The position numbers and the translations under genes are program-made. Positions 1 through 64,000 of a stretch of DNA of 64,000 nucleotides are shown here, in pieces; the stretch's first letter is position 1; every line of letters begins with the position of its first letter. The notes beneath the pieces were generated by a model. The model worked only from the letters and a program-made list of their open reading frames with translations, had not been told where the DNA came from and made no database searches. This DNA is from Alphaproteobacteria bacterium (GTDB taxonomy: Bacteria; Pseudomonadota; Alphaproteobacteria; TMED109), in NCBI GenBank assembly GCA_965116745.1, contig OZ220701.1, positions 436,744 through 500,743 of the forward strand. Direction: 5' to 3'.

Positions 1-2011
1 CCTCGCGGCGGCGGAGCGCCGCGCGCACCCGCGCCACCAGCTCGGTCGGCGAGAACGGCTTGACGACGTAGTCGGCCGCGCCCGCCTCGAGCGCCGCGGC
101 CACGGTCTCGTCGCGGCCGTAGCCCGAGATGAAGATCACCGGCAGGTCGGAGAGTTCGGGCGTCTCCTGCATCAGCTCGATGCCGTCTTTGCCGGGCAGG
201 ATCATGTCGAGCAGCACCAGGCGCGGCTTCTCGCTGCGGATGAGGTGCGCAATCTCCCCGGGATCGCCGGTCACCAGCGGGGCGTAGCCGGCCCTGGCGA
301 GCGCGTCGCGCACCGAGCGCAGCGTGCGGGGGTCGTCGTCGACCACGAGAATGCGCGCCTTTTCGCCCGGCTGCTGGCCGGGCGGCGGTCCGGCGGGCGC
401 CGCGGCGCCGGGCTCCCCGGCCACGGGCAGGGTGAAGGTCACGGTGGCGCCATGCCCGACGCCGGCGCTCTCGGCCCGGATGCGCCCGCCATGGGCCTCG
501 ACCAGCCCCTTGCAGATCGCGAGGCCCAGCCCGTAGCCGGCCTTCGACCCGTTCTGGCCATGCTTGTCGAAGAGCCGCGGCAACTGCTCCGGCGCGATCC
601 CGCGGCCCTCGTCGGTGACCGAGACGGTGATCTGGCCGCCCTCGCGCACCGCCGAGACCCGGATGGGCGCGGACTCCGGCGCATGCCGGGCGGCGTTGGC
701 GAAGAGGTTGTTCAGCACCTGCACGACGCGGCGCCGGTCGGCCATGGCGCGCGGCAGGCCGGCGGCAAGGTCAACGAGGACGGCGTGCCGCCCGCCCCCG
801 CCAACGAAGGTGTCCCGCGCCCGTTCCACCAGCTCGGCCAGCTCCGTGGGCTCGGGCGCGACCGAGAGCGTGCCGGTGTCGATGCGGCCCGCGTCGAGCA
901 GGTCGCCGATCAGGCCGCGCATGTGGCCGGACTGCTGGAAGATGATGCGGTGGAACTCGCGCATCTCGGCCGGGTCGAGCGCCGCGGCGTCGTCCAGCAG
1001 CGTCGACGCCGAGCCCCGGATCGCGGCCAGCGGCTCGCGCAGCTCGTGGCTCACCAGGCCGAGAAACTCGGTGCGCAGCCGCTCGATCTCGTCGAGCGGC
1101 GCCAGGTCCTGGACGGTCACCACCACCGAGCCGACGGCGCCGTCCTCGGCGAGGATCGGCGTGGCGTTGACCAGCACCCGGATGCTGCGCCCGTCCGGCA
1201 CCGAGATCAGCATCTCCTCGGCGCGCACGGTCTCGCCGCTGCGCACCACCTCTTCGATCGGGAACTCGCCCAGGCTCACCTCGCTGCCGTCGGCGCGGCG
1301 GATGGTCACCACCTCGAGGAGCTGCTCGGGCGGGTGGCCCGGCATGCGCAGTCTCTCCCCCATCCGCCGCGCCTCGCGGTTGAACGAGACCGGCCGGCCG
1401 CTCTCCGCGTCGAGCACCAGGACGCCGACCGGCGACGTCTCGACCAGGGCCTCGAGATCGGCCTTGGCGCGGCGCTCGTCGCGGTGGGTGCGCGCGTTGG
1501 CGATCGCCGAGGCGGCCTGCGAGGCGAACAGGGTCAGCACCTCCTCGTCCGCGTTCGTGAACGCTTCCCCGTCCGCCTTGTCGGCGAGGAAGAAGCTGCC
1601 GACGTCGGCGTCGTGGTGGCGCATCGGCGTGCCCTGGAAGGTGCGGGCGAAGGCCGGGGCGGGCTCGATGCCGAGCGCGCGGACATAGTCCGAGAGGTCG
1701 TCGAGCCTGAGCGGCCCGTCCAGGGCGCGGAAGTGCGCGAACAGGCGCACGCTGTCGGGCCAGGCAAAAAGTTCCTGTTTCTCTTCCGGGGTGAAGCCCG
1801 AGAACACGAAGTCGAGCGGCGCGCCGGCCTCGTCCACCGTGGCGATGACACCCCAGCGGGCGCCGGTGAGCGCGCGGGCGCTCTTCACCACCTCGTCGAG
1901 GACGGTGTCGAGGTCGAGGCTCGCGTTGATCCGGAGGATGGCCGCGTTGAGGGTGGCGATGCGCTGGCGCAGCGCCGCGATCTCCCGTTTCAGGTCGCCG
2001 GACTCCGTCAA
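1..2011 (-). CDS. hybrid sensor histidine kinase/response regulator (GAF-PAS-HisKA-HATPase_c-REC); C-terminus runs off the left edge
   Basis: Reverse-strand translation starts at TTG (2011), preceded by GGGAGG. It shows an H-box (EFLGLVSHELREPL), an N-box (VLNNLFANAARH) and G-boxes (DEGRGI, GYGLGLAICKG). A receiver domain follows (ILVVDDD ... LVLLDMILPGKDG ... VVKPFSPTEL). It is absent from the ORF track because no stop lies in the window. The + ORF 245..2014 is its antisense shadow. Confidence 0.85.
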   Translation of the reverse strand, partial: MTESGDLKREIAALRQRIATLNAAILRINASLDLDTVLDEVVKSARALTGARWGVIATVDEAGAPLDFVFSGFTPEEKQELFAWPDSVRLFAHFRALDGPLRLDDLSDYVRALGIEPAPAFARTFQGTPMRHHDADVGSFFLADKADGEAFTNADEEVLTLFASQAASAIANARTHRDERRAKADLEALVETSPVGVLVLDAESGRPVSFNREARRMGERLRMPGHPPEQLLEVVTIRRADGSEVSLGEFPIEEVVRSGETVRAEEMLISVPDGRSIRVLVNATPILAEDGAVGSVVVTVQDLAPLDEIERLRTEFLGLVSHELREPLAAIRGSASTLLDDAAALDPAEMREFHRIIFQQSGHMRGLIGDLLDAGRIDTGTLSVAPEPTELAELVERARDTFVGGGGRHAVLVDLAAGLPRAMADRRRVVQVLNNLFANAARHAPESAPIRVSAVREGGQITVSVTDEGRGIAPEQLPRLFDKHGQNGSKAGYGLGLAICKGLVEAHGGRIRAESAGVGHGATVTFTLPVAGEPGAAAPAGPPPGQQPGEKARILVVDDDPRTLRSVRDALARAGYAPLVTGDPGEIAHLIRSEKPRLVLLDMILPGKDGIELMQETPELSDLPVIFISGYGRDETVAAALEAGAADYVVKPFSPTELVARVRAALRRRE

Positions 2012-2268
2012 TAGGGCCTCCCTGGTTCGGACACGGGGCTTGCGGTCCGCCGCGCCGCCTGCATGCGGCGGACCGCAACAGTCATTATTCAGCCAACACC
2101 ACAATGGCCATTTTCTGCACGCAAGTTTTACAGCAAGCCGCGTATAACCCAGACAACATGTAACGGCGCGTGGCCGCCGGCGGGTCCGGATCCCGCAACC
2201 ATGGCGCGAGCGGGAAGCTGGCGTGCCGGGGGCCGGTGCGTCGAGCGTCGGCGACAGGAGAGACGGGC

Positions 2269-2662
2269 ATGAGACGACCTTCTGTGTGCGGCCTGGCAAT
2301 CGCAGTTGCCGTCTCGCTCGCGGCCTGCGGCGGGGGCGGCGATCCGGTGTCCTGGCGGGTGTCCACGCTGGGCGAGATCCTGGAACTGACCGGCCTGTCG
2401 GCGCCGGCCGAGACGGCGGTGGCGCGGTACCGGCCGCCGGCCGGCGCGCACCGTGAAGCGCCGTGGAAGGAAGACGCGTGAACCGGGACGACGCCTTCGA
2501 GCGAATCCTGGCGTTGCTGCACGAGACGACGCCCTGTGGCCGGAGACGAGCGCCCTGGACGACGGGCTGGACGGACGGTTCTACGGGCCGAACCACGAGG
2601 AGGCCGGTGGCGTCTTCGAGCGCGACGACATCGCGGGCGCTTTTTCGCTGAAGCGCGATTGA
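2269..2662 (+). pseudogene. decayed TbpB/fHbp-like surface lipoprotein (frameshifted)
   Basis: Lipobox signal MRRPSVCGLAIAVAVSLAAC-GGGG sits in frame 1. The family-typical C-terminal strand GRFYGPNHEEAGGVFERDDIAGAFSLKRD sits in frame 2. At least one frameshift separates them. Confidence 0.4.
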
Positions 2663-2861
2663 GCGGCTGCGGGAAGGGTGCCGTCCGATAGTCGCTGATG
2701 GCGAAGGCGGTCGTTTTCACTGCCTTGTCGAACAGGTCTGCAAACGGTGTATGGAACTTCTCCGGGACCACCTCGATCCGGTGGTCTGGATCCCAGAGCG
2801 TGAAGTACTTGCGGCACCGCTGCTCCGTTCCGAGCATCTGTCCGTAGGGTCTGAGACTGGA

Positions 2862-3077
2862 TCCTTGCGCGCCCTTGCCGAGCTCGGGTTCCTGCCGGCC
2901 TATAGCCCCGACTACAACCCGATCGAGCTGGCCTTCTCCGGGCTCACGGCGCTGCTCGGCCAGGCCGCCGAGCGCAACATCGAATGCATCTGGGACGCCA
3001 TCGAGCGCATCCTCGACGCCTCCGCACCCAGCGAACGCTGCAACTACTTCAAGGCCACCGGATATGATCCAGGTTGA
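2862..3077 (+). pseudogene. IS630-family transposase, C-terminal fragment only
   Basis: The translation ...FLPAYSPDYNPIELAFSGLTALLGQAAERNIECIWDAIERILD...CNYFKATGY matches the DDE_3 C-terminal block of IS630 transposases (SPDxNPIE). No N-terminal part is present. Confidence 0.7.
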
Positions 3078-3113
3078 TCGGATTGCGCTCTGGCCTTCCC
3101 CGGGAGTGACCGC

Positions 3114-4088
3114 ATGAAACCGAACGGAATCCTTCTCGGCCTCGTCCTGGCGCTGGCGGCAGGGGGCTGCGTGACCGACACGGAGTACCGTGAAGAACGG
3201 GCCATCGATCTAGACCGCAACTCCGACTTCGATGGAACCAAGCTGCGGCTCTATCTGACGCTGGAAGAGGACGGTCGCCTGGTTTCCGTCAACACCGAGG
3301 ACGACGCCATCGGAACCAGTCCCAGTCCTACCCCCATACCGGGGCACGCGGCCCGGCAGTGGACGTTCGAGAAGGACCGGGGGGAGGAGGGCTTCACGAT
3401 TGCCCATGCGGTGGTGAGCTGGGACCCCGACAACCCGGCCGACTACCTCCTGGCTGGGTGGTGGTCCGAGTTCCCCGCCGATGCGGAGTCGGTTTGGGAT
3501 GGCGAAAGGTGGAGGCTGGTCGACGGCCCCGAGCTGGATCACGGCGTCACGCCGGAAATCCCGATCGCCGGCACGGCCTCGTATGTCGGCCCCGCGGGCG
3601 GGCTCTACCTCTATGTCCCCGGAAGCGACTGGGGCGAGGACGAGGGCAAGTTCGTGATCGAAGAGTACCAGGGCACGATCAACATCACGGCGGACTTTCA
3701 GGACGGCACGCTCAAGGGCTGCGTCGGCTGCATCGGCGATCTCGTCACCACGCGGGCCCATTTCGGCGTGTTCCTCGGTGCGGAACTGCTGGACGTGCAG
3801 GAGACCGCCAGGGACTACGAACTGCATCTCGGCACCGCGATTATTCGCCCGGACTGGGATGGCCAGTTTCACCGTGATCGGGTGACGCTGCAGCATCCGA
3901 CGCGGGATATCACGCTGTCGGATGGGTTCTGGGGCGGCGCTGTCTCGAGCAAGCAGGATGCCGACGGCAACCCCCGTGTGATCGGTGGCTTCAACTCCGT
4001 CTACTTCGAAGAAGGCGACGGCAGCATTGGCCGGATTGACGGATCGTTCATGGCCCCGAGCGAGACCTTCGCGGCGTCAGTGAACTAG
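3114..4088 (+). CDS. surface/periplasmic lipoprotein with a TbpB/fHbp-like beta-barrel region
   Basis: Lipobox MKPNGILLGLVLALAAGGC. An internal block, GTASYVGPAGGLYLY...GKFVIEEYQGTINITADFQDGTLKGCVG, resembles the 8-stranded lipoprotein barrel repeat (A.Y.G...G...F.G...l..dF..gtl.G). Confidence 0.7.
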   Translation: MKPNGILLGLVLALAAGGCVTDTEYREERAIDLDRNSDFDGTKLRLYLTLEEDGRLVSVNTEDDAIGTSPSPTPIPGHAARQWTFEKDRGEEGFTIAHAVVSWDPDNPADYLLAGWWSEFPADAESVWDGERWRLVDGPELDHGVTPEIPIAGTASYVGPAGGLYLYVPGSDWGEDEGKFVIEEYQGTINITADFQDGTLKGCVGCIGDLVTTRAHFGVFLGAELLDVQETARDYELHLGTAIIRPDWDGQFHRDRVTLQHPTRDITLSDGFWGGAVSSKQDADGNPRVIGGFNSVYFEEGDGSIGRIDGSFMAPSETFAASVN

Positions 4089-4236
4089 GGAAGGTCCGAA
4101 TAGGTGGGGTTTTGGGCTTTGGGAGGTTCGCGTGGGCTGCTCGCCGTGTCAGGGAGCGTGCGGAGTCTTCGGCACCACCTGATAGTTGGTGCCTTTCCGT
4201 CGTTTCGGGGAAGTCGGGGCACACGGGGGCCGGGGT

Positions 4237-4326
4237 TCAGGCCGTCGCGTAACGGCCGGCGATCAGCAGGTTCGTGAAGCCGAGTAGCAGGGCGATGCGC
4301 TGGGTGTTCTTCGCCAGAAAGGCCGA
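4237..4326 (-). pseudogene. IS5-family transposase, extreme C-terminal remnant
   Basis: Reverse translation LAKNTQRIALLLGFTNLLIAGRYATA-stop matches the conserved GLAKNT...NL...R tail of IS5-family transposases. Confidence 0.5.
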
Positions 4327-4382
4327 AGGGCGTCCCGATCCTGCTTCCTAACCGCTCAAACGTTCGCGCGAAGCAAGCCGAT

Positions 4383-4829
4383 TTGCTGCTCCGGGTTCGT
4401 AACGCGTCCCCGGTATTCCTCGAACGGGTGGTCGTGGATTTGCTGGTCGCGATGGGCTACGGCGGCGGCGACAGCGCCAGGAGCCGCGTGACCAGCCGCG
4501 CGTGGGACGGCGGCATCGACGGCACGATCCGGGAAGATGCGCTCGGGCTCGACGAGGTTTACGTGCAAGCTAAGAAGTACGCCGCTGGCAACCATGTCGG
4601 GGAGGGCGAAGTCCCGGAGGTCGCCGGTGCCATCGACGTGGCGGGGACGACCAAGGGTGTGTGCGTCACCACCTCCGGCTTTACCCGGTCGGCGCGGGAC
4701 TACGTGAAACGCAGTCCGAAGCGGATCGTTCTGATCGACGGGGAGGAACTTGCCCGGTTGATGGTCCGCCATGGCGTCTGGGTGCGGACTTGGATCCACT
4801 ACGAGGTCAGGCGGATCGACGGGGATTAA
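4383..4829 (+). pseudogene. Mrr-type restriction endonuclease, catalytic domain only (N-terminal winged-helix part missing)
   Basis: FLERVVVDLLVAMGYGG...DGGIDGTIREDALGLDEVYVQAKKY...KGVCVTTSGFTRSARDYVKRSPKRIVLIDGEELARLMVRHGV is the Mrr_cat (D-(D/E)xK) core. The ORF begins exactly where the catalytic domain begins. Confidence 0.7.
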
Positions 4830-4853
4830 TTCGATCAGGAAGAGTTCTGGATC

Positions 4854-5012
4854 GTGTGCCTGTCGTGGAATGAGGTGCGCGCCCGCGCCGCCGCCTTCGC
4901 TGAGGACTGGAAGGACGCGGCCTACGAGAAGGGCGATACGCAGAGCTTCTACAACGCCTTCTTCGACGTGTTCGGGATGCGGCGTCGGAACGTCGCGCGA
5001 TACGAGTCGTGA
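4854..5012 (+). pseudogene. type IIG/YeeA-like DNA methyltransferase, N-terminal ~50 aa fragment
   Basis: LSWNEVRARAAAFAEDWKDAAYEKGDTQSFYNAFFDVFGMRRRNVARYES-stop matches my memory of the conserved N-terminus of large class I SAM-dependent DNA methyltransferase/restriction fusions. It is truncated by a stop. Confidence 0.5.
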
Positions 5013-5177
5013 TCAGCCCCGATCGATTGGTCCAGCCGTAATGTTGGTGCTGAGCGGGACGTGCCGCATCACCAATGAGTGCGCCAAGCCTTGAGCAGGC
5101 TCTGCGCCTCTCGCAACGAGACGACTGCTGCCGGTCAGGCGGCCTGGCCCGAAACCGGGCAGCAGCCGACGGAACCG

Positions 5178-6965
5178 TCAGGGCCGGGGAAGAGCTTGTT
5201 GCCGGGCCTCGTCGTCGCCGGGACCAAGTGCATCGATCATCATTTGCCGCATGCGGAATTTCTGCGGTTTGCCCGTAACGGTCATCGGTACGTCCGCCAC
5301 CACTCGGATGAAACGGGGAATCTTGTAATGCGCAATGTTTCCCTCGCAGAAATTGCGGATGTCTTGTTCTGACAATTCGGAACCCGCGGCCGGAATGACC
5401 CAGGCGCAGACCGCTTCACCGAAACTGGCATCCGGGATACCGAACACGTGCGCTTCACGAACCTGCGGATGGCCGAACAGGTACTCCTCGATTTCACGCG
5501 GGTAGATGTTCTCGCCCCCCCGGATGATCATGTCCTTGACCCGACCGGTGATGGTGCAGAAACCCGCGGCGTCGAGGCGGGCCAGATCGCCGGTGTGCAT
5601 CCAGCCGTCGCGGACGCTCGCCTGCGTCGCCTTCTCGTCGTCCCAGTACCCCTTCATGGTGGAGTAGCCACGGGTACACAGTTCGCCCTCCTCGCCGACC
5701 GGGAGCACCCTTCCGCCCGAATCGACGATCCGGGCCTCCAGGTGCGGATGAATCCGCCCGACCGTGTTGCAGCGCTGCTCGACCGGGTCGTCGACCATGC
5801 TCTGAAACGACACCGGCGAGGTCTCGGTCATGCCGTAGCAGATGGTGAGTTCCGGCATGTGCATCTCGTGCAGGACCCGGTCCATGATCACCTTCGGACA
5901 AGGTGCGCCGGCCATGATCCCGGTCCGCATCCGGGCGAGTTGCAGATCGCGTGCGGGAAGCTGATCCAGCATGGCGACAAACATCGTCGGCACGCCGTAC
6001 AGCGCGCTGCAACGCTCATCGGCAACCGCGGCAAGCGTCGCCTCGGCATCGAAGCCTTCACCGGGGAACACCATCGCGGCGCCCTTGCTGATCGCCCCGA
6101 GGACCCCCATCACCATGCCGAAGCAGTGGTAAAGGGGGACGGGGATGCACAGTCGGTCGTCCTCGGTGAGACGGATCCGGTCCGTGACGAAGCGCGCATT
6201 GTTCACGATGTTCCGGTGGGTCAGCGTGGCACCCTTCGGCGCTCCGGTCGTGCCGGACGTGAACTGGATGTTGATCGCGTCATCGGGGGCCAGCGTCGAG
6301 TCGACGGCCGCGAGCCGGAGGGCTTGCGCGGGTCCGGCGAGCCCGGCCAGGCCGGCAAACGCGTAGCTCCCCGGCCCCGGATCATCGCCCAGGGCGATGA
6401 CGCTCCGGAGGTGCGGCAGCCGTTCCGCGCGCAGGCCGCCGGGCCGGCACCGGTCGAGTTCCGGCGCCAGCTGCCGCAGCATGCGCAGGTATGCCGACGA
6501 CTTGAAGCTCTCGGCCAGCACCAGCGCGCGACACCCGGAACGGTTGAGCGCGAACTGGAGTTCCGTCGACCGGTACGCCGGGTTGACGGTGACCAAGATC
6601 GCGCCGATGCGGGCGGTGGCGAGCTGCGTCAGCACCCATTCGTACCGGTTGGGCGACCAGATCCCGACCCGGTCGCCTTTTTCCAGCCCGATGGCGAGGA
6701 GCCCGGCCGCGAGGGCATCGGTGTCGCGGCGGAGGTCGTGATAGCTCCGCCGGATCGACTGGTGCGGACAGACCACGGCGTCACGCGGCCCGAATCGCGA
6801 GACGGCTCGCCCGAGCAGCTGCGGAACCGTGATCGCCTCGAGCGGCGGCGCGGCGGGTCCACGCACGTACGACTCGCCGTGGGCGGGAACGGGGTCGCGT
6901 GCAGGGGACGGTGCGGTACCGAAGTTGGCAACCTGGCCCGCCAGGCTCTGGGTCAGAATGTTCAC
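5178..6965 (-). CDS. AMP-dependent acyl-CoA synthetase/ligase (ACSF2/fatty-acyl-CoA synthase-like)
   Basis: AMP-binding motif FTSGTTGAPKGATLTHRNI is present, with an ANL-type C-terminus (GDLARLDAAGFCTITGRVKDMIIRGGENIYPREIEE...KIPRFI...TGKPQKF). I prefer the GTG at 6965, because the ATG at 7022 would overlap the upstream gene. Confidence 0.9.
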   Translation of the reverse strand: MNILTQSLAGQVANFGTAPSPARDPVPAHGESYVRGPAAPPLEAITVPQLLGRAVSRFGPRDAVVCPHQSIRRSYHDLRRDTDALAAGLLAIGLEKGDRVGIWSPNRYEWVLTQLATARIGAILVTVNPAYRSTELQFALNRSGCRALVLAESFKSSAYLRMLRQLAPELDRCRPGGLRAERLPHLRSVIALGDDPGPGSYAFAGLAGLAGPAQALRLAAVDSTLAPDDAINIQFTSGTTGAPKGATLTHRNIVNNARFVTDRIRLTEDDRLCIPVPLYHCFGMVMGVLGAISKGAAMVFPGEGFDAEATLAAVADERCSALYGVPTMFVAMLDQLPARDLQLARMRTGIMAGAPCPKVIMDRVLHEMHMPELTICYGMTETSPVSFQSMVDDPVEQRCNTVGRIHPHLEARIVDSGGRVLPVGEEGELCTRGYSTMKGYWDDEKATQASVRDGWMHTGDLARLDAAGFCTITGRVKDMIIRGGENIYPREIEEYLFGHPQVREAHVFGIPDASFGEAVCAWVIPAAGSELSEQDIRNFCEGNIAHYKIPRFIRVVADVPMTVTGKPQKFRMRQMMIDALGPGDDEARQQALPRP

Positions 6966-6975
6966 GGGAGCTTCG

Positions 6976-9384
6976 CTACATCGTCCGCCAGTCGCCGGCC
7001 TGCTCGAAGGCGTGCGCGGCACGGTAGATCGTGGCTTCCCGATGGGGGCCTCCGACCAGCATCATGCCGATCGGCAGCCCGTCGCTCATCCCGCAGGGGA
7101 CGTTCATCGCCGGCAGGCCGCCGTTGAACGGTGCCGTGTTGCCGATGTTCTCGAACGCCCGCTGGATATAGAGCGCGATCGAGCAATCCGGGGGCGGGAT
7201 TTCCTGCGCCTTCATCGGCAGCGTCGGCAGCAGGAGGAGGTCGTGCGCCTCGAGCGCTCGCGCGTAGGCCGCGTTCGCCTTGCGCATCAGGTTCTGCGCC
7301 TTCCCGTAGAAACGGCCGCGGTACTGCCGGCGGAAGTGTTCGCCGAGAAACATGCAGACCTTCAGGGAGTGGCTGAGCTCGTCCGCTCGCGTCCGCCACT
7401 GGGCCATGTGATCGATCATCGACGGCAGGAACAGGCCGCGGCAGTTCGTGCCGGCCGCGTTGCCGTGCATCATCTGGTCCTGAAGGCCTTCGACGGCGAT
7501 CGCCGTCCAGCAGTCAAGGGCGAGGAAATGCTCCGGGACCGAGACCTCCTCGACGCTGGCGCCCAGGTCGCGGAAGCGGTCGGCCGCTTCGCGGACCTTG
7601 CGGTCCACATCCGGCTCGCTCTCCGGCCGGCCGAAGCCCTCCGTTAGCACCGCGATCCGAAGGTTTCGGGCACCCTGGCCGAGCGCCTCGGTGTAGCGGG
7701 CGGTCTTCGGGGCGCGCTGCCGGGAATCGAGCCCGTCGTCGCCGGCCAGCACCTCCAGCAGGAGGGCATTGTCGGCCACGGTACCGGTCACCGGCCCCGC
7801 GTGGTCGATCGTGCGCTCGATCGGCATGATCCCGGTGTACGGCACCAGGCCGTGCGTCGCCTTCATGCCGTACACGCCGCAGTTCGCCGAGGGGATCCGG
7901 ATGGATCCGCCCTGGTCGCCGGCAATCGCCATGTCGACTTCCCCGGCGGCGACGAGCGCCGCCGAGCCGCTCGACGAACCGCCCGCCATGTAGCCCCGCT
8001 TCCACGGGTTCTGGACCGGCCCCTTGGCGCCGGTGTGCGAGCCCGCCGACAGGCAGAGGTTCTCGCAGTGGGCCTTGCCCACGATCGTGGCGCCGGCGTC
8101 GAGCATGCGGGTGACGATCGTCGCATCGACTTCCGGCGTATAGCCTTCCATGATCGCCGAGCCGTTCATCATCGGCACGCCGGCGAGGCACACGGTGTCC
8201 TTCAGGACGATCCGCTTGCCCAGGAGCGGACCCTCCGGGGCGCCGCGCACGTCGGTCTTGACGTACCAGGCGTTCAATGGGTTTTCGGACGGTTCGGGGA
8301 AGTGCCCGGGTGCGCGCGGATAGCGCACCGGCGGCAGGTGGTCGGGGGCGGCGTCCAGCCGGTCGTAGGCCTGGACATAGGGCTCCATGACCTCCCGGTA
8401 CTGTTCGAGTTCGTGGTCGGTGAGTCCCATGCCGAACTGGTCGGCCATGGTGCGCATCTGGGCGAGCGAGGGTCGGTTGACGGTCATGGCGTTCGCTGTT
8501 CCGGGGAAGCCGCCGGCAGCATCGGCCGGCCGGGGTGCCGCCCGTTCCTCGGGGACACGTCCGTGGACCGGTGGAGCGGCCCGCTCGACGGGCGGCCCGT
8601 TTCCGGGCATTCCCGGGCGGGGTGACGGGGAGGAGGAAGCGGCGGACCGCGCCGGGCCGAGGCCAAGGAGTGTCTCGATTTCGGCAGGGTTCGCGAGGTC
8701 GGTGCGCCCGAGCTCGCCCGTGACCCGGCCCCGTTCCAGGATGAGGACTCGATCGGACAGGGCGGCGACGAAATCGAAGTTCTGCTCGACCAGCAGGATG
8801 GACAGCGCCGCCCGCTCCTGCAGCCCGCGCATGGTTTCGGCGATCTCGTCGATGATCGAGGGCTGGATGCCTTCGGTGGGCTCGTCGAGCATCAGGAAAT
8901 CGGGCTCGCCCATCAGGCACCGCGCGAGCGACAGGAGCTGCTGCTCCCCTCCGGACAGGGCGCCGCCCTTGCGGTCGAGCAGGTCGGCAAGGCGGGGGAA
9001 GGCGGCGAGAACCGTGTCCAGCACGTCGTCTTCGTGCTCGCCCGTGAAGCCCTGCCAGCCGAAGCGCAAATTGTCCCGGACGGTCAGTTGCGGAAAGATT
9101 CCCCGTTCCTGGGGGACGAAGCCGATGCCCATACGGGCGCGCTCGAACGGCGGCAGCGCGGTGATCGCGTGGCCGCGGTACCGGATGACGCCGGCCGTGG
9201 CGGGCAGGTGGCCCATGAGGAGGCGCAGCAGGGTGGACTTCCCCATGCCGTTGTGGCCGAGGATTCCCACCACCTCGTCCTCGAACACCTGGAGGTCGAC
9301 CCCGTGCAGGATGGGCACCTTCCCGTAGCCGCCCGTGAGCCCCTTGACGTCCAGGGCCGGCGTCGCCCCCGGGACCTCGGTCAC
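6976..9384 (-). CDS. LivF-type ABC ATPase fused in frame to an amidase-signature amidase
   Basis: Residues 1 to ~243 are the ATPase: Walker A GHNGMGKST, signature LSGGEQQ, Walker B FLMLDEPTEG. A ~56 aa Pro/Ala/Ser/Gly linker follows. From the internal Met at 8487 there is a complete amidase (MTVNRPSLAQMR...KDTVCLAGVPMMNGS...GGSSSGSAALVAAGEVDMAIAGDQGGSIRIPSANCGVYGMKATHG). No in-frame stop separates the two parts. Confidence 0.85.
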   Translation of the reverse strand: MTEVPGATPALDVKGLTGGYGKVPILHGVDLQVFEDEVVGILGHNGMGKSTLLRLLMGHLPATAGVIRYRGHAITALPPFERARMGIGFVPQERGIFPQLTVRDNLRFGWQGFTGEHEDDVLDTVLAAFPRLADLLDRKGGALSGGEQQLLSLARCLMGEPDFLMLDEPTEGIQPSIIDEIAETMRGLQERAALSILLVEQNFDFVAALSDRVLILERGRVTGELGRTDLANPAEIETLLGLGPARSAASSSPSPRPGMPGNGPPVERAAPPVHGRVPEERAAPRPADAAGGFPGTANAMTVNRPSLAQMRTMADQFGMGLTDHELEQYREVMEPYVQAYDRLDAAPDHLPPVRYPRAPGHFPEPSENPLNAWYVKTDVRGAPEGPLLGKRIVLKDTVCLAGVPMMNGSAIMEGYTPEVDATIVTRMLDAGATIVGKAHCENLCLSAGSHTGAKGPVQNPWKRGYMAGGSSSGSAALVAAGEVDMAIAGDQGGSIRIPSANCGVYGMKATHGLVPYTGIMPIERTIDHAGPVTGTVADNALLLEVLAGDDGLDSRQRAPKTARYTEALGQGARNLRIAVLTEGFGRPESEPDVDRKVREAADRFRDLGASVEEVSVPEHFLALDCWTAIAVEGLQDQMMHGNAAGTNCRGLFLPSMIDHMAQWRTRADELSHSLKVCMFLGEHFRRQYRGRFYGKAQNLMRKANAAYARALEAHDLLLLPTLPMKAQEIPPPDCSIALYIQRAFENIGNTAPFNGGLPAMNVPCGMSDGLPIGMMLVGGPHREATIYRAAHAFEQAGDWRTM

Positions 9385-10097
9385 GCCGCCTGTCCCAGAT
9401 AGACGCTGCGGACGGCCGCGTCCGCCAACACGGCGTCCACGTGACCCTCGAGCAGCACGGCGCCCCGGTGAAACACCGTGACGGTTCTGGCAATCGAGCG
9501 GATGAACTGCATGTCGTGTTCGACCACGACCACGGCGGCCGTCCGCGCGAACTCTTCCACGATTGCGGTCAGGCGTTCGACGTCACCCCCGGTCATCCCG
9601 GCGGCGGGCTCGTCGAGCAACACGAGCCAGGGGTCGCCGGCCATGACCATGCCGAGCTCGACATGCTGGCGCTCGCCGTGGGCGAGCCGGCCGGGCGAGC
9701 TGCGCGCAACGGGCTCCAGCGCCAGCCGGGCGATGGTTTCGTCGGCTTTCCGGGTGGCGGCGCGCGGCGGCAGGAACCGGCGCGCGGCGAGCCAGATGTT
9801 CTCGAAGACGCTCAGCCCGTCCATGACGCTCGGCACCTGGGTCTTGGTGCCGACGCCGAGGCTTGCCACGTGGTGCGAGGGCCAGCGCGTGGTTTCCTGG
9901 CCGCGCATGAAGATCTGCCCTTCCGTCGGCTGGAGCAGCCCCGTGATGCATTTGAAGAAGGTTGATTTTCCCGCGCCGTTCGGGCCGATGAGGCAGCGGA
10001 GCTCGTGGGCGGCCAGCCGGAAGTCGACGTGGGCGACGGCCAGCACCCCGCCAAATTGCATGGTGAGGCCCTGGGTCTCCAGGACCGTTTCAGGCAT
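9381..10097 (-). CDS. LivG-type ABC transporter ATP-binding protein
   Basis: Walker A GPNGAGKSTFF and Walker B LVLLDEPAAGM are present. There is a 4-nt overlap with the downstream ATPase-amidase gene. Confidence 0.9.
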   Translation of the reverse strand: MPETVLETQGLTMQFGGVLAVAHVDFRLAAHELRCLIGPNGAGKSTFFKCITGLLQPTEGQIFMRGQETTRWPSHHVASLGVGTKTQVPSVMDGLSVFENIWLAARRFLPPRAATRKADETIARLALEPVARSSPGRLAHGERQHVELGMVMAGDPWLVLLDEPAAGMTGGDVERLTAIVEEFARTAAVVVVEHDMQFIRSIARTVTVFHRGAVLLEGHVDAVLADAAVRSVYLGQAA

Positions 10098-11133
10098 CGC
10101 CTGACGCCAGGGTGGACGGCGGCCCGCGACGTCTCCGGTACCGGCGCCGGGGGCGCCGGCGCGTGACCCGGCGCCAGGCGTTCACCAGCACGGGAGCAAT
10201 CCCGCCCGGCAGAAAGAGCACGAAGAGGACCAGGATGGCGCCGGACACGACGGAATTGTGAATGAGGTCCTGCTGCCCCAGGAGAAACTTGAGATAGGAG
10301 AGACCGGCCGCGCCCAGCACCGGCCCGATGCGGGTGCCCAAGCCGCCGACGATGCACCAGATGATGATGTCCGCCGACTGGCTCAGCGAAAACAGGCGCG
10401 GGGTGACGATTTCCGCCCAGTTCGCGAACAGTGCGCCGGCCAGTCCGGCGATGGCGGCGCCGGCGGTGAACATGACGGTCTTGCGGGCCGGGACGTCGTA
10501 GCCCATCAGCGCAGCCCGCATCTCGTTCTCGCGAATGCCGACGGCAATGCGCCCGAACGACGACCGGAGCAGCGCGCTCACGAGCAGGTACGCCAGCAGC
10601 AGGCAGGCCGCGCTGAAGTAGTAGAACGACTCCCCCCAGACGTAGGCGTCCGGATACCCGGGGACGTTCAGGGTCTGGAAGCCCGGAATGCCGTTGAAGC
10701 CGCCGAGCCGCGCCCTGCCGATCACGTAGTCCGAACCGGCGGTGGCGTTCATGAACCGGTGAAGGATCAGCGTGACCACGAGGGTGATGACGCCGAGGTA
10801 GACATCGGTCAGCCGGCCATAGAACAGCATGGCGCCAAGCACCGCGGCGAAGCCCGCCGGGATCGCCACCGCGAGGAGCATCGGCGCCGTGCTCTCGCCG
10901 ATGTTGATCGCGGCAATGGCGTAGGTGTAGGCGCCAAGACCGAAGAAGGCGGCCTGGCCGAAACAGAGGATTCCCCCGAACCCCCAGACCAGTCCCAGAC
11001 TGAGACCGAGCATCCCGTAGATGATGAGGATGGTCAGCGTGTAGGTGCTGACCAGCATGGGCAGGATTCCGACGGCGCCGGCAGCCACCACCAGCGTGCC
11101 GGTGAGTTCGCGGCTCCAGCCGGCGTCCCTCAC
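10090..11133 (-). CDS. LivM-type branched-chain/amide ABC transporter permease
   Basis: Polytopic hydrophobic protein with the typical LivM layout. It overlaps both neighbouring genes (operon coupling). Confidence 0.9.
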   Translation of the reverse strand: MRDAGWSRELTGTLVVAAGAVGILPMLVSTYTLTILIIYGMLGLSLGLVWGFGGILCFGQAAFFGLGAYTYAIAAINIGESTAPMLLAVAIPAGFAAVLGAMLFYGRLTDVYLGVITLVVTLILHRFMNATAGSDYVIGRARLGGFNGIPGFQTLNVPGYPDAYVWGESFYYFSAACLLLAYLLVSALLRSSFGRIAVGIRENEMRAALMGYDVPARKTVMFTAGAAIAGLAGALFANWAEIVTPRLFSLSQSADIIIWCIVGGLGTRIGPVLGAAGLSYLKFLLGQQDLIHNSVVSGAILVLFVLFLPGGIAPVLVNAWRRVTRRRPRRRYRRRRGPPSTLASGDA

Positions 11134-11996
11134 AGCGATTCCCTGAACAGCCGGTCGGTGATGCCCCGGGGCAGGAGACGGAGGAGGACGACGGCCGCCA
11201 CCAGGAGCGCCACTTCGCCGACGACCGGCGACACCGCGAAGCTGAAGATCTGGTTGATCAGCCCGAAGACACCGGCGCTGCTGGCCAGACCCGCGACCAG
11301 CGCGGGCCCGCCGGCGATGACCGTAATGAAGGCCTTCGCGATGTAGGCGCCGCCGGACGTGGGGACCAGTCCGACGAGCGGCGCGAGAACGGCGCCGGCC
11401 AGCCCCGACAGCGCGGACCCGCAGGCGAAGGTCAGCATGTAGATGCGGTCGGGGTTGTAGCCGAGTGACGCGGCCATGTCCGAGTGCTGCATCGTCCCGC
11501 GGGCGATGAGCCCGGACCGGGTCGACCTGAGCACGGCCAGCATGAGAAGCAGGAGGACCGCGGCCACCAGGACGATGAAGAAGTTGTAGCCGTTCACCTG
11601 GTAGTCCCCGAGCGCGAAGCCGGGGATGGGGGTCGATATGCCGGTCGTCGTGTTGCCGAACAGCATGGTCACGACGCCGATGAACAGCAGGCTCAGCCCC
11701 CAGGTGGCGAGCATCGTGTCGATGAGACGCCCGTAGAGGTGCCGGATCACGAGGCGCTCGACCACGAGGCCCAGCCCGCCGACGACCGCCGGAGCCAGGA
11801 CGAGCATCGCCAGGAAGACGTTCACGCCGAGATCGACGGCAGTGATCGTGGCGTATCCCCCGAGCATCATGAACTCGCCGTGCGCGAGGTTGATGACCCG
11901 CATCATCCCGAAGATCACGGCCAGGCCGGCGCTGATCAGGACCAGCGCGCCGATCGCGTACAGCACTTCGACAACGATGACGAGGGCGAGATCCAT
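11130..11996 (-). CDS. LivH-type ABC transporter permease
   Basis: Begins MDLALVIVVEVLYAIGALVLISAGLAVIFGMMRVINLAHGEF, which is the canonical LivH N-terminus (INLAHGE). Confidence 0.9.
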   Translation of the reverse strand: MDLALVIVVEVLYAIGALVLISAGLAVIFGMMRVINLAHGEFMMLGGYATITAVDLGVNVFLAMLVLAPAVVGGLGLVVERLVIRHLYGRLIDTMLATWGLSLLFIGVVTMLFGNTTTGISTPIPGFALGDYQVNGYNFFIVLVAAVLLLLMLAVLRSTRSGLIARGTMQHSDMAASLGYNPDRIYMLTFACGSALSGLAGAVLAPLVGLVPTSGGAYIAKAFITVIAGGPALVAGLASSAGVFGLINQIFSFAVSPVVGEVALLVAAVVLLRLLPRGITDRLFRESL

Positions 11997-12075
11997 GTCA
12001 GTGGCGGCTGACCGGGCAGGGCGAAGCGGCGGGGGCGGCGTGGTCGGTCACGCTGACGCCCCTGCCCGGCCCGGC

Positions 12076-13299
12076 TCAGATCTCGATTTCGTACTGCTGG
12101 TTGTCGTCCGGATTGACCGCCAGGTCGCAAACGGCCTGGGTGTCGATGGGCTGGCGTTGCGGCAGGGTGTCGATGACCGTCATGCCCTGGTTCTCGATCT
12201 CCATCAGATGGACATCGAGGACGGCGTGGTGGGTCTTCGGGTCGACCGTCACCCTGCCGCCGGGACCCTGGATGGAAATCCCGGTCTCGAGCGCCGTGAC
12301 GACCGCATCACGATCGAGCGAGCCGGCTTCCCGCACGGCCGCCGCCCACGTCAGCACGCCCTGGTAGTTCGATACCGCGATTTCGTGAATGGCCGTGTCG
12401 TCGCCGTAGGCCGCCGCCCATTTGCGCTTGAATTCGGCGTTCTCGGGGGTGTCAAGCTCCTGGCTGTAATTGTAGGCAACCATGATCCCGTTGCCCTCGT
12501 CCGCGGTCAGTACCTTGTGTTCGTTGCCCACACCGAGGGTCGTGGAGGCAAGGGGGATCCGGGCCTTCATGCCGGCCGCGGCCCATTGCCGGAAGAACGA
12601 CAGGTGGGCGCCGCCGACCAGGGGCGCGATGACCAGGTCCGGGGCGGTCGACTGGATTTTCGCGATCGTCGATCCGAAGTCGGAGACATCGAGCGGGAAG
12701 AAATCGGCCGCGACGGTCTCGCCGCCGTGGTCGCCCACGTACTTCTGGATCCACTTGGCCGTGATCTGGCCATAGTTGTAGTCGGCCGCGAGGATGTAGA
12801 CCGATCGGGCCCCCACCTTGTTCATGGCGTAGGGCACGAGTGCCTCGACCTGCTGGGCCGGCGTGACGCCGTTGATGAAGATGTTGCGGTCGCAGACCCC
12901 GCCTTCGTACAGCACGTTGTAGAAGTACAGCGTCCCGCTCTTGCGCAGGATCTGGCGAATCGCTTCTCGCGAGGCCGACAGGATGCCGCCATGGACGACG
13001 TCGACCCGATCCTCGCGGGTGAGCTGCTGCGCGTACTGGGAATACAGCGCCATGTCGGATTGGGTGTCATAGGCGACCACGTCGATGGGCCGCCCCAGCA
13101 GGCCGCCGGCGTTGTTGATGTCGTCCACGGCGAGGCGCATCGCCATGTCCATCGGCTTGCCATAGGCGTCGAAGATGCCGGAGGTGTCGAGGACGGATCC
13201 GAGCTTGATCGGTTCGGCTGCGGCCGCCGGGTACCCCAGCAGGGCGGCACCCGTCAGGGCGGCGCTGCCGCCGAGAAAATGGCGACGGTTGATGGACAT
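12076..13299 (-). CDS. Tat-exported periplasmic substrate-binding protein (Peripla_BP_6; AmiC/UrtA-like amide/urea binding type)
   Basis: Twin-arginine signal MSINRRHFLGGSAALTGAALLG. The body resembles UrtA/AmiC-type type-1 PBPs (GSVLDTSGIFDAYGKP...DVVHGGILSASREA...YILAADYNYGQ). Start chosen at the internal ATG 13299. Confidence 0.85.
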   Translation of the reverse strand: MSINRRHFLGGSAALTGAALLGYPAAAAEPIKLGSVLDTSGIFDAYGKPMDMAMRLAVDDINNAGGLLGRPIDVVAYDTQSDMALYSQYAQQLTREDRVDVVHGGILSASREAIRQILRKSGTLYFYNVLYEGGVCDRNIFINGVTPAQQVEALVPYAMNKVGARSVYILAADYNYGQITAKWIQKYVGDHGGETVAADFFPLDVSDFGSTIAKIQSTAPDLVIAPLVGGAHLSFFRQWAAAGMKARIPLASTTLGVGNEHKVLTADEGNGIMVAYNYSQELDTPENAEFKRKWAAAYGDDTAIHEIAVSNYQGVLTWAAAVREAGSLDRDAVVTALETGISIQGPGGRVTVDPKTHHAVLDVHLMEIENQGMTVIDTLPQRQPIDTQAVCDLAVNPDDNQQYEIEI

Positions 13300-13360
13300 A
13301 CGGAAATCCTCCTGTCGGGGCCCGCTCGGGCCCGTCATGGGTTGCTGACAGGCACGGCGG

Positions 13361-14956
13361 TCATGCCTTGCCCTTGTCCTTGGTCTTGATCCGATTGGCG
13401 TAGTCGGCAGTGCGCCCGGCCAGGTTGGGATCGAAGTCGAGGCCGATTTCGGCCCCCATCTGCTTCATGGCCGGCAGCCGGACGGCCATCCCGAGGATCT
13501 GTTCCATCGCGGCGCCAAAGGCGTCTTCAGCCGCGCCCGAACTTCCTGCAGCCGGGCTGGGTCCGCCAATCTGGTTGATCCGGATGGATTCGATCTTCTC
13601 GACCGGCTTCATCATCTGCGCCATGATTTCGGGGAGGCGATCGAGCTTGCGTTCTTCCAGGCGCATGCGGATCACGGAGTCGCTCAGCAGGTTCTCGGCC
13701 TGATTCAGCGCCGTGCGTCCCTCCGCCTCCGCCTCCATGCGGGCCTTGTCGGCCGATGCCGCGCTCGCCGTTGCGGCGGCCTCTGCCTTGGCCTTCGCGA
13801 GCACGGTGTCGACGTCGGTCTGCACCCGCGCGTGTTCGCGGGCGAGATCCTGTTCCTGGCGCAGCCACGCGACCTCTCCCTCGCGCTCGGCGGCGGCCCG
13901 CTCCTTTTGGGCCTGAACGTTCTCCGAAGCCAGGACCAGTTGGGCCCGGGCTTCTTCCTCGGCGGCCCGGGCAACCGACTCGTCGGCCCGCTTCCGGGAA
14001 AGTTCGATTTCGTTCGTGAGCTTCGCCTCTTCGAGTGCCAGGAGCGCGCGCATCTCGGCCTTGCGGAGCTCTTCGTCGCTCGTGACCTGGGCCGCCTTCG
14101 CCTTCTGCTCGCCATCGATGCGCACGGTCTCGGAGGCCAGTACGGCCGCCGCCCGCGCTTGCTCGGAACGCGAGCGGGCATCGGCCTCCAGCTTGTCCAG
14201 GTGCTCTTGCTGGGAGATCTCGGCCTCGCGTTCGGCCCGCTTGAGCTCGATTTCGCGCTGATGCTGGGCCAGCCGGCTCTCCCGGACTGCGATCTCGGTG
14301 GCGGTCTCGATCTCGACCCGCGCCTTTCGCTGCGTGGCGACGAGTTCGGCGAGGCGCCGGCGGCCCTGCGCGTTGAAGGCGTTCGATTCATCGAGCTGGG
14401 CCAGGTTGGTCTGGTCGACCGACACCAGGGCGGCGGCAATCAGGCTGAGTCCGAACTTCGCCGCCTGCTCCCCGGCTTCGGTCGCGACGTCCTGCGTGAA
14501 CGCGCTCCGGTTCAGGTGGATGTCCTCCATCGTCCGCTGGGCGGCGGCGTTCTGGATGGCGTTGACCAAGGCCCCCCTCAGCAGCTCGTGGACCGAGCCC
14601 CCGTTCCGCGAGATGCGATTGCCGAGCGCCTGGGCAGCGGTCGAAACCCCTTCGCGAGACGGTTCGACCCGCAACTCGAATTCCATCCCGACATCTGCCC
14701 GCAGTTGGTCGCGGCACAGGACCGCCTCGCTGCCCGATTGCGTGGCAGAAATCGAGATCGCCGCCATGGAGACACGCTGCAGGCGATGCACGATCGGGAG
14801 GGCCAGGCAGCCGCCGTCGAGGACGACCTTGCGCCCGCCGAGCCCGGTTCGCACCAACGCCGTCTCCAGCGTGGCCTTGGCGTAGTAGCGCTGGAGGAAC
14901 CAGATTCCACAGGCCAAGGCCAGCAGAACGCCGGCAACGGTGTAAAGCCAAGCCAC
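13361..14956 (-). CDS. flotillin-family SPFH/Band-7 protein (YqiK-like)
   Basis: An N-terminal membrane helix and SPFH core are followed by a long Ala/Glu/Arg-rich coiled coil and the conserved flotillin tail (LPEIMAQMMKPVEKIESIRI). Confidence 0.85.
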   Translation of the reverse strand: MAWLYTVAGVLLALACGIWFLQRYYAKATLETALVRTGLGGRKVVLDGGCLALPIVHRLQRVSMAAISISATQSGSEAVLCRDQLRADVGMEFELRVEPSREGVSTAAQALGNRISRNGGSVHELLRGALVNAIQNAAAQRTMEDIHLNRSAFTQDVATEAGEQAAKFGLSLIAAALVSVDQTNLAQLDESNAFNAQGRRRLAELVATQRKARVEIETATEIAVRESRLAQHQREIELKRAEREAEISQQEHLDKLEADARSRSEQARAAAVLASETVRIDGEQKAKAAQVTSDEELRKAEMRALLALEEAKLTNEIELSRKRADESVARAAEEEARAQLVLASENVQAQKERAAAEREGEVAWLRQEQDLAREHARVQTDVDTVLAKAKAEAAATASAASADKARMEAEAEGRTALNQAENLLSDSVIRMRLEERKLDRLPEIMAQMMKPVEKIESIRINQIGGPSPAAGSSGAAEDAFGAAMEQILGMAVRLPAMKQMGAEIGLDFDPNLAGRTADYANRIKTKDKGKA

Positions 14957-15067
14957 AGGTGTTTCCTGTCGTCTCCCGGGTCACGGCGGGGGGCCGGCCG
15001 ATTTGGCCGACTAGCCCGAACGACAGGGTAGCCGCATTAGTTTCCGATTCAAGTAGTTTGTGTTATC

Positions 15068-16234
15068 TTATTGCCTGGTAAGATTCTTTACGATCTCGAA
15101 TTCCATTCCTGTCACGCGTGCAAGGTAGGTCGGGAGCGGGCGTGGCTCGGTGGTGCCGCGGGCCAGCCGGCGAGCACTGCGATAGTGGCCGCGGGCCGCA
15201 AAGTTCGCCGCGCGGGATCGCCAGTCGTCGCCATGTGTATCGACCAGGGCGGCCAGGCAATGAATGCCCTCGTAGGTGGACTGGCCCAGCGTGTTCAGGA
15301 CCGGCGCATGATCGCCATGGGTCGAGTGGTATTTCTCCCGGAACGACGCATTGGCCTCTGTCCGCAGCGATCCGAAATAGGCGGCCGAGGCATAGAAACG
15401 GTTGAGCGACTTCGGCCCGCTTGCCAGGAGCACGTTTTCCTCCACCGCGCAGGAAAAGCGGACGGTGCTCCGATGCAGGTCCGCGTCCCCGAAGGCCCTG
15501 TTGAACATCACCGCGTCCTGGCCGATCAGCGAGACCAGGACGGCATCCGCGCGGCAGCGGCGGATTTCATCCACGAACGGCCGCATGTCCGCCACGCCAA
15601 ACGGCAGGTAACGTTCGTAGACGAGGGGAGCGGCGCAGTCTCGCAGGATCCTCTTGGCAAAGGTATGTGAAGCCCGCGGCCACACGTAATCGTTACCGAT
15701 CATGGCCCATCGGCGGAACCTGTACGTCGAGTGAAGGTGGCCGATCGCGGGGCCCAGTTGCAGCGCCGGGGTTTCGCCGATGGCGATCACCCCGGGCGTC
15801 CGTTCGCCACCCTCGTAGAGGGGGGTATAGATGAACGGAACCCTCTGCCTGACCACTTTGCTCAGGCGTTGCCGGACAGCGCTGATGTGCATGCCCACGA
15901 TCGCATCGATCGCCTGCGCCTGCAGGAGGTCGCTCACGAGTGAGTCGACCGGAACCGCGGCTTCCTCGGCCGCATCGACCAGCAACAACTGGACCTGACG
16001 GCCGTCGATCCCGTCACGACGGTTCAGTTCGTTGACGGCTACCTGGGCGCTGGCGATACAGGATGGCGACCAGATCCCGGCGGCGCCGCAGAGCGGCACG
16101 AGCAGCGCAACGCGGTAGCAGGAACCCGGCGGCGGCAACAGCGCATCGAAATCGCGCCCATACTCCGGTGGCAGACTGGCCGGACCACACCGGCCAGCGG
16201 CAAATTCCTGGCCGCTGGAACAGCGTTGCTGCAT
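15068..16234 (-). CDS. cytoplasmic AmiC-like ligand-binding sensor (aliphatic amidase expression-regulating protein family)
   Basis: There is no signal peptide. Blocks FIYTPLYEGGERTPGVIAIGETP and IGNDYVWPRASH parallel Pseudomonas AmiC (CYPTPYEGFEYSPNIVYGG, IGSDYIYPRESN). The start is uncertain: ATG 16234 is preferred, because ATG 16303 overlaps the divergent marR start. Confidence 0.75.
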   Translation of the reverse strand: MQQRCSSGQEFAAGRCGPASLPPEYGRDFDALLPPPGSCYRVALLVPLCGAAGIWSPSCIASAQVAVNELNRRDGIDGRQVQLLLVDAAEEAAVPVDSLVSDLLQAQAIDAIVGMHISAVRQRLSKVVRQRVPFIYTPLYEGGERTPGVIAIGETPALQLGPAIGHLHSTYRFRRWAMIGNDYVWPRASHTFAKRILRDCAAPLVYERYLPFGVADMRPFVDEIRRCRADAVLVSLIGQDAVMFNRAFGDADLHRSTVRFSCAVEENVLLASGPKSLNRFYASAAYFGSLRTEANASFREKYHSTHGDHAPVLNTLGQSTYEGIHCLAALVDTHGDDWRSRAANFAARGHYRSARRLARGTTEPRPLPTYLARVTGMEFEIVKNLTRQ

Positions 16235-16301
16235 GCGGCAAGTACAGTTGAAAGTGGTTTCCAAGTCAACTATTTCTTGTGCGACAACGGCGGGTATCTC
16301 C

Positions 16302-16793
16302 ATGAGCGATTCAGCGAGGCCACTGACTGGCTACCTTTCGTACGTACTGGCCGCGGCTCATCGTGAAGTACGGATTTCCCTGTCTCACCGGCTGAAGGCT
16401 TTCGGGATCCAGATCGAGGCCTGGCGGATCATGGCGACACTGGCGTCGCATCCAGCGGCAACCATGAGTGAGCTTGCCGACCTGGTGCTGATGAACCCAC
16501 CGGCCTTGACCAAGCTTGTCGATCGCATGGTGTCAAGCGGGTTGGTGCACCGTCAGATTTCGAGGCAGGATCAGCGTCAGGTCAACTTGATTCTGACGGA
16601 CCTCGGAAAAAAGCGGATGTCGCAAATTCGGGCGGAAGTGCAGTCCGAGGACGACGAGATCCTTGCGGCGATCGGATCGGAGAACGTGGAGTTGTTTGTG
16701 GGCATGCTCCAGAAGATCTCACCGCGTGCAGTTCGCCTCTCGCAGAGACCGCCGCCTCGGCGACTGCCCAAGGCTGGCCGTACTGACCTCTAG
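16302..16793 (+). CDS. MarR-family transcriptional regulator
   Basis: Winged-HTH core IEAWRIMATLASHPAATMSELADLVLMNPPALTKLVDRMVSSGLVHRQISRQDQRQVNLILTDLGK. Internal ATG chosen as the start. Confidence 0.85.
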   Translation: MSDSARPLTGYLSYVLAAAHREVRISLSHRLKAFGIQIEAWRIMATLASHPAATMSELADLVLMNPPALTKLVDRMVSSGLVHRQISRQDQRQVNLILTDLGKKRMSQIRAEVQSEDDEILAAIGSENVELFVGMLQKISPRAVRLSQRPPPRRLPKAGRTDL

Positions 16794-17069
16794 TCAATCC
16801 TTTGCAGCGCCTGTTCACAGAGCTGCATGAAACTCCGGTGACGGGGAACAAGCGCGTCGGCCGGGAAGACGTGCTGAGCCCGCTGCCCGTCCACGCTGGC
16901 GTGCCCAGGTAGGGTCGGGGGCGCTTGCAAAATCGCCCCGCGATGGCGGTCCCTCCAGTCCAGTTGTTCTGGCAGCAGCCGAAAATATCGTTTACGATCC
17001 GGAAGTTGCGGTCGGCGGAGTGACGTCATCCCGTCCGGGTCGCAGCGGAATGGCCAGCGGGGTGGTGAG

Positions 17070-17804
17070 ATGCGAGGTTTCCGGGGCGCGCTACTTGCGG
17101 CCTGCGTTCTGTTGTTCGCGGCCACGCCGGGCGCGGGCGCGCAGGACGGGCCGTACGTCGGCGTGGCGGCGGGATGGAACCGGGCCAGCGGCGACTACAC
17201 CAAGGGCATTGGTCTCGACGTGCCGCCCGCGAGCTATGAGTCGGCGACCAGCGACGCGCGACACGGGGTCGGCACGCTGCGGGGGTCACTCGGTTACCGA
17301 ACCTTCGTCGCCGGTCCCCTGTACGTTTCGGGAGAGCTCGAGGCGACGCTCCACGGCGGCGGCGGGCCGGCAGGCTACCTGCGGGAGGGCACTGGCGAAG
17401 GGGACCGGGACGTGTGGCCAGGACCGTGGAGCGTGCAGCGGAAAGGCGGGCTAGGTATCAACGCCCGGCTCGGGTACGCGCCTGGCGGGCTGCTGGACGA
17501 AGGCGGATCGATTTATGTCGTCGCCGGCCTGCATTGGCAGCGGGCGTCCGTGCGGCGCGGTTCCGACATCGGCGGGGAAGCGATCCGGACCGCGGCGAAT
17601 CACACGTTTCGCCCGTGGGTTGTCGGCGTGGGCGTGGAGTGGGGAAGCTGGGCAAGCCGGATCGGGCTCGAGGTCCGGTACTCGTCAGCTGATCTGGAGT
17701 TCCGCACCGGAGGGGATGGTTCGGCGCTCGGGATGCCGCGCATCGATCACCGGTTCGGCGTGCGCGAGGTCGGCGTTCAGGTGGGTTACATTCACTCGTT
17801 CTGA
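17070..17804 (+). CDS. outer-membrane beta-barrel protein (OmpA-like 8-strand/porin family)
   Basis: Signal peptide MRGFRGALLAACVLLFAATPGAGAQD, alternating beta-strand pattern, and terminal ...VGVQVGYIHSF (C-terminal Phe). Confidence 0.75.
   Translation: MRGFRGALLAACVLLFAATPGAGAQDGPYVGVAAGWNRASGDYTKGIGLDVPPASYESATSDARHGVGTLRGSLGYRTFVAGPLYVSGELEATLHGGGGPAGYLREGTGEGDRDVWPGPWSVQRKGGLGINARLGYAPGGLLDEGGSIYVVAGLHWQRASVRRGSDIGGEAIRTAANHTFRPWVVGVGVEWGSWASRIGLEVRYSSADLEFRTGGDGSALGMPRIDHRFGVREVGVQVGYIHSF
17702..17804 (+). repeat. direct repeat, left copy (the functional 3-prime end of the OMP gene)
   Basis: Hand alignment with 21242..21344 is gap-free over ~103 nt, with roughly 80-85 percent identity. 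Encoded peptides: RTGGDGSALGMPRIDHRFGVREVGVQVGYIHSF versus RTGGDGSALGMPRIDHRFDVREFGVQVSYSRSF. Confidence 0.8.
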
Positions 17805-18040
17805 TCAAAACGGCAGAATCAGGCAACCGTGCGCGGCGGGGCGTCCTGAACGAGAAACTGTACCCGCACTTCGCGATCGTTTTCGGAGGCGAAGGTGGAT
17901 CGCTTGACCGGCAATCATGCAGATCTTCGCAGTTGCCATCGACGGACGAGATCCTGGCGGATCGTCCCGGTCCCGAACGTCACTAGGGGCAGCGTTCGTC
18001 GGCCCCGCCTGGTGCAGCGACCAATTCCGCACGGGACAAA

Positions 18041-20092
18041 ATGATACCGCCAACAGGCACGGTCGGTGCCGATAGGCTGCAGGCGGCGAGGCGGCGTCGA
18101 TGGCGAGGCCTCGCCCGATTGGCGCAGGCCAGCATCCGCCATGGCGCCCGGCTGTGCGCGGTTGTGTGGGCGTCAGCGGCAGTGGGCGCACATGCGGACA
18201 CGGTCGGGCAGCCCCTTTCCGGGGAACCCTGCATCGAGGATGGCCGGCGGCTGACGTACGGTTTCTTTGCGGACTTCCGACCCGTGAGCTTCAGCGAGAA
18301 CCTGGATCCGGACAGCCCCGCATTCGATGACCATCGTGGTTACGAGGCCGACCTCCTGACCGCGTTGGAGACCATGGCGGACGCCGGTCTTGCGTTTGAC
18401 CGACGGGGCATCGATATCTGGCCGGACATCTGGCTGCGACCGGCAGGCCCTGACTACGACTTTGTGGGCGGCGGCATCACCATACTGGATTCGCGCACAC
18501 GTGACGCCGATGGCGTGGAGCAGGTGGCGTTCACGTCCGGCCACATCGCCTTTCGACAGTCGCTGCTTGTGCGCGCCGAGGACGCGCAGCGCTACGCATC
18601 GCATGCCGACCTGGGTCCCGCGCGGGTGGCGGCGTTGGGCGGTACGACCGGGGAGCATCGGCTGCTGGTGCTGACCGGGGTGGTGGGGGCGGAGGGCAAC
18701 CTGGCGGCGGGCACTGCGATTCACCTGGCCGACGGCACTTCCCTTACGGCCGACGGCAGCGCCCATTATCAGATCACCGCGGCGGGCTCCAGCGCGAACC
18801 TGGCGAACCGTGTGCGTATCGAGGGACCATCGGGCACGGTGAAGGAAGTGCTCATTCTGTCCACAGATCAGGACCAGCTGGATGCGCTTGCGAGCGGGCG
18901 CGTGGACGCCATCGCCCGCGGCGAACTGGGCAACCGGGAGGCGTCCCGCAACGCTAACTCGCGCTTTGTCGTGACCGCGCTCGACCCGGCGGTGGAGTAC
19001 GGCGGCTTCGCGTTCGACAAGGACGACCAGGGACTCGCTGCGTGCGTCGATGCCCGGATCAACTACCTGACCGACGGTCGAAGCATCGGTTTTGCGGAAT
19101 GGCTCGACGACTCGCAGGCGTTCCTGCAGCGCGCCCGATACTGGAACGCGACGGAAGCGCTTGCCCAGATCTATGCCTATTCGGCGCTTACCGAGCTCGT
19201 GCGCGAACGATTCAATCGTACCTTGCGCGCCCCGGTCGACGCGGGCGATGCGGCGTGGGACCCCAACCCCGGCGGTCTCTGGCTGCGGGTGCAGCACGGA
19301 GGCCGGCGCAACGAGAACGCCCACGCCGACAGTCGCCCGTTCGACGGCGGCAGCTGGCGGGAAGACCGCAGCGAACTGCAAGTCGGTGTGTACCGGCCCC
19401 TCGACGGACTGGACGTCGACCTTCGAGCGGGGTTCACCGGACACGTATTCCGAGTGAATGCCCACGTCGAAAACGGTCGAGGCGCGCCGGGGTCGGATGC
19501 GGAAGCACTCGGTTACGGCGGCGGGGTGAGCCTGACCTGGATAGGCAGACGAGGCCCTTATGCGGCGACCGAGGCGCGATTCAGTCTTTGGGAAGCCGAG
19601 GTGAACTACCGGCGGCGGGAATTGTCGACCGGCATCGACGGACGGTCCTGGGGAGTGTCGGCGGAATCGGGCTGGCGATTCGGCGGGGACGGTTTCCGGC
19701 TGACGCCACGGCTGCGCGTCGCGTGGACCGGCGTGGGCTTCGATCGCTTCACCGACAGCGACGGCGTCACCGTGCGGCAGGACCATGACAACGCCTTGGA
19801 CGCCGCGTTGGGCGTGGCGGTTGGCATCGTCATGCCGGATTCCGGAATCCGGCTGTACGGTGACCTGGAGTTGGTGCGTGACTTCGAGGAAGACAGCGCC
19901 ATCGCCGCCTACGGATACCGGTTCCGCTCCGGCTTGGCGGAAACCTGGGCGCGGCTGCAGGTGGGCGTCCGCAAGGAGTTCTCGCCGCGCGTGAGTGCTG
20001 CGTTGAGCAGCGATTTCGGGGTGGGACTGGACCCTGACACCGAGAGCACGTCCATGTGGGACATTCAGGCGGCCCTGCGTTGGGCGCTGTGA
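18041..20092 (+). CDS. autotransporter with a family-3 solute-binding-protein (SBP_bac_3-like) passenger
   Basis: The N-terminal half has SBP3 blocks (YEADLLTALE...DFVGGGITILDSRTR...VAFTSGHIAFRQSLLVR...LGGTTGE...SGRVDAIARGEL...YGGFAFDKDD...INYLTDG). The C-terminal ~270 aa is an autotransporter beta-domain (WLRVQHGG...ELQVGVY...RLTPRLRVAWTGVGFDRFTD...ALRWAL). The likely true start is TTG 18119, which gives signal peptide MAQASIRHGARLCAVVWASAAVGAHA. Confidence 0.8.
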   Translation: MIPPTGTVGADRLQAARRRRWRGLARLAQASIRHGARLCAVVWASAAVGAHADTVGQPLSGEPCIEDGRRLTYGFFADFRPVSFSENLDPDSPAFDDHRGYEADLLTALETMADAGLAFDRRGIDIWPDIWLRPAGPDYDFVGGGITILDSRTRDADGVEQVAFTSGHIAFRQSLLVRAEDAQRYASHADLGPARVAALGGTTGEHRLLVLTGVVGAEGNLAAGTAIHLADGTSLTADGSAHYQITAAGSSANLANRVRIEGPSGTVKEVLILSTDQDQLDALASGRVDAIARGELGNREASRNANSRFVVTALDPAVEYGGFAFDKDDQGLAACVDARINYLTDGRSIGFAEWLDDSQAFLQRARYWNATEALAQIYAYSALTELVRERFNRTLRAPVDAGDAAWDPNPGGLWLRVQHGGRRNENAHADSRPFDGGSWREDRSELQVGVYRPLDGLDVDLRAGFTGHVFRVNAHVENGRGAPGSDAEALGYGGGVSLTWIGRRGPYAATEARFSLWEAEVNYRRRELSTGIDGRSWGVSAESGWRFGGDGFRLTPRLRVAWTGVGFDRFTDSDGVTVRQDHDNALDAALGVAVGIVMPDSGIRLYGDLELVRDFEEDSAIAAYGYRFRSGLAETWARLQVGVRKEFSPRVSAALSSDFGVGLDPDTESTSMWDIQAALRWAL

Positions 20093-20176
20093 GCTCACTC
20101 TGAACTTTGGGGGGAGCCAAGTTGTTGGGGTCTTGGGATAGATCAGCAAGGTGACGGAAGCACGCGCATCAGATCA

Positions 20177-20365
20177 ATGGGTCGCAACGCGCGGCTCGAA
20201 GAAGTATCCGAGGCCGGCAACATGGACCTACCCGGCTTCCGGTTGCATCGCCTCAAGGGCGATCTCGGAAGTTTCTGGTCGGTCACCGTGTCCGGCAACT
20301 GGCGCGTGATCTTCCGGTTCGAGGGTGGTCACGCCAGCGATGTCGATCTGGTCGATTATCACTAG
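20177..20365 (+). CDS. higB: HigB-type (RelE/ParE superfamily) toxin, apparently N-terminally truncated
   Basis: The C-terminal two-thirds matches plasmid-maintenance killer proteins (NMDLPGFRLHRLKGDLGSFWSVTVSGNWRVIFRFEGGHASDVDLVDYH). It is 62 aa versus ~92 aa typical, and upstream in-frame codons do not look HigB-like. Confidence 0.7.
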   Translation: MGRNARLEEVSEAGNMDLPGFRLHRLKGDLGSFWSVTVSGNWRVIFRFEGGHASDVDLVDYH

Positions 20366-20377
20366 GGAGAACAAGCG

Positions 20378-20668
20378 ATGCCGATGAAGAAGCCACCGCA
20401 TCCGGGCCTTTCGGTGCGGCACGACTGTCTGGCACCCTTGGGGCTGAACGTCACCGAGGGGGCAAAGCGCCTGGGGATCAGCCGCAAGCAGCTTTCCGAC
20501 ATCGTGAACGGTCATGCGGGCATTTCGCCGGCAATGGCAATTCGCCTCGACAAGGCATTCGGGGGCGGTGCCCACACGTGGTTGCGACTCCAGGCTGCCT
20601 ACGATTTGGCGCAAGCGATGAAGCACGCGGACGAAGTCAAGGTCGAGCGGCTGGTACCAGTGGCCTGA
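20378..20668 (+). CDS. higA: HigA-type XRE-family antitoxin
   Basis: [70 protein letters not shown] is the canonical HigA HTH. Confidence 0.9.
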
Positions 20669-20683
20669 TCCGTGGGGTCGCTT

Positions 20684-20881
20684 GCCGCCGCGGCTGCGCA
20701 GCCGAAGCCAGCCGATCTTCGGGAACCACGGCCTGCCGTCCCGGATGCGCACATCCTGCGGGACCGTCACACTGTCGCGGCCGCGGCGCGTGAACCGCGG
20801 CCGCCCGGCCTCGTCCCGGAAGAACCACCGCCCGGCGTCGGCCTGGCACTTGGCCACCGCGTCTGCGGAAGGCATGCCCTG
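20684..20881 (-). pseudogene. TnpB (IS605/IS607-type OrfB) N-terminal fragment
   Basis: ...FFRDEAGRPRFTRRGRDSVTVPQDVRIRDGRPWFPKIGWLRLRSR matches the conserved PRFK...SF..PQ......LPKIGWVR block of TnpB. It is truncated at the higA boundary. Confidence 0.5.
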
Positions 20882-20963
20882 TCGCAGCATGTGAAGGGTG
20901 GATTCTGGATGTTCCTCGTCCCCGGGGGTGTCGACTAACCGCGGTACATGGGCGATCCAGAGC

Positions 20964-21065
20964 TCACAACTCCGCGTGCTCGTGGCAAGCCCGGAACTGG
21001 TCGTCGATCGAGGCGGCGCTCTGCAGATCGGAGGAATAGCGGGCGTAGAGTGCGGCACGGATCAT
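20964..21065 (-). pseudogene. large serine recombinase, first ~33 codons only
   Basis: MIRAALYARYSSDLQSAASIDDQFRACHEHAEL-stop is the catalytic-serine N-terminus (ALYARYSSD.Q) of resolvase/large serine recombinase family proteins. Confidence 0.6.
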
Positions 21066-21241
21066 GTCATCACGCCTGTCGGGTCTGCGGTTTTCGGGTC
21101 TCTTCGGTCGGCCGGTTGTCATCGTCGTCACGACAAGTGTGGCACGCGCAGAAGACGAGCGGCCTGTAATCGAAGGGGAAGCCTTCATTCACGGCCTCCA
21201 GCCGGTCACACTGGAACTCACAACACAGTGATGAGAACCTG

Positions 21242-21344
21242 CCGCACGGGCGGGGACGGGTCGGCGCTCGGGATGCCACGCATCGACCACCGGTTCGATG
21301 TGCGCGAGTTCGGTGTTCAGGTGAGCTACTCCCGCTCGTTCCGA
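21242..21344 (+). repeat. direct repeat, right copy (displaced or pseudo 3-prime end of an OMP gene)
   Basis: See 17702..17804. In this copy the TGA stop is CGA, and no upstream OMP body is attached. Confidence 0.8.
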
Positions 21345-21526
21345 CCGGAGCAGGGTCGGCCGGTCGCAATCGAAATGACCGGGAAGGATCGGACCGCAGC
21401 GGATAGACCGAGGATCACCGAGGTAAGAGCCGGAGACGCTGCTGGATGGCGGTGTATCACACAATGGTCAGCTTTCAGGAAGCATTTTTGATCGATATTC
21501 CTTCCAAAATGATCTAGATTAGAAGG

Positions 21527-21730
21527 ATGAAAACTACCATTGATATTCCTGACCGAGAGCTTGAAGATGCCATCAGGTTCACGGGGGCAAAGACCAAGCG
21601 GGAAGCCGTGGTCGGTGCGATCGCCGACTTCAACCGTCGTATGCGCATGGCGGAGCTCATCCAATACGCCGGCACCTGCACCGAAATGATCGCGCCGGAT
21701 GAACTTCAGGCGGCCCGGCGCCAGGAGTGA
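21527..21730 (+). CDS. vapB: VapB-family (DUF2191-type) antitoxin
   Basis: MKTTIDIPDRELEDAIRFTGAKTKREAVVGAIADFNRR is the typical type II VapB/DUF2191 N-terminus. AGAAGGA lies upstream of the ATG. Confidence 0.85.
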   Translation: MKTTIDIPDRELEDAIRFTGAKTKREAVVGAIADFNRRMRMAELIQYAGTCTEMIAPDELQAARRQE

Positions 21731-21734
21731 GCCG

Positions 21735-22106
21735 TTGATCCTGATCGATACATCGTCATGGATACACATGCTGCGGCCCGGCGGTGACCCGAACGTGCGC
21801 AGCCGCGTAGAAGCCGCGTTGGCAAGCGGACAGGCGTGCTGGTGCCCACTCGTGCAGCTGGAACTTTGGAATGGAGCGCTCGGACGCCGTGAACGGACAG
21901 TGCTCCATCACTTTGAAGCTGTCTTGCCGGAACTCCCGATTGACGCGGAAGTATGGTCGGCCGCATTCGATCTGGCACGTCGCGCGCGTGCGCAAGCGAT
22001 AACGGTTCCGACCACCGACCTGATTATCGCCGCGTGTGCCAGGCGTCATCACGCAACGTTGGAAACAGCCGACTCAGATTTCGAATTGCTGGATGAGGTG
22101 CGTTAA
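21735..22106 (+). CDS. vapC: PIN-domain VapC toxin
   Basis: LILIDTSSWIH... gives the first PIN acidic residue, and ...TTDLIIAACA...LETADSDF the later ones. TTG at 21735 sits 7 nt after a GGAG inside the vapB stop region. Confidence 0.85.
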   Translation: MILIDTSSWIHMLRPGGDPNVRSRVEAALASGQACWCPLVQLELWNGALGRRERTVLHHFEAVLPELPIDAEVWSAAFDLARRARAQAITVPTTDLIIAACARRHHATLETADSDFELLDEVR

Positions 22107-22401
22107 CGCCGACCCGTAGTCACGATGACCGCGCAACACTTGGTCAGATCATGCGGTTCCGGTCGCTCCTCGATGAGCTCTTCATCGTCCCGCTTGTGCA
22201 TGAGCCCAGGTGGAACTCATCACTCTTGCGCTGAGCCTGACGGCAATGCGTCGCCGTTACACGTGGCAGCGCCGTGTCACCGGTGTCAATGGCAACTGAA
22301 AACGTCACCCTTTCGCGGGGCCGGCCGGGGGGTCGCGGGGGTATCGGCGTGCGTGTCGACGGGTCGCCCGCGCGCGGCACGGAGTAGAGCGCGCGGGCTG
22401 C

Positions 22402-22575
22402 TCATCCCGGGATCTCTTCGCGGTGGCTCGCGGTCCGGCTCCGCAGCAGGTCCTGGTGTTCGCGCATACGGTAGCTGTTGCCGCGGATGTGGATGACGAC
22501 GGCGTGGAGGAGGCGGCGGTCGATGAGCGCGGTGGCGTCGAACTGTTCGCTGGGCCGCTTGCAGAACGCCGGCAT
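22402..22575 (-). pseudogene. IS21-family IstB helper ATPase, C-terminal fragment
   Basis: ...DATALIDRRLLHAVVIHIRGNSYRMREHQDLL matches the IstB tail (AILDRLLHH..V..I.G.SYR.R). Confidence 0.55.
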
Positions 22576-22601
22576 CATCTTGGGCCGCCCGCATCCGAGG
22601 T

Positions 22602-23099
22602 CTATTCGCATGCGCCCGGCCCCACCGAGGATCGGCTCCCTTCGATGACGGTGAGAAGGTGAACGAGCTCCGGGTCGCCCATGCAATCCACCAGTGATGC
22701 CGCGAGATCAACCCCGTGCGCGGCGATCTCGTCCAGATCCTCGAAGCGGCGCACGTAGAATGCGCAACCGGCCTCGGCACGGGGGTGGGCGTTCCCCTCC
22801 CGCTCGCGCAATGCCCGGACATTCCAGAAGCCGACGGCGTCTCGCTGGCCCATGACCATGAAAGCGGCGAGCGCGCCACCGTGGGCCAGGGCGTGGGCAG
22901 TGCGGCTTTTCGCAGAGCCCAATGTGAGTACGATCCGCTCGCCCGTCGTGAGACCATGAGCGCGGTTGATACAGCTCTGAACCCGTTGCAGCGCTACTTT
23001 GGCCTCCTCTGGTTCCGGCTGCCACGCACCGGGGCCCGGCGCCGCGGTGCAACCGGCGAGCAGGAACGCGAGAGTGATGCCGAAGCAGGGTGATCTCAT
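22602..23099 (-). CDS. hypothetical lipoprotein
   Basis: Lipobox MRSPCFGITLAFLLAGC at the internal ATG 23099. No family recognised. The 3-prime end abuts the IstB fragment and may be truncated. Confidence 0.5.
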   Translation of the reverse strand: MRSPCFGITLAFLLAGCTAAPGPGAWQPEPEEAKVALQRVQSCINRAHGLTTGERIVLTLGSAKSRTAHALAHGGALAAFMVMGQRDAVGFWNVRALREREGNAHPRAEAGCAFYVRRFEDLDEIAAHGVDLAASLVDCMGDPELVHLLTVIEGSRSSVGPGACE

Positions 23100-23212
23100 T
23101 TTGCTGTCTCCCGGACCCGGTGCGGCAGCGGAAAGTCGCCTTCCCGCATCAGCTGGTAGGTCGCAGACAACTCGGGCCGCTTCGCTCCTGCATCTCTTCG
23201 CAACGCAGCGTC

Positions 23213-23308
23213 GGGGTCGACCGGGCCCGCACCCGGATCGGCCTGGCAAACCTCGCCTACAACTTCCAGCGCCTCGTCTTCCACGAGCGCCGGGCGGCTG
23301 TCGCCTGA
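23213..23308 (+). pseudogene. IS5-family transposase, C-terminal remnant
   Basis: RARTRIGLANLAYNFQRLVFHERR resembles the conserved C-terminal helix of IS5/IS1182-group transposases. Confidence 0.5.
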
Positions 23309-23494
23309 AGCTGCATCCAGGCCGCCAAACAGGGGCAAATCCCCCCGAACCTGGGCGCCGGCAGGACCCGCAGACGGCCATTCGGCCGGATTCCGGCAGG
23401 CATCACGCTTCACCCACGCCCATCATGCTGCCAGCGACACGATCACGCGCTTCCTGGAGACGTTCAGTCGGCAACCGTCTCCCGTCGCCCCGCT

Positions 23495-26137
23495 TCAGGG
23501 TAGCGCCACCTTCAGGCCGACGTAGTAGTAGCCGCCATTGAAGCCGAAAGGCGAACCTTCCGGATACAGCAGGCCCGCCACTTCGCCGGCCGGATTCTCT
23601 TCCGGATATTCGTCGAGGATGTTTTCTGCGCCGATCGCCAAGGTCACGGAATCGTTCCAGTCGAACGAGACCTCCGCGTCGAACAGCACCCGCGGGTCCG
23701 CATGGAATTGCAAGCTCTCGGTATCGGTATTGGTCGGCGCATCGAAGAATCCGCCGTAGTACCGACTCCGCGCCATCAATTGCCAGAGGCCCTGCCGGTG
23801 AGTCCAGGTTGCTACGTATCGCTGATCCGGTCGCCCTTCTTCAATCTGCCGCCTGCGTTTCTCGTTGGTGTAGCGCGGATCGTAGTCCGTAAGCGAAACG
23901 TCCGACCAGTTCCCAGCGAGGGTCAGGCTCGACTCTCCGCCCCAGAGTTCGAATGGCAACGTCGCCACGAGGTCGATTCCCGAGGCCTCCACGGTCTGCC
24001 GGTTCGTGAAAAATCGGACGGAAGTGAAGCTGGAAGCATCGGAGACGCCCGCCGTGAGCAGCGCGTCGATATCCTCGGGGGCAAGTTCGAACCTGCTGGT
24101 GAGGGTAATCCGGTCTTCAATCTCGATATTGTAGTAGTCGAGGGTGATGTCGAGCCGGTTCAGGCTGATGACGGTACCCATGGTGAAATTCGTGGACTGC
24201 TCGGGTGTGAGGGGCGTCGCACCCAACTGCTGTGCAACAGGATTGGACGGAGGCAAGGTGGCGACGTCTGCGAGCCTGCCGATGAGGAACTCCGTCGTCA
24301 CGTTCCGAACGGTGGCCTGCCCGGCGGTGGGAACCCTGAACCCGGTGCTGACGGAACTGCGCACGGCGACCGAATCCGACACCTGGAATCGGGCGGCCAG
24401 CTTGCCGTCCGTCGTATCGCCGAACAGCCTGTAGTCCTCGTAACGCACTGCAGCGCCCAGCAGGAAGCGCTCGGTCAGGTTTGACTCCAGGTCGACGTAG
24501 GCAGCGTGGGACCTCGACGTGGACTTGCCCGCATCACCGGGCTGGAACCCGGGAAACCCGTTCGACCCGACTCCAAACCCCTGCTCGGGAAGTCCGAATT
24601 CGTCGTCTATGTAGTGGGAATTCGGCTCGCCACTCGTGACCTCGAAGGTCTCGTCCCGGTACTCCAGGCCGAGGGCCACGTTGATCGGAATCCCCGCGCT
24701 GCCGATGTCGAAAGGCCTGGACAGGTCGAAATTGACCACGCGGTCCGTTTCCGTATAGGCGCCCGCGTCGTAGTAGGTCGGAATGTTGTTGCGGAGACCC
24801 AGCAACTGCGGATTGATGGTGTTGTAGATATAGAAGTCGGCGTGGCTCCGGCCGGTCCCCGCACTCAGGTCGTAGAACCAGTCGCCCCGTTTTCCACGCA
24901 GGCCGACAGCCAGGGCACGATCATCGATGTAGCCGCCGAACTGCGGGGTGAAGCCGCCGGGAAATTTCTCGTACAGCGTGTAGCAATCGGGATGATCCCT
25001 GACGGCCGCGAGCGCCTCGGCAGCGGGCGCATGGCCCACAATCGGAATTGGCGGACAATTGGCCGACCGACTACCGCCTAGGTCGGCGACTTTGATGGTC
25101 GCGGTGCCGTCGGGCAACGGATCCCCCTTGAAGACCCCTTCACGCGTGTGCGGGTTTCGGAAGTAGAACCCCCCCTCAACCTGGCGTTCGGCCCAATTGC
25201 CGAAGGCATAGACTTCCGCTCCGTTGGGAAGATCAACGCCAAAGTTGCCGAACAGTTTGTAGTCGCCGGAGTACTTGGGCGATCCCCAGATCTGGGCCGT
25301 CGGCTGCCGTACGTGCGCGTTGCCGGCATCGACGAGATCCTGAGCGTCTCCGCGTTGCACGGCGCGGTCGGTGGGTTCGGAATCCTTCCACTCGAAACTC
25401 AGATTGGCGAAGCCGTCGGCTGTCAGTGGCAGGCCCACGTTGCCCGCCAGGGTCAGCACGTCACCGTCGCCTTCGTAGTGGCTGCCCCACCTGGCGTCCA
25501 CCGTGGTGCCGGAACTGCCGTCCTTCAGGACGAAGTTCAGGATGCCCGCAATCGCATCGGAGCCGTACTGCGCCGAGGCACCGTCCCTCAGCACTTCGAG
25601 CCGGTCCAGGGCAATCGCCGGAATCGCGGAAATATCGGCGCCTTGCGCCCCGGTCGAGATGCCCGATCCAAGCCACGTGATCACTGCGCCGCGGTGGCGG
25701 CGCTTGCCGTTGACCAGCACCAATGTCGAGTCCGGCGGGAGGCCGCGCAACGTCGCCGGCCGGATGAACGATGCTGCGTCGCTGATGGGCTCCAGGCCGA
25801 CGTTGTACGACGGGACCTGGCTGGCAACCAGGGCATCCAGGTTGTTGTCGCCCTGCATAACGAAATCGTCACCGGCGACGACATCGACCGGAACCGGGGA
25901 TTCGGTAGCAGAACGATCTCTTCTGCGCGATCCGATGACGACGATGTCCTCGATGAGGGCATCGCTGTCCGCCCCGATCGCTTCAGGAGTGGCATCCTGG
26001 GCGACAGCCGGGCGTTCGACCACCAACGAAGCACAGCCTACAAGGCAGACGGACAAGACCCATCGCAATGCAAGCATCCTGAGCCGATGGCAAGATTGGC
26101 CAACGGTTACGGAACCGGCGAGCGCCCTGATCATCAC
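23495..26137 (-). CDS. TonB-dependent outer-membrane receptor
   Basis: Signal peptide, then plug blocks (IEDIVVIGSRR, LRGLPPDSTLVLVNGKRR, LEVLRDGASAQYGSDAIAGILNFVLK), then a long barrel. GGAGGGGAG lies upstream of the ATG at 26137. Confidence 0.9.
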   Translation of the reverse strand: MMIRALAGSVTVGQSCHRLRMLALRWVLSVCLVGCASLVVERPAVAQDATPEAIGADSDALIEDIVVIGSRRRDRSATESPVPVDVVAGDDFVMQGDNNLDALVASQVPSYNVGLEPISDAASFIRPATLRGLPPDSTLVLVNGKRRHRGAVITWLGSGISTGAQGADISAIPAIALDRLEVLRDGASAQYGSDAIAGILNFVLKDGSSGTTVDARWGSHYEGDGDVLTLAGNVGLPLTADGFANLSFEWKDSEPTDRAVQRGDAQDLVDAGNAHVRQPTAQIWGSPKYSGDYKLFGNFGVDLPNGAEVYAFGNWAERQVEGGFYFRNPHTREGVFKGDPLPDGTATIKVADLGGSRSANCPPIPIVGHAPAAEALAAVRDHPDCYTLYEKFPGGFTPQFGGYIDDRALAVGLRGKRGDWFYDLSAGTGRSHADFYIYNTINPQLLGLRNNIPTYYDAGAYTETDRVVNFDLSRPFDIGSAGIPINVALGLEYRDETFEVTSGEPNSHYIDDEFGLPEQGFGVGSNGFPGFQPGDAGKSTSRSHAAYVDLESNLTERFLLGAAVRYEDYRLFGDTTDGKLAARFQVSDSVAVRSSVSTGFRVPTAGQATVRNVTTEFLIGRLADVATLPPSNPVAQQLGATPLTPEQSTNFTMGTVISLNRLDITLDYYNIEIEDRITLTSRFELAPEDIDALLTAGVSDASSFTSVRFFTNRQTVEASGIDLVATLPFELWGGESSLTLAGNWSDVSLTDYDPRYTNEKRRRQIEEGRPDQRYVATWTHRQGLWQLMARSRYYGGFFDAPTNTDTESLQFHADPRVLFDAEVSFDWNDSVTLAIGAENILDEYPEENPAGEVAGLLYPEGSPFGFNGGYYYVGLKVALP

Positions 26138-26306
26138 TCCCCTCCCTTAAGCGGTTTGAGCCATTCCTAGGAATTTAGGGAATCCGATACGAAAGTGCCA
26201 AGGAGGCCGATAACTCGTTGATCTGATTATGTGCTCACCCGACTTCCGAACCTGACTATGCGGCATAACCTCATAGTTGTGCGCACTGGCAAGCGACGGA
26301 GCGCAG

Positions 26307-26393
26307 CGAGCGAAGCGGGGTTGGTGGCAATGGCAGCCCGCTGCGGATCACTCCCACGGAGATGTCGGTTCGAATCTGACCGTCAGCTTCGCT
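26307..26393 (+). ncRNA. tRNA-like element or tRNA 3-prime fragment (not a canonical tRNA)
   Basis: A perfect T-arm, GTCGG-TTCGAAT-CTGAC (26363..26379; its G-T pair fits only the + strand), is followed by CGTCAGC. The whole is enclosed by a 9-bp stem, GAGCGAAGC/GCTTCGCTC. I could not fold a D-arm or anticodon arm, and no CCA is present. Confidence 0.25.
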
Positions 26394-26618
26394 CACTCCA
26401 TGGCGTCATACAACCCATGGAAAGCATTGAACATTTTCGAAAACACGTTGCATGATCTTGACGTCAGAAACGAAGAAAGAGAGCCACCTGGTTGGCACAG
26501 TCCGCACCCGACAAGGCATACCGAGACGGCATTTCCCTGATTGTGCGGCGACAGCCATGGAGTCGACCAGCCCGTCCGTGCCGTCGTCCCTGAGCCCGGA
26601 CGCGCCCAGCCAGTAGTA

Positions 26619-26647
26619 GGGGTCTATCCCCGCGCGGGCGGGGGTGA
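26619..26647 (-). repeat. single type I-E-like CRISPR repeat-like palindrome (orphan)
   Basis: The reverse strand reads CTCACCCCCGCCCGCGCGGGGATAGACCC, which is close to the I-E consensus GTGTTCCCCGCGCGAGCGGGGATGAACCG. It occurs once, about 45-70 nt downstream of the ATPase stop. Confidence 0.35.
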
Positions 26648-26690
26648 GTTGCTCCATTCAACGCGATCAGGCAACGACGGGCAGTATCGC

Positions 26691-28031
26691 TTACAGCATT
26701 CTCCACAATCGGGACATTGGAACTGCATGGAAACGATCGCCAAAGGGGATGCTGGTCTCACCGTCATAAAGCACTATGCCGCGTTGGAAGCGGTTGCCAG
26801 CTGCTCTTTCAAGTTTGCGCAGCCCACGAAAGTCTCTTGAACTCACCGACGCGGCCGCCTTGATTTCCACACCGGCGACGGCGCCGGACGCCTGCTCCAT
26901 TACGATATCCGTTTCGGCGCCGTCCTTGTCCCGAAAATGGAAGAATTCGGTGGGTGTGTCCTGCCAACTCGCCTGTCTTCGCAATTCCTGGAACGCAAAT
27001 GTTTCCAGGAATTGCCCTAGGAGGGTTCGGTCTGCCGCCAGCGCCTTGGCGTCGGTGCCGAGCAAGGCTGCGGCGAGGCCGGTATCGGTGAGATGCAGCT
27101 TCGGACTCTTGACCAGCCGTTTCAGTCGATTGCCGTGCCAGGCAGGGAGCCGTTCCAGAAGGAACAGTCTCTCGAGAAGCGTAACGTAGTCCCCGATTGA
27201 CGGCCGACTGAGCTCGAATGGGGAGGCCAGGCTGCTGAGGTTGAAGAGCTGGGCTGTCTGGGCGGCTGCGGCGCGCAGGAGCCGTGGCAGGAGGTCGAGC
27301 GATCGGACCCGCGTCATGTCCCGCGCGTCGCGTTGCACGATTGCCTCCACATAGTCGCGATACCAGTTGGCCGAGCGCCTCGCTGTCGGGCGCTCCAAGG
27401 CCGCGGGATAGCCGCCGACAACGATCTTCTCGATAAGCTGCCCACCCAGACGCTCGCATTGGAATATCGGGAATCCGTCGCCGAACAGGGCGTTCAGGAA
27501 GTTCGCATCGGGACGAGATCGGTTTGATTGCCCCGTAAGCTCAAACTGTGTCAGGGGATGCAACGGCACGATCTCTACGCGTCCCGCCAGTGAATCCGAC
27601 AATTGGGGAACGAGAAAGACGTTCGTGGAGCCCGTAAGCAGGAAACGTCCCGGAGCCCGCTGGCGGTCCACGGAGATCTTGATGGCCCCAAAGAGCTCGG
27701 GGACGTGCTGGACTTCGTCAAGGATGACGCGCTCCGGCAAGTCGGCAACGAAACCTGTCGGGTCTGCCCGGGCGCCGTCTCTCGTGACGGGATCGTCAAA
27801 GCTGAAGTACCTGTAGTCCCGATCTTCCCGAGAGGATCCCCATGCGGGTTCATTGCCGCCCCAGGTCGGGCGGTTGCCGCTCCAGATGACGTAGTTGGGC
27901 GCGCAGGTGACCTGAGCGAGCGTAGTCTTGCCGCACTGACGGGGGCCGTGTATCAGCACGACCGGTGAATCCTCGAGCGCTTCGACAAGCCGGCGCTCGA
28001 CGGACCGGGGATAGAAGACCGAATTCGACAT
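26691..28031 (-). CDS. AAA-family ATPase with DUF4143 C-terminal domain
   Basis: Walker A VLIHGPRQCGKTTL, Walker B VILDEVQHVPELF, and the DUF4143-type tail (GGYPAAL...LLERLPAWHGN..KRLVKSPKLHLTDTGL). Confidence 0.85.
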   Translation of the reverse strand: MSNSVFYPRSVERRLVEALEDSPVVLIHGPRQCGKTTLAQVTCAPNYVIWSGNRPTWGGNEPAWGSSREDRDYRYFSFDDPVTRDGARADPTGFVADLPERVILDEVQHVPELFGAIKISVDRQRAPGRFLLTGSTNVFLVPQLSDSLAGRVEIVPLHPLTQFELTGQSNRSRPDANFLNALFGDGFPIFQCERLGGQLIEKIVVGGYPAALERPTARRSANWYRDYVEAIVQRDARDMTRVRSLDLLPRLLRAAAAQTAQLFNLSSLASPFELSRPSIGDYVTLLERLFLLERLPAWHGNRLKRLVKSPKLHLTDTGLAAALLGTDAKALAADRTLLGQFLETFAFQELRRQASWQDTPTEFFHFRDKDGAETDIVMEQASGAVAGVEIKAAASVSSRDFRGLRKLERAAGNRFQRGIVLYDGETSIPFGDRFHAVPMSRLWRML

Positions 28032-28357
28032 CGGCCAAATGTAAGCTCAGAGTGCGGCTGATTGCAAGGTTTCGTCTCGGCCAATTGAAAGAAATTCAGG
28101 AGGTACAGTTGAGCGAGTGCTCGGTAGGCGGGTTCGGCGACGCAACGAGTGACGGTCGACCGCCTGGATCTGGGTCCCTGCGAGCGGATGAAAACGGTAA
28201 TAGACCGTGACCGTCTCGCTCAACTTGTGGGGTTTATGGGCGGGTTTACACGACTGTGCGGTACGCACATCTGGCGCGGGACTCGGTCCCCCGGTCCGCC
28301 GTCCACGTCGCCGACAGCGTCGCCGGCGACCTTCTCAAGGGGTACCGCGCGGCCGCC

Positions 28358-28621
28358 TCATAGCAGCTTCACGAGGGGGACGATCACCCCGCCCTGGGCG
28401 ATCAGCGCGCCGAACAGCCATTTCAGCAGGTCCGACTTCACCGATTCGATGGTCGCCCGGGTCTCCTGCCGCAACGCTTCGATGTCAGCCTTGGTGGCCA
28501 GATTGCCGTTGAGCAGTGCGATTTGCTCGTCGGCCAGCGTCTCGGCCTGCTGCTCTGTGAAGCCGCAGTCGGTCAGGCGCTTGACGTACCGGTGGGTGTC
28601 GAACGCGATGGCCTCGGTCAT
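28358..28621 (-). CDS. DUF1640-type coiled-coil membrane-anchored protein
   Basis: MTEAIAFDTHRYVKRLTDCGFTEQQAETLADEQ...LATKADIEALRQE...GGVIVPLVKLL is the typical DUF1640 pattern. Confidence 0.7.
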   Translation of the reverse strand: MTEAIAFDTHRYVKRLTDCGFTEQQAETLADEQIALLNGNLATKADIEALRQETRATIESVKSDLLKWLFGALIAQGGVIVPLVKLL

Positions 28622-29349
28622 GCGCCGATGATACGAGCCGTACACACGCCCGACAAGAAACGCTCAGCCGCCGCTGAGCAGACACGATTGAGCGCCGCCT
28701 CGCGGACCTCTTCCTGCCCGCCCGGCGAGGACCGCCGCGTCAGGCCGAAGGACGGCCCTCGCGCGCCGGCGCAGTTCCCCGACACCACCCCGATGTCCTC
28801 GCGTCACAGGTTAAGGACTCCGGACAGCGTGCCACTGGTCAGCGTCAGCAGACGGATCGCTACAACCGACCATGGATGCCCGGCCGTGTGCCTGTCCAGC
28901 ATCGCACCCAATCGTTGCCGTTCGTTAGCACCGGCGCATGGGTGATCGTGGGGCTGTCCGGGTCAGTGGAGGCGGCGAACTGGTAGGTTAACTCTGCCCC
29001 CTCGGTCGCCGTCCGGGCCACCGCCGCCACCGATGCGGGCGGGTCGTTCAACTGCGCGATGGCGATCGCCATCGGTGCCGCGGCGGCGGCGCCGTCCTCG
29101 CTGCCGTCGTGTCACCGGGGCTGGGCGTGGGTAACTTCGTTGCTTCCCGGTTCCGCATCGGCAGGCGCGACTGGCCTTCCGGGCTGCGCTGCAGAGCGAA
29201 CAGGATGGTTCGCCTGCCTGGGTGACCGGCGCGGAATCGTGGCGGCACGTGGCCGGTTGCGGTCAACCGCCGAACCCGCATTTGCCCGGAGACGCCCGCA
29301 TTCGTCCAGAGGGGCTGAACAAGAGACGTTCGCACAGCAAACAAATGTC

Positions 29350-29378
29350 TTGACGATCTATATCTAGTACTGTAAAGT
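29350..29378 (+). promoter_or_regulatory. sigma-70-like promoter in an AT-rich islet
   Basis: TTGACG (29350-29355), a 17-nt spacer, then TAAAGT (29373-29378). It sits in a locally AT-rich ~120 bp stretch that contrasts with the GC-rich flanks. Confidence 0.4.
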
Positions 29379-29988
29379 CAAATTTCCACACGATATTGAA
29401 AAGTCAGTCAGATTTATCGTACTGGAGATTTCTTATCCGAACATTGAATCTCAATGGTGACGATCACCAACCCTCCTCGGGGGCCGGTCTAGATCGCGTT
29501 GGTGGCAGGTATTCCTCCCTATCTGCCCCGGGCAACCCGCGACCACCGGCACCGACAGGCGAGGAGGATTCTATCGCGGTCGGCGGCTGTACCCCGAATA
29601 GGCATGGGCGCACGCTTATGTCTTGGCGGTTTCCGAAAGGGTCCTAGGGAGCGCCAGTTCGGGTTGCCGCCCGGTTTCCGCGCGGCGACCGCCGACCGCT
29701 TTTGTCCTGCTCCGGCAATCCACGTTCGCATTCCCGGTGGGCTAACCGGAATACAGTTCTTCAGGCCCGCCGCAGCCACGCCCGGCTACCTGTTCGCATC
29801 GACCTCTCGGCTGTGGCGCCGTCGATCCGGCCCGTCGCCGGAGACGGGCGGTGCGTGCCGGTACGGTCGGCGCTCAGGCCAGCGCGGATCGCCGTCCGTA
29901 TCGCCGGTGCCGTACCTGCGAGGTACGGTCCTGTTGCGGATTGACCGGCCGAGTTCGGGCGCCGCGCGTGGTGCCGCCGGCCGGGAAA

Positions 29989-31530
29989 TCAGGATCGCCG
30001 CAGCATCAGCACGGACGTGACCGCGCCCACGAGAAAGAAGATCGCCAGGGCGAAGTGGCCGTCCTGAAAGGCGAGCTCATGCGCCTTCAGGGAGAGCACG
30101 TCCCGCAGATAGCTCTCGGCCACGCCGAAACGTGCTTCCGCCTGCAGGCCGGTGGTCTCCAGGAGGCCGAACAGCGTGTCGCGAAGACCGGTCGAGACGA
30201 AGTTGTCCGCGGTCTGACTGACCATCAACTCGTGCCCGTGCTCGGCAATCCGGGATTCCATGTAGATGGCGAGAACGTTGACACCGATGGCCCCGCCTGC
30301 GATCCGGACGAAGTAGTTGGTGCCTGAGGCGTAGGGCGCCAGTTCGCGCGGTACCGCCTCCATGGTGACCAGATTCTGGGCCGGGAGAATCATGCTGAGG
30401 CCGGCTCGGCCAAGCGTGATCAGTGCCGCCATGGTCCAGAAGGTGGTGAGGATCCCGGCGCCGGCGAGCAGCCAGCAGGAATAGGCGAAGATCAGAAGAC
30501 CCGATCCGATGGTGATGTAGGCCGGGATCTTGCCCACGATTCGCCCGGCAATGGGAAAGGCAATCAGCATGAAGATGCCACCGGGCAGCAGGACCAGCCC
30601 GGCCCCCAGGGGGGAAAGGCCTTGCACGGTCTGTACCAAGACGGGAATGATGTAGAGGGTGCCGAACACGCCGGCCCCGAACACGAACGCGACGATCGCG
30701 GAGGCCACGTACTTCGGGTACGTGAACAGCTTGGGCTGCAGGATCGGATTGGGTGTGGACAGTTCCCGCACGATGAAGGCGATCATCGTGCTTGCCGAGC
30801 CGAACAGCAGGAAAAAGACGAGGTCGGTCGTCCAGCCGTCGCGTTGTCCCGCACTGGTTCCGGTGAGGAACAGCATGACCGACGCGATCACCAGCGCGAA
30901 GTTCACGGCGTTGAACGGGGTTTGGACGGCGTCCTCGTCGCGGCCGGGGACAAAGCGTGAGGCGAGGCAGGCCGCGATGAACATGATGGGGAGCGGGGCG
31001 GCGAGGACCATGCGCCAATGCGCCTCCTCCATGATGAAACCGCCGATCAGCGGTCCGACCGCCGGGCCGAACACGATGCCCATGCCGTACCAGCCCATGG
31101 CCTTGCCGCGCTCTTCCGGAGGGAAGGCCAGAAAGACGACGCTGAGCCCCAGCGGCTGAACCAGACCGGCGCACAGGCCCTGCGCGACCCGCGCCATGAC
31201 CACGCCGGTAAACGTCGGCACGTACTGGCCGATGAGTGCGGCGACCGAGAAGATGGCCAGCGCCCCGAGCAACACGTTGCGCGGCCCGAACCGGGTCATC
31301 AGCGTGGCGTTCAGCAACATGCCCGCCGCCATGGCCGACAGGAACCCGGTGTAGATCCAATGCGCCTGGTCCTGGCCGATCCCGAACGTCCCCATGACGT
31401 CCGGGATCACGACATTCCCCATCGTCGACGACATCACCGTCGACACCGTCGCCAGCAGTACCGCCAGCAGGGTTCCGACCTTGTGCAGGGAGCCGGCCGG
31501 CGCCGGCGCGGTGGTGGTTACCGCAGCCAC
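29989..31530 (-). CDS. DHA2-family (EmrB/QacA-type, 14-TMS) MFS efflux transporter
   Basis: N-terminal block ...VLLATVSTVMSSTMGNVVIPDVMGTFG, 14 hydrophobic segments, and overlap with the upstream HlyD-family gene. Confidence 0.9.
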   Translation of the reverse strand: MAAVTTTAPAPAGSLHKVGTLLAVLLATVSTVMSSTMGNVVIPDVMGTFGIGQDQAHWIYTGFLSAMAAGMLLNATLMTRFGPRNVLLGALAIFSVAALIGQYVPTFTGVVMARVAQGLCAGLVQPLGLSVVFLAFPPEERGKAMGWYGMGIVFGPAVGPLIGGFIMEEAHWRMVLAAPLPIMFIAACLASRFVPGRDEDAVQTPFNAVNFALVIASVMLFLTGTSAGQRDGWTTDLVFFLLFGSASTMIAFIVRELSTPNPILQPKLFTYPKYVASAIVAFVFGAGVFGTLYIIPVLVQTVQGLSPLGAGLVLLPGGIFMLIAFPIAGRIVGKIPAYITIGSGLLIFAYSCWLLAGAGILTTFWTMAALITLGRAGLSMILPAQNLVTMEAVPRELAPYASGTNYFVRIAGGAIGVNVLAIYMESRIAEHGHELMVSQTADNFVSTGLRDTLFGLLETTGLQAEARFGVAESYLRDVLSLKAHELAFQDGHFALAIFFLVGAVTSVLMLRRS

Positions 31531-32774
31531 GACCAGAACCCGTCGGCCGAGCCGTCGTCGACGTACACCTCCACCATCATCCCGGGCTTCAGCCGCGCAT
31601 CCGGCGGCGCGATGTCGATCCGCACCTTGATCCGCTGCGTCACCTTCGTGAACGTGCTCGAATCGTTGAGCCGCGGCAGCAGCGAGAACTGGCTGGTCGC
31701 CGCATCGCCGATCCGCGCCACCCGGCCCGCCACCTCCAGGTCGGGGTAGGCGTCGACCTCGATCCGCACCGGCTGCCCCACCTCGAGCCGTGCGACCTCG
31801 GTCTCGCGGATGTTGGTCTCGACCCAGATCCCGGCCGGATCATGCAGCACCAGCAGCCGCTCGCCCGCCGACACGTACTCCCCGGCCATCACGAACGTGC
31901 CGCCCACCACCCCGTCGATCGGGCTGGTGATCGTCCGGTCGGCAAGGTCGATCTCCTGGCGCTGCCGGCGCGCCGCGATCTCCGCCGAGCGCGCCCCGAG
32001 CGTCACCCGCTCGGCCTCGCTCACCCCCAGCATCGCCCGGTCGGCCTCCGCCTCCGCCAGCTGCGCCTCCGCCTTCGCGACGCCCGCCGCCGCCCGCCCC
32101 AGCTCCTGGCGCGCCTTCAGGAAATCGGCCCGCGCCCGCTCCAGGCGCGCCGCCGGGACCGCGCCCGAATCCGCCAGCGCCTCCATGCGCCGGAACTCCG
32201 ACTCGAGGTACGTCAGCTCGTCGGCGTGCACGCGCCGGTTGGCCTCCGCCTCGCCGACCTGCGAGCGGGCGGTCGCGATGCGGGCCTCGACCTGGCCCTC
32301 GGTGAGCGCCGCCTGCGCATCCACGCGGCGCAGCTCGGCCTCGAGCGCCGCGAGCTCGGAGTCGGTCTCGGCGAGCGCCAGCGCCGCCGCGCGCGTGTCG
32401 AGCCGGGCGAGGACCTGGCCCCTGGTGACGCGGTCGCCCTCGCCGACCAGGCGCTCGAGCAGGACGCCCTCGGCGGTGCTGCTGACCGCGAGGAGGTCGG
32501 CCTTCACGCGGGCGTCGGCCTCGTGCACGTAGAGGACGGAGGTGCGGATCCACTGCGCCGCCCAGGCGGCCATGGTGGCCAGCAGGACCAGCAGCAGCAG
32601 GACCCGACCGGCCAGGACCAGCAGTCGGCGCCCGCGCGACGGCGCGGGGGCGTCGGCGGGGGGCTCGGGCTCGGGCGCCGGCGGCGGCGCAGTCTGGTCA
32701 GAGGCGACGGCCGGGCGGAACCGGCGCTCGGCGCCGAGGTCGAGTGTACGTCCGGTTTCAAGTTGCCTGGGCAA
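31518..32774 (-). CDS. HlyD-family membrane fusion protein (EmrA-type)
   Basis: A single TM helix (LLVLAGRVLLLLVLLATMAAWAA) is followed by the lipoyl/coiled-coil/beta-barrel pattern (VHEADARVKADLLAVSSTAEGVL...GDRVTRGQVLARLD ... TITSPIDGVV). I chose TTG 32774, because the 631-aa ATG-started ORF adds an implausible N-terminal extension. Confidence 0.8.
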   Translation of the reverse strand: MPRQLETGRTLDLGAERRFRPAVASDQTAPPPAPEPEPPADAPAPSRGRRLLVLAGRVLLLLVLLATMAAWAAQWIRTSVLYVHEADARVKADLLAVSSTAEGVLLERLVGEGDRVTRGQVLARLDTRAAALALAETDSELAALEAELRRVDAQAALTEGQVEARIATARSQVGEAEANRRVHADELTYLESEFRRMEALADSGAVPAARLERARADFLKARQELGRAAAGVAKAEAQLAEAEADRAMLGVSEAERVTLGARSAEIAARRQRQEIDLADRTITSPIDGVVGGTFVMAGEYVSAGERLLVLHDPAGIWVETNIRETEVARLEVGQPVRIEVDAYPDLEVAGRVARIGDAATSQFSLLPRLNDSSTFTKVTQRIKVRIDIAPPDARLKPGMMVEVYVDDGSADGFWSWLR

Positions 32775-32828
32775 CGCAAGGCTTCTTCCGGTGGTCAGGA
32801 GAACGTAAGTATACGTTAATGACACTGT

Positions 32829-32865
32829 TTGACGCGATAGATCGCGTGCGTGGACATCTTGACGC
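32829..32865. promoter_or_regulatory. palindrome and direct repeats upstream of the efflux operon (candidate repressor operator)
   Basis: CGCGAT-AG-ATCGCG palindrome at 32833..32846, flanked by TTGACGC copies at 32829 and 32859. It lies ~60-90 nt upstream of the proposed emrA-type start. Confidence 0.3.
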
Positions 32866-33385
32866 CATTTACTGGCTACTGAAATTTCCTCCCTCACCGG
32901 ATGTCCGCAGGTCCTGGATGTCGGTCCCCGCCGGTTGAAACCGAACTCCGAGTGGGTCTCCAGACGATCTATCGAGGAGTATCTCGCCCGCACGGCCGGA
33001 CTGTCTTCGGGGACGCCGGTAGCGCCGTGCGTGACGCTTCGCGCAGCCCGCCGGAACGTCGGCGGATCGGTTGCGCACCCCATACGCGGTGCCCCGCACC
33101 CTATGAACGGCTGGGTCGGATCTACTCGGCACTGATCCACGCGGCGCCGTAATGACCGTGCTGACCCGGCAATCACCGATGACGAAGCGACGCTCCTGCA
33201 GGCAAGCGAACCGACGGTACCGATCTGGCCCTCAAGTTCCATGGGTTTGCAAGGATCGCCGGCGACAGGCCCGACGGCAGGAGCAACGGTGTTTGGACCG
33301 CGGTCGCCCATATCCCCGTACTGCCGCCGGGCAGAGGCCAACGGCGACCCTATGGCGGTGTCGTGGTTGGCGCCCCGGGTTCGTA

Positions 33386-33419
33386 TTGACATGATGTGAC
33401 CAGTCATTAACACTGGTCA
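33386..33419 (+). promoter_or_regulatory. promoter with a perfect inverted-repeat operator for the Phd-VapC module
   Basis: TTGACA at 33386-33391. Inverted repeat TGACCAGT-cattaac-ACTGGTCA at 33397..33419 ends 1 nt before the ATG (33421). No room is left for a Shine-Dalgarno sequence. Confidence 0.55.
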
Positions 33420-33420
33420 T

Positions 33421-33660
33421 ATGGAAACGATCAACGCTTCCGAATTCAAGGCCCGCTGCCTGGCCATCCTTGATCGTGTCTTCGCGACGGGAGAACCCGT
33501 GGTCATCCTGAAACGCGGTCGGCCGGTGGCGGAACTGGGTCCGGTGCGTAGCGTTGACGTCGGATATCCGCAGTCGGGACTGGCCGGCACGGTTACCGTG
33601 GTTGGGGACATTGTGGAGCCCGCCGTGGCGGAACAGGAGTGGGAAGCGTTGCAGCGGTGA
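33421..33660 (+). CDS. Phd/YefM-family antitoxin
   Basis: METINASEFKARCLAILDRVFATGEPVVILKRGRPVAEL is the canonical Phd/YefM N-terminus. Confidence 0.85.
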   Translation: METINASEFKARCLAILDRVFATGEPVVILKRGRPVAELGPVRSVDVGYPQSGLAGTVTVVGDIVEPAVAEQEWEALQR

Positions 33661-34055
33661 GGGCCCTGCTTGATACGCACGTACTGATCTGGTGGTTCGG
33701 TGATCGCTCGCGGCTGTCGCCGGCGCAGCAGCAGATTCTCGCTTCCGCGAGCCCGGAGGCGCCCCTCGTGGTATCGGACATTTCGCTCTGGGAAGTGGCG
33801 ACCCTGCAGGACCTTGGTCGAATTCGGCTGGCCATGCCATTGCGCGAATGGCTCGACCGCGCCACGGCCGCGCCGCTGGTGCGGCGGCAGGGCATATCGC
33901 CGGCGATCGCTGCGGAATTGACGGTGCTTCCGACTTCCTTTCGTGGAGACCGGGTCGACCGGATACTTGTCGCCACGGCCCGGGTGCTTGGCGCAACCCT
34001 CCTCACGCAGGACCGCAGGATTGCCGAATCCGGACTGGCGGAAACGCTGGCTTGA
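33657..34055 (+). CDS. vapC: PIN-domain VapC toxin
   Basis: GTG overlaps the antitoxin stop (GTGA). LLDTHVLIWW...SDISLWEVA...DRVDRILVATA...LLTQDRRI carry the PIN acidic residues. Confidence 0.85.
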   Translation: MRALLDTHVLIWWFGDRSRLSPAQQQILASASPEAPLVVSDISLWEVATLQDLGRIRLAMPLREWLDRATAAPLVRRQGISPAIAAELTVLPTSFRGDRVDRILVATARVLGATLLTQDRRIAESGLAETLA

Positions 34056-34566
34056 GAAGCGTCTTCAGCTCTGATCTGGACCAGGTCGCGCCGGGTGTTC
34101 GATCGGCGATCGAACCTTTCCGCCTAGGCCAAGAGCTGCCTCGGATCACTTGGACCCGCAGGAGTCCGGGAGCAGGCGTGCGGGAAAACAGAACCGCAGC
34201 ACCACGATTCCTGATCTCGAACTGAAACCGTCGCCGTCGCTACCCGGCTTTCGTGCCTCCCGGGACTTGGCCGGTGCGCAGCAGCGCTCCATGTGCGTTC
34301 GACCGGCGGACAGAGACTCGCGGATGCGGCCTTTCTCCAGAAGCTGTAGCCAACTCGGCACGTAAGCGGGTCCACGTTCACGAAGTTCCTTCGCTGGGTG
34401 ACAGGATCGGGATTGTCTGGCGGCCATGCTTCCGGTAGGAGGATTTCAAGGTGGCCGCGCCAACCGCCGCTGTGAGCCGGCGACCCGGAACGGAACGTGC
34501 CGATCGGCGCGAGGAAGCTGAACACCGAGGACGCGGAGCGCACCATGGCCCGGGAGTGGCAAGCTT

Positions 34567-36750
34567 GTGACTGAAGCAGCGAACCGATGCCGAATCGCCG
34601 TCGATGTCGGCGGTACGTTCACGGACGTTGCGCTTGAGCTCCCCGATGGCGGGATCGTCACCGCCAAGGTGCTGACCACGCCGAACGTCCCGGAAGAGGG
34701 CGTGGTCGCGGCGGTCCGTCAGGCCATCGCCGAAGCAGGCGTGGAGCCGGCCGCGGTCGGTCTGGTCATTCACGGCACCACGCTTGCCACCAACGCCCTG
34801 ATCGAACGGACCGGCGCCAGGACGGCGCTCATCGTGACCGAGGGATTCCGGGACTCGGTCGAGATGGCGCTCGAGAACCGCTTCGAGCAGTACGACATTT
34901 CCATCGATCGGCCGGCCCCGCTCGTGCCCCGCCACCTGCGCTGGCCGGTCACCGAGCGGATGAATCACGCGGGTCACGCCCTGGTTCCCCTCGACGAGCA
35001 GTCCGTGCACGCCCTCTTGCCCCGGTTCGAGCGCCACGCGATCGAGGCGGTCGCGGTCGGGCTGCTCCATTCCTATGCGAATCCCGCCCACGAGCGACGG
35101 GTCGGAGCGATTCTTCACGAGGCCCTGCCTGACCTCCGCGTCACGCTCTCGAGCGAGGTGTGCCCCGAGATCCGCGAGTACGAGCGCCAGTCGACGGCCT
35201 GCGCCAACGCGTACGTCCAGCCGAGAATGTCCAGCTACCTCGGGCGCCTCGATGCCGCCCTTCGCGGTCTCGGCCTGGGGTGCCCGCTGCTGCTGATGAC
35301 ATCGGGCGGCGGGCTCACCACCCTCGAGATCGCGTCCCGTTTCCCGATCCGGCTGGTCGAGTCCGGTCCGGCGGGCGGTGCGATCCTCGCCGCCGAGATC
35401 GCACGCGAGTGCGACTGCGAGAACGCGCTGTCCTTCGACATGGGCGGGACGACCGCCAAGCTTGCCCTCATCGATGCGTTCGAGCCGCAGACGACCCGCA
35501 CGTTCGAGGTCGCCCGCGCCTACCGCAACCTGAAGGGCAGCGGCCTGCCGGTTCGCATTCCCGCCATCGAAATGGTGGAGATCGGTGCGGGCGGGGGCTC
35601 CATCGCGGGAGTCGACGCGATGGGCCGGCTGAACGTGGGGCCGGCCAGTGCGGGAGCCGACCCGGGGCCCGCCTGCTACGACCGTGGTGGCGAGCGACCG
35701 ACGGTAACCGATGCCGACGTCGTGCTCGGGCGCATCGACCCGGCGGACTTCGCGGGCGGCTCGCTGCAACTGGTCCCGGAACGGGCGGTCGACTCGATTC
35801 GCGGCGCCGTTGGACGGCCGCTCAAGCTGGCGGACCCGGTCGCGGCGCTGTCCATTTCGGAAGTCGTTGACGAGAACATGGCCAACGCGGCCCGGGTCCA
35901 TGCCGTCGAATGGGGAAAGGACGTCTCCGCCCGGACGATGATCGCGTTCGGCGGCGCGGCGCCGCTGCATGCGGCGCGACTGGCCCAGAAGCTCGACGTC
36001 GATCGCGTCATCGTGCCGACCGGCGCCGGGGTCGGATCAGCGATCGGCATGCTCCGGGCCGCAGTATCGTACGAGGTGGTCCGCAGCCGCTACATGCGTC
36101 TCACCGAGTTCGATCCCCGGGCGGCCAATGCATTGCTCGGGGAGATGCAGGCGGAGGCGCAGGCGGTCGTGTTGGCCGGGGCCGGAGCGGATGCGGAACT
36201 CGAGGAAGCCCGGCATGCCTACATGCGTTACGTGGGGCAGGGACACGAGATCGTGGTGCCGCTGGCCGACCGCACGCTGGCGGACGCGGACCGTGAGACC
36301 CTGGCCGACGCCTTTGACACCGAGTATGCGCGCCTCTTCAGCCGGACTCTCCCCGATCAGGAACGCGAGGTACTGAGCTGGACGCTCACGGTTACCGCAC
36401 GAAGGGATTCCTCGATTACGTCCACGACGAAGGGTGGCACCCTCCCGCCGCCGACAGCGGTCAGTGTCGGATCGCCGGTCCCGCAGCCGGGAGGAGGTCA
36501 GGGACCGGCGGCGGCAGGCCGACGGCTTTTTGACGCGATCCGCGCCGACTACGTGACGGCGACGACGTATCGCCGCGACGACCTCGTCCAGGATGGTGTG
36601 GTTGCCGGCCCGGCGGTCATCGTCGAGGAGCAGACGACCACGGTGGTGCCGGACGGGTTTCAGGTCGTCGTCAACTCCCTCGGCTACCTGGTCCTCGAAC
36701 GGCGGGATCCGCAGGCTAAGGGTCAGCAGGGGGAGAACCGAGCGTTGTGA
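34567..36750 (+). CDS. hyuA: hydantoinase/oxoprolinase family protein, A subunit (N-methylhydantoinase A-like)
   Basis: CRIAVDVGGTFTDV N-terminal ATPase motif, later FDMGGTTAKL and VEIGAGGGSIA (Hydantoinase_A). Confidence 0.9.
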   Translation: MTEAANRCRIAVDVGGTFTDVALELPDGGIVTAKVLTTPNVPEEGVVAAVRQAIAEAGVEPAAVGLVIHGTTLATNALIERTGARTALIVTEGFRDSVEMALENRFEQYDISIDRPAPLVPRHLRWPVTERMNHAGHALVPLDEQSVHALLPRFERHAIEAVAVGLLHSYANPAHERRVGAILHEALPDLRVTLSSEVCPEIREYERQSTACANAYVQPRMSSYLGRLDAALRGLGLGCPLLLMTSGGGLTTLEIASRFPIRLVESGPAGGAILAAEIARECDCENALSFDMGGTTAKLALIDAFEPQTTRTFEVARAYRNLKGSGLPVRIPAIEMVEIGAGGGSIAGVDAMGRLNVGPASAGADPGPACYDRGGERPTVTDADVVLGRIDPADFAGGSLQLVPERAVDSIRGAVGRPLKLADPVAALSISEVVDENMANAARVHAVEWGKDVSARTMIAFGGAAPLHAARLAQKLDVDRVIVPTGAGVGSAIGMLRAAVSYEVVRSRYMRLTEFDPRAANALLGEMQAEAQAVVLAGAGADAELEEARHAYMRYVGQGHEIVVPLADRTLADADRETLADAFDTEYARLFSRTLPDQEREVLSWTLTVTARRDSSITSTTKGGTLPPPTAVSVGSPVPQPGGGQGPAAAGRRLFDAIRADYVTATTYRRDDLVQDGVVAGPAVIVEEQTTTVVPDGFQVVVNSLGYLVLERRDPQAKGQQGENRAL

Positions 36751-36821
36751 ACGCTTCGCGGTCGGACAAGATGCGGCTTGTGGCGACGCTCCCCGGAGTT
36801 TGACCATCAGGATGGATCAGG

Positions 36822-37271
36822 TCAGCGCGGGCCGGCGCTGTGGGTCACCGCCTCCGCGAGGTGCACGATCCTGTCTGCCAGGTAGGGATGGATGCGTACC
36901 CGGTCGTGAAACCGAGTGTCGGCGGTCACGACGGGGTACTGCGATTGAAGGGCGAGGGCGAGATAGAAGCAGTCGTAGGCGGGGTGGCCGAGGTCACGCG
37001 CCAGACGCGCTGCGGCAGCGCTCAGCTGGGGCATGGACACGGGGAGCGTAATCGGAGCTGCCAGCAGGGTGTCCACGGCGTCGGACAGATCCTGGCCGGA
37101 AATGTCGCCGCGCTGGTGCATCGCCCACAAGGCGTTGACGGCTTCTGCGAATACGAGCGACGGGGCGATGAACATCGACCCGCTGGTCAGGAGTGCGCCA
37201 GCTTCCTTGGAGTAGGCCTCATCGACCAGCCATTTTACGGCCACGCTGGCATCGATCACGTATCCGTTCAC
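36822..37271 (-). CDS. vapC: PIN-domain VapC toxin
   Basis: MNGYVIDASVAVKW... and ...AYDCFYLALALQSQYPVVTADTRF match the PIN pattern. There is a 4-nt overlap with the upstream antitoxin. Confidence 0.85.
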   Translation of the reverse strand: MNGYVIDASVAVKWLVDEAYSKEAGALLTSGSMFIAPSLVFAEAVNALWAMHQRGDISGQDLSDAVDTLLAAPITLPVSMPQLSAAAARLARDLGHPAYDCFYLALALQSQYPVVTADTRFHDRVRIHPYLADRIVHLAEAVTHSAGPR

Positions 37272-37504
37272 ACGGCGCCGTCCCGGTCACGGTCGGCCCG
37301 GATGGTGTCGGTGCTGTCGACCGACGAACGCAGGCGCTGCCGCAGGGCTTTCGCCCGCTCGACAAAGTGCTCCTCGGTGCCGAACAATGCCTCCCGCAAT
37401 ATGGCTCGGTGTTCGGCCTCGGCCGAACGGCCATTGGCGGCAGCCTTCCGTTTGAGCGCTTGCGCGACTTCCTCGCTGATGTTCCGTACGGTCAGTTGAA
37501 CCAT
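37268..37504 (-). CDS. ribbon-helix-helix (FitA/Arc-like) antitoxin
   Basis: MVQLTVRNISEEVAQALKRKAAANGRSAEAEHRAILREAL is the typical RHH plasmid-stability antitoxin N-terminus. Confidence 0.75.
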   Translation of the reverse strand: MVQLTVRNISEEVAQALKRKAAANGRSAEAEHRAILREALFGTEEHFVERAKALRQRLRSSVDSTDTIRADRDRDGAV

Positions 37505-37857
37505 TCGCGTTGCCTTCAATAGAGTGCCTGCAATGCTGTCACTAGTTTATCCTGAAATCGCGCCGGTGACATGGCCGAAGGGTTGCAGCCTGCTCCGGCT
37601 TCGCGCTGTCAGCGGATTCGATAGTGCCCGTCCGCCGCCGTCGACGCGGCTCTTGCCGCCCCTGCGGAGTTTTCGAGGCTCGAAGGCGGCAGGCGGGCGA
37701 TCGCTGGCGCGAAGGCCCGCGGTGCGAAGTGCACGGCACCAGACCGGAACGGGGTGCGGCCAATCTCTTCCAGGTGACTGAATTCGGTACTCTGACGGCC
37801 GGCCCGGGGTCAAGATGGGCCGGCCAGCGCCGATCGTCTTAGGCCGGAGGAGTGAAC

Positions 37858-39597
37858 ATGACCAACGGGACCACGCTCGACCGGATTCGGATGCAGATCC
37901 AGTGGAACCGGCTCCTGTCGGTGGTCGAGGAGCAGGCCCAGGCCCTGGTCCGCACTGCCTTCAGCACGTCCGCGCGCGAAGCGGGCGACATCTCTGCCGG
38001 GGCCTTCGACACGTCCGGACGCATGCTCGCGCAGGCCGTCACCGGCACGCCGGGGCACGTGAACGCGATGGCCGCGTCGGTCAAGAGTTTCCTGGCGAAG
38101 TACCCGCTCGAAATGATGGAGGAAGGGGATGTCTTCCTCACCAACGACCCCTGGCTCGGCACCGGGCACCTCAACGACTTTACGGCGGTGACCCCGACGT
38201 TCCGCGGCGGGCGCATCGTGGCCCTGTTTGCGGCCACGACCCACGTGGCCGACATCGGCGGCCGCGGCTTCGGGCCGGACGGGCGCCAGGTCTATGAAGA
38301 GGGCCTCAACATCCCGATCCTGCCGCTCGCGAAGCGCGGAGAGTTCAATGCGCTCGTGCTGGAGATCGTGCGCGCGAACGTCCGCAATCCGGTCGAGGTC
38401 GAAGGCGATCTCTATTCGCTCGCGGCCTGCAACGAGGTCGGCGGACGCCGTCTCGTGGGCATGATGGACGAGTTCGGTCTTGACGATCTGGAAGACCTGT
38501 CCCGTTACATCATCGACACGTCGCACGAAGGCATGCTGACGGAGATCCGCGCCCTTCCGAACGGCACGTACCGCAATGCGATGCGCATTGACGGGTACGA
38601 GCGTGAACTGGACCTTGTCGCCGCGGTCACCATCGACGATACCGGCCTGTCGGTCAGCTTCGACGGGACCTCGCCGGTATCGAGCTACGGCATCAACGTA
38701 CCGATTACGTATACCGAGGCCTACGCGAGCTTCGGGGTGCGTTGCGTGATCGGCTCGCGCATCCCGAACAATGCCGGCTCCCTTGCGGCCATCCGGGTGA
38801 CCGCTCCGGAGGGGTCCATCCTCAATGCACCGCCACCGTGTGCGGTGACCGCGCGCCACGTGATCGGTCAGATGCTGCCCGACGTCATGCTGGGATGCCT
38901 CGGCCAGGTGATCCCCGGGCAGGTGCCGGCGGAAGGCACTTCCTGTCTGTGGAACCCGGTCTTCCTCGGCGGGCACGGCATGACCGGCGACGACCTGCAG
39001 AGCGGCCCGACGTTCGCCATGAACACGTTCCACGCCGGAGGGACGGGGGCCCGTCCCGGCAAGGACGGCCTTGACGCGACCGCGTTTCCTTCCGGCGTGC
39101 GCAATACGCCGATCGAGGTGAACGAGACGATCGCGCCGCTCGTGTTCTGGCGGAAGGAATACCGCGAGGACTCGGGTGGCGCCGGTACGTACCGGGGCGG
39201 TACCGGCCAGATCATGGAAGTCGGCTATGCCGGCGATCGCGCATTCGCGATCAACACGATGTTCGACCGGGTGATTCATCCGCCGCGAGGTCGGAGCGGG
39301 GGAAAGCCCGGTCAGGTGGGACGCATCTATCTCAAGTCCGGCGCGGCGGAATTCAGGGGAAAGGGCCGGCAGACGATCCCGCGCGGCGAGCATCTCGTGC
39401 TCGAGATGCCGGGCGGCGGCGGGCTCGGCGATCCGCTCGACCGCGACCCGGAGCGCGTGGCCGAGGACGTGCGGAACGGGTTCGTTTCGGTTGAACGTGC
39501 GCAGGCGGACTACGGCGTCATTCTGGATTCCGGTCACCGGCTCGATCGTGTTCGCACCGCGAACGAGCGCCGCGCCCGCGCGGCAGCCGAGTCCTAG
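37858..39597 (+). CDS. hyuB: hydantoinase B/oxoprolinase family protein (N-methylhydantoinase B-like)
   Basis: DRIRMQIQWNRLLSVVEEQAQALVRTAFSTSAREAGDISAGAFD...NDPWLGTGHLND is the Hydantoinase_B N-terminal region. GGAGG lies upstream of ATG 37858. Confidence 0.9.
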   Translation: MTNGTTLDRIRMQIQWNRLLSVVEEQAQALVRTAFSTSAREAGDISAGAFDTSGRMLAQAVTGTPGHVNAMAASVKSFLAKYPLEMMEEGDVFLTNDPWLGTGHLNDFTAVTPTFRGGRIVALFAATTHVADIGGRGFGPDGRQVYEEGLNIPILPLAKRGEFNALVLEIVRANVRNPVEVEGDLYSLAACNEVGGRRLVGMMDEFGLDDLEDLSRYIIDTSHEGMLTEIRALPNGTYRNAMRIDGYERELDLVAAVTIDDTGLSVSFDGTSPVSSYGINVPITYTEAYASFGVRCVIGSRIPNNAGSLAAIRVTAPEGSILNAPPPCAVTARHVIGQMLPDVMLGCLGQVIPGQVPAEGTSCLWNPVFLGGHGMTGDDLQSGPTFAMNTFHAGGTGARPGKDGLDATAFPSGVRNTPIEVNETIAPLVFWRKEYREDSGGAGTYRGGTGQIMEVGYAGDRAFAINTMFDRVIHPPRGRSGGKPGQVGRIYLKSGAAEFRGKGRQTIPRGEHLVLEMPGGGGLGDPLDRDPERVAEDVRNGFVSVERAQADYGVILDSGHRLDRVRTANERRARAAAES

Positions 39598-40009
39598 CAC
39601 CGGTCTTCGGGCGGGCGCGAACCGGCTGGTTCATCGACCGGACCACGGGCCAAACCCACTGTTTGTTGCGTAGGTGCGGCGAACCCGAGACCTGGTCCCA
39701 AGCGTTCGGCATTGCTGCGCTTGGCGGGCTCCGGCGCGAGCCACGCGAATTGCCGTCGCCCACCCAGTCGATCAGCAGGTGCATGCCCGGTTTCCATGAG
39801 GCGCTTTGGACGGTCTGGGTCCATCACCCGGGTGCTAAACCTGGCGTGACAGCCAAGCTTCCGACAGTAGACTCGCGATTTCGCTTCAATCCGGTTCCTG
39901 AGGTAGTGGTCGCGTGAGTTCCTTTTACTTCACACCCTGGCGCCGGCAGAGCGCACGCCGAAGAGCTCGAAACGCGAACGGTGACGGCACGGCGACCCAG
40001 GAATTGATC

Positions 40010-40255
40010 ATGTCGGCGCAGACGGTGGAAGAGGCGGAACTCATTTTCGAGATCTTCAAGAACACGCCCACCAAGTCGAAGGTGCTGCTGCCGCAAGCGG
40101 CCATGGCAAAGGTGTATCGGTGGGCGGGCATGTGGGACCGGATGCTTCAGTTGACCGAGGAACTGGGAGATCCCGAGCACCCGGCTTCCGAACGCGATGA
40201 AGCCACATCGTTCCTTGAGAACGATGACTCGAAGCCGGCGTCCAGCAAGCGATAG
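40010..40255 (+). CDS. hypothetical small acidic protein
   Basis: Lower local GC and a non-shadow amino-acid composition (MSAQTVEEAELIFEIFKNTPTKSK...). No family recognised. Confidence 0.3.
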   Translation: MSAQTVEEAELIFEIFKNTPTKSKVLLPQAAMAKVYRWAGMWDRMLQLTEELGDPEHPASERDEATSFLENDDSKPASSKR

Positions 40256-40487
40256 AGCCAACTGCAAACCTTGCGAGTTCAGAAGCGGGGCGACTAGCAC
40301 TGCGCGTTGCCCGGGGGCGCGAACCGCGCAGGCAACATTCAGGCCGAAGGGGGCGTTACCCTCCTGAGGAGGCTATCCCTGATCGGGAAGCGCAGACCAT
40401 GACCGGCTTGCACGCTCGATCGAATGATGGAGCAGCCTGCGGATTGACGACAATTTCGGCTGATGGTGCTGAGGCCGCTTCCCGGCG

Positions 40488-41504
40488 TCACGGGCCCGAT
40501 CGCATCAGTTCCGCCAACAGCGGCTTTTGCCGAAGGGATTTCCCGATTGCATCCCGCCACCTGGGGCCTGCGGCCATCGCGTGTTCAAAGGCTTCTTCGA
40601 GCGCGTAAGGTCGGTCGTCTGCGAGAGTTCGGATCAACAGCTCGGCCTGTGCAAGGTCTTTCCTGGCCTTCGCCTCCGAGCCGGTCGGCCGGCGTTGAGC
40701 GACGATCAGTTTGTGGATGGCATATCGTTCCGGTTGCGGAACTTGAACGAGAATGCCGCTCCGATAGAGGGCTACCGCCGGGATGGGATCAGCGATCAGG
40801 AAGTTCAGGAAGGTGAGCGTTTGGGCGTAGACGCCCAGAGGTTGCAGCATGAGGACATCGTCAGTCTCGCGCATTTTCGGTGCAAGGAAATCCACCATGG
40901 TGCCGCCTCCGGGCATCGCCCATCGGGTGGGTCGGTTTCTCCGATCGAGGCCCGGGGCCGGTGACAGTTTCAGATCCCTGAAGGTATCGGCCAGCGACGG
41001 GTTGACTTGGTCGTGAATGACGAGTTTGAGGCCCTCAAAGGCGGCGATATCGACGTCTTCGGTCACAGCGAGCGTGTCGGTCAGGCTCACGCCTAGTTCG
41101 GCGCTGTAAAGGCGAAAGGCGTGCGTTCCGACCAGCGTGCCACCGAGACGGAATGTGCCGACTTGCGCCATGGCGTTGAGGACCTTGCCGGTTTGGCGAT
41201 CTAGAGCCGGGAGCCCTGCGGCCCGTAGCTGCGCAACCAGCTTGGCACTCCGCTTTGCGAGTGTTCGCTGATCCTCGCGTTGTGTCTCGGCAGCTTCGAC
41301 ACGCTTCCGGAGCTCAGGTGTATCCCGGCCGATATAGCGGTCGACGACGCGGTCGCCGATCCGTTGGCGGGCGTACCAGTAGCTCCCTTGGCTACCTTGG
41401 TGCTTCAGCAAGGGCGTTCCGCCCATTGCAGAAACAGCCCGCATTTTGTGCGCTTCTAGCAGGTCCTGATAGGTGGTCTGAACCGCGAGAGGAAAGGTGT
41501 TCAT
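40488..41504 (-). CDS. GSU2403-like/NTP_transf_8-type nucleotidyltransferase-fold protein
   Basis: Minimal NTase core ...FRLGGTLVGTHAFRLY...AVTEDVDIAAF (G-x-G/S ... DxD). The conserved tail is ERYAIHKLIVAQRR...KARKDLAQAELLI, and the N-terminal segment is YWYARQRIGDRVVDRYIG. The family assignment is from memory of these motifs. Confidence 0.65.
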   Translation of the reverse strand: MNTFPLAVQTTYQDLLEAHKMRAVSAMGGTPLLKHQGSQGSYWYARQRIGDRVVDRYIGRDTPELRKRVEAAETQREDQRTLAKRSAKLVAQLRAAGLPALDRQTGKVLNAMAQVGTFRLGGTLVGTHAFRLYSAELGVSLTDTLAVTEDVDIAAFEGLKLVIHDQVNPSLADTFRDLKLSPAPGLDRRNRPTRWAMPGGGTMVDFLAPKMRETDDVLMLQPLGVYAQTLTFLNFLIADPIPAVALYRSGILVQVPQPERYAIHKLIVAQRRPTGSEAKARKDLAQAELLIRTLADDRPYALEEAFEHAMAAGPRWRDAIGKSLRQKPLLAELMRSGP

Positions 41505-41508
41505 GCCG

Positions 41509-41572
41509 CCCTACGATTTTGACTTTCGTAGGGTATAGCGGGTTTGCCCTACGCCGACAACATTCGTAGGGC
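41509..41572. promoter_or_regulatory. two tandem inverted repeats sharing a CCCTACG/CGTAGGG core, overlapping a putative promoter
   Basis: CCCTACGA-9 nt-TCGTAGGG (41509..41533) and GCCCTACG-11 nt-CGTAGGGC (41546..41572). On the gene strand, TTGTCG-17 nt-TATACC lies between and over them. The first repeat ends 4 nt from the ATG. Confidence 0.5.
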
Positions 41573-41637
41573 AAAGCGGTGAATCACGGTGCAAGTTCCG
41601 GTTGCCCATTGCCGGAATGCAGCCGTTGCGGTTGCGG

Positions 41638-41990
41638 CTACCGGCCGGTCAGCTGCCGATAGATTGCCGGCAGTGGCGTAGTGAGCTGGTCAGAGTGGCG
41701 AATCACCGCAAACCCGTGGCCAGCGAAGATCCGCCGGTGCCAGGCCCGCCCGCGTTCGTCCACCACGATGCCGAAGACGCTCCGGCCGGTGCGCCGCGCC
41801 TCGCGAATGGCCATCCGGCTGTCTTCAACGCCGTGGCGGCAGTCCGTACCCGGACACGGCAAGCGATGGCCGTCGTGTGCTACGCGATCGCGGCGCCCGC
41901 CCGGCCCGACGACGGCACGGTCAACCGCGACTGGCGCGGCAGCAGACCGGCGCCCTCTTGCAGCTTCGACGGACTAGACAATCGGGTATC
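41638..41990 (-). pseudogene. NorD/CbbO-like von Willebrand factor A protein, C-terminal fragment
   Basis: HGVEDSRMAIREARRTGRSVFGIVVDERG...FAVIRHSDQLTTPLPAIYRQLTG matches the NorD/CbbO tail. The upstream part is out of frame and contains a stop. Confidence 0.5.
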
Positions 41991-42243
41991 AGCCAACAAT
42001 TTGTGGGTCTTACTGCCTGAGGCGCCCCCGCGCCCACCATGCGCTACGCTCCCACGCTAGGAGAGTCGGCGACTGCGGGTTCCCCCGTAACGGCAACAGT
42101 ATCTCTCCGGCGGTCGGGCCGCGGTCCCCGTCGTTTTGAATGGAATCAATCCGAATGAGAACAGCAAGGTGAATACCCGAGCAAGCGGCGCGATACGGCC
42201 CCGCAAGATGCTGCAGCTCCCGACATCAAAGGATCCGAAGTCC

Positions 42244-43590
42244 ATGTGGCGACAGCTGGCAAAGTCCCTGCGGGCTGCCGCCGTTGTCGGATTCTCGCTC
42301 GGTGCCCTGCCGACGCCTGCGGCTGCCGATCTGGGGGCCGAAGCGTTCACCCTGGCGAACGGCATGCGGGTGGTGGCCGTCCCTATGGAACGGCCTGGCG
42401 TGGTGCACCATGTCGTGTACTACGCGTTGGGCGCCGCGGACGACCCGAGCGGTCAGTCAGGAATCGCGCACTTCATCGAACATCTGATGTTCAATGGAAC
42501 GGGGACAACCACTGACGGACAGTACAAGCAGATCATCGGGCGCAATGGCGGCAGCACGAATGCCTACACGTCAGCGGATGTAACCGCGTATTACGCGACG
42601 ATTGCCCGTGACCGCCTGGAGACGGTCATGCGTCTCGAGGCCGACCGCATGACAGGGGTTGTCTTCAAACCCGAAAACTTCGAGGCCGAACGGCAGGTCA
42701 TCATCGAGGAGCGCCTGCAGCGAACCGAGAATTCTCCGTCCGGAGTGTTTCGCGAGCAGCTCATGGCTGCGGCCTGGCAGGCGCACCCGTACGGGCGTCC
42801 GCTCATCGGCTGGCGCCACGAGATCGAAGCGCTCACCCTGGAGCAGGTGGAAACGTACTATCGCCGCCACTACGGACCTGCCAACGCGCTCCTGGTCGTC
42901 GCGGGTGACATCGACGCCGAGTCGTTGCGTCCACTGGCGGAACGCACGTTCGGCACGGTTGCGGCAGGCGGGGAGCCGGTGCCGCCGCGGCCCATGGAAC
43001 CTCCCCATCGAGCCCGGATCACCGTCGAGATGGAAGACCCGCGTGTCGCCCAGCCCCGATGGTCCAGGCATTATCGGGCCGAGAGCTATTTCTCGGGCGT
43101 CGCGCGGGAGTCGGCCACTCTCGACGTGCTCGCGGCCGTGTTGGGGGGAGCGTCCGGCCGGTTGCACCGTGCCCTCGTTGTGGATCGCAAGGTCGCCTTG
43201 GCGACAGGCGCCTACTTCGCCGGCAGCAACCGGGATGGAGGGTTCTTCCTTGTGTACGCGATGCCTGCTGACGGGACCGACGTTTCCGAAGTCGGGGAAG
43301 CGGTGAATGCAGAGCTTCGGCGGGTGGCCGAGGAGGGCGTCGAGGAAAGGGAGGTGCAGCGCGCAGCCTACCGATTCGCCGCCGGTGAGATTTACGCTCG
43401 TGACGACGTGTCAACGGTTGCCGAGTTCGTCGGGAGCACCCTCATCAAGGGTGGAACCCTGGAGGACATCGATGGGTACATCGACATGGTGCGTTCAATT
43501 TCGGCCGCCGAGGTGGCCGGCGCGGCGCGTGCGCTGCTGGCCGAGCAGGCGACGGTGACCGGAATTCTCCGCCCGGGAGACGCCCAGTGA
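42244..43590 (+). CDS. M16-family (pitrilysin-type) zinc peptidase, active subunit
   Basis: Signal peptide, then the inverted zinc motif GIAHFIEHLMFNGT (HxxEH) and the downstream ERQVIIEE glutamate region. Confidence 0.85.
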   Translation: MWRQLAKSLRAAAVVGFSLGALPTPAAADLGAEAFTLANGMRVVAVPMERPGVVHHVVYYALGAADDPSGQSGIAHFIEHLMFNGTGTTTDGQYKQIIGRNGGSTNAYTSADVTAYYATIARDRLETVMRLEADRMTGVVFKPENFEAERQVIIEERLQRTENSPSGVFREQLMAAAWQAHPYGRPLIGWRHEIEALTLEQVETYYRRHYGPANALLVVAGDIDAESLRPLAERTFGTVAAGGEPVPPRPMEPPHRARITVEMEDPRVAQPRWSRHYRAESYFSGVARESATLDVLAAVLGGASGRLHRALVVDRKVALATGAYFAGSNRDGGFFLVYAMPADGTDVSEVGEAVNAELRRVAEEGVEEREVQRAAYRFAAGEIYARDDVSTVAEFVGSTLIKGGTLEDIDGYIDMVRSISAAEVAGAARALLAEQATVTGILRPGDAQ

Positions 43591-44912
43591 GTCACTTCCT
43601 GCGAAACGTGGCCGCGACGGCGCTGGCGATCAGCATCGCTCTCACCGTCTCCAGCGCGTCAGCCACTACTTCGCCGGTAGAGGTGATCGAGTCGCCGAAG
43701 GGCATCGAAGCGTGGCTGCGCCGAGACTCGTCGCTCCCCATCGTGTCCATGACGTTCCGGTTCACGGGCGGTGCGGCGCTCGACGCCCCCGGGAAGGAGG
43801 GCCTCGCCCAATTCATGGCGGCGCTGCTGGATGAGGGAGCGGGTCCCTATGACACGGTCGCGTTTCGGGATCGCCTGGACGACCGGGCCATTCGGCTGTC
43901 CTTCTCTGCCGGGAGGGACAGCCTGTTCGGTACCCTGCACACGCTCCGGGAAAACGTCGAGGAAGCCGCCATGCTGCTCGGGCACGCGCTGGCCCGCCCG
44001 CGCTTCGACGACGAGCCAGTCGCGCGCATCCGCAGCCAACTGGAAGCGGTTCGGGCGCAGAATGAGACGCGGCCGGGGAGCGTGGGGCGTACTCGCTGGT
44101 TTTCGCTGGTCTTCGGCGATGGGCCGTACGGGCGTCCCTCTTCCGGTACGCAGGCAAGCCTTGCCGGCATCGGTGTCGAGGATTTGCGCGCCGCTGCCAG
44201 CGAACGCCTGGTTCGCCGGCGGTTGGTCGTCGGGGTGGCGGGCGACATTGACCGCGAAGCACTTGCCCGCGTGCTTGATCTCGCATTCGGCGACCTTCCG
44301 GTCGGCGAGCTCCCGGACGAGGCGCCCGAGAACGGGAACTTCGCCGGTCAGACCGTGCACGTCCCCATGGACATTCCGCAAACCGAACTCGTGTTCGGCC
44401 TGCCGGGCATAGCGCGCGACGATGCGGATTTCTTTCCGGCCTTCGTCCTGAACTCCGTCCTGGGCGGTGCAACGCCGGGGACCCGGCTCGAGCAGGAAGT
44501 CCGGATAAAGCGCGGCCTCGCCTACAGCATCTACACCTACCTGGCCGACGCTGAGCGCGCCCCGCTTCTGATCGGCGCGACGTCGACGCGCGACGAAGGG
44601 GCCGGGGAAACGGTCGCGGTGGTGCGCAATGTGGTTCGGCAAACGGCGGCGGGCGGACTCACCGCGGACGAACTTGCCGATGCCAAGCTCTACATCACCG
44701 GTTCATTTCCGCTTGCCCTCGACAGCACGTCCGAGATTGCCGGCTTTCTCGTAGCCATGCAGACCAACGATCTGGGTATCGACTACCTTGACCGTCGCAA
44801 CGCGCTCGTTGAGGCCGTCACGATCGAGGATGTGCAACGCGTGGCCAAGCGTCTGCTGGTGGAGGACGCCATGGTCTGGGTCGCGGTGGGGCGGAGCGAC
44901 CCGTTCCCGTAG
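43587..44912 (+). CDS. M16-family peptidase, non-catalytic partner subunit
   Basis: Same fold pattern but no HxxEH (GLAQFMAALLDEG). There is a 4-nt overlap with the upstream M16 gene. Confidence 0.85.
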   Translation: MSHFLRNVAATALAISIALTVSSASATTSPVEVIESPKGIEAWLRRDSSLPIVSMTFRFTGGAALDAPGKEGLAQFMAALLDEGAGPYDTVAFRDRLDDRAIRLSFSAGRDSLFGTLHTLRENVEEAAMLLGHALARPRFDDEPVARIRSQLEAVRAQNETRPGSVGRTRWFSLVFGDGPYGRPSSGTQASLAGIGVEDLRAAASERLVRRRLVVGVAGDIDREALARVLDLAFGDLPVGELPDEAPENGNFAGQTVHVPMDIPQTELVFGLPGIARDDADFFPAFVLNSVLGGATPGTRLEQEVRIKRGLAYSIYTYLADAERAPLLIGATSTRDEGAGETVAVVRNVVRQTAAGGLTADELADAKLYITGSFPLALDSTSEIAGFLVAMQTNDLGIDYLDRRNALVEAVTIEDVQRVAKRLLVEDAMVWVAVGRSDPFP

Positions 44913-45033
44913 AGGGCTGACGCGCTGGACCTGCCGCAGACGCGTGAACGCCATTGCCGGGAGTCGCAAGGCCAGGTCTGTTCGACGGCGTGCCAGCCTG
45001 GCGCGCACCCACGGCCGCCCCCGCGCGCAGCTG

Positions 45034-45159
45034 CGGCCGGCTGATCGGGACCACGTCTGGCCGTACGACTTCGTGCACTGCGGCACAGACGACGGCCGGG
45101 CGTTCCGGACCCCGAACATCCTGGACGAGTACACCTGGAACTGGATGCTGATCGGCGTT
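45034..45159 (+). pseudogene. IS3-family transposase (OrfB integrase core) fragment
   Basis: RPADRDHVWPYDFVHCGTDDGRAFRTPNILDEYTWNWMLIGV resembles the IS3 OrfB block (PN.VW..D.T......G......ILD..SR). Confidence 0.55.
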
Positions 45160-45217
45160 TGTCCGGCTTCCGTCGATTGCCGGAATCCGTTCGTTCCGTC
45201 CCGAAGCGTTTCCGCCG

Positions 45218-47284
45218 TCAGGCGGCCAGTTCGTGCCGCCGCTCGACGACGCGGAAATTCAGCTTCTCGGTGGGTTTCATCGACGGGAGCGGGTTGAACC
45301 GCAGCGCGTCGACGTACTTCGACGGCGACACCTCAAGGGTGACGTGACGAGCGATCATCAGCACGTTGACCGCAAGTTGCAGGTCCATCCACCGCGAACC
45401 CAGGCATTTGTGCGTGCCGAGTCCGTAGGGCGCGTAGCCCGGGTCGCGATGCTCGTCGCGTGGCGGCAGATAGCGGTCGATATCGAACGAGAACGGGTCG
45501 GGGAAGACTTCGTCCAGGTAATGCGTGGCGGTCTGGGCGATATGGACCCGCGAGCCCACCGGGATTTCGTGGCCCCCGATCACGAATGGGTTCATCACGT
45601 CCCGCATCGACATCGGCACGATCGGGTACATCCTGAGGCATTCCATCAGGAAGCGGTGCGTGACCCCCATCGAGGACATGCTGAAGTCGTCCCCGTCGGG
45701 ATCGCCGTGTTCGAACAGGGCATCGGCTTCCTCCCGGATTCTCTCGTGCAGCGCGGGCCGCGACGCCAGCACGTAAACCGCGAAGCTCAGCGCGTCGCCG
45801 AGATAGACGCTCGCGACCAACGACGCCGCCAGGGCGAAACGCAGGTTCGATTCCGGCACGAGCTGCGGATCGCTGGCGTGCAAGCTCAGCCAGTCATCTG
45901 CAAGGTCGCGCGAGCACCCGGCACGCTGGGCCGGCGTATGGACGCTCCGGATGCGTTCGATCAACGTGTCCACGGCCTTCGCCCGGCGCTTCATTCCCGG
46001 GGTATTGAGCATGAACTTGGGCAAGGCATGCATGATGTGAACGATGAGCGCCCGTTCCTTGAACTCGATCAGATCGTCAAGGATGTCCTGGGAGTCCACG
46101 CTGAGGAAGAGCGACGAGAGCTGCGCGTTGACCATTCGCCGGCACCTGCGTACGGGAAAAGTCTCGCCCACCGTCCAGTTCGCCATGAATTCGCGGGCGA
46201 GCCGGTACACCTGGTCCAGTTGACTCGACAGCCGGGCCCGTGAAAACGCCGGTCCCATGGCCTTGCGCAGCCGGAAATGATCGCCGCCGTCCAGCGAAGG
46301 CAATACGCCATGCGCGCCGTAGACTTTCTCGAAATCCGCGAAATAGCCCCAAGCCGTCAGGTGCATTCGCCCGTGCCGGTCCACCCACTCGTTGGTCTCC
46401 CGCCCGCCCAGGACGATCATGGGTTTGACGAACGGTGCACGGATCTCGAACACCGGGCCGTACTCTTTCGTCAGTTCGCCGAAGAGCGCGGGGACGTTGC
46501 CGCTGCGGACGTGGGGGCTGAGCAGCAACCGGCGTAGGGCGACGACGGGTCTTTTCTTGGTGAGCGTGGACCGCCGCAGCATCAGGCTGACGATGTTGTG
46601 TTCGACCGCGGCGGCGATCGAGCGGCCGATCAGGTCCATCCGGCAGATGAAATCAATGCGCTCCTGGGTCTCTTCGTCGATCTGGAACATGAAGCGAAGG
46701 ACGTCGCACGTGTTGACCAGGCAGATGATGATGATTTCCCGGGGTTCGGGAATCGCATCGGTGAAGAGCGCCTTGACGACCCGCGTCTTGATGAACTGCC
46801 CAACCGTGCCCGTTTGGGAGACGCCGAACAGGTCCTCGCGCCAGCGGGTCTCCGCCAGCGTCCAGAATTCGCCGTCGTGGTGTTCCAGGATCTCCGCTTC
46901 GACCAGGCGGTCCAGGGTCTGATCGATCATCGTGTCCGCGTTCAGGGCGAACTTCTCGATCCAGTACTGGGCGTTCCGGCGCTCCGGTTCCTCGGCGATT
47001 TCCTGCAGGATGGGATCGAGGACCGAATCGCCGGTTTCCGTTCGGTCCAGCAGGAACAGCGAGTCCAGGTCGGTGTCGATCCGCGAGAGCAGCGAGAGTT
47101 CCGCCAGCGCCGCGCCCACTACCGCACAATTGAGGGCCCAGCCGGGAACCTGGTGGAAATAGCCGGTCTGCTCGTTGAGGAGCATCAAGACGAGCTCCTC
47201 CGGCAGGGTCAGTGTTCGGATCGTCACGCCGCTATCGGGCATTGGCCCCGGCCCCACTTCCTCCTCTCGCTGTATCGACGCCAA
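45218..47284 (-). CDS. GOLPH3/GPP34-domain - cytochrome P450 fusion protein
   Basis: The N-terminal ~210 aa parallels human GOLPH3. LTLPEELVLMLLNEQTGY matches LTLMEEVLLLGLKDREGY; TGDSVLDPILQEIAEEPERRNAQYWIEKFA matches [30 protein letters not shown]. The C-terminal ~450 aa is a P450, with ExxR in ECLRMYP and heme loop YAPYGLGTHKCLGSRW. Confidence 0.85.
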   Translation of the reverse strand: MASIQREEEVGPGPMPDSGVTIRTLTLPEELVLMLLNEQTGYFHQVPGWALNCAVVGAALAELSLLSRIDTDLDSLFLLDRTETGDSVLDPILQEIAEEPERRNAQYWIEKFALNADTMIDQTLDRLVEAEILEHHDGEFWTLAETRWREDLFGVSQTGTVGQFIKTRVVKALFTDAIPEPREIIIICLVNTCDVLRFMFQIDEETQERIDFICRMDLIGRSIAAAVEHNIVSLMLRRSTLTKKRPVVALRRLLLSPHVRSGNVPALFGELTKEYGPVFEIRAPFVKPMIVLGGRETNEWVDRHGRMHLTAWGYFADFEKVYGAHGVLPSLDGGDHFRLRKAMGPAFSRARLSSQLDQVYRLAREFMANWTVGETFPVRRCRRMVNAQLSSLFLSVDSQDILDDLIEFKERALIVHIMHALPKFMLNTPGMKRRAKAVDTLIERIRSVHTPAQRAGCSRDLADDWLSLHASDPQLVPESNLRFALAASLVASVYLGDALSFAVYVLASRPALHERIREEADALFEHGDPDGDDFSMSSMGVTHRFLMECLRMYPIVPMSMRDVMNPFVIGGHEIPVGSRVHIAQTATHYLDEVFPDPFSFDIDRYLPPRDEHRDPGYAPYGLGTHKCLGSRWMDLQLAVNVLMIARHVTLEVSPSKYVDALRFNPLPSMKPTEKLNFRVVERRHELAA

Positions 47285-47421
47285 GGTTACCCCGATTTCC
47301 GCGCCTCGTCACGCCATTTCGCGTTCAGCTGGTTCGTCCACTTCCGTCGCAACTGCGCCGTTCCTAGTATGGCTATGCCCGTACCGACGACTGCGCGGCC
47401 CTCGCCGACCTTCATCAACAA

Positions 47422-48459
47422 GTGGAGCGCGCCATGTCGATGAAGCTGCCCAGAGACCTTCGGGACGCCTACCGGGGCTGGGACCCGGCGGCCGGCGTGG
47501 CGCGATTCAGCGGCTGGCTCGACCGAAGCAGACGGGCCGACCGGGATGGCTACGACCATACCGCGACAGTGAACGACTACTACGATTTGTGCAGCGAATT
47601 CATGCAGTTCGGATGGAACGAATCCCTGCACTTCGCTCCGTTGACGCGCGGGGAGACGCTGGAGGAAGCCATTGTCCGGCATCAACGCAGGATGATCGGA
47701 TCGCTGGAGCTGCGAGAGGGGATGAAGGTCGTGGACGTCGGCTGCGGTGTAGGCGGCCCCATGCGGCGGGTCGCCCGCGAGTCAAACGCCACGGTCGTCG
47801 GCATCAACAACAACCAACGGCAGTTGGAAATGGCGAGGCGGAGGAACGTCGAGGCGGGCCTCGATCACAGGGCGGAGTATGTCAAGTGCAACTTCATGGA
47901 CATGCACGCCATTGCAGCCCACTCGTTTGACGCGGGTTACGCGATCGAGTCGACGTGTCACGCGCCGGACAAGGCGCGCGCGTTCGCGGAGATCTTTCGC
48001 GTGCTCAAGCCGGGCGCGCCGTTCTGGGGCCAGGAAATGTGCATGACGGAAAGCTTCGACCCGGACAACGCCCGTCACCGCGCGATCAAGGATGAACTCA
48101 TGCGGGGAGTCGCCCTCCCGAATATCGCCACGTTCCGGGAAGTGAACGACGCGCTCGAGGCCGCAGGCTTCCACATTGTCGAGGCGGAGGACAGGGACAT
48201 CGGGGATAGCGGGGGCACGCCCTGGTATCGGCCCATGGAAGGACAGGGCGGGATATTGCGCAATGCGTTTCGCAGGACGCCATGGGGCCGCGCGGCGATG
48301 ATTGCCGGCCTTCGGCTGGCTGAGGCGTGCCGTGCCTTCCCGAAGGGTTCGACCGCCGTCGTCAGATTGATGGATCGAACAGCCGACGCGTTTGTTGCCG
48401 GCGGCAGGACAGGGATATTCACGCCGCTCTACTGTTTCCTCGCCCGCAAGCCCGGGTGA
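47422..48459 (+). CDS. sterol 24-C-methyltransferase (ERG6/SMT-type class I SAM methyltransferase)
   Basis: It is collinear with yeast ERG6 along its whole length: VNDYYDLCSEFMQFGWNESLHFAP, VVDVGCGVGGPMRRVA, VGINNNQRQL, YAIESTCHAPDKARAFAEIFRVLKPGAPF, PWYRPMEG, and the sterol-MT C-terminal block AFVAGGRTGIFTPLYCFLARKPG. Confidence 0.85.
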   Translation: MERAMSMKLPRDLRDAYRGWDPAAGVARFSGWLDRSRRADRDGYDHTATVNDYYDLCSEFMQFGWNESLHFAPLTRGETLEEAIVRHQRRMIGSLELREGMKVVDVGCGVGGPMRRVARESNATVVGINNNQRQLEMARRRNVEAGLDHRAEYVKCNFMDMHAIAAHSFDAGYAIESTCHAPDKARAFAEIFRVLKPGAPFWGQEMCMTESFDPDNARHRAIKDELMRGVALPNIATFREVNDALEAAGFHIVEAEDRDIGDSGGTPWYRPMEGQGGILRNAFRRTPWGRAAMIAGLRLAEACRAFPKGSTAVVRLMDRTADAFVAGGRTGIFTPLYCFLARKPG

Positions 48460-48828
48460 TCCGGCGGAACTGTCCAGGGCTTCTATCGACTACTTGACAG
48501 GTTGGAGATGTTCCGGGACGCAGGTCTCGAGCCCTTTGTTGAGTGTTGCGCGATTGCCCTCGCCAAGGCCGGGCGCCCCGGCATCTTCACCCTGATGCAG
48601 TTCATCCGCGCGCACAAGGCGGAACAGCGCGGGCCTCACGAATAGGCCAGGCCGGACGGCGCAGGATCGATCGCGAGTGGGGAGCCCGCGAAGGAGGGGT
48701 CGTGCCTGCGATTAGTGCGCGGAGTTCAGCGGAAGGCCGTCCCGGTGCAGTTCTTCCAGCGTCCCTCCCGGGCGTTGGCCACTCGACGGCGAAGCCGACC
48801 GGCGCAGATGCCGTTCTTCGACCGGGTG

Positions 48829-49785
48829 CTATCGCACCCGCTGGAGCGCCGTCCGGGTGAAGTCGCGAGCGTCAAGGTCGGTTCCAAACGCGTAGTCCGA
48901 CCAGTCCAGTATGGTGCTCTTGCCCGTGAGATGGTTGGTCATCGTGATCCTGCTGCTCCGCCAGAAACGATCCAGATATTGTGCGTAGTCTTCCATGACC
49001 ATCGTCTTGACATGCGCTTCCCGACGGTCGAAGAACTGGATCTGCATGGAGCGCAGTTCTTCCTTGTCCATCCATACCAGTTGACGGGAGTACCCGGAAT
49101 CCTCATTCAGCGGGATCCGCTCCAGAACGATGCATTCGAGCTCGCCGCAAGGCTCGTCCCGCAGGTACCGATGCATGAATTTCTCGACTTCCACGGTGCC
49201 GAGGTCCTCGTACGAGAACTCGCTGCCCATGAATGAGCCGGATTGATTCGCGGAGCTGATGCGCTTGACCCGTTTCAGGGCGGGGAGATAGAGCCACTGT
49301 TCGTCTGGCTCACCCTTGTGGACGTGAACGAGAAATGCGGTTCCCTTGACGTCGCGCGGGCGGTCGAACACGAACACGCTGCGGTCGCCGTCGCCCGCGA
49401 CCTCCATCACCTTCAGGCGGATTTCGCGATTGCTCTCCTGTCCCCGCTTGGTGCGCAGGGTCATGATCAGGTTAGACGTGAAGTTGCCGAAACCCTTTTG
49501 ACGTTCACGGGCCTCGGTCGCGATCCGGAGCCCCGCTTCTTCGGCGGTTTCAGCCTGCCCGACCGTAGGCACGGCCGCCCAGGCGAAGATGGCAAGTAGG
49601 ATCCCGAATGACGCCAGGACCGGGCGAGGAAGAGAAACGCGAATGACCGTTGCCTCCTGTCGATCACCGTAACCGCAACAGGAAACGTAGGAACTCGACG
49701 GAGAGGCCCGAGCAGTGAGCGGATCACATCGATTCCCGCACCTGTTGAAGCATGGTAGCACGATTCCTGCCATGCACCTGACCAT
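48829..49785 (-). CDS. LolA-like outer-membrane lipoprotein-sorting-type periplasmic protein
   Basis: DGDRSVFVFDRPRDVKGTAFLVHVHKGEPDEQWLYLPALKRVKRISSANQSGSFMGSEFSYEDL is the hallmark block of the LolA_like family that usually pairs with COG1033 RND genes. The start is uncertain; the signal-like segment begins near 49650. Confidence 0.75.
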   Translation of the reverse strand: MVRCMAGIVLPCFNRCGNRCDPLTARASPSSSYVSCCGYGDRQEATVIRVSLPRPVLASFGILLAIFAWAAVPTVGQAETAEEAGLRIATEARERQKGFGNFTSNLIMTLRTKRGQESNREIRLKVMEVAGDGDRSVFVFDRPRDVKGTAFLVHVHKGEPDEQWLYLPALKRVKRISSANQSGSFMGSEFSYEDLGTVEVEKFMHRYLRDEPCGELECIVLERIPLNEDSGYSRQLVWMDKEELRSMQIQFFDRREAHVKTMVMEDYAQYLDRFWRSSRITMTNHLTGKSTILDWSDYAFGTDLDARDFTRTALQRVR

Positions 49786-49827
49786 CTGCCACGGGACGGT
49801 CTTGTCCGCGGAGAGCAGCTTCCGTGC

Positions 49828-52155
49828 CTATCCGACCGACCGGCTCAGTCGCTCCCTGATCTGCGCGGTCGTTTCCTTCGTCGTGTCAAGCGCCATCAGC
49901 AACGGCGGAAGGAACAGGAAATCCGCCAGCAGGGCGATGATGACCGTGATCCCGACGAGCAGGCCGAGCGCCTGGTTGGTCACCATTCCCGATGCTCCGA
50001 ACACCATGAAGCCCAGCGCGAACACAACCGTCGTCGCGGTCAGCGCCTTGCCGACCGCGCCAAAGGCGGACTGAACGGACTCCGACGGCAACAGCCCGCG
50101 TTTCCTGGCGCCGACATACTTGGTCATGAAGTGGATCGTGTCGTCCACGATGATGCCGAACGCGATGGCGGTGACGACTGACGCCGCGACGCCGACCTCT
50201 CCTACCACGTATCCCCAAAGACCCATCGCCATGGCGGCCGGCAGGAAATTGGGGACTAGGCTGATCAGGCCGAGGCGCACGCTTCTGAAGACGAAGAGCA
50301 GGAGCAGGGACACGATGGCCATTGCCGCGATCGTGCCCCGCAGCATGCCCTCGATGTTCCGTTGAATTGAATGGGCGCCGACCACGGAAACGCCCGTGGC
50401 CTGGGTTTGCAGGTCGGGCGCGTTTTCCCGGAACCAGGCTTGCGTGCGATCGTCGAGGTCAACCTTCTCCCGGGTCGTGAGGCTCTTGAGCACGACCGTC
50501 ACGCGCGTCGAAGACCGTTCCACGTCGATGAGGTTGTTCAGATCGCGGCCGACCGGCAGAGAGAACTCGTAGAGCAGCAGGTACTGCGCAGCAAGGTCGG
50601 AGTCGTCCGGAAGCAGGTAGAAGCCGGGATCGTCGCCATGCAGGTTCTTGTTCAGGCGCTTCATGATGTCGGAGATGGCGAAGACGTGGGCCACCTCCGG
50701 TTGCGCCCGACTCCACTCCGCAAACGCGTCCACCTGCCGGAGATATTCGACATCCGTGATGCCGCCCTCCCGCCCGGAGTTGAGCGAGTACTCGTATGTT
50801 TCTACGCCGGTGAAGTTCTCGCTCACAAAGTCCGTGGATCGCCGGAACTCGTAGCTCTCGTCGAGCAGCTCAAGCCAGTTCTCGTGCAGCTCGATCCGCG
50901 AGATCCCGGCGATGAGCACGACCATCACGGCGGCGACCGACCAAAGCAGGGTCGTGCGGTAGGAAATGACGAACCGCGCCAGGCGATCGAAGATGTCTGC
51001 TTTTCCCGCCGGCGCAGGCCCGCCACGCATCGGCACAACGGTCAGGAAAGCGGGCAGCAGCGTGACCGAAAAGACGAAGGCCGCCATAGCGCCGAACGCC
51101 ACCATGTTGCCCATCACCCGAAACGGCGGCATGTCCGCGAAATTGAGGCTGAGAAAGCCGATTGCGGTTGTCACCGATGTCAGGAGAACCGGCCACACGT
51201 TGACCTGCAGGGAATGAATCGCTGCCTGCGGACGGTCCATGCCTTGGCGCAGGCCCGCCCGCATCCCCTCGATAATGTGCACGGAGTGCGCGACGGTGAC
51301 TGCCATCAAGACGAATAGCGCCGCGCCGCTCTCGCCGAACAACTTCAGCCCGACCCAACCGGTGAAACCCAGCGCGGACAGCATGACCGCGATCAGCATC
51401 ACGAGGATCGCCACCATTCCCCATAGCGAGCGCAACAGAACGATGGCGACGAGCAGCATGGTCCCGAGCGCGGCCGGCGCGAGGACGCCCATGTCATCGT
51501 CAATCGCCTGCTTCATGGCGCGGTTGAGGATGAGTTCGCCGGTCAGATGGTAGTCGATGGTCGGATACCGAGCTCTCTGTTCGGCGGCGGTACCGTGGAG
51601 GAAGTCGGTAACCTCGAATCGTCCCAGCTGTCGGTCCTCGGGAAGCGCGACGCTGACGACCAATCCGGCGATGCGACCATCCCTGGAAATGAAGCGCCCT
51701 GCGACTTCTTCGGTACTGAGCGCAATTTCGCGAATGCGTTCGATATCGCTGTCGCTCAGGGAACTGGCGTCGTCGATCAGGGGGGCGACGATCAGTTCGT
51801 CCTCGAGGCCCTCGCTGTGTGAATAGTTTGTGATCGAATCAACGCGGGTGACGTAGGGCGTTCGCCATAGCTGGTCGGTCAGCTCTTCAATGGCGACGAG
51901 CGCTTCCGGCGAGAAAACCGTACCGCCTTGCGGGGCCACGACCACCAGCGCGGCGTCGGAGAGCGAGTAGGTGGCTTCCAGCTCGTCGAGTGCGACGATG
52001 TGCGGGTCGTCTTGGCTGAAATGATTCCGAACGTCGACGTCAACGACAATGATGTACTGGGCGCCCGCGGCCAGGGCTAGCATTGCAACTAGTGAGAGTG
52101 CGATAGACAGCCATCGGCGCTCAACCGGTAGCGCGATGAAGGAATCCAAATTCAT
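49828..52155 (-). CDS. RND-superfamily lipid exporter (COG1033, MMPL/HpnN-like)
   Basis: 775 aa with two 6-TM bundles and two periplasmic loops. The N-terminal region ...HFSQDDPHIVALDELEATYS... is typical of predicted RND exporters. A LolA-like gene follows immediately on the same strand. Confidence 0.9.
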   Translation of the reverse strand: MNLDSFIALPVERRWLSIALSLVAMLALAAGAQYIIVVDVDVRNHFSQDDPHIVALDELEATYSLSDAALVVVAPQGGTVFSPEALVAIEELTDQLWRTPYVTRVDSITNYSHSEGLEDELIVAPLIDDASSLSDSDIERIREIALSTEEVAGRFISRDGRIAGLVVSVALPEDRQLGRFEVTDFLHGTAAEQRARYPTIDYHLTGELILNRAMKQAIDDDMGVLAPAALGTMLLVAIVLLRSLWGMVAILVMLIAVMLSALGFTGWVGLKLFGESGAALFVLMAVTVAHSVHIIEGMRAGLRQGMDRPQAAIHSLQVNVWPVLLTSVTTAIGFLSLNFADMPPFRVMGNMVAFGAMAAFVFSVTLLPAFLTVVPMRGGPAPAGKADIFDRLARFVISYRTTLLWSVAAVMVVLIAGISRIELHENWLELLDESYEFRRSTDFVSENFTGVETYEYSLNSGREGGITDVEYLRQVDAFAEWSRAQPEVAHVFAISDIMKRLNKNLHGDDPGFYLLPDDSDLAAQYLLLYEFSLPVGRDLNNLIDVERSSTRVTVVLKSLTTREKVDLDDRTQAWFRENAPDLQTQATGVSVVGAHSIQRNIEGMLRGTIAAMAIVSLLLLFVFRSVRLGLISLVPNFLPAAMAMGLWGYVVGEVGVAASVVTAIAFGIIVDDTIHFMTKYVGARKRGLLPSESVQSAFGAVGKALTATTVVFALGFMVFGASGMVTNQALGLLVGITVIIALLADFLFLPPLLMALDTTKETTAQIRERLSRSVG

Positions 52156-52794
52156 GTCAACGTGCCGAATCGGTATCAGGCTTCATGTATAGCACTTCCA
52201 GTCCACCCGGCCACGGGAGGAGCCGGTACGCCTGCCCATCCAGGCTGCTGTTCGTATCGCGGTTGCGGCAACCACCACCGGTATCGTCAAGTTAACAGTA
52301 TCGCGTTTGCCCCATTGCCTTCAATCAATACTGAAACGGTTGATAGGTACGGATGGTTGCCGGTGCGCCAGTGCCCGCTGCATCGCGCTGACGCAACCGT
52401 GTCCGGCAGAGAACGCTCCACGCGATCACGCCTGGCGCGCGCGGTTCAACTGCGGCAACTTCACGTCGAGACTTCGGAAAGTCCCCTCATCAGGCAGAGG
52501 GGCAGGCTATTGAATGTCGTCGACTTCAGATGGCTTGCAGGTCTCTTTTGTACGGTCATTCGTCTTGTTGCCGTACCACGACAGTGCTATTTGTCGGGTG
52601 ATGCGATACAGCAAGAACTGTGACGTCGGCTCGGCTACTGGCCTGCCGTCGACGTGCGACTTCCTCACCATCATTTGACATGGCGAGGACGAAACCTGGA
52701 TGCTTCAGGACCACGCACCGTCGCTCCCTTCGGTCTTGCGCAGTTCGCTGAGATAAAGGCGTCGCCATACCTGGGAACGAGAAATTGGCGAAAC

Positions 52795-53841
52795 GTGAAG
52801 AGCAGTTGCAGCACGGGTGACGTGACGGGCGCTCTGTTTCCGTTTCCCGAGGGCTGGTACTTCGTCATCAGCCGACGCTCTTTGGTAAAGAGCAAACTGA
52901 TTCAACGGCAGTGGCTGGGCCAGGACATCATCGCCTGGTGTGACAGTGAAGGCACTGTCTGCGTGGCCGAGTCGGTGTGCCCGCATATGGGTTCATCTCT
53001 GGGCCCGGCCGCAGGCGGGCAAGTGCGCGACGACTGTCTCGTCTGCCCCTTTCACGGGTTCACGTACGATATTTCCGGCAGTTGCGTGGCGACTCCCTTT
53101 GCTCCGCCGCCGAAATCCGTGAAGCTTCAGGTGCTCGATGTACGGGAAATTCATGGCCTGATCTTCGCCTGGTGGAGCGCAGCCGGACGACCGCCGCAAT
53201 GGACCTTGCCGGACGTGCCGTCCGCGGGAGACGACTGGTGCGCCCCGGAAGTCCGGAGCGTCCGATTTCGCGGCCATGTCCAGGAGTTGGCAGAGAACTC
53301 CGTGGATCTGGCCCACCTGCAGTACGTACATGGTTACCGAGACGTAAATCCGGTCGGCTCGACCACGGTGGATGGCGCCCATCTGCTTGCCCGGTTCGAG
53401 TTCCGCCGGCGCCGGCGTATCGCCGGCATTGTCGAGTCCGTCTACCAGGTTTCTGCTGCCGCCCACGTCCATGGGCTCGGTTACTCTTTCGTCGATATCC
53501 AGGAGCACTCGATCGGCATGGACCTGCGGCTCTGGGTCCTTGCCACCCCGGTCGACGGCACGTTGGTGGAGTTGGTCCTGGTCAGCCAGATCCGGAACAT
53601 GCGCAACCCCAAACGACCGATCGTGGGCCTGGGGTTCCTGCCCGCGAAGCTGCGCACCAGCGTCATGAACAAGTTCGTGGTATCCGCGCAAATGCGGGAT
53701 GTCCGCCAGGATGTCGTCATCTGGCAACGACGGCGGCATCGTCCGCATCCGCGATTGAGTCGTTCTGACGGCGACATCGGCAGATATCGTCGCTATTGCA
53801 AACAGTTCTATCCGCGCGTCGACGAAGGTGATGACAGGTAG
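52795..53841 (+). CDS. Rieske [2Fe-2S] non-heme iron oxygenase (sterol-desaturase/SdmA/KshA-like class)
   Basis: Rieske motif CPHMGSSL...(17)...CPFHGF, preceded by FPEGWYFV. The C-terminal catalytic region includes NSVDLAHLQYVHG. Start GTG 52795 is proposed; the 395-aa ORF start at 52654 adds a non-homologous leader. Confidence 0.8.
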   Translation: MKSSCSTGDVTGALFPFPEGWYFVISRRSLVKSKLIQRQWLGQDIIAWCDSEGTVCVAESVCPHMGSSLGPAAGGQVRDDCLVCPFHGFTYDISGSCVATPFAPPPKSVKLQVLDVREIHGLIFAWWSAAGRPPQWTLPDVPSAGDDWCAPEVRSVRFRGHVQELAENSVDLAHLQYVHGYRDVNPVGSTTVDGAHLLARFEFRRRRRIAGIVESVYQVSAAAHVHGLGYSFVDIQEHSIGMDLRLWVLATPVDGTLVELVLVSQIRNMRNPKRPIVGLGFLPAKLRTSVMNKFVVSAQMRDVRQDVVIWQRRRHRPHPRLSRSDGDIGRYRRYCKQFYPRVDEGDDR

Positions 53842-53975
53842 CCGCTGTGCGGGCCTGGAAGCCCGCTTTTGCGGCCCGGTCGCGACCGGTGACCCGGGGC
53901 AACCGAACCGCTAGCGGAAGCTGACGATCCCCAACCGGCAGTGCAGCGCCAGCGGGCCATGACCCTTCCCGTGCG

Positions 53976-55334
53976 CTACGCCTTCCTGAACCGTGACCCG
54001 TGCAGGATGCTCCCATAGTGGTTGAACCACCGCCTGGCCTCGGGGTCGTCAAAGGGATAGTCGGCGCCAAGCTGCCTCGCCGCGGCGAGGCCGGTGATGA
54101 GGCATGTCTCCTGGCTGTTGATCAGCGTGTGAGCGCCGCAGTGCCACGTCCTTCGCTTGCCCTGAATGAAGCGGAACAGGCCCACGAGCATCGTGACTTG
54201 ACGCAGGTCATGAACGATATGCTGGAACCGGCGCTTCGAGATGATTTTCAGCTCGTCGATGGGACTGGTCGCGTTGTAGGTCACCAGGCAGGGCTTGTCC
54301 GAACGCTTGGCCCAGGGCTGCTGGTTGTGGATGATGTGCGTGATCTCGTAATTGTCAGGTTTGTCGCCGTACTGCCGGATGTAGTTGGTCCGAGTGGCCA
54401 GGCACTTCATGTCGTTGTCGGGCAGGACAGAGGAGTCCCAGTGAACGACGGCTTGACGGTGGATATCGTTGTCGTATCGGATTGACGAAAGGATGAAGCG
54501 TTCGAGCCGGGAAGGCTGGTCCAGGATTTTCAGGGTCTGGTCTGCCGGGCATGCAAACACAACCTCGTCGAACGTTTCCCGGGCCCCGGACGCATCCTCA
54601 ATCACGACGCCGGATGCCTGTCGGTACACCTTCGAGACCGGCCGGTTGAGGTAGATTTTGTCCCGGAAGCCAGCCGACAGGTTCTCGTAGATTCGTCGAG
54701 TCCCCTGATCCCACGTCCACATGGGGGTGCCCGTCTCGATATTGAAGAATTCGAGATACCTCGAGAAGAGCGCCGCTGGCAGATCGAACACGTTCGAGGC
54801 CAGTACGAAATTGATGAACATCGGCTTCAGGATCTTGTACCGGAAGGCCTCGGAAAATCCCCCCAGATTCAAGACCGTCCGCATGCTGACGTAATTGAAC
54901 GGGTTGAGGGCGTTCAGGTACTTGGACCGGGCGCGGCTGAGCCAGCCGATCCAGTGCAAACGTCTCAGGAGGCGCTGAAACTTCCTGATTTCGGATTGAA
55001 GATCGTCCCTGATCTCGGACTCGAAATCATGGGCGTAGGCTTGGCCACCGTACTCGACGCTGTAGGTGAACCTGGTATCAATGAGCTTGATATCGAACGC
55101 TTCCATCAGCAACAGGACGTGGTGATACACTGATGGAATAAGGGCCGTGACCGATATGTCGAAGGGAATTGAACTGCCGTCATTCTGGGGCATGTCGACG
55201 GTGACCGCGTTCCCGCCGAGCTGCTCCTGGGCCTCGAACAGGCGGAAATCAAAACGGTCCGGGTGATGATGCAGCGCCCAGGCGGCGCCCAGTCCCGAGA
55301 CGCCTCCACCCACAACAGCAATTCGTTGCGGCAT
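53976..55334 (-). CDS. FAD-dependent oxidoreductase (amine-oxidase fold, COG2907-like)
   Basis: Dinucleotide fold MPQRIAVVGGGVSGLGAAWAL...FEAQEQLGGNA and the C-terminal ...HCGAHTLINSQETCLITGLAAARQLG. GC is visibly lower than in the flanks. Confidence 0.8.
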   Translation of the reverse strand: MPQRIAVVGGGVSGLGAAWALHHHPDRFDFRLFEAQEQLGGNAVTVDMPQNDGSSIPFDISVTALIPSVYHHVLLLMEAFDIKLIDTRFTYSVEYGGQAYAHDFESEIRDDLQSEIRKFQRLLRRLHWIGWLSRARSKYLNALNPFNYVSMRTVLNLGGFSEAFRYKILKPMFINFVLASNVFDLPAALFSRYLEFFNIETGTPMWTWDQGTRRIYENLSAGFRDKIYLNRPVSKVYRQASGVVIEDASGARETFDEVVFACPADQTLKILDQPSRLERFILSSIRYDNDIHRQAVVHWDSSVLPDNDMKCLATRTNYIRQYGDKPDNYEITHIIHNQQPWAKRSDKPCLVTYNATSPIDELKIISKRRFQHIVHDLRQVTMLVGLFRFIQGKRRTWHCGAHTLINSQETCLITGLAAARQLGADYPFDDPEARRWFNHYGSILHGSRFRKA

Positions 55335-55757
55335 TGCGGTTTTCCTCGCAAATCTCGGAACTTGGAAACTTACCACCGTGCCCGATCGCCCACTAGGCAG
55401 CCATGCTGCTTGGCCGCGCCATGGCAGGAAGAAACGAACCGCCGGTCAGGCAGCGACAGCGATGTCGGACCCGAGGCCGCCGTCTGGCCAAATCACTGCC
55501 GTGCCGCGGCGTGCCCTTCGTAGTGCGTTTGCGATTAACGTGCGTCGAGTGCCTGATCTCGGGGGACGTCTGATCGATGGGATCGAGATCTGGTGAAGGC
55601 GGTGCAGCACCCGCGGTTGTGTCCCTGCATTGCGGGCGGCGTGGCGCCCGGTTCTGTTCATGGCGGTAGCTCCCGTGGCCAGCCAAACGGGGGGTCCAAT
55701 CAGAATGTTGTTCGCGGCCTGCCGAAGCGTCATCATCCTTTCCGAGTGAGAACCGGC

Positions 55758-56537
55758 ATGCATTTTCTCGTGTTTTCGAAGCGGTTCGGGCTGGCCGTTC
55801 TCGCGCTGCTTTCGTGCGTTTCGGCCCAGGCCGCCGATTGGAGCAACACCGAATTTCATCTCCAGGTCGGCCGTCTGGATGCCCCCTCTTTCGCTGGCGG
55901 CGGCAGAGCCCTACACGTGATCCATACGCTGCAGCACGCAAGCGGATGGCAATATGGCGACAACTTCTTCTTCGTTGACGTCGTGGATTCGCGGCAGCCC
56001 GGCGCCCCCGACATCGACTTCTACAGCGAAGCCTACGCGAACTTGAGCCTTGGCAAGATTACCGGCGGTCGCGTCGGCACCGGCCTGGTTTCGGATATCG
56101 GGCTGATCGGCGGCTTCAACTGGGCCGTGGACGCGAAGGTCCGAAAATATGCAGCCGGCGTACGGCTGGCGCTCGGCCTCGAGGGTTTTGCGTTCGCGAA
56201 CCTCGACCTGATGGCCCTGATCGACGACAGCGAGGGGTTCGTGTCCGGCGGGGCGCCCGCGGAGGACGACACTATCCTCATCGACTTCAACTTCGCACGG
56301 CCGTTCAGGATCGGCACAGCGGACTTCAGCCTCGAAGGCCATATCGAATATGTCGGCGGGCGGACCAACGAACTCGGCGGCACGGTGGGATCGTGGATCT
56401 TGGCGCAGCCCCAGCTGCAGTGGCACTTGACTGATCGGCTCGCGCTCGGGATCGAGTACCAGTTGTGGATCAACAAGTTGGGCGACCGGGACACCGACGA
56501 GAACGCCGTGCAGGCTTTGATCGTGTGGGAATTCTAG
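55758..56537 (+). CDS. Tsx/OmpK-like outer-membrane channel
   Basis: Signal peptide MHFLVFSKRFGLAVLALLSCVSAQA. ADWSNTEFHLQVG... and the terminal ...NAVQALIVWEF match the Tsx/OmpK family pattern. Confidence 0.7.
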   Translation: MHFLVFSKRFGLAVLALLSCVSAQAADWSNTEFHLQVGRLDAPSFAGGGRALHVIHTLQHASGWQYGDNFFFVDVVDSRQPGAPDIDFYSEAYANLSLGKITGGRVGTGLVSDIGLIGGFNWAVDAKVRKYAAGVRLALGLEGFAFANLDLMALIDDSEGFVSGGAPAEDDTILIDFNFARPFRIGTADFSLEGHIEYVGGRTNELGGTVGSWILAQPQLQWHLTDRLALGIEYQLWINKLGDRDTDENAVQALIVWEF

Positions 56538-57134
56538 GCCCTGCGTCGGTCGGGCTCACGCGTGCGGCCATGACAATCCGCCAGGCGACGCCACCGACCG
56601 AATGGTTGCGCCCGCCGCCCCGGAGGAATGGTCCTGCGCGAAGAGTGCGTAGCGTGGGTTGGTCGAGCGTGAGGTCGCCGCGCCGAACGGAGCGCCGATC
56701 CATAGGTTTAAGTTCAACCGGTACTGGATCCGGGTGCCGGGACGCGGCACCCTGTGCGTGGAGGTGCCGTACTGTGCGAACGTCCGGCCCGGCAATGGGT
56801 TCCCCGTGCGGCGGCATCGGCCACCTGGACGACGCGTGGTCCGGGGATCGCGAAGTGCGGGCTGCTGTCGCAGCTGGCACCGAGCCTGGCCCGCATCGGC
56901 GGAGTATCCGGATCGGCAGGGGTGCCGAAGCGCCGGTCACGAGAGAGACGAAGCGCGGTCGTGCGCTGCCCGGGATTCCGGTGCCTGGATCCAATCCGAA
57001 CCGACGATGATGGTCGACGCGAACGCGATCCGTGGCGCGCTGCCCGAACCTGCAGCTGATGTGGGTGCGGCCGTTCTCGCGGGTGGCGTACCATCCCCGC
57101 GCAGACAGGCAGGGCAAGCGGGCGGAGTCCTGCC

Positions 57135-58130
57135 ATGCGGGTGATCACGGGAGCGAGCGGCCATATCGGCGGTGTGCTCGCCCGAGTGCTGGCCGACCGG
57201 GGTGATCCCCGTCAGGTCCGCGCGATCTACCGCGATCGGAAAGGAACGGCAGCCGATCTCGCCATTGAGTGGGTCGGTGGCGACATCCTCGACCAGGAAT
57301 CGCTGGTTGCCGCGTTCTCGGGAGCGGAAACCGTCTACCACCTGGCCGCCTTGGTGTCGATTGACCCCGGCCGGGCCAAGGATGTCCACACGACGAACGT
57401 GTCGGGCACGCGCAACGTCGTTGAGGCAGCCCTGCGCTGCGGCGTGCGGCGGCTGGTGCACGTTTCCTCGATTCACGCCTTCAACCAGCACCCGCTCGAC
57501 GAAGTGCTCGACGAGCGCCGTGGTCCCGCCGACGGTCCGTGGCACGCCGCCTACGACCTGTCGAAAGCGGCAGGCGAACGGGAGATTCGGCGCGGCATTG
57601 ATCGCGGCCTCGATGCCGTGATCCTCAACCCGACCAGCGTCATCGGCCCCTTCGACGGCGTGCCCTCGTACATGGGACACGTGTTCCTCGACCTGTACCG
57701 GAGACGCATTCCCGCGCAGGTTGCGGGCGGCTTCGACTGGGTGGACGTGCGCGACGTGGTCGACGCCACGGTGGCCGCCGAGACGAAGGCGAGGTGCGGC
57801 GAGAACTACCTCCTGTCAGGCGGCTGGGATACCGTGCGCAACCTGGCGATCCTGTCCGAGCAGGCGACCGGGGTGCCGGTGTCGCGTTTCGTGGTCCCCT
57901 TGTTCGTGGCCCGGCTCTGGGCGCCCTTTCAGGTCATGTTGGACCGTAGTCAGGGGCGCCGGCCGCTCTATACGCCGTCGGCGGTACGCGTGATGAGCAA
58001 CGGCAACCGCCGGATATCCAACGCCAAGGCGCGGGCGGAACTCGGGTTCGAGCCGCGTCCCTTGGCAGATTCCGTACGGGATGCCTACCGTTGGTTCGAC
58101 GAGCAGGGCATGCTCGGCGAAGCTGGTTGA
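57135..58130 (+). CDS. extended short-chain dehydrogenase/reductase (3-beta-HSD/HpnA/dihydroflavonol reductase-like)
   Basis: MRVITGASGHIGGVLARVL (Rossmann fold), YDLSKAAGE (YxxxK), 331 aa. Confidence 0.85.
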   Translation: MRVITGASGHIGGVLARVLADRGDPRQVRAIYRDRKGTAADLAIEWVGGDILDQESLVAAFSGAETVYHLAALVSIDPGRAKDVHTTNVSGTRNVVEAALRCGVRRLVHVSSIHAFNQHPLDEVLDERRGPADGPWHAAYDLSKAAGEREIRRGIDRGLDAVILNPTSVIGPFDGVPSYMGHVFLDLYRRRIPAQVAGGFDWVDVRDVVDATVAAETKARCGENYLLSGGWDTVRNLAILSEQATGVPVSRFVVPLFVARLWAPFQVMLDRSQGRRPLYTPSAVRVMSNGNRRISNAKARAELGFEPRPLADSVRDAYRWFDEQGMLGEAG

Positions 58131-58131
58131 G

Positions 58132-58893
58132 ATGGCCGAGGAACAACTGCACGGCGTGCTGGTATGGGCGGTCATCGCCGCGGCCGGCCTGACGTTCCTG
58201 TACCTGCTCCGCCTGACCGCGCCCTACGGCCGCCACTACGCCGGCACGGGCTGGGGGCCCCACATCTCCAGCCGGCTCGGCTGGGTCATCATGGAACTGC
58301 CGGCGGTCGTCATCTTTCTCGCGGTCTATCTCGCCGGAAAGTCGGCGTCCCATCTCGTGCCGCTGTTCTTCCTGGCCATGTGGCAGGTCCACTATCTGAA
58401 CCGGACGTTCGTGTTTCCGTTCCGGATCCGGGCAAGCGGACGGAAGACGCCGCTGCTGATCGTGGCGTCAGGCTTGTTCTTCAATGCGATCAACGCCTAC
58501 ATCAATGCCCGGTTCATTTCGGAATTCGGCGAGTACGCGGTCGAATGGCTCGCCGACCCGCGTTTCCTGATCGGCGTCGGAGTTTTCCTGGCGGGGATGG
58601 CGCTCAACCTGCACGCCGACCACGTCCTCATTCGCCTGCGTGGACCGGGCGAGACCGGCTACGTGATCCCGCAGGGAGGCGGGTATCGCTTCGTGTCGTG
58701 TCCCAACTACCTGGGTGAACTCCTCGAATGGGCCGGCTGGGCACTCGCCACGTGGTCGACGTGCGGTCTCGCCTTTTTCCTCTTTACCGCCGCCAATCTC
58801 GTGCCCAGGGCGCGCAGCAATCACCAATGGTACCGGGAGACCTTCAGCGATTACCCGCCTCGCCGGAAGGCGCTGATACCGGGCGTCTTCTGA
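58132..58893 (+). CDS. 3-oxo-5-alpha-steroid 4-dehydrogenase (steroid 5-alpha-reductase, SRD5A/DET2 family)
   Basis: The C-terminus GGGYRFVSCPNYLGELLEWAGWALATWSTCGLAFFLFTAANLVPRARSNHQWYRETFSDYPPRRKALIPGVF is collinear with human SRD5A1 (GGLFEYVTAANYFGEIMEWCGYALASWS...RAKEHHEWYLRKFEEYPKFRKIIIPFLF). The start ATG is 2 nt after the SDR stop. Confidence 0.85.
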   Translation: MAEEQLHGVLVWAVIAAAGLTFLYLLRLTAPYGRHYAGTGWGPHISSRLGWVIMELPAVVIFLAVYLAGKSASHLVPLFFLAMWQVHYLNRTFVFPFRIRASGRKTPLLIVASGLFFNAINAYINARFISEFGEYAVEWLADPRFLIGVGVFLAGMALNLHADHVLIRLRGPGETGYVIPQGGGYRFVSCPNYLGELLEWAGWALATWSTCGLAFFLFTAANLVPRARSNHQWYRETFSDYPPRRKALIPGVF

Positions 58894-58941
58894 TCAGGCG
58901 GCGGTCGGGTGCGGCGACCGCCCGGCGGCCTGCGCCTGCTC

Positions 58942-59784
58942 TCAGCGGTTCGTCACCTGCAGCCACGTCCAGAGCAGGCCCATCATGACGGGCTGGTGCA
59001 GCAGGTAGTAGACGAGGCTGTTGCGGCCGAGGAAGCGGACGAACCGCCCGACGTGGCCTTCCATCCGGTAGACCGCCAGCCGGCGCAGCGCCCCCGCCCC
59101 GTGCGCCCATCTGGCGGCGCCGATACCAAAGAGCACCGCTGCCAGCCAGGGAAACACCGGGAAGTAGTCGCCCGAATTCGGGCGGGCGACCGACAGCCCG
59201 GTCCACTGCCAGATCCGCGCGTCCAGCAACTCGGTCTGCACCGTTTCGTTGATGGCGAGAATGGCCACCGCCGCGGCCACCGCCAGCCACCACGGGCCCC
59301 GCACGAACGCCAGGCCGGCGATGCCGGCAAACGCGATCAGGTGCAGGATGCCGAAAAAGATCAGCGACTGTGGCGTGGCGATCCAGGTGGCAGCGGTGAT
59401 GGCCAGCGCCCCCAGGACGATCAGCGCCAGCCGCCGGGCCCAGCGCGTCCAGTGGAAGGCGTGCGCGTGCGCGAGATAGAGGCTCGCGCCCGTCGCGAAC
59501 AGGAAGCTGATGGCCACGGCCTTGGCCAGGGCCGCCCAGTGGAGCTGCGTCGTGTAGCCGGGCTCCTGCAGCCCAAAGAACATCAGATCGTAGGCAAAAT
59601 GGAATACGGTCATCCCGATGAGCGCGACCCCCCGCAGCAGGTCCAGCAGCGGGATCCGGGGGACGCTCTCGGTTCCGGCTCGTCGATGGTCCGCGCCGGA
59701 ACGTCCGGCCGGGGCCTGGGCGCCCTGCCGCCGGGATCTCCGCGGTTTCGCTCTCGCTGCCCGTGGTCCGCGCCTTCGAGCCAT
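58942..59784 (-). CDS. DUF1624/HGSNAT-like membrane acyltransferase-family protein
   Basis: RIPLLDLLRGVALIGMTVFHFAYDL... and multiple TM segments are typical of DUF1624. Confidence 0.7.
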   Translation of the reverse strand: MARRRGPRAARAKPRRSRRQGAQAPAGRSGADHRRAGTESVPRIPLLDLLRGVALIGMTVFHFAYDLMFFGLQEPGYTTQLHWAALAKAVAISFLFATGASLYLAHAHAFHWTRWARRLALIVLGALAITAATWIATPQSLIFFGILHLIAFAGIAGLAFVRGPWWLAVAAAVAILAINETVQTELLDARIWQWTGLSVARPNSGDYFPVFPWLAAVLFGIGAARWAHGAGALRRLAVYRMEGHVGRFVRFLGRNSLVYYLLHQPVMMGLLWTWLQVTNR

Positions 59785-60110
59785 GCCCCGATGCCCCCGG
59801 CAGGTTCGATCGTGTCGCCGTCAACCCGGCTTGCCCGCGCGCCGCGCCGATCTTGCCGGCCATCTTACCGCTGCAGCGGCAAGTTCAGGTGCGGGCGAAC
59901 GATCGCGATATCCGGTTTGGCGGCGTCGGTGTCCGGGCGACCCGCACCGGCGCGGTCGCCCGTCCGGCCGGTGCGACGCTGGCAGCGGGCGTCCAGCGGT
60001 GCGGTGGACACCGATGCTCGGGGATCTGGTCGCGGGCTCGGCCCCCTGGTCACGGATATGATCGGTGACCCGGCGGCCGGCCGCCGTCAGCAACCGCATC
60101 CGGGGGCAGC

Positions 60111-61094
60111 GTGAAGTACCGTCGATTGGGCCGCACCGACCTTGAAGTTTCTGAGATCGTCTTCGGTGCCGGGTGGGTTGGCGGCGTCCTGATCCATCAC
60201 GATGCGGAAGTCGGGCGGGCGGCGCTGCGCCTCGCCCGGGAAGCCGGCGTCAACTGGATCGATACCGCCCCGTCCTACGGCGACGGGATCTCGGAGCGTG
60301 CCCTCGGCAAGCTCCTGCCGGAATTCGACTGGAATCCTTATCTCTCGACCAAGTTCCATGTCGATCCGGCGAGCGACCGTCCGGTATCCGAGCAGATCGA
60401 GGAGAGCGTCAGGGGGAGCCTCGCCCGTTTGAACCGGACCTCCGTCGACCTTCTGCAGCTGCACAACCCGCTTGGGGCCGGAAGCGACGCGCGCTGCCTG
60501 GCTGTTGACCGCGTCCTCGAGCCCGGCGGCGTGGCGGATGCGCTTGATGACCTGAAGCGCCGGGGCGTGACCCGTTACGCCGGCTTCACGGCAAACGGCG
60601 ACGCGGACAGCCTGAAGCGGATGGTGACCAGCGCACGGTTCGACACTGCGCAGGTCTATTACAACATGCTGAATCCCAGTGCGGGACGACCGGTGCCCGG
60701 CGGCTGGTCGGCGATCGATTTCGGCAACGTGATCGCCCATTGCGAACGGTGCGATGTCGGGGTGTTCGTCATCCGCGTGCTGGCAGCGGGGGTGCTGGCG
60801 ACCGCGGCGCGGACGGGGCGGGAGATCCCCATGTACGCGAGCGCCGACATGGCCTCCGAGGAAATGCGCGCCCGCGCCGTCTGGGATGCCATCGACGGGG
60901 AGCCGGGCAGCCGGGCGCAGGCGGCGATCCGCTTCGTGCTCGACGACCGGCGCGTCCACGGCGTCCTGGTCGGTCCCAACGTGCCCGAGCACGTGAGCGA
61001 GGCGGCAGCGGCAGTGGACATGGCGCCGCTGCAACCGGACACGGGCGCAGCGCTCCGCCGCCTGTACACGCGCGACTTCGGGCAGCTCAGCTGA
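60111..61094 (+). CDS. aldo/keto reductase
   Basis: MKYRRLGRTDLEVSEIVFGAG...INWIDTAPSYGDGISERALGK...VDLLQLHNP are canonical AKR blocks. Confidence 0.9.
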   Translation: MKYRRLGRTDLEVSEIVFGAGWVGGVLIHHDAEVGRAALRLAREAGVNWIDTAPSYGDGISERALGKLLPEFDWNPYLSTKFHVDPASDRPVSEQIEESVRGSLARLNRTSVDLLQLHNPLGAGSDARCLAVDRVLEPGGVADALDDLKRRGVTRYAGFTANGDADSLKRMVTSARFDTAQVYYNMLNPSAGRPVPGGWSAIDFGNVIAHCERCDVGVFVIRVLAAGVLATAARTGREIPMYASADMASEEMRARAVWDAIDGEPGSRAQAAIRFVLDDRRVHGVLVGPNVPEHVSEAAAAVDMAPLQPDTGAALRRLYTRDFGQLS

Positions 61095-61505
61095 TCCTGC
61101 GAAGGGCCGGGGGCGGGGGTACGCAGCTCCGGTTTGCGCGTGGCGAGTAGTCCGCTCTCGCGGTTCACCACGGGGCTGCCCGGTGTTGCCGTCGTCTTGC
61201 TGCCGGCGCGCTCCCGGCCAGCTGGCGCCGACCGGCGCGTCGGCCCCGGCAGCCGAACGTACCGGCGGGTTCGGGCGGTTCTCCCCACAGCGTGGCGGTC
61301 TCCCGATCGACCGCCACTCCGGCGTCCCGGCGACGGCAGCGAGGCCGGGGTCAACGGCAAGCGGGCAGGTGACGGATCGTTCGTCCGGAAATCGACGACA
61401 ATTCTCGACCTCTAGCCAATCGCCCCTAGATATATGCGCACAGGACATGCATGTCGTGCCAGGAGGAAACCATCTGGAACAGAACCAAGTGCAAGGAACC
61501 CAGCG

Positions 61506-62459
61506 ATGTTCGAGAAACGTAGCGACCTGAACAAGCTTCTCGTCGTTGCTGAAACAGGACAGATCCTTTCCGCAGCAGACAAGCTTGCGATTACCCAGCC
61601 CGCCCTGTCACGAATCGTCAGCAAGCTCGAGGAGCAGTTCAGGGGCCGGTTGTTCGAACGCCTGCCGACGGGCGTCCGCCTCACCGAGCTCGGATCCATC
61701 GTGACGGAACTGGCCCGGCGCCTGCTGAGAGAAATCGAGGACGCGGAAGACATCGTGTTCTCGATGGTGTCCGGGCGATCCGGCACGTACCGCGTCACGG
61801 CCGGACCGGTGTGGATGCAGGCCGTACTGCCGAGCGCGGTCGCCCGCTTCCACGAGACCTTTCCCAGCGTCGAACTGAAGCTCCAGACCACCGCCTACAA
61901 GGAAGGCATCTGGCTGCTGACGAACGGCAAGACCGACATGCACTGCGGCGGGCTGGACACCAACGAGCCCCTCCCTCCGTTTCTCACCCGTGAGCACGTC
62001 CTGGACACGACGCTTGGCATCGTGGCCCACCGGGACCATCCGCTCCATGCGCGCAGGCCCACGTACGGCGATCTCGCGGACTACCCGTGGATTGACTTCG
62101 ATGCGGTGCTGCATGGGGAAGGTCCTTCGGTCAGGTCGTTGCTGGGCGACCTTCTGAAACGACTCCATCGACGAACCGGCCGACAGGTAAGGACGATCAT
62201 CCGCACGAATTCCGTCGGCCTGTTCCTGATGGCCACCGGTCCGTACCTGTCCTACCTCTCGTCCACGCTGATCGAGAACATTCCGGAGTTCCAGCTCAGG
62301 CCCCTGCCGCTGAAACTGGGGACGCACCGCTATCGGGCGGGCATCGTGTCGCGACGTTCGACCGAGAGCCTTGAGCCGTTCAGGTACCTGAAACAGATGA
62401 TCCGCGAGGTGGCCCAGGGGCGGCGCTTCGGGCCACCCGGATTGGCCGCCGGCACCTGA
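61506..62459 (+). CDS. LysR-family transcriptional regulator
   Basis: LLVVAETGQILSAADKLAITQPALSRIVSKLEEQFRGRLFERLPTGVRLTELG (HTH_1), followed by a LysR substrate-binding domain. Confidence 0.85.
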   Translation: MFEKRSDLNKLLVVAETGQILSAADKLAITQPALSRIVSKLEEQFRGRLFERLPTGVRLTELGSIVTELARRLLREIEDAEDIVFSMVSGRSGTYRVTAGPVWMQAVLPSAVARFHETFPSVELKLQTTAYKEGIWLLTNGKTDMHCGGLDTNEPLPPFLTREHVLDTTLGIVAHRDHPLHARRPTYGDLADYPWIDFDAVLHGEGPSVRSLLGDLLKRLHRRTGRQVRTIIRTNSVGLFLMATGPYLSYLSSTLIENIPEFQLRPLPLKLGTHRYRAGIVSRRSTESLEPFRYLKQMIREVAQGRRFGPPGLAAGT

Positions 62460-62630
62460 GCGACGCCGCCGGGCAAGACTGTCCGTCTGGTGGGGCCGGG
62501 CCGGGCGTGACGGGGAGTTGCCGGCCGCCCGACCGGAGGGGATGACGGCCGCGTCACCCGTCTCCGCACCGACGGTGATCCGGCCGTCCGGCCGCCGCTC
62601 GGCCTATCATGAAGCCGCCGAGACGGGCGG

Positions 62631-62990
62631 ATGATGATCTGGATTCACTTGACGGCCGCCACGCTGGCGCTGGGGCTCGGGATGGCGAACCTGGCGCTTG
62701 CCAAGGGCACCCGGCGGCATCGCATCTTCGGCTGGATGTGGCTCGTGACCATGTCCTTCGTGACGCTGTCCTCGTTCCCGATCCGCGAGTTGAACGAGGG
62801 CGCGTTCAGCTGGATCCACGGGCTCACGGTTTGGACGCTCTTCTGCATGGCGGTCGCGATCATCGCCATCCGCCGAGGCCGGGTCCGCACCCATGCCGGC
62901 TTCATGATCGGCACGATGGTGGGGGTGATCGTCGCGGGCCTGTTCGCGCTCGCGCCGGGACGCTTCATCAGCAGTCTCCTTGGCGCGTGA
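62631..62990 (+). CDS. DUF2306-like small membrane protein
   Basis: Four hydrophobic segments, with HLTAATLALGLG...HRIFGWMW...IHGLTVW as recalled for DUF2306. Confidence 0.55.
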   Translation: MMIWIHLTAATLALGLGMANLALAKGTRRHRIFGWMWLVTMSFVTLSSFPIRELNEGAFSWIHGLTVWTLFCMAVAIIAIRRGRVRTHAGFMIGTMVGVIVAGLFALAPGRFISSLLGA

Positions 62991-63432
62991 TGCCGGCGCT
63001 TTCCGCTGGCCTGCCGGTGCCGGCACGGACCCCTCGCCGCACCGCCTGACGGCCGACGCAACGCTTCGCTGGCGTTCCGTCGGCACCCCGATGGAGCGCC
63101 GCCGGGCACGCGCCGGACTTCGGTGCCACGCATCCGGCCCGGCGCGGGTCCGCGGTCGGCTCCGTTCGATCGTCGCGGCCGGCGCGGGCTGTCTGCAAGG
63201 GGAACGTCGACCCGGGCCCGCCGGTCGGTGCCGCAGCGGCCACCGGCGCTCCAGCCGGAACGCCCGCACATTCGGGAACCGGGGCGTCGTGCCTCGGCGG
63301 CCGGGCCTTCGGGCGACCCCAGTCCGGACCCGACGCCGTCCTCGTGCGAGCAGGCACCCGGGCCGCACGCACTAACCTGTCGGCCGACGTTCCGCTTCGG
63401 AACGGACCGTTCTTCGCCGGGAGACCAGACCC

Positions 63433-64000
63433 ATGAACTTGCCCGAACCTTCGACCGTTCGTCGCGTTGGCATCATCGGAGCAGGCACGATCGGGGCGTC
63501 CTGGGCCGCGTATTTCCTCGCGCGCGGGCTGGAGGTCGACGCGTGGGACCCGGCGCCCGATGCCGAGGAGAAGCTGCGGACGTTCGTGGACAGTGCCTGG
63601 CCGGTCCTGGAGAAACTCGATTGCGTGGTCGTCGGCGCTGGCCCGGGCCGGGTCCGTTTCCACGCCGATCCCGCGGAAGCCGTGGCCGGGGCCGAGTTCG
63701 TGCAGGAGAGTGCACCGGAAACCCTCGACCTGAAACGGTCGCTGTACGCCGAAGTGAACGCGGCGCTGCCGCAGAACGCCATCCTCGCGAGCTCGACTTC
63801 GGGCCTGCTGATGTCCGAAATGCAGGCGGGGTGTTCCAATGCCGCGCGCTTCGTGGTGGGGCATCCCTTCAACCCGCCCCACTTGATCCCACTGGTGGAG
63901 GTCCTGGGCGGCGCCGAAACCGATCCTCGCGCGGTCGACTGGGCGATCGGCTTCTACAACGCGCTGGGGAAGAAGGCGATCCGGCTCAACCGGGAGGTGT
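63433..64000 (+). CDS. 3-hydroxyacyl-CoA dehydrogenase family protein (L-carnitine dehydrogenase-like); runs off the right edge
   Basis: VGIIGAGTIGASWAAYFLARGLEVDAWDP (NAD fold), ...ESAPETLDLKRSLY...ILASSTSGL...GHPFNPPHLIPLVEV. It is not in the ORF track because no stop lies in the window. Confidence 0.8.
   Translation, partial: MNLPEPSTVRRVGIIGAGTIGASWAAYFLARGLEVDAWDPAPDAEEKLRTFVDSAWPVLEKLDCVVVGAGPGRVRFHADPAEAVAGAEFVQESAPETLDLKRSLYAEVNAALPQNAILASSTSGLLMSEMQAGCSNAARFVVGHPFNPPHLIPLVEVLGGAETDPRAVDWAIGFYNALGKKAIRLNREV

Follow-up and report, generated by a model that had tools for sequence, protein, structure and literature searches.

A remodelled SMT-family methyltransferase linked to GPP34-P450 fusion genes in sponge-associated bacteria

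The 64,000-nucleotide stretch of alphaproteobacterial DNA analysed here (the window) carries a gene of the sterol methyltransferase (SMT) family at 47434..48459 on the + strand, encoding 341 aa with the Pfam domains Methyltransf_11 and Sterol_MT_C. The open reading frame described in the initial annotation (47422..48459, + strand, GTG start, 345 aa) is present as claimed. The likely coding sequence is nevertheless the shorter one, because a GGAG Shine-Dalgarno-like site, read from the sequence at 47424..47427 (+ strand), lies 6 nt before the ATG at 47434, and because 341 aa is also the length of the nearest homologues and of the public gene prediction; the GTG at 47422 overlaps the GGAG. I therefore favour the ATG at 47434 as the likely start. 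Scans for promoters and terminators around the gene gave nothing useful, and no tRNA was found in the 64-kb window.

Divergent to this gene, as had been noted before, is a fusion of a GPP34 (GOLPH3) domain and a cytochrome P450 (45218..47284, - strand, both domains by Pfam), with the heme loop YGLGTHKCLG and a likely start at 47242 or 47185. The spacing of about 140 bp that had been given for the pair holds for the longest open reading frames (137 bp) but becomes approximately 190-250 bp with the likelier starts. The best solved relatives of the P450 are CYP51 enzymes, at 83 bits only, and with such a score against the best solved CYP51 it is ruled out as a CYP51 itself. Behind the SMT gene follow, both on the - strand, a LolA-like (TP_0789-like) protein of the lipoprotein-carrier type (48829..49785, 200 bits) and an MMPL/HAE3-type RND transporter with a weak sterol-sensing-domain match (49828..52155), whose relatives beside other SMTs of the same clade match Patched and Sterol-sensing above the cutoff. 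The match of the window's RND protein to HpnN is sub-threshold, far below the cutoff. The pairing of LolA-like and MMPL genes recurs beside the SMT in four other loci, one of which (L122) is described below.

Further along lie a KshA-like Rieske [2Fe-2S] oxygenase with a KshA_C domain (52654..53841, + strand), which at 39.9 bits against a cutoff of 600 is ruled out as an SdmA equivalog, an amine-oxidase-type flavoprotein (53976..55376, - strand) that is present in 17 of 122 related loci, and an open reading frame of 326 aa with no family match (55557..56537, + strand). They are followed by an SDR of the 3-beta-HSD/SdmB/HpnA type (57060..58130, + strand), which scores below both equivalog cutoffs (211 bits vs 600 for SdmB, as which it is ruled out, and 200.5 bits vs 367.65 for HpnA), and by a steroid 5-alpha-reductase-like membrane protein (57997..58893, + strand; Steroid_dh, 176.8 bits, residues 150-298), whose actual start codon probably lies beyond the stretch shared with the SDR frame. 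With the NCBIfam profiles, the LolA-like protein, the 5-alpha-reductase-like protein and the product of the frame at 55557 exceeded no cutoff. In the 80 genome loci compared, neither the 3-beta-HSD-like nor the 5-alpha-reductase-like gene turned up, so that both fall outside the conserved module. The SMT gene thus sits among sterol-type genes, and its bacterial context is borne out by the flanks of the window, where clearly bacterial genes code for a two-component kinase, ABC transporters, a TonB-dependent receptor, an autotransporter and RND pumps.

All of the ERG6-like blocks that had been named earlier could be located in the protein. The Region I block DYYDLCSEFMQFGWNESLHF resembles that of yeast ERG6 without being identical to it, the Region II SAM-binding loop VVDVGCGVGGP (47728..47760, + strand) is fully canonical and conforms to DxGxGxxGP, and the YAIESTCHAP block and the C-terminal tail GGRTGIFTPLYCFLARKP follow. 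BLASTP confirmed the proposed collinearity with ERG6 over its residues 53-368 (35% identity over 318 residues, E 6e-69); the yeast sequence used agrees in 28 of 28 numbered residues with those given in the 2025 preprint of Brown and Welander. The Sterol_MT_C domain (PF08498; 48265..48453, + strand) is found at residues 282-344 with 63.1 bits against a cutoff of 21.7 (E 2.6e-17) and covers positions 3-65 of the 66 in the profile. In a neighbour-joining tree, the only kind built (104 sequences, 200 bootstrap replicates), the protein groups inside the SMT family and not with generic methyltransferases. The two objections from sequence that had been foreseen, a placement outside the SMTs and a missing Sterol_MT_C region, accordingly fail, because the protein falls within the family, and judged by these comparisons the gene is a real SMT-family member. 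Its wider clade has 100% bootstrap support, and the core of the clade together with P0121 has 92%; around it in the tree are symbiont SMT clades labelled 'sterol methyltransferase' in NCBI records, whereas ERG6, whose sister is the fungal P0160, and the rice SMT1-like P0130 stand apart. No NCBIfam family cutoff was exceeded by the window SMT. The AlphaFold model is confident (pLDDT 85.7, pTM 0.87), but sequence search and Foldseek against solved structures returned generic class I methyltransferases only; no structure of an SMT has been solved, so that the fold is uninformative on the substrate.

The label 'ERG6-type' stands for a full-length SMT with Sterol_MT_C, but not for the sterol pocket, which is remodelled. 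Numbered as in ERG6, the window SMT differs from the yeast enzyme by Y81M, G86N, F89L, Y223Q and W225M, and its sterol-binding Region I reads FMQFGWNESLHF (47599..47634, + strand) where ERG6 has FYEYGWGSSFHF; the Region I signature Y81-E-[YF]-G-W-G-x-x-F-H-F is absent. Met81, Leu89, Gln223 and Met225 are each fixed in all 121 clade sequences, whereas among 97 canonical representatives the canonical residues at these four positions are found in 70-88% (Y81 in 86%, F89 in 88%) and those of the clade in 0-4%. Position 86 is Asn or Ser in 111 of the 121. Within Region I the clade still keeps F80, F83, W85, H90 and F91, and D125, G127, G129, P133, Q154, E195, G352, F357 and P359 are invariant throughout (121/121), with H90 present in 119. 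H90 and E195 are implicated in catalysis and sterol binding. Among 45 sequences with 68-89% identity to the window protein, 92 alignment columns are invariant, and this conservation suggests that the clade is under purifying selection and has retained a catalytic function. In comparison with ERG6 and the plant SMT1/SMT2 enzymes, the clade thus has the same SAM loop, H90, E195 and GG..FTP..ARKP tail, but the aromatics of Region I and of positions 223 and 225 are replaced, the N-terminus is shorter and the branch is separate and well supported.

Brown and Welander (2025 preprint) list 25 residues shared by every experimentally active SMT, of which the window SMT keeps 21. It lacks T78, G86, F89 and L341, which every active SMT carries (T78S, G86N, F89L, L341M); the changes at 86, 89 and 341 are clade-wide (M341 in 118 of 121 sequences), and S78 occurs in 103 of 121. 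According to the same authors such deviations may mark inactive enzymes or a need for other substrates, and in published assays 7 of the 11 inactive SMTs deviate at the shared residues. None of the assayed enzymes has the clade signature. Given the remodelled pocket and the loss of 4 of the 25 residues, it should therefore not be assumed that the enzyme methylates delta-24 sterols at C-24.

Published SMT models place residues 81 and 249 no farther than 5 Angstrom from the side chain of the docked sterol. The equivalent of ERG6 D249 is Val in the window SMT (codon 48109..48111, + strand, by alignment with ERG6), and each of the 121 clade sequences has Ile or Val there. Propylating bacterial SMTs have Gly249, which is required, though not sufficient, for the formation of 24-isopropyl sterols; the G249V mutant of such an enzyme yields no detectable C29 or C30 sterols, and of 11 G249 mutants only those with Ala, Ser, Asn or Thr still made C29, while C30 was lost in all. 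A further trait of the propylating enzymes, Phe at 81 and/or 83, is shared with them at position 83 (F83 in 109 of 121 clade sequences), position 81 being Met. From the residue at 249 the window SMT is predicted not to carry out repeated methylation to 24-isopropyl products.

The initial annotation regarded bacterial SMT homologues as rare, which does not hold for sponge microbiomes, as 324 loci were found in species-representative genomes. The best 120 protein clusters listed, of 2,992 matches, all share 68% identity or more with the window protein; one protein is 99% identical to it, and clade members are also carried by OY761989.1, OZ241964.1 and OY762956.1. Identities of 60-86% extend across Alpha- and Gammaproteobacteria, Thermodesulfobacteriota, Dadabacteria, Chloroflexota, Acidimicrobiia, Rhodothermales and Longimicrobiales. 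One clade copy sits alone inside a urease operon with integrases adjacent to it. In the window, GC content is 0.58-0.645 over 46-56 kb, a stretch that includes the 326-aa frame, versus 0.66-0.71 in the flanks. Judged from the identity across phyla, the urease-operon copy and this dip in GC, the module is probably horizontally mobile.

A metagenome scan with six exact peptides of the window protein, which may have missed clade members, gave 37 matches, of which 29 belong to confirmed sponge series (LXNI, LXNJ, MKWU, JGIcombinedJ30088 and Ga0209021) and the other 8 are of unverified origin. The clade has so far been seen only in sponge-associated bacteria. Functional SMTs of sponge symbionts were already demonstrated in vitro (Brown et al. 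2023, PMC10070321), and the enrichment of SMTs in symbionts has also been published. Those bacterial SMTs (PMC10070321; 2025 preprint) are of the same family as the clade, with the same domain pair, a bacterial origin and a spread across phyla; they come from the same habitat (Aplysina, Petrosia and Sarcotragus metagenomes), and the nearest clades in the neighbour-joining tree are other symbiont SMTs. However, the published active enzymes have 84-GWGxxFHF-91 with Tyr or Phe at 81, and several are clustered with SMO-OSC, CYP51, ERG24 and sdmAB, whereas the clade has M81, N/S86, L89, Q223, M225 and I/V249 and is accompanied by GPP34-P450, the KshA-like Rieske protein and transporters. By contig name, none of the 37 clade metagenome contigs and neither of two JGI-sourced clade proteins lies on a contig with an assayed SMT; since only six exact peptides were used, clade members may still be present on LXNJ01000389, LXNJ01004423 or Ga0209021_1000146.

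The neighbours of the clade SMT were counted in 122 related loci. The GPP34-P450 fusion is present in 82 of them, a Rieske-KshA_C gene near the SMT in 50, an AcrB-type RND transporter in 30 + 8 and an MMPL protein or sterol-sensing domain in 24 + 9, and in about a third of the loci the SMT has no partner within 10 kb. The neighbours of the clade SMT at L122 include an ERG4/ERG24 reductase, another SMT and an MMPL protein with a sterol-sensing domain. No oxidosqualene cyclase motif was found in the 122 loci, and of the window genes examined none proved to be a cyclase, an epoxidase, a CYP51 or an SdmA/SdmB equivalog. At the level of the locus, the gene is not part of a cluster for de novo sterol synthesis. 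It is known that many sponge symbionts have lanosterol synthase clusters elsewhere in the genome; of 537 Ircinia symbiont MAGs, 115 contain cyclase-CYP51-ERG24 clusters, and steroid genes, including those for SMTs, are often scattered on the chromosome.

The fusion of GPP34 and P450 has been described as GPP34_L, reported as exclusive to sponge symbionts of many phyla, and a role in PI4P binding and evasion of phagosome maturation was proposed for it (PMC11706023). The main text of that study mentions neither sterols nor methyltransferases, and flanking genes were studied there for the short GPP34 form only. The divergent neighbour of the window SMT has exactly the GPP34_L architecture, but in contrast to the role in phagosome evasion proposed in PMC11706023, the fusion is here linked to a gene of the SMT family: of 117 loci, 78 have the two genes no more than 10 kb apart, and in 45 the distance is at most 600 bp, with varying orientations. 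The linkage in 78 of the 117 loci points to lipid or sterol chemistry for GPP34-P450, and thereby offers a concrete alternative function for a protein that has so far been read only as a host-manipulation factor.

The explanation I prefer, and to which I give about an even chance, is that the gene encodes a predicted active, SAM-dependent C-methyltransferase of the SMT family, belonging to a sponge-microbiome clade and working within a mobile sterol-remodelling module. Membership of the family, the clade signature, the linkage of the genes and the distribution over phyla and sponge metagenomes are established; which substrate is used, where it is methylated and how the steps follow one another is what I infer. 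The partners of the SMT in the module would be GPP34-P450, the KshA-like Rieske protein, RND transporters (of the AcrB type or of the MMPL/Patched type, the latter with a sterol-sensing domain) and sometimes a LolA-like carrier. A sterol, either taken from the sponge host, which is pure conjecture, or made elsewhere in the cell, would be carried across the envelope by the transporters. The P450 and/or the Rieske enzyme would then oxidise or desaturate it, the clade SMT would methylate the side chain at an olefinic carbon, which would be C-24 or one close to it, and the product would go back to the membrane or be exported.

Alternatively, the gene could encode a canonical C-24 SMT of the ERG6 type that serves de novo sterol synthesis, with the other pathway genes elsewhere in the genome. 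The full collinearity with ERG6, the Sterol_MT_C domain, the documented function of sponge-symbiont SMTs, the cyclase clusters of the Ircinia MAGs, and the reductase and second SMT at L122 are all in line with this. However, with four pocket aromatics exchanged clade-wide, 4 of the 25 active-SMT residues changed, none of the expected pathway genes in the window, no cyclase motif in the related loci, and a non-CYP51 P450 fusion, a KshA-like oxygenase and transporters as the usual partners, I consider it unlikely. Methylation of the nucleus, for example at C-4 of 3-oxo sterols by an enzyme of independent origin, would be in line with the partial loss of aromatics in the clade, from which Y81, F89, Y223 and W225 are gone; the signature aromatics of Region I support the C-24 carbocation mechanism by cation-pi stabilisation. 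C-4 methyltransferases of the SMT family, which need 3-oxo sterols and are without these aromatics, do exist as STRM-1 and 4-SMT in nematodes, dinoflagellates and haptophytes (PMC6997595, PMC9136925). The neighbouring genes show a resemblance too, as the Rieske protein, 3-HSD, delta-4(5) reductase and P450 of the nematode route from cholesterol to lophenol correspond in class to the Rieske protein, 3-beta-HSD-type SDR, 5-alpha-reductase-like protein and P450 of the window. Nevertheless, this possibility appears unlikely: the SDR and the 5-alpha-reductase-like gene are not conserved partners, the clade keeps F80, F83, W85, H90 and F91, and it is a bacterial branch nested among 24-SMT-like clades, while STRM-1 and 4-SMT, compared here by description only, are eukaryotic and minimally similar to 24-SMTs.

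The substrate may also not be a sterol at all, but a hopanoid, squalene, a symbiont natural product or another olefinic isoprenoid or lipid. The SMT-like triterpene methyltransferases of Botryococcus act on squalene and botryococcene. The other non-canonical representatives carry only automatic 'sterol 24-C-methyltransferase' labels, and no STRM-1 or Botryococcus enzyme was identified among them. Olefin C-methyltransferases that act on non-sterol substrates (TleD, GPP and FPP methyltransferases and cyclopropane synthases) are among the nearest solved folds, the pocket aromatics are lost, the SDR of the window scores nearly equally on HpnA and SdmB, the RND protein has its sub-threshold HpnN match, and at L050 a squalene-hopene cyclase and genes of the HpnG-like, HpnH-like and IspH kinds are found at a distance of 5-10 kb from the SMT. 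However, I judge the hopanoid link to be weak, as this is one locus of the 122 and unrelated oxoprolinase genes lie between the cluster and the SMT; the HpnN and HpnA scores are all far below their cutoffs, and the neighbours that recur or occur now and then are of steroid type (KshA_C, a CYP51-related P450, ERG4/ERG24, Steroid_dh, FA_hydroxylase and sterol-sensing domains), which makes a non-sterol substrate rather unlikely. A paralogue that is catalytically dead or in decay, and no longer acts as a methyltransferase, would fit the four deviating residues, as 7 of the 11 inactive published SMTs also deviate at shared residues. I nevertheless hold this to be very improbable, since the SAM loop, H90 and E195 are intact, the frame is of full length, and the gene is kept in all 120 listed clusters and 324 genome loci; moreover, the substitutions are themselves invariant and stand beside the 92 invariant columns found in sequences from several phyla, and therefore form a pattern of selection for a new function and not of decay.

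Side-chain alkylated steranes such as 24-isopropylcholestane and 26-methylstigmastane serve as the oldest chemical evidence for animals, yet the organisms and enzymes that make their precursors are still argued about, and a C-26 methyltransferase has not yet been identified in the literature. A widespread branch of SMTs with a rebuilt pocket, so far from sponge-associated bacteria only, is therefore of interest beyond the locus itself. It is conceivable, though I think it unlikely, that the clade SMT has a regiochemistry for which no enzyme is known in sponges or their symbionts, either at C-26 (aplysterol, 26-methylstigmastane) or at C-4, with GPP34-P450 as its sterol-tailoring partner. The exchange of Y81, F89, Y223 and W225 for Met, Leu, Gln and Met would change the shape of the cavity where the side chain ends, and could let a terminal delta-25 olefin or a reoriented sterol reach the methyl group of SAM. 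If so, GPP34-P450 would not, or not only, be a factor in phagosome evasion, and a mobile cassette spread over many phyla would shape the unusual sterols of sponges with dense microbial communities. If the enzyme is instead an ordinary 24-SMT, or inactive, one further clade is added to the known picture. The lysate assays already established for bacterial SMTs could be applied to the proposed roles of both the SMT and GPP34-P450.

Two recurrent groups of open reading frames without a Pfam match (clusters 9 and 11) turned out to be antisense shadows of transporter genes. In the loci L125 and L126, a gene of the FA_hydroxylase family lies between the P450 and the SMT.

The gene at 47434..48459 (+) in the window, here called the window SMT and numbered after yeast ERG6, encodes a member of the sterol methyltransferase (SMT) family. 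The initial annotation described an open reading frame of 345 amino acids from a GTG at 47422..48459 (+), and this frame is present as claimed; the GTG start overlaps the sequence GGAG at 47424-47427, and an ATG follows 6 nt further on at 47434. Since the GGAG precedes this ATG, and since 341 amino acids is also the length of the nearest homologues and of the publicly called gene on an identical contig, the coding sequence is most likely 47434..48459. Two Pfam domains are assigned, class I methyltransferase and Sterol_MT_C. The second scores 63.1 bits (E 2.6e-17; cutoff 21.7), and therefore the region that the initial annotation expected a profile search to find is indeed there. A BLASTP alignment with yeast ERG6 spans 318 residues at 35% identity (E 6e-69) and is collinear with residues 53-368 of the yeast enzyme; the ERG6 sequence used agrees with 28 of 28 numbered residues printed in the preprint of Brown and Welander (2025). 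AlphaFold models the protein confidently (pLDDT 85.7), and no SMT is found among solved structures. The surrounding genes are bacterial, as had been noted, and the divergent neighbour at 45218..47284 (-) is borne out as a GPP34 (GOLPH3) and P450 fusion.

Among about 100 full-length SMT representatives, drawn from 289 clusters at E <= 1e-30, the motif TDFYE[YFW]GWGxSFHF is present in nearly all, and the motif FMQFGW[NS]ESLHF is confined to relatives of the window SMT. A neighbour-joining tree places the clade to which the window SMT belongs inside the SMT family, and not with other methyltransferases. It adjoins other symbiont SMT clades labelled 'sterol methyltransferase' in NCBI records; ERG6, paired with a fungal sister, and a rice SMT1-like protein branch elsewhere. 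In 200 bootstrap replicates the wider clade is recovered in 100%, and the core together with P0121 in 92%.

Comparing the 121 clade sequences column by column with 97 canonical SMTs, I found four positions at which a common canonical aromatic is replaced in 100% of the clade: Y81 (86% of the canonical set) by M, F89 (88%) by L, Y223 (70%) by Q and W225 (87%) by M, residues that occur there in 1%, 4%, 1% and 0% of the canonical sequences, respectively. Further fixed or nearly fixed changes are E82Q, A112I and L341M. Kept in the clade are Y74, W85, H90, F91, the SAM loop, Q154, D189, E195, G217, G268, W286, G333, G352, F357 and P359. Of the 25 residues common to every active SMT of the 2025 preprint, the window SMT has 21 (T78, G86, F89 and L341 are missing). 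At position 249 the window SMT has Val and not the Gly that propylation requires, and the repeated methylation to 24-isopropyl products that had been put forward for testing is predicted not to occur.

Downstream of the window SMT lie genes for a LolA-like protein (48829-49785, -), an MMPL/HAE3 RND transporter (49828-52155, -), a Rieske and KshA_C oxygenase with KshA as its closest relative (52654-53841, +), an amine-oxidase flavoprotein (53976-55376, -), a product without assignment (55557-56537, +), a 3-beta-HSD/SdmB/HpnA-like SDR (57060-58130, +) and a steroid 5-alpha-reductase-like protein (57997-58893, +). The models for SdmA, SdmB, HpnA and HpnN all score far under their cutoffs in this cluster. 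From the P450 through the unassigned frame (46-56 kb) the GC content is 0.58-0.645, against 0.66-0.71 on either side, a pattern compatible with an island gained by horizontal transfer; neither a tRNA nor an integrase was seen at the borders of this block (46000-56000). As longest open reading frames, the SDR and the 5-alpha-reductase-like gene overlap by 134 nt, and since the Steroid_dh domain spans just residues 150-298 of the latter, that gene probably begins further downstream. Across the 80 genome loci compared, neither of the two turned up in the vicinity of the SMT. The LolA-like (TP_0789-like) and MMPL genes form a pair that is again found beside the SMT in four related loci (L122, L002, L006 and L027), and relatives bear Patched or sterol-sensing domains. 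It has the look of a pair for lipid or sterol trafficking, similar in concept to the Bst sterol transporters; the BstA model matches it at E 3.5e-5 only.

In a census of 122 related loci, for which all open reading frames were clustered and antisense shadows taken out, the GPP34-P450 recurs in 82 loci and the Rieske-KshA_C oxygenase in 50, followed by membrane-fusion proteins (31 + 9), AcrB-type RND proteins (30 + 8), MMPL/Patched-SSD transporters (24 + 9), an outer-membrane factor (21) and the amine-oxidase flavoprotein (17). P450 and SMT are at most 10 kb apart in 78 of 117 loci and at most 600 bp apart in 45, in four different orientations, and GPP34 and P450 are fused in each of the 56 loci, among the 80 genome loci, that have both domains. 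In L083, SMT, Rieske gene and P450 are interleaved with an RND tripartite pump. The richest sterol-type neighbourhood among the loci viewed is L122 (a MAG contig of GCA_022820875.1, 4480-17355). First come an amine oxidase and, called as two separate genes, P450 and GPP34; an ERG4/ERG24 reductase, the clade SMT and another SMT (333 aa) from a different clade are next; after an unassigned gene of 448 aa there follow a LolA-like gene and a sterol-sensing MMPL, and finally genes of beta-oxidation. Two further loci (L125:1-4062, L126:1-4062) have an FA_hydroxylase-family gene between GPP34-P450 and SMT; it has the orientation of the SMT and lies 47 bp upstream of it. The family includes ERG3, ERG25 and cholesterol 25-hydroxylase. 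Some copies are solitary, such as the single gene amid a urease operon in L082:7702-15125, which separates ureD and a cobW-family GTPase gene from ureF, ureE and the genes of the alpha, beta and gamma subunits. At a distance of a few kb there are two phage-type integrases, an IS21-type ATPase gene and a resolvase, and this copy looks like a recent single-gene transfer.

The heme loop of the window GPP34-P450 is intact (YGLGTHKCLG), and its best solved relatives are CYP51s, at just 83 bits. In the related loci its counterparts are either about 60-93% identical to it (Alphaproteobacteria, Chloroflexota, some others) or about 38-50% (most Gammaproteobacteria); the adjoining SMTs are 62-86% identical throughout, and some loci, L002 and L060 among them, have two GPP34-P450 copies. 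A 2025 paper named this architecture GPP34_L and described 656 monophyletic proteins, exclusive to sponge symbionts, for which it proposed PI4P binding and blocked phagosome maturation (PMC11706023). The main text of that paper contains neither 'sterol' nor 'methyltransferase', with flanking genes examined for the short form only, and the literature search returned no paper tying GPP34 or GOLPH3 to sterols in sponge symbionts; the linkage to an SMT-family gene thus appears undescribed within the literature searched. It offers a testable alternative role for GPP34_L.

Bacterial SMT homologues had been called rare, which does not hold for sponge microbiomes: the protein database contains 2,992 matches to the window SMT at E <= 1e-10, the best 120 of them all at least 68% identical, and a scan of one genome per species gave 324 loci. 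The best 80 of these loci, all from MAGs, are 60-86% identical and belong to Rhodospirillales, other Alphaproteobacteria, several gammaproteobacterial orders, Thermodesulfobacteriota, Dadabacteria, Chloroflexota/Dehalococcoidia, Acidimicrobiia, Rhodothermales, Longimicrobiales and 'Poriferihabitaceae'; the nearest is a Rhodospirillales MAG (SMT 86%, P450 93% identical). A search of 241 million metagenome records gave 37 matching contigs: 29 from series confirmed as sponge metagenomes, namely LXNI (Sarcotragus), LXNJ (Petrosia), MKWU (Horn and Slaby studies) and, from Aplysina, JGIcombinedJ30088 and Ga0209021, and 8 whose origin is unverified. SMTs of sponge symbionts are already known (Brown et al. 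2023, PMC10070321; Brown and Welander 2025): 8 of 10 tested enzymes methylated desmosterol, and three symbiont SMTs, two from Aplysina and one from a Chlamydiae MAG, made 24-isopropyl sterols. For MAGs of Ircinia symbionts, an enrichment of SMT homologues and their horizontal movement have also been published. New here are the definition of a clade by the fixed replacement of four putative pocket aromatics, its apparent lack of assayed members, and its genomic association with GPP34-P450, a KshA-like oxygenase and transporters of sterol type. For those parts of sponge sterol chemistry that lack known enzymes, the clade provides a concrete candidate.

With about even confidence, I propose that the window SMT is an active sterol C-methyltransferase of altered specificity within a mobile sterol module of sponge-associated bacteria. 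This module would oxidise, methylate and transport sterols, either host-derived or made elsewhere in the cell. I infer the substrate, the methylation site and the order of steps, whereas family membership, the signature residues, the gene linkage and the distribution are shown by the data above. The earlier suggestion that the organism could make or remodel 24-alkylated sterols is supported in part: remodelling fits better than making, and 24-alkylation is a possible, not an established, outcome. Neither a cyclase nor an epoxidase was found among the window genes examined, and the oxidosqualene cyclase motif is absent from all 122 loci. The window SMT could equally prove to be an ordinary 24-SMT; that it is a canonical enzyme serving a de novo pathway encoded elsewhere is unlikely.

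A non-sterol olefin substrate, for instance a hopanoid or squalene, is slightly less probable. In L050:74-5018, from an alphaproteobacterial MAG, a clade SMT has, 5-10 kb upstream, a squalene-hopene cyclase accompanied by HpnG-like (phosphorylase), HpnH-like (radical SAM and DUF3463) and IspH genes; it is the only hopanoid cluster among the loci, and unrelated oxoprolinase-type genes lie between it and the SMT. About as improbable is nuclear methylation of 3-oxo sterols in the manner of STRM-1, the nematode C-4 sterol methyltransferase (4-SMT; PMC6997595, PMC9136925), although C-24 methylation is reported to depend on cation-pi contacts with Region I aromatics, which the C-4 enzyme lacks. A dead paralogue is very improbable. 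Within the clade, 92 columns are invariant among 45 sequences, and as the substitutions are themselves invariant on an otherwise strongly conserved scaffold, the pattern is what a change of specificity, rather than decay, looks like at the level of sequence.

Elsewhere in the window, about 30 kb from the sterol-type cluster, lies a gene for a flotillin/SPFH (Band 7) protein, which scaffolds membrane microdomains (13361-14956, -); a connection between the two is speculative. One long open reading frame (6976-9384, -) joins an ABC-transporter ATPase domain to an amidase domain, and may be a real fusion or reflect a missed stop or start; its neighbours are, at 9381-13338, branched-chain-type ABC permeases and a periplasmic binding protein with a TAT signal and, at 5178-7022, an AMP-binding enzyme. 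A frame of 683 amino acids without a Pfam match (18041-20092, +) contains an autotransporter beta-barrel domain (NCBIfam TIGR01414, 79 bits).

Follow-up and report, generated by a model that had tools for sequence, protein, structure and literature searches.

What does a pair of transport-type genes do when it is embedded among sterol-type enzymes in a bacterium that cannot make sterols? The question is raised by a locus on contig OZ220701.1 of an alphaproteobacterial genome (GTDB lineage TMED109, assembly GCA_965116745.1), analysed here as a stretch of 64,000 nucleotides (the window, contig positions 436,744–500,743). An RND-superfamily gene and a LolA-like gene lie next to each other on the minus strand and are flanked by an SMT gene and a Rieske/KshA_C gene, as described in the initial annotation, which proposed the pair as a candidate route for carrying sterols outward, from the inner membrane to the outer one. 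The features of the locus are as follows, in window coordinates.

45218–47284, minus strand: GPP34 (GOLPH3-like)-cytochrome P450 fusion (PF05719 + PF00067), module partner
47422–48459, plus strand: SMT-family methyltransferase (Methyltransf_11 + Sterol_MT_C), module partner, convergent with the LolA-like gene
48829–49785, minus strand: LolA_like (PF17131) periplasmic protein, longest open reading frame, 318 aa
49552–49644, minus strand: predicted Sec signal peptide of the LolA-like protein, residues 48–78 of the long open reading frame, IRVSLPRPVLASFGILLAIFAWAAVPTVGQA / ETAEE, from the translation
49653–49657, minus strand: conserved ribosome-binding site GGAGG, ahead of the GTG at which homologues start, from a DNA alignment of six loci
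49751–49764, minus strand: conserved element ATCGTGCTACCATG, extended -10-like TGnTAnnAT, roughly 100 nt ahead of the start of the LolA-like gene
49828–52155, minus strand: RND-superfamily inner-membrane transporter, MMPL/HAE3-like (PF03176), 775 aa
52654–53841, plus strand: Rieske oxygenase with KshA-type C-terminal domain (PF00355 + PF19298), divergent from the RND gene
53976–55376, minus strand: amine-oxidase-fold flavoprotein (PF01593), module partner
57135–58893, plus strand: SDR/3-beta-HSD-like gene (PF01073/PF01370) and steroid 5-alpha-reductase (SRD5A)-family gene (PF02544)

The RND protein belongs to the MMPL family (PF03176, 127.5 bits, gathering cut-off 20.5). Its hydropathy profile displays TM1, a large loop, a TM2–6 block, TM7, a second large loop and a TM8–12 block, which is the 12-TM RND layout, and the AlphaFold model (pLDDT 83.9) agrees with it. 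The TM10 motif VDDTIHF is invariant and TM4 contains VAHSVH. A structure search with the model gave MmpL4/5, MmpL3, NPC1L1/NPC1 and HpnN as the nearest folds (TM about 0.7–0.78); the fold resembles those of lipid- and sterol-moving RND proteins. HAE3 (TIGR00921) is the best subfamily model, yet its score of 160.7 bits is below the cut-off of 351.9. Identification of the protein as HpnN was rejected on the curated cut-offs (NF052374, 53.5 vs 1100; TIGR03480, 112.9 vs 751.85), and as BstA likewise (NF045600, 21.9 bits, equivalog cut-off 1400). A sterol-sensing-domain Pfam match, such as any RND protein of this branch would be expected to give, is sub-threshold (20.8 bits vs 22.3) and was given no weight. 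The bacterial RND proteins of this branch that have been characterised are, as far as is known, all exporters, which fits a pure import role poorly.

The LolA-like protein is a member of LolA_like (PF17131, 200.1 bits, cut-off 30). The hallmark WLYLPALKRVKRISS...SFMGSEFSYEDL block noted earlier is present, and 57 homologues show no variation at its residues. Structure prediction, suggested in the initial annotation as a check, yields with high confidence (pLDDT 88.8, first 27 residues disordered) the open half-barrel of the LolA superfamily. The model shows a TM of 0.98 to 3bk5, with which the protein shares 50% identity (phmmer E-value = 5.7e-77), and of 0.91 to P. gingivalis LolA3 (9tp6). 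Clade-specific residues occupy 12 positions in the carrier, e.g. H158 for Y and S144 for A.

The distance of about 40 nt first given between the two genes is correct for the longest LolA-like open reading frame but not for the probable coding part (48829–49644/49647). Because the predicted signal peptide begins at residue 48 of the long frame, where the homologues also begin, the true gap is probably about 180 nt, the exact start codon being uncertain. In homologues the start codon is a GTG that lies five nt beyond the conserved GGAGG; here GTC is found, followed by ATT at 49644–49642. The predicted signal peptide, read from the translation, has no lipobox cysteine. The ATCGTGCTACCATG element recurs, with at most two changes, ahead of LolA-like genes of the sterol clade at L001, L008/L092, L024, L082, L085 and L098, and may have a promoter-type function. 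The 18-nt upstream element gave no exact match in the loci compared and was recovered once two mismatches were allowed. Scans of 48600–52900 yielded no promoter-like site, and terminator-like sites there were no commoner than in shuffled sequence, with none between the RND and LolA-like genes. A permissive Rfam search of 49500–52900 showed no match.

The association of the pair with sterol-type enzymes recurs far outside the window. In the RND tree the window protein falls in a 37-row clade (SH-aLRT 100, stem 0.44) with identities of 64–94%, consisting of Alpha- and Gammaproteobacteria, Arenicellales, Poriferihabitaceae, Thermodesulfobacteriota/Dadabacteria and one Spirochaetia bin. These are sponge and coral symbiont MAGs from at least six phyla. 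At least one of the SMT, GPP34-P450, Rieske and flavoprotein genes is found within 10 kb in 31 of 36 clade loci vs 10 of 44 non-clade loci (Fisher p = 1e-8, with loci treated as unrelated and shared ancestry ignored). The GPP34-P450 and Rieske genes are each present in 19 of 37 clade loci, the SMT in 14 and the flavoprotein in 13. De novo clustering of all open reading frames at the clade loci gave only six widely shared module families, and their order and orientation vary. The link to sterol-type enzymes first suggested for this pair is supported by recurrent co-localisation across phyla and gene orders. A sponge-symbiont sterol-type tailoring module was defined as an RND gene of the 37-row clade accompanied by two or more of four enzyme genes (SMT, GPP34-P450, KshA-type Rieske, amine-oxidase flavoprotein), and the window locus is such a module: all four are situated within 7 kb of the pair. 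None of the four enzymes shows a signal peptide. The SDR/3-beta-HSD-like and SRD5A genes are local to this genome, a single SRD5A gene (L143) being the only counterpart at any other locus; the SDR, SRD5A and AKR genes of the window were rejected as module members, as they are not conserved with it. The G+C content from 46 to 56 kb is 0.60–0.63, below that of the flanks.

The LolA-like tree contains a matching 18-row clade (support 100), all of whose genes are near sterol-clade RND genes. Other LolA-like clades track other RND clades and the two trees broadly mirror each other; the two genes have co-diversified. The LolA-like gene is nevertheless an optional component of the module, being absent within 10 kb in 16 of 36 clade loci and replaced by another paralogue in L002, L068 and L006. 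A reverse search starting from the P450 found an RND or LolA-like gene in 30 of 59 loci of double-membrane lineages vs 1 of 17 in Chloroflexota and Actinobacteria, where the sole exception is a doubtful bin. Dehalococcoidia that carry module enzymes have RND/LolA-like genes in 0 of 15 loci.

A DUF1302-like outer-membrane barrel often makes up a third member of the set and adjoins the pair in, e.g., L038–L041, L022, L024, L029 and L012. It is not beside the window pair, and the three genes are therefore not adjacent here. The only DUF1302-like barrel of this genome is at 2800228–2801478, next to a LolA-like paralogue, and barely passes the DUF1302 cut-off (23.8 and 31.4 bits vs 23.2). A Tsx-like outer-membrane barrel at 55758–56537 was not counted, as it displays a weak OMP_b-brl hint (E-value = 0.13) and has no counterpart in 80 related loci.

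This bacterial genome is a single contig of 2.93 Mb and is 96.5% complete. A PF13243 search of the whole contig gave no triterpene cyclase, and no squalene-hopene cyclase or hopanoid locus; squalene epoxidase was not found in it either. A true cyclase is present in about 10 of 50 related genomes. The squalene/phytoene synthase gene (SQS_PSY) is absent from 8 of 39 module-bearing genomes. These include Dadabacteria-type (Thermodesulfobacteriota) genomes submitted as single-chromosome records, together with the Arenicellales genome G010 and the Spirochaetia-labelled MAG G017. The small Dadabacteria-type genomes have no cyclase either.

The explanation put forward here, with a probability of about 0.55, is that the pair handles envelope trafficking for a sterol-tailoring module which sponge-symbiont bacteria share by horizontal transfer, with host sterol as its most likely cargo. 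The sequences suggest exogenous (host) sterol as the most likely cargo, because the genomes that carry the module mostly cannot cyclise squalene and the enzymes have no signal peptides. If sterols are taken from the host, an inward step would be needed: host-derived sterol would have to reach the inner membrane for modification, and a return outward could follow. The RND protein would be located in the inner membrane, and the LolA-like protein with its signal peptide would act as a soluble periplasmic carrier, the half-barrel shielding a sterol-type lipid during crossing and exchanging it with the RND protein. The outer-membrane end would probably be a DUF1302-like barrel, encoded here elsewhere, beside the LolA-like paralogue. 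Outward delivery of the modified product and inward, NPC2/NPC1-like delivery appear about equally likely. Precedents are HpnN and BstABC (PMC10942540), and ApeL/M/N (PMC8253772). It counts against this explanation that the LolA3 proteins of P. gingivalis and F. johnsoniae, of the PF17131 group, have no known cargo (PMC13103446, PMC11885536) and that PF17131 proteins are not known to act on sterols. A literature search gave no paper describing an RND/LolA-like pair with sterol enzymes in sponge symbionts.

A bolder and rather unlikely form of this explanation is a mobile 'sterol service' module, shared by sponge symbionts of many phyla, in which the RND protein, LolA-like protein and barrel import host sterols, the enzymes remodel the side chain or nucleus, and the same route returns the products. 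If true, part of the unusual demosponge sterol inventory would be made by bacteria unable to synthesise sterols, and this part would contain side-chain-alkylated sterols that matter for the debate over the 24-isopropylcholestane biomarker. It would also be the first bacterial RND-family transporter working inward on sterol, as NPC1 does with NPC2.

A different and rather unlikely explanation is that the pair exports hydrophobic compounds or envelope lipids in general, hitchhiking on the mobile island of the enzymes and sharing no substrate with them; it may protect from sponge metabolites or export unrelated lipids. RND/LolA-like/barrel trios are widespread without sterol genes. In this genome, paralogues are neighbours of a YcaO RiPP cluster and an MpaB-like oxygenase, and others adjoin squalene synthesis genes; the lowered G+C (0.60–0.63) over 46 to 56 kb fits as well. 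Pairs with the same gene order in genomes free of sterol genes had been named at the outset as evidence against a sterol role, and pairs in that order do occur without sterol genes, with 41–52% identity, in Latescibacterota, Acidobacteriota, Arenicellales and others, but the clade of the window pair itself is sterol-linked. Since similar pairs occur without sterol genes and paralogues adjoin RiPP and squalene loci, the pair may be a general hydrophobic-cargo unit. However, one specific RND clade and its matching LolA-like clade hold the association across phyla despite rearrangements, and the SMT is immediately downstream of the RND gene in four loci (L003, L004, L010 and L015), which argues against hitchhiking.

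Less likely again is an endogenous acyclic triterpenoid, with squalene made by HpnC/D/E-like enzymes, modified by SMT-like enzymes and oxidases and exported by the pair to the outer membrane. The bacterium has an FPP synthase, two SQS_PSY genes and an HpnE-like oxidase, and these squalene-synthesis genes directly adjoin the LolA-like paralogue and the sole DUF1302-like barrel. The genome also contains three SMT paralogues without a cyclase, and squalene-methylating enzymes of the SMT family are known in Botryococcus. Yet the Dadabacteria-type genomes, G010 and G017 carry the module without SQS_PSY, and the window module is accompanied by KshA-type, 3-beta-HSD-like and steroid 5-alpha-reductase genes, which act on the steroid nucleus.

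Export of self-made sterols across the periplasm to the outer membrane, in the way that HpnN handles hopanoids and that BstA/B/C is proposed to handle 4-methylsterols, was the role first assigned to the pair and now appears very improbable. The resemblance of the RND fold to HpnN and MmpL-type exporters, the export role of all characterised bacterial relatives and the cyclase in a few related genomes agree with it, but a 96.5%-complete, single-contig genome with neither cyclase nor squalene epoxidase, the lack of a cyclase in most module-bearing genomes (8 of 39 without squalene synthase too) and scores far under the HpnN and BstA cut-offs do not. That the LolA-like protein is a Lol-pathway lipoprotein chaperone with an unrelated RND gene, as its fold and the database name 'outer membrane lipoprotein-sorting protein' would have it, appears still less likely given its TM of 0.36–0.5 and 8–15% identity to solved canonical LolA proteins vs TM 0.9–0.98 to the 3bk5/LolA3 group, its co-diversification with the RND gene, the very weak LolB binding of P. 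gingivalis LolA3, which is without the conserved LolA arginine of the beta2-beta3 loop (PMC13103446), and the absence of a lipoprotein-related phenotype in a F. johnsoniae lolA3 deletion (PMC11885536).

The ways in which bacteria take up, move and modify host sterols are poorly understood, and the only bacterial sterol transport system proposed so far, BstABC, is from a sterol producer. The RND/LolA-like set is different, widely transferred and tied to sterol-type enzymes in bacteria without sterol synthesis, and it offers concrete proteins for work on sterol binding and transport direction. SMTs of sponge symbionts have been read as a sign that bacteria make alkylated sterols de novo (PMC10070321); that most genomes with the module are cyclase-less bears on this idea. 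The GPP34-P450 fusion, reported as restricted to sponge symbionts, has been proposed as a host-directed effector (PMC11706023), but lipid enzymes and transporters are its constant neighbours, and this speaks for a role in lipid tailoring. The linkage also suggests sterols as a cargo class for the uncharacterised PF17131/LolA3 group.

Among known systems, NPC2/NPC1 and NPC1L1 of eukaryotes resemble the proposed route in that a soluble carrier hands sterol to an RND-fold membrane protein, toward the membrane, and NPC1L1, NPC1 and NCR1 are among the folds nearest the RND protein (TM 0.75–0.78 on the query, identity 12–14%). However, the RND protein here has no N-terminal sterol-binding domain and the carrier fold is unrelated; the analogy is for inward transport only. 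HpnN is likewise of the MMPL family, a lipid-moving RND protein (fold TM about 0.69) that takes a polycyclic triterpenoid toward the outer membrane, but its curated models score far below their cut-offs here and this genome has no cyclase or hopanoid locus. We know of no LolA-like partner for HpnN. BstA/BstB/BstC of Methylococcus capsulatus, encoded beside sterol enzymes and proposed to carry sterols across the double-membrane envelope, are likewise made up of an RND protein of the MMPL family, a carrier in the periplasm and a protein associated with the outer membrane (PMC10942540). As had been stated at the outset, the periplasmic partner of BstA differs in fold: BstB is of the periplasmic-binding-protein family (Phosphonate-bd, PF12974; PMC10942540), whereas the adjacent partner here has the LolA_like fold. 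In addition, M. capsulatus is a sterol producer and the bacterium studied here cannot make sterols, and the Bst proteins have measured sterol binding whereas the present pair is known from sequence and models. The aryl-polyene ApeL/ApeM/ApeN and flexirubin LolA2/LolB2 systems also place a LolA-like protein and an RND protein within a lipid biosynthetic cluster, with placement of the product in the outer membrane proposed for both and proven biochemically for neither (PMC8253772, PMC11885536). Their third part is a LolB-like lipoprotein (DUF3261), whereas the recurrent third part here is a DUF1302-like barrel, and their cargo is of another class, that of the present pair being probably not cell-made. 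The group of 3bk5, P. gingivalis LolA3 (9tp6) and the DUF1329 protein 4z48 shares both family (PF17131) and fold with the carrier. No cargo or partner is assigned to these solved proteins, whereas the carrier of the window falls in a sub-clade that is linked with a sterol-type module.

The RND gene and the LolA-like gene lie together on the minus strand, as the initial annotation had them, and the ORF coordinates and the PF03176 and PF17131 matches bear this out. Domain matches of the neighbours also support the placement of the pair between an SMT and a Rieske oxygenase.

45218–47284, GPP34-P450 fusion, neighbour of the pair
47422–48459, SMT, Sterol_MT_C domain
48829–49785, minus strand, LolA_like protein (the carrier), 318-aa ORF; PF17131, 200 bits
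49828–52155, minus strand, RND protein of the MMPL family, 775-aa ORF; PF03176, 127.5 bits
52654–53841, Rieske/KshA_C oxygenase, neighbour of the pair
53976–55376, amine-oxidase-fold flavoprotein, neighbour of the pair

Farther along the window are SDR/3-beta-HSD-like, steroid 5-alpha-reductase-family and aldo-keto reductase genes. Just past the 5-alpha-reductase gene is an HGSNAT_cat (heparan-alpha-glucosaminide N-acetyltransferase-like) membrane acyltransferase gene (58942–59784, minus), whose counterpart is absent from related loci. The window is G+C-rich (0.60–0.73), and the module (46000–56000) shows 0.60–0.63 versus 0.66–0.69 in the flanking DNA, as expected of acquired DNA. The closest relative, L001, still has the M16 peptidase and nucleotidyltransferase genes of the flank; on that side its sequence extends for a short 3.9 kb, in which a different P450 (52%) is present and SMT and flavoprotein are absent.

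RND relatives were scanned at one genome per species and the best 80 of 577 were taken; nearly all are MAGs with names or bin codes pointing to sponges or corals (Poriferihabitaceae, Spongiihabitans, SB06xx, Plut), the SB06xx bins being from Ircinia ramosa (PMC11706023). In the RND tree, proteins 64–94% identical form one 37-row clade (SH-aLRT 100), here termed the sterol clade, which spans Alpha- and Gammaproteobacteria, Arenicellales, Poriferihabitaceae, Thermodesulfobacteriota/Dadabacteria and a Spirochaetia bin. Horizontal transfer is the only explanation for this distribution.

The window's proteins were compared by tblastn with the loci of the same best 80 of 577 relatives, with a 10-kb limit. 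At least one of SMT, GPP34-P450, Rieske and flavoprotein genes is found near the RND gene in 31/36 sterol-clade loci versus 10/44 others (Fisher p 1e-8, relatedness of loci ignored), and two or more in 20 of the 36. At least three of the five enzyme-less clade loci have short or truncated flanks (L011, L005, L074). Unsupervised clustering of all ORFs in clade loci yields exactly six widely shared families: RND itself, GPP34-P450 (19 loci), Rieske (19), LolA-like (17), SMT (14) and flavoprotein (13), every other family being limited to 8 loci or fewer. Gene order and orientation vary, with SMT directly after RND in four loci.

The carrier tree contains an 18-row clade (support 100) consisting solely of genes near sterol-clade RND genes, and other carrier clades follow other RND clades, a pattern of co-diversification. 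The carrier is swapped in three loci (L002, L068, L006) and is absent within 10 kb in 16/36 clade loci, prominent among which are those centred on the RND gene in Dadabacteria-type genomes. One Dadabacteria-type record (OX638332.1, ~496–519 kb, loci L112 and L020) displays a more extensive island: two RND genes (41% and 72% identity to that of the window), a sterol-clade LolA-like gene, a barrel, two SMT paralogues, a P450, a flavoprotein and a Rieske gene.

A reverse search from the P450 gave 76 loci. An RND or carrier gene lies within 10 kb in 30/59 loci from double-membrane lineages, in 1/17 Chloroflexota/Actinobacteria loci and in 0/15 from Dehalococcoidia. The lone exception, L095, is a 9.8-kb contig binned as Chloroflexota that shares with the Rhodospirillales contig L094 its genes, their spacing and their identities, both to the window's proteins and, at 83%, to the barrel of the related locus L024; it is probably mis-binned. 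The presence of the enzymes without the transport genes in lineages where an outer membrane is presumed absent is consistent with a periplasm-crossing role for the latter.

A third partner, the barrel, is a barrel-type protein of ~430 aa with the C-terminal sequence ...NLDYNF that adjoins the carrier in most related loci, the generic layout being RND, carrier, barrel. It is distantly DUF1302-like, with 23.8–31.4 bits against a cut-off of 23.2 in some members and no match in others. No barrel is present next to the window's pair; the sole copy in the genome (2800228–2801478), which has 56% identity with the barrel of L024, comes after a LolA-like paralogue.

Homologues of the carrier start at GTG, five nt past a conserved GGAGG, some with ATG one codon later. 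In the window (49642–49659, minus) this GTG is replaced by GTC, followed by ATT, as it is in L001, and both retain an in-frame ATG upstream (49773). Because GTC and ATT stand at the homologues' start, translation would begin either at ATT 49644 or at the conserved upstream ATG. In the long ORF, 47 residues precede a Sec signal peptide of typical form (IRVSLPRPVLASFGILLAIFAWAAVPTVGQA / ETAEE), which has no lipobox, and the mature protein would begin at E79. A gap of ~40 nt, as initially annotated, thus holds for the longest ORF, but the real distance from the RND stop is probably ~180 nt. The database call (P0009, 247 aa) begins inside the signal peptide and its start is probably wrong. A 14-nt element, ATCGTGCTACCATG (49751–49764, minus), lies ~100 nt upstream of the carrier gene, resembles an extended -10 box, and is conserved ahead of the LolA-like genes of the sterol clade at seven or more loci in different genomes. 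A site scan found no terminator-like site between the two genes.

The RND protein shows an RND-type hydropathy pattern, and its model, a confident one (pLDDT 83.9, pTM 0.77), is about equally near MmpL4/5, MmpL3, NPC1L1/NPC1/NCR1 and HpnN (TM 0.69–0.78, 12–16% identity). Membership in the HpnN or BstA families was rejected, as curated models of both score far under their cut-offs. The TM10 motif VDDTIHF is invariant and holds the sole acidic pair of the TM4/TM10 motifs (residues 280–297 and 665–680; window 50000–52000); the TM4 motif is VAHSVH in the sterol clade, without an acidic residue, and VAD[SC]VH in some other clades.

The sequence block first noticed in the LolA-like protein is present, its residues invariant across 57 homologues. 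The carrier model (pLDDT 88.8) matches 3bk5 (TM 0.98, 50% identity) and P. gingivalis LolA3 9tp6 (0.91), and also superposes on the DUF1329 protein 4z48, whereas canonical LolA gives a TM of only 0.36–0.5. In P. gingivalis LolA3, LolB binding is very weak and the arginine of LolA is missing (PMC13103446), and deletion of lolA3 in F. johnsoniae is without phenotype (PMC11885536); thus no cargo is known for the 3bk5/LolA3 group.

The window comes from a 96.5% complete genome assembled as a single contig of 2.93 Mb, in which no SQHop_cyclase_C match and no squalene epoxidase were found. Two further SMT paralogues, at C1 2553136–2554068 (45% identical) and 263309–264334 (39%), bring the SMT family to three genes, although this 2.9-Mb genome has no sterol synthesis. 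A true cyclase (440–490 bits) is present in only about ten of 50 related genomes; matches of ~180 bits sit in 1000–1400-aa frames and were rejected as cyclases. SQS_PSY genes are missing altogether from eight of the 39 module carriers, among them Dadabacteria-type (Thermodesulfobacteriota) genomes whose records each consist of one deposited chromosome of 1.6–1.9 Mb. These are unable to make any triterpenoid and therefore the module substrate must be external, in a sponge most plausibly host sterols.

Inspection of the window's tailoring enzymes revealed no signal peptides, and such enzymes require SAM or reducing partners; thus they act at the cytoplasmic face. Exogenous sterol would then have to cross the outer membrane and periplasm to reach them, and the only transport genes travelling with the enzymes are RND, carrier and often the barrel. 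The pair appears somewhat more likely than otherwise (roughly 0.55) to traffic sterol-type lipids between the two membranes, whether inward or outward.

A generic exporter of hydrophobic cargo is a reading kept alive by paralogues in the window's genome. A RiPP-type cluster (L159:3210–19710; genome 1197210–1213710) has a third RND paralogue on one side and a third LolA_like paralogue on the other; it comprises genes for a C39-peptidase ABC exporter and another ABC protein, a nitrile-hydratase-like leader protein, YcaO and a member of the tryptophan-halogenase family. The second RND paralogue (49% identical; L158:4718–8399, genome 2626718–2630399) has an MpaB/Lcp-like oxygenase gene immediately upstream. 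It follows that the unit also serves hydrophobic cargo of other kinds. Endogenous squalene is a possible cargo in this genome, where one same-strand run (L157:5311–12597; genome 2799311–2806597) holds a LolA_like paralogue, the DUF1302-like barrel, a polyprenyl (FPP) synthase, two SQS_PSY (HpnC/HpnD-like) genes and an HpnE-like amine oxidase. The run looks like a squalene-synthesis set joined to envelope-transport genes in a genome without cyclase or epoxidase, but the SQS_PSY-less carriers argue against squalene as a general cargo. Export of self-made sterols is overturned by the missing cyclase and epoxidase, the few cyclases in relatives and these same carriers.

A targeted full-text literature search found no published account of this sterol-linked RND/LolA-like system; the sponge-symbiont SMT paper mentions neither transporters nor RND (PMC10070321), and the GPP34-P450 paper mentions neither sterols, RND nor LolA (PMC11706023). 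Proposed exporters among bacterial relatives include BstA (PMC10942540) and ApeM (PMC8253772). HpnN and MmpL3/4/5, also bacterial RND relatives, are exporters. In NPC2/NPC1, an RND-fold protein accepts sterol from a soluble carrier and passes it into the membrane, an analogy for inward transport. The system belongs with RND-based lipid trafficking that uses a periplasmic carrier, as a variant.

What the first reader, a model, noticed from the sequence alone, without database searches (positions are those of the whole stretch)
57135..58893. Translationally coupled SDR and steroid 5-alpha-reductase pair (delta-4-3-ketosteroid to 5-alpha-stanone logic)
Seen: the SDR stop (TGA, 58128-58130) is followed 1 nt later by the ATG of an SRD5A-family protein. 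The C-terminal 70 residues of that protein align almost without gaps, by eye, to human SRD5A1. An aldo/keto reductase lies 1.2 kb downstream.

Established: in animals and plants the order is 3-beta-HSD/isomerase, then 5-alpha-reductase (DET2), then 3-ketoreductase (often an AKR or SDR). This converts delta-5 sterols into 5-alpha-stanols.

Inference: the same three-step logic may operate here, giving stanols, possibly 24-alkylated ones.
Basis: partly seen in the sequence, partly recalled or inferred. Interest (0 to 1): 0.6.

Follow-up and report, generated by a model that had tools for sequence, protein, structure and literature searches.

The report
Sponge-symbiont SDR plus steroid 5-alpha-reductase operon
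[quoted passage not shown] The pair has been passed between many unrelated sponge bacteria and probably saturates sterols taken from the host or from neighbouring microbes.

Summary
An extended SDR (57135-58130) ends in TGA, and one base later the ATG of a 253-aa SRD5A-family protein (58132-58893) begins.

- **The reductase.** It is an SRD5A1/2/DET2-type enzyme: 53% identical to the assayed bacterial PbSRD5A, 38% to human SRD5A2 and 28% to a TECR-type enzyme. The catalytic Glu/Tyr and the NADPH-binding residues are intact. Met replaces the Gln of the "QEY" motif.
- **The SDR.** It is not a classical 3beta-HSD/isomerase. It is a separate paralogue within the SdmB/HpnA clade, whose known members act at sterol C-3.
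- **Conservation.** The stop/start junction recurs across at least six phyla, and both genes are under purifying selection.
- **Distribution.** The pair belongs to a clade shared horizontally among sponge-type MAGs of nine phyla. There it commonly follows the sponge-specific GPP34-P450 fusion, and in one genome it abuts a complete sterol synthesis cluster.
- **Substrate source.** The window's genome has no cyclase, ERG24 or SdmA, so any sterol substrate must come from outside the cell.
- **The AKR.** It is a separate transcription unit, syntenic only in close relatives. It is not supported as a third step.

Most likely function: C-3 oxidation/reduction plus 5-alpha saturation of sterols. Confidence is moderate and the chemistry is untested.

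The parts
57135..58130 (+). Extended short-chain dehydrogenase/reductase (331 aa) of the SdmB/HpnA clade; the putative sterol C-3 oxidoreductase
   Evidence: Pfam Epimerase 109 bits and 3Beta_HSD 72 bits. NCBIfam SdmB 211 bits and HpnA 200 bits, both below cut-off. TGxxGxxG, S111/S112, Y140 and K144 are invariant in 31 SRD5A-adjacent homologues. AF2 model pLDDT 92.5; Foldseek top hit is Gox2253 (3wj7). No TM segment; hydrophobic helix at about 247-270. dN/dS 0.15-0.22.
58128..58134 (+). Stop/start junction TGA-G-ATG (1-nt spacer), the probable site of translational coupling
   Evidence: Read directly from the sequence. The same junction occurs in 15 loci and overlapping stop/start junctions (4 to 14 nt) in 9 others. 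No strong Shine-Dalgarno sequence is seen upstream (sequence reading).
58132..58893 (+). SRD5A1/2/DET2-type 3-oxo-steroid 5-alpha-reductase homologue (253 aa, about 7 TM)
   Evidence: Pfam Steroid_dh 177.5 bits. PDB 7c83 E 3.6e-81, 7bw1 E 7.7e-45, TECR-like 22of E 1.5e-9. Identity 53/38/28%. E55, Y88, N159, D163, R170, N192, E196, R226, H231 and Y234 conserved; M54 stands in place of Gln56. 6-7 hydrophobic segments. dN/dS 0.18-0.26.
58942..59784 (-). HGSNAT_cat/DUF1624 membrane protein, convergent on the pair; a neighbour, not shown to belong
   Evidence: Pfam 214.6 bits. Syntenic only in L002-L004, L010 and L042.
60111..61094 (+).
   Evidence: Pfam Aldo_ket_red 116 bits. Separate transcription unit. 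Present near the pair only in close alphaproteobacterial relatives.
45218..47284 (-). Context: GPP34(GOLPH3)-cytochrome P450 fusion. In 14 related loci it lies directly upstream of SDR-SRD5A; here it has been displaced 10 kb away
   Evidence: Pfam p450 plus GPP34. Best PDB hit CYP51, 83 bits. Adjacency in relatives. The fusion is reported only from sponge symbionts (PMC11706023).
47422..48459 (+). Context: sterol methyltransferase homologue with Sterol_MT_C domain
   Evidence: Three such genes in the genome.
48829..52155 (-). Context: LolA-like periplasmic protein plus MMPL/HAE3 RND transporter (lipid trafficking pair)
   Evidence: Found next to SRD5A in other phyla.
52654..53841 (+). Context: Rieske oxygenase with KshA-type C-terminal domain
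   Evidence: Pfam KshA_C 87.5 bits. PDB KshA 98 bits. Only 40 bits to SdmA.
53976..55376 (-). Context: amine-oxidase-fold flavoprotein
55593..56537 (+). Context: protein with no family hit (possible outer-membrane protein) upstream of the pair on the same strand, 600 nt away
   Evidence: No Pfam or NCBIfam hit. Conserved upstream of the SDR in L002-L004.

Best explanation
The two genes form one translationally coupled unit that saturates ring A/B of sterols.

The integral-membrane SRD5A homologue uses NADPH to reduce the C4=C5 double bond of a 3-oxo-delta4 steroid to the 5-alpha-3-ketone. The mechanism would be Glu55/Tyr88 polarising the C-3 carbonyl, with hydride transfer to C-5.

The soluble or peripheral SDR, a paralogue of the sterol C-3 enzyme SdmB, works on the C-3 oxygen. 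It would oxidise the 3beta-hydroxyl to give the enone that the reductase needs, and/or reduce the 5-alpha-3-ketone back to a stanol. One SDR doing both outer steps is how DHRSX works with SRD5A3 in dolichol synthesis.

This genome has no triterpene cyclase, so the substrates would be sterols imported from the sponge host or from sterol-making neighbours. Import may run through the adjacent MMPL/LolA-like system. The products would be 5-alpha-stanones or stanols.

Shown: gene structure, family membership, residue conservation, conserved coupling, horizontal sharing, sterol-gene neighbourhood, and absence of de novo synthesis. Inferred: the substrate, the direction of the SDR reaction, and the import route.
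For: - Family. PDB phmmer gives PbSRD5A 276 bits, human SRD5A2 157 bits and TECR-like 41 bits. Identities are 53/38/28%. PbSRD5A reduces progesterone in vitro, and Glu57/Tyr91 plus the listed NADPH residues are essential (PMC7815742). All are conserved here.
- SDR. Full-length matches to SdmB (211 bits) and HpnA (200 bits). SdmB-family enzymes oxidise or reduce sterol C-3; the Calothrix SdmB alone makes lanosterone (PMC10202945). The catalytic S/Y/K are invariant.
- Coupling. The 1-nt or overlapping junction is conserved in 24 loci. An SDR lies adjacent in 30 of 80 loci. SDR and SRD5A pairwise identities correlate at r=0.96. dN/dS is 0.15-0.26.
- Sterol context. The window carries an SMT, a CYP51-clan P450 fusion, a KshA-like Rieske protein and MMPL/LolA. 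In L019 the cassette abuts SMT, an SE-OSC fusion, CYP51, ERG24, SdmA-like and SdmB-like genes. Sterol-linked neighbours occur in 19 of 39 loci of the sponge-type clade and 0 of 41 elsewhere.
- No de novo route. No cyclase, no ERG24, and no SE-OSC or SdmA by tblastn.
- Precedents. Bacteroidota 5AR clustered with 3beta-HSDH (PMC10382948). DHRSX/SRD5A3 three-step logic (PMC11250103).
Against: - No chemistry or expression data.
- Gln56 of the QEY motif is Met here. Q56A/L abolishes activity in the human enzyme. However, Met is the majority state in an unbiased sample of homologues, 87 of 115.
- The SDR's nearest solved relatives are not sterol enzymes. It scores far below the SdmB cut-off. Nothing identifies a delta5-to-delta4 isomerase activity.
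- The SRD5A superfamily also reduces polyprenal and enoyl-CoA. Bacterial homologues outside the sponge clade sit in non-sterol contexts.
- De novo bacterial sterols from the L019-type cluster would be delta8 sterols, with no obvious route to a delta4-3-ketone.
- Only about half of the loci in the sponge-type clade have the SDR or any sterol-linked gene nearby.
Confidence: 0.55

Rival explanations
1. The pair is the downstream half of a three-enzyme cassette led by the GPP34-P450. The CYP51-clan P450 would oxidise a sterol methyl or ring position, for example an oxidative demethylation. The SdmB-like SDR would then do the C-3 oxidation/decarboxylation or keto-reduction, and the SRD5A homologue would reduce the resulting conjugated double bond. 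The product would be a remodelled nucleus rather than a plain stanol.
For: - GPP34-P450 lies directly upstream of SDR-SRD5A on the same strand in 14 loci, with a gap of only 65-98 nt in L019.
- The P450's best solved relatives are CYP51 sterol demethylases.
- The SDR's best model is the C-4 demethylation enzyme SdmB.
- ERG4/ERG24 sterol reductases and SRD5A both hit the DUF1295 model.
Against: - In this window the P450 is 10 kb away on the other strand, so the pair can be kept without it.
- The pair occurs without the P450 in Bacteroidota and Myxococcota.
- The P450 is only 83 bits from CYP51.
- The Glu/Tyr pair specific for a 3-oxo-4-ene is retained.
- L019 already has separate CYP51, ERG24, SdmA and SdmB genes.
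Confidence: 0.2
2. The pair acts on a non-steroid allylic alcohol, enal or enone, such as a polyprenol/polyprenal (a bacterial counterpart of DHRSX-SRD5A3), another isoprenoid, or a fatty enone. The sterol-like neighbourhood would then be coincidental or reflect a shared lipid theme.
For: - SRD5A3 reduces polyprenal, with an SDR doing steps 1 and 3 (PMC11250103).
- TECR-type relatives reduce enoyl-CoA.
- Thousands of bacterial homologues exist, most without sterol genes nearby.
- The SDR's structural neighbours reduce cinnamoyl-CoA and kavalactones.
- The genome has two SQS/PSY genes and so makes isoprenoids.
Against: - The protein is far closer to the assayed steroid reductases PbSRD5A and SRD5A2 than to the TECR type.
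- Its length and 7-TM layout match SRD5A1/2.
- The association with SMT, P450 and the sterol cluster is specific to its clade.
- No SRD5A3 sequence was on hand for a direct test.
Confidence: 0.15
3. The pair belongs to sterol/steroid breakdown or detoxification, for example removing bioactive host steroids or feeding a catabolic route, rather than producing membrane stanols.
For: - A KshA-type Rieske oxygenase lies 3 kb upstream.
- Thermodesulfobacteriota loci have beta-oxidation-type genes (acyl-CoA dehydrogenase, enoyl-CoA hydratase, thiolase) downstream of SRD5A.
- Steroid catabolism genes are known from sponge metagenomes (PMC5790920, title and abstract only).
Against: - 5-alpha reduction and C-24 methylation are not steps of the known 9,10-seco pathway (own knowledge).
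- The module sits next to sterol synthesis genes in L019.
- The catabolic core genes were not searched for in this genome.
Confidence: 0.07

Closest known systems
PbSRD5A (PDB 7C83), steroid 5-alpha-reductase from a 'Proteobacteria bacterium' (Han et al. 2021, PMC7815742)
   Same: 53% identical over 245 residues, with the same length and TM layout. The catalytic Glu/Tyr and all listed NADPH-binding residues are identical. In the tree it lies in the same large bacterial group.
   Different: PbSRD5A has the Gln of the QEY motif; the window protein has Met. The genomic context and natural substrate of PbSRD5A are not described. The window protein belongs to a separate, well-supported clade of sponge-type MAGs (99% SH-aLRT).
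Human SRD5A2 / SRD5A1 and plant DET2 (SRD5A1/2/DET2 subclass)
   Same: 38% identity to SRD5A2 over 244 residues, gap-free over the C-terminal 140. Same catalytic and cofactor residues. In plants and animals the enzyme also works between a 3beta-HSD step and a 3-ketoreductase step (established pathway knowledge).
   Different: Bacterial, operon-encoded and coupled to a single SDR of a different SDR lineage. Met replaces Gln56.
Gut Bacteroidota 5AR / 3beta-HSDH cluster that makes isoallo-lithocholic acid (Sato et al. 2021, as summarised in PMC10382948)
   Same: A bacterial SRD5A1-like gene clustered with a 3beta-hydroxysteroid dehydrogenase. Reduction of a 3-oxo-delta4 substrate is followed by 3-keto reduction. 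SRD5A homologues of Bacteroidota MAGs here also have an upstream SDR with a 6-nt gap or ATGA overlap.
   Different: The substrate there is a bile acid in the gut, and the cluster also has a flavin 5-beta-reductase. The Bacteroidota SDRs are only 31-45% identical to the window SDR. The Sato genes themselves were not compared.
DHRSX + SRD5A3 (polyprenol to polyprenal to dolichal to dolichol; Wilson et al. 2024, PMC11250103)
   Same: An SDR and an SRD5A-family reductase cooperate. The SDR does the first (oxidation) and third (reduction) steps, and the SRD5A enzyme reduces the conjugated C=C with NADPH. This is the logic proposed here for a single SDR.
   Different: DHRSX is a classical SDR and is not operon-linked. 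The substrate is a polyprenol. The window reductase resembles SRD5A1/2 rather than SRD5A3.
SdmB (and SdmC), bacterial sterol C-4 demethylation SDRs (Lee et al. 2018/2023, PMC10202945)
   Same: Same extended-SDR clade, with a full-length model match. These enzymes oxidise or reduce sterol C-3.
   Different: 211 bits against a 600-bit cut-off. Only 32% identical to the SdmB-like gene of L019's sterol cluster, which coexists with an SRD5A-coupled SDR in the same genome. No SdmA partner here.
Sterol gene clusters and GPP34_L proteins of sponge symbionts (Kelly et al. 2022 PMC9531527; Brown et al. 2023 PMC10070321; Ferreira et al. 2025 PMC11706023)
   Same: Same organisms, the same horizontal spread across phyla, and the same neighbouring genes (SMT, GPP34-P450, OSC/CYP51/ERG24).
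   Different: None of these papers mentions a 5-alpha-reductase. The words 'sterol' and 'steroid' do not occur in the GPP34 paper. Kelly's flanking 'DFR + hypothetical protein' corresponds to SdmB-like + SdmA-like, not to this pair. Public records call the protein 'DUF1295 domain-containing protein' or 'Ste14'.

Membership tests
Steroid 5-alpha-reductase family, SRD5A1/2/DET2 subclass | Pfam Steroid_dh (PF02544) domain above the gathering score | tested here: met
   177.5 bits against a 22.6 cut-off, covering profile positions 2-150 of 150.
Steroid 5-alpha-reductase family, SRD5A1/2/DET2 subclass | Closer to characterised steroid reductases than to TECR or polyprenal-reductase branches | tested here: inconclusive
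   PbSRD5A 276 bits, SRD5A2 157 bits, TECR-like art-1 41 bits; identities 53/38/28%. Human SRD5A2 nests among the bacterial sequences with art-1 as outgroup. No SRD5A3/DFG10, SRD5A1 or DET2 sequence was on hand, so the split from the SRD5A3 branch rests on length and on published similarity figures.
Steroid 5-alpha-reductase family, SRD5A1/2/DET2 subclass | Catalytic Glu57 and Tyr91 (human SRD5A2 numbering) | tested here: met
   E55 and Y88. Conserved in 111 and 113 of 115 rows of the unbiased-sample alignment.
Steroid 5-alpha-reductase family, SRD5A1/2/DET2 subclass | Gln56 of the 'QEY' signature | tested here: not met
   M54 stands in its place. Met occurs in 87 of 115 rows of the homologue alignment and Gln in 15. 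Q56A/L inactivates the human enzyme. This is a clade-wide variant, not a lesion.
Steroid 5-alpha-reductase family, SRD5A1/2/DET2 subclass | NADPH-binding residues N160, D164, R171, N193, E197, R227, H231, Y235 | tested here: met
   N159, D163, R170, N192, E196, R226, H231 and Y234 are all present.
Steroid 5-alpha-reductase family, SRD5A1/2/DET2 subclass | About 250-aa seven-helix membrane protein | tested here: met
   253 aa. Aligns to residues 14-257 of 7c83 with two small gaps. 6-7 hydrophobic segments.
Steroid 5-alpha-reductase family, SRD5A1/2/DET2 subclass | NADPH-dependent reduction of 3-oxo-delta4 steroids | not testable with these tools
   Needs an enzyme assay.
3beta-hydroxysteroid dehydrogenase/delta5-4 isomerase family (PF01073) | Family model is the best or a full-length match | tested here: not met
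   3Beta_HSD scores 72 bits and covers only residues 3-175. Epimerase scores 109 bits. No 3beta-HSD or NSDHL structure appears among the phmmer hits or the Foldseek top 50.
3beta-hydroxysteroid dehydrogenase/delta5-4 isomerase family (PF01073) | Extended-SDR Rossmann motif and Ser-Tyr-Lys catalytic residues | tested here: met
   TGASGHIGG; S111/S112, Y140 and K144 are invariant in 31 homologues. These features are shared by all extended SDRs and so are not specific.
SdmB (bacterial sterol C-4 demethylation reductase, NF052578) | Score at or above the equivalog cut-off | tested here: not met
   211 bits against a 600 cut-off. The SdmB-like gene in L019's sterol cluster scores 302 bits and is 32% identical to the window SDR.
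SdmB (bacterial sterol C-4 demethylation reductase, NF052578) | Partner Rieske oxygenase SdmA | tested here: not met
   The window's Rieske protein scores 40 bits to SdmA against a 600 cut-off and matches the KshA type instead. There is no SdmA-like hit in the genome by tblastn.
Bacteroidota 5AR / 3beta-HSDH cluster | SRD5A homologue adjacent to a 3-hydroxysteroid dehydrogenase-type SDR | tested here: met
   Adjacent, 1-nt spacer, conserved.
Bacteroidota 5AR / 3beta-HSDH cluster | Flavin 5-beta-reductase in the cluster; bile-acid substrate | not tested
   No BaiCD/BaiH-type gene was seen among the annotated neighbours, but this was not searched for specifically.

The most novel reading that the evidence does not exclude
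Sponge symbionts from many phyla, most of them unable to make sterols, share a mobile GPP34-P450 / SDR / SRD5A cassette. They would use it to rework host sterols into 5-alpha-stanols, or into nor-stanol nuclei if the CYP51-like P450 removes a methyl group before the enone is reduced. Part of the unusual 'sponge' sterol inventory, and of the sterane signal derived from it, would then be made by bacteria from host precursors.
Probability: 0.2. Interest if true: 0.8.

Novelty: new variant of a known kind. Interest (0 to 1): 0.55.

Why it matters
Bacterial SRD5A homologues are known from one crystal structure, from Treponema and from gut Bacteroidota acting on bile acids. A 5-alpha-reductase has not been reported as part of the sterol gene repertoire of sponge symbionts, and public records label these proteins "DUF1295" or "Ste14".

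Three consequences would follow if the pair really saturates sterols:
- It would give a concrete, testable enzyme basis for symbiont contributions to sponge stanols.
- It would give a metabolic reading to the sponge-specific GPP34-P450 fusion, now interpreted as a host-evasion factor.
- It would add to the debate on how far sponge sterol and sterane biomarkers are of animal or bacterial origin.

Most carriers lack a cyclase. That points to modification of host lipids as a symbiosis trait spread by gene transfer.

Tried and rejected
2. An exact look-up of the window protein found nothing. The 99% relative gave one ENA contig with the same gene order but no host information.
3. The search for homologous proteins and the search of protein representatives returned only unnamed, mostly metagenomic sequences. 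A tree with named SRD5A1, DET2 and SRD5A3 could therefore not be built.
4. I first suspected that Kelly et al.'s "DFR + hypothetical protein" flanking the sterol clusters was this pair. I rejected this: in L019 those positions are SdmB-like and SdmA-like genes on the other side of the cluster.
5. The Met-for-Gln change looked at first like an artefact of the pattern-based locus search, since GWVIMELP was one of the patterns. The unbiased representative search showed that Met is the common state.
6. The promoter/terminator scan and the fold of the SRD5A/HGSNAT intergenic region gave nothing above background. Rfam found nothing in the window.
7. Structure prediction and Foldseek of the SDR confirmed the extended-SDR fold but did not narrow the substrate.
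8. The other two SMT loci of the genome show no obvious sterol neighbours in a crude ORF listing and were not followed further.
9. Crude greedy ORF calling in GC-rich loci produced spurious overlapping ORFs. Only the tblastn-based neighbour counts are used.
Full report
**1. What is in the sequence**

- The + strand carries a 331-aa ORF at 57135-58130 whose stop is TGA at 58128-58130. Base 58131 is G, and ATG at 58132 opens a 253-aa ORF that ends at 58893.
- A longer in-frame ORF from 58081 is listed. However, more than 100 homologues are 253 aa long and align from residue 1, so 58132 is the start.
- I see no strong Shine-Dalgarno sequence in the last 15 nt of the upstream gene (GCGAAGCTGGTTGAG). 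The upstream gene itself has GGAG nine bases before its ATG. This is a reading of the sequence.
- Pfam puts the first protein in the extended SDRs (Epimerase 109 bits, 3Beta_HSD 72 bits) and the second in Steroid_dh (177.5 bits).
- An AKR lies at 60111-61094. A convergent HGSNAT_cat/DUF1624 gene (58942-59784) separates it from the pair.

**2. The reductase**

- Against all PDB sequences the protein hits three entries:

| PDB entry | Protein | E-value | Bits |
|---|---|---|---|
| 7c83 | PbSRD5A | 3.6e-81 | 276 |
| 7bw1 | human SRD5A2 | 7.7e-45 | 157 |
| 22of | C. elegans TECR-type art-1 | 1.5e-9 | 41 |

- BLASTP identities are 53%, 38% and 28% respectively. The alignment to SRD5A2 is gap-free from residue 112 to the end.
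- PbSRD5A reduces progesterone in vitro. In the human enzyme Q56, E57 and Y91 and eight NADPH-binding residues are essential (PMC7815742).
- Here E55, Y88, N159, D163, R170, N192, E196, R226, H231 and Y234 are all present. The Gln is replaced by M54.
- One of the patterns used to fetch loci contained this Met, so I checked an unbiased sample. In an alignment of 111 full-length representatives of the nearest 50%-identity clusters plus four reference rows (115 rows), Met occurs 87 times and Gln 15. The Met form is therefore the common, mostly bacterial, state and not a defect.
- Hydropathy shows 6-7 membrane segments.
- I could not obtain named SRD5A1, DET2 or SRD5A3 sequences. Separation from the polyprenal-reductase branch thus rests on length, on the much higher similarity to assayed steroid reductases, and on published similarity figures.

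**3. The SDR**

- Its best curated models are SdmB (211 bits, full length) and HpnA (200 bits). Both are far below their cut-offs.
- The closest solved structure is Gox2253 (3wj7, 142 bits). After that come cinnamoyl-CoA reductases and sugar epimerases, by sequence and by fold (AF2 model pLDDT 92.5; Foldseek). No 3beta-HSD or NSDHL structure is among them.
- TGxxGxxG, S111/S112, Y140 and K144 are invariant in 31 SRD5A-adjacent homologues.
- SdmB-family enzymes act on sterol C-3. SdmB decarboxylates and re-reduces during C-4 demethylation, and the Calothrix homologue alone oxidises lanosterol to lanosterone (PMC10202945).
- The protein is therefore best described as a distinct paralogue in a clade whose known members are sterol C-3 oxidoreductases. 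It is not a 3beta-HSD/isomerase.
- In the Paracoccaceae chromosome L019 both kinds coexist. An SdmB-like gene (302 bits) sits next to an SdmA-like Rieske gene (397 bits) in the sterol cluster, and a separate SDR (216 bits) sits in front of SRD5A. The window SDR is 77% identical to the latter and 32% to the former.

**4. The pairing is conserved and moves as a unit**

- Of 80 related loci, 30 have the SDR immediately upstream on the same strand.
- The junction is TGA/TAA-N-ATG in 15 loci spanning Alpha- and Gammaproteobacteria, Verrucomicrobiota, Latescibacterota, Rhodothermota and Binatota. It is an overlapping stop/start, of 4 nt (ATGA) up to 14 nt, in 9 loci of Bacteroidota, Myxococcota and Gemmatimonadota.
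- Pairwise identities of the two proteins across 31 pairs correlate at r=0.96.
- dN/dS is 0.15-0.26 for both genes. dS to the Latescibacterota copy is only 0.7-0.9.

**5. Distribution**

- A maximum-likelihood tree places the window protein in a 40-row clade (99% SH-aLRT) drawn from nine phyla. Within it is a 22-row subclade (99%) with very short branches that mixes eight phyla.
- Many of these MAGs belong to sponge series. The closest, SB0662_bin_7, shares its naming with the Ircinia ramosa MAG SB0661 named in PMC11706023.
- In the window's own lineage the gene is present in 9 of 12 species of the genus. It is absent from all 11 other genera of the family (25 genomes) and from all 24 other families sampled in the class.
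- This is the pattern of horizontal acquisition within a habitat.

**6. Context points to sterols, and to imported ones**

- The window carries the following:
  - a GPP34-P450 fusion whose best PDB hit is CYP51;
  - an SMT with the Sterol_MT_C domain;
  - a LolA-like/MMPL pair;
  - a KshA-type Rieske oxygenase;
  - a flavoprotein.
- The GPP34-P450 fusion has been reported only from sponge symbionts and was interpreted as a phagocytosis modulator. That paper never mentions sterols. In 14 related loci the fusion lies directly in front of SDR-SRD5A.
- In L019 the cassette abuts an SMT, a squalene-epoxidase/oxidosqualene-cyclase fusion, CYP51, ERG24, and SdmA-like and SdmB-like genes. Together these form a full sterol pathway.
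- Sterol-linked genes lie within 10 kb of the reductase in 19 of 39 loci of the sponge-type clade and in 0 of 41 loci of other clades.
- The window's complete 2.93-Mb genome has no cyclase, no ERG24, and no SE-OSC or SdmA homologue. It does have three SMT paralogues.
- Among 32 other carriers, only 8 have the OSC-type hit next to an SMT. Most carriers therefore cannot make the ring system themselves.

**7. Mechanism proposed**

- SRD5A-family enzymes need a carbonyl conjugated to the double bond. This holds for steroid 3-oxo-4-enes and for polyprenal in the revised dolichol pathway. There a single SDR, DHRSX, performs the oxidation before and the reduction after SRD5A3.
- By the same logic, the simplest reading has three steps:
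  1. The SDR oxidises the sterol 3beta-hydroxyl.
  2. The membrane reductase saturates C4=C5 with NADPH.
  3. The SDR, or another reductase, restores the hydroxyl, giving a 5-alpha-stanol.
- Gut Bacteroidota provide a bacterial precedent, with 5AR clustered with 3beta-HSDH.
- The near-abutting stop and start, kept across phyla, would make the soluble and the membrane partner in fixed proportion.
- All of this is inference. The direction of the SDR reaction, the isomerisation step and the substrate are untested.

**8. What is not supported**

- The AKR is a separate unit and is syntenic only in close alphaproteobacterial relatives. It cannot be assigned to the pathway.
- The SDR is not a demonstrable 3beta-HSD/isomerase.
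- Kelly et al.'s "DFR + hypothetical" flank of sponge sterol clusters is SdmB/SdmA-like, not this pair.

**9. Novelty**

- Bacterial SRD5A enzymes and SRD5A/SDR clustering are known.
- I found no paper tying a 5-alpha-reductase to sponge symbionts.
- Public records call these proteins "DUF1295" or "Ste14".
- Notes from other agents of this scan reached similar readings for related cassettes. They are not independent evidence.
- I rate the pair a new variant of a known kind, of moderate interest. A more interesting but unproven reading is that symbionts rework host sterols.

**10. Limits**

- No eukaryotic reference sequences were available beyond the PDB.
- Some MAG taxonomy labels may be affected by binning, although many carriers are complete chromosomes.

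Noticed in passing
L019:13634-17077 (-): A single 1147-aa ORF fuses a squalene epoxidase (SE, FAD_binding_3) to an oxidosqualene-cyclase (SQHop_cyclase_N and C) in a Paracoccaceae sponge-type chromosome. Similar frames of about 1150 aa lie next to an SMT in seven other SRD5A-bearing genomes.
   Followed up: partly
own genome C1: about 263.3 kb, 485.0 kb (the window) and 2553.9 kb; C1:2803382-2805263: The genome has three sterol-methyltransferase paralogues with the Sterol_MT_C domain and two tandem SQS/PSY-type genes, but no triterpene cyclase. The two SMTs outside the window have no obvious sterol neighbours in a crude ORF listing.
   Followed up: partly
L019:4772-5800 (-): A serine resolvase gene sits just upstream of the GPP34-P450 / SDR / SRD5A cassette, which fits the cassette being mobile.
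   Followed up: no
window 58942-59784 (-): An HGSNAT_cat/DUF1624 membrane protein (acetyltransferase-type family) is convergent on the reductase gene, 48 nt from its stop. It is kept together with the AKR in alphaproteobacterial relatives only, and its role is unknown.
   Followed up: no
L027, L028 (Thermodesulfobacteriota), downstream of SRD5A: In these small (1.9 Mb) genomes the reductase has no SDR partner. It is followed by acyl-CoA dehydrogenase, enoyl-CoA hydratase and thiolase-type ORFs. L027, L030 and L041 also have LolA-like, SMT or GPP34-P450 genes nearby.
   Followed up: partly
protein clusters of P0001, P0005, P0019, P0022: Public names for these SRD5A homologues are 'DUF1295 domain-containing protein' (NCBI; Rhodospirillales and Candidatus Dadabacteria MAGs) and 'protein-S-isoprenylcysteine O-methyltransferase Ste14' (IMG). 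The family is therefore hidden from keyword searches.
   Followed up: yes
window 56538-57134: A 600-nt gap lies between the upstream gene (no family hit) and the SDR. It has no Rfam hit and no promoter-like or terminator-like site above background. The promoter of the pair was not located.
   Followed up: partly
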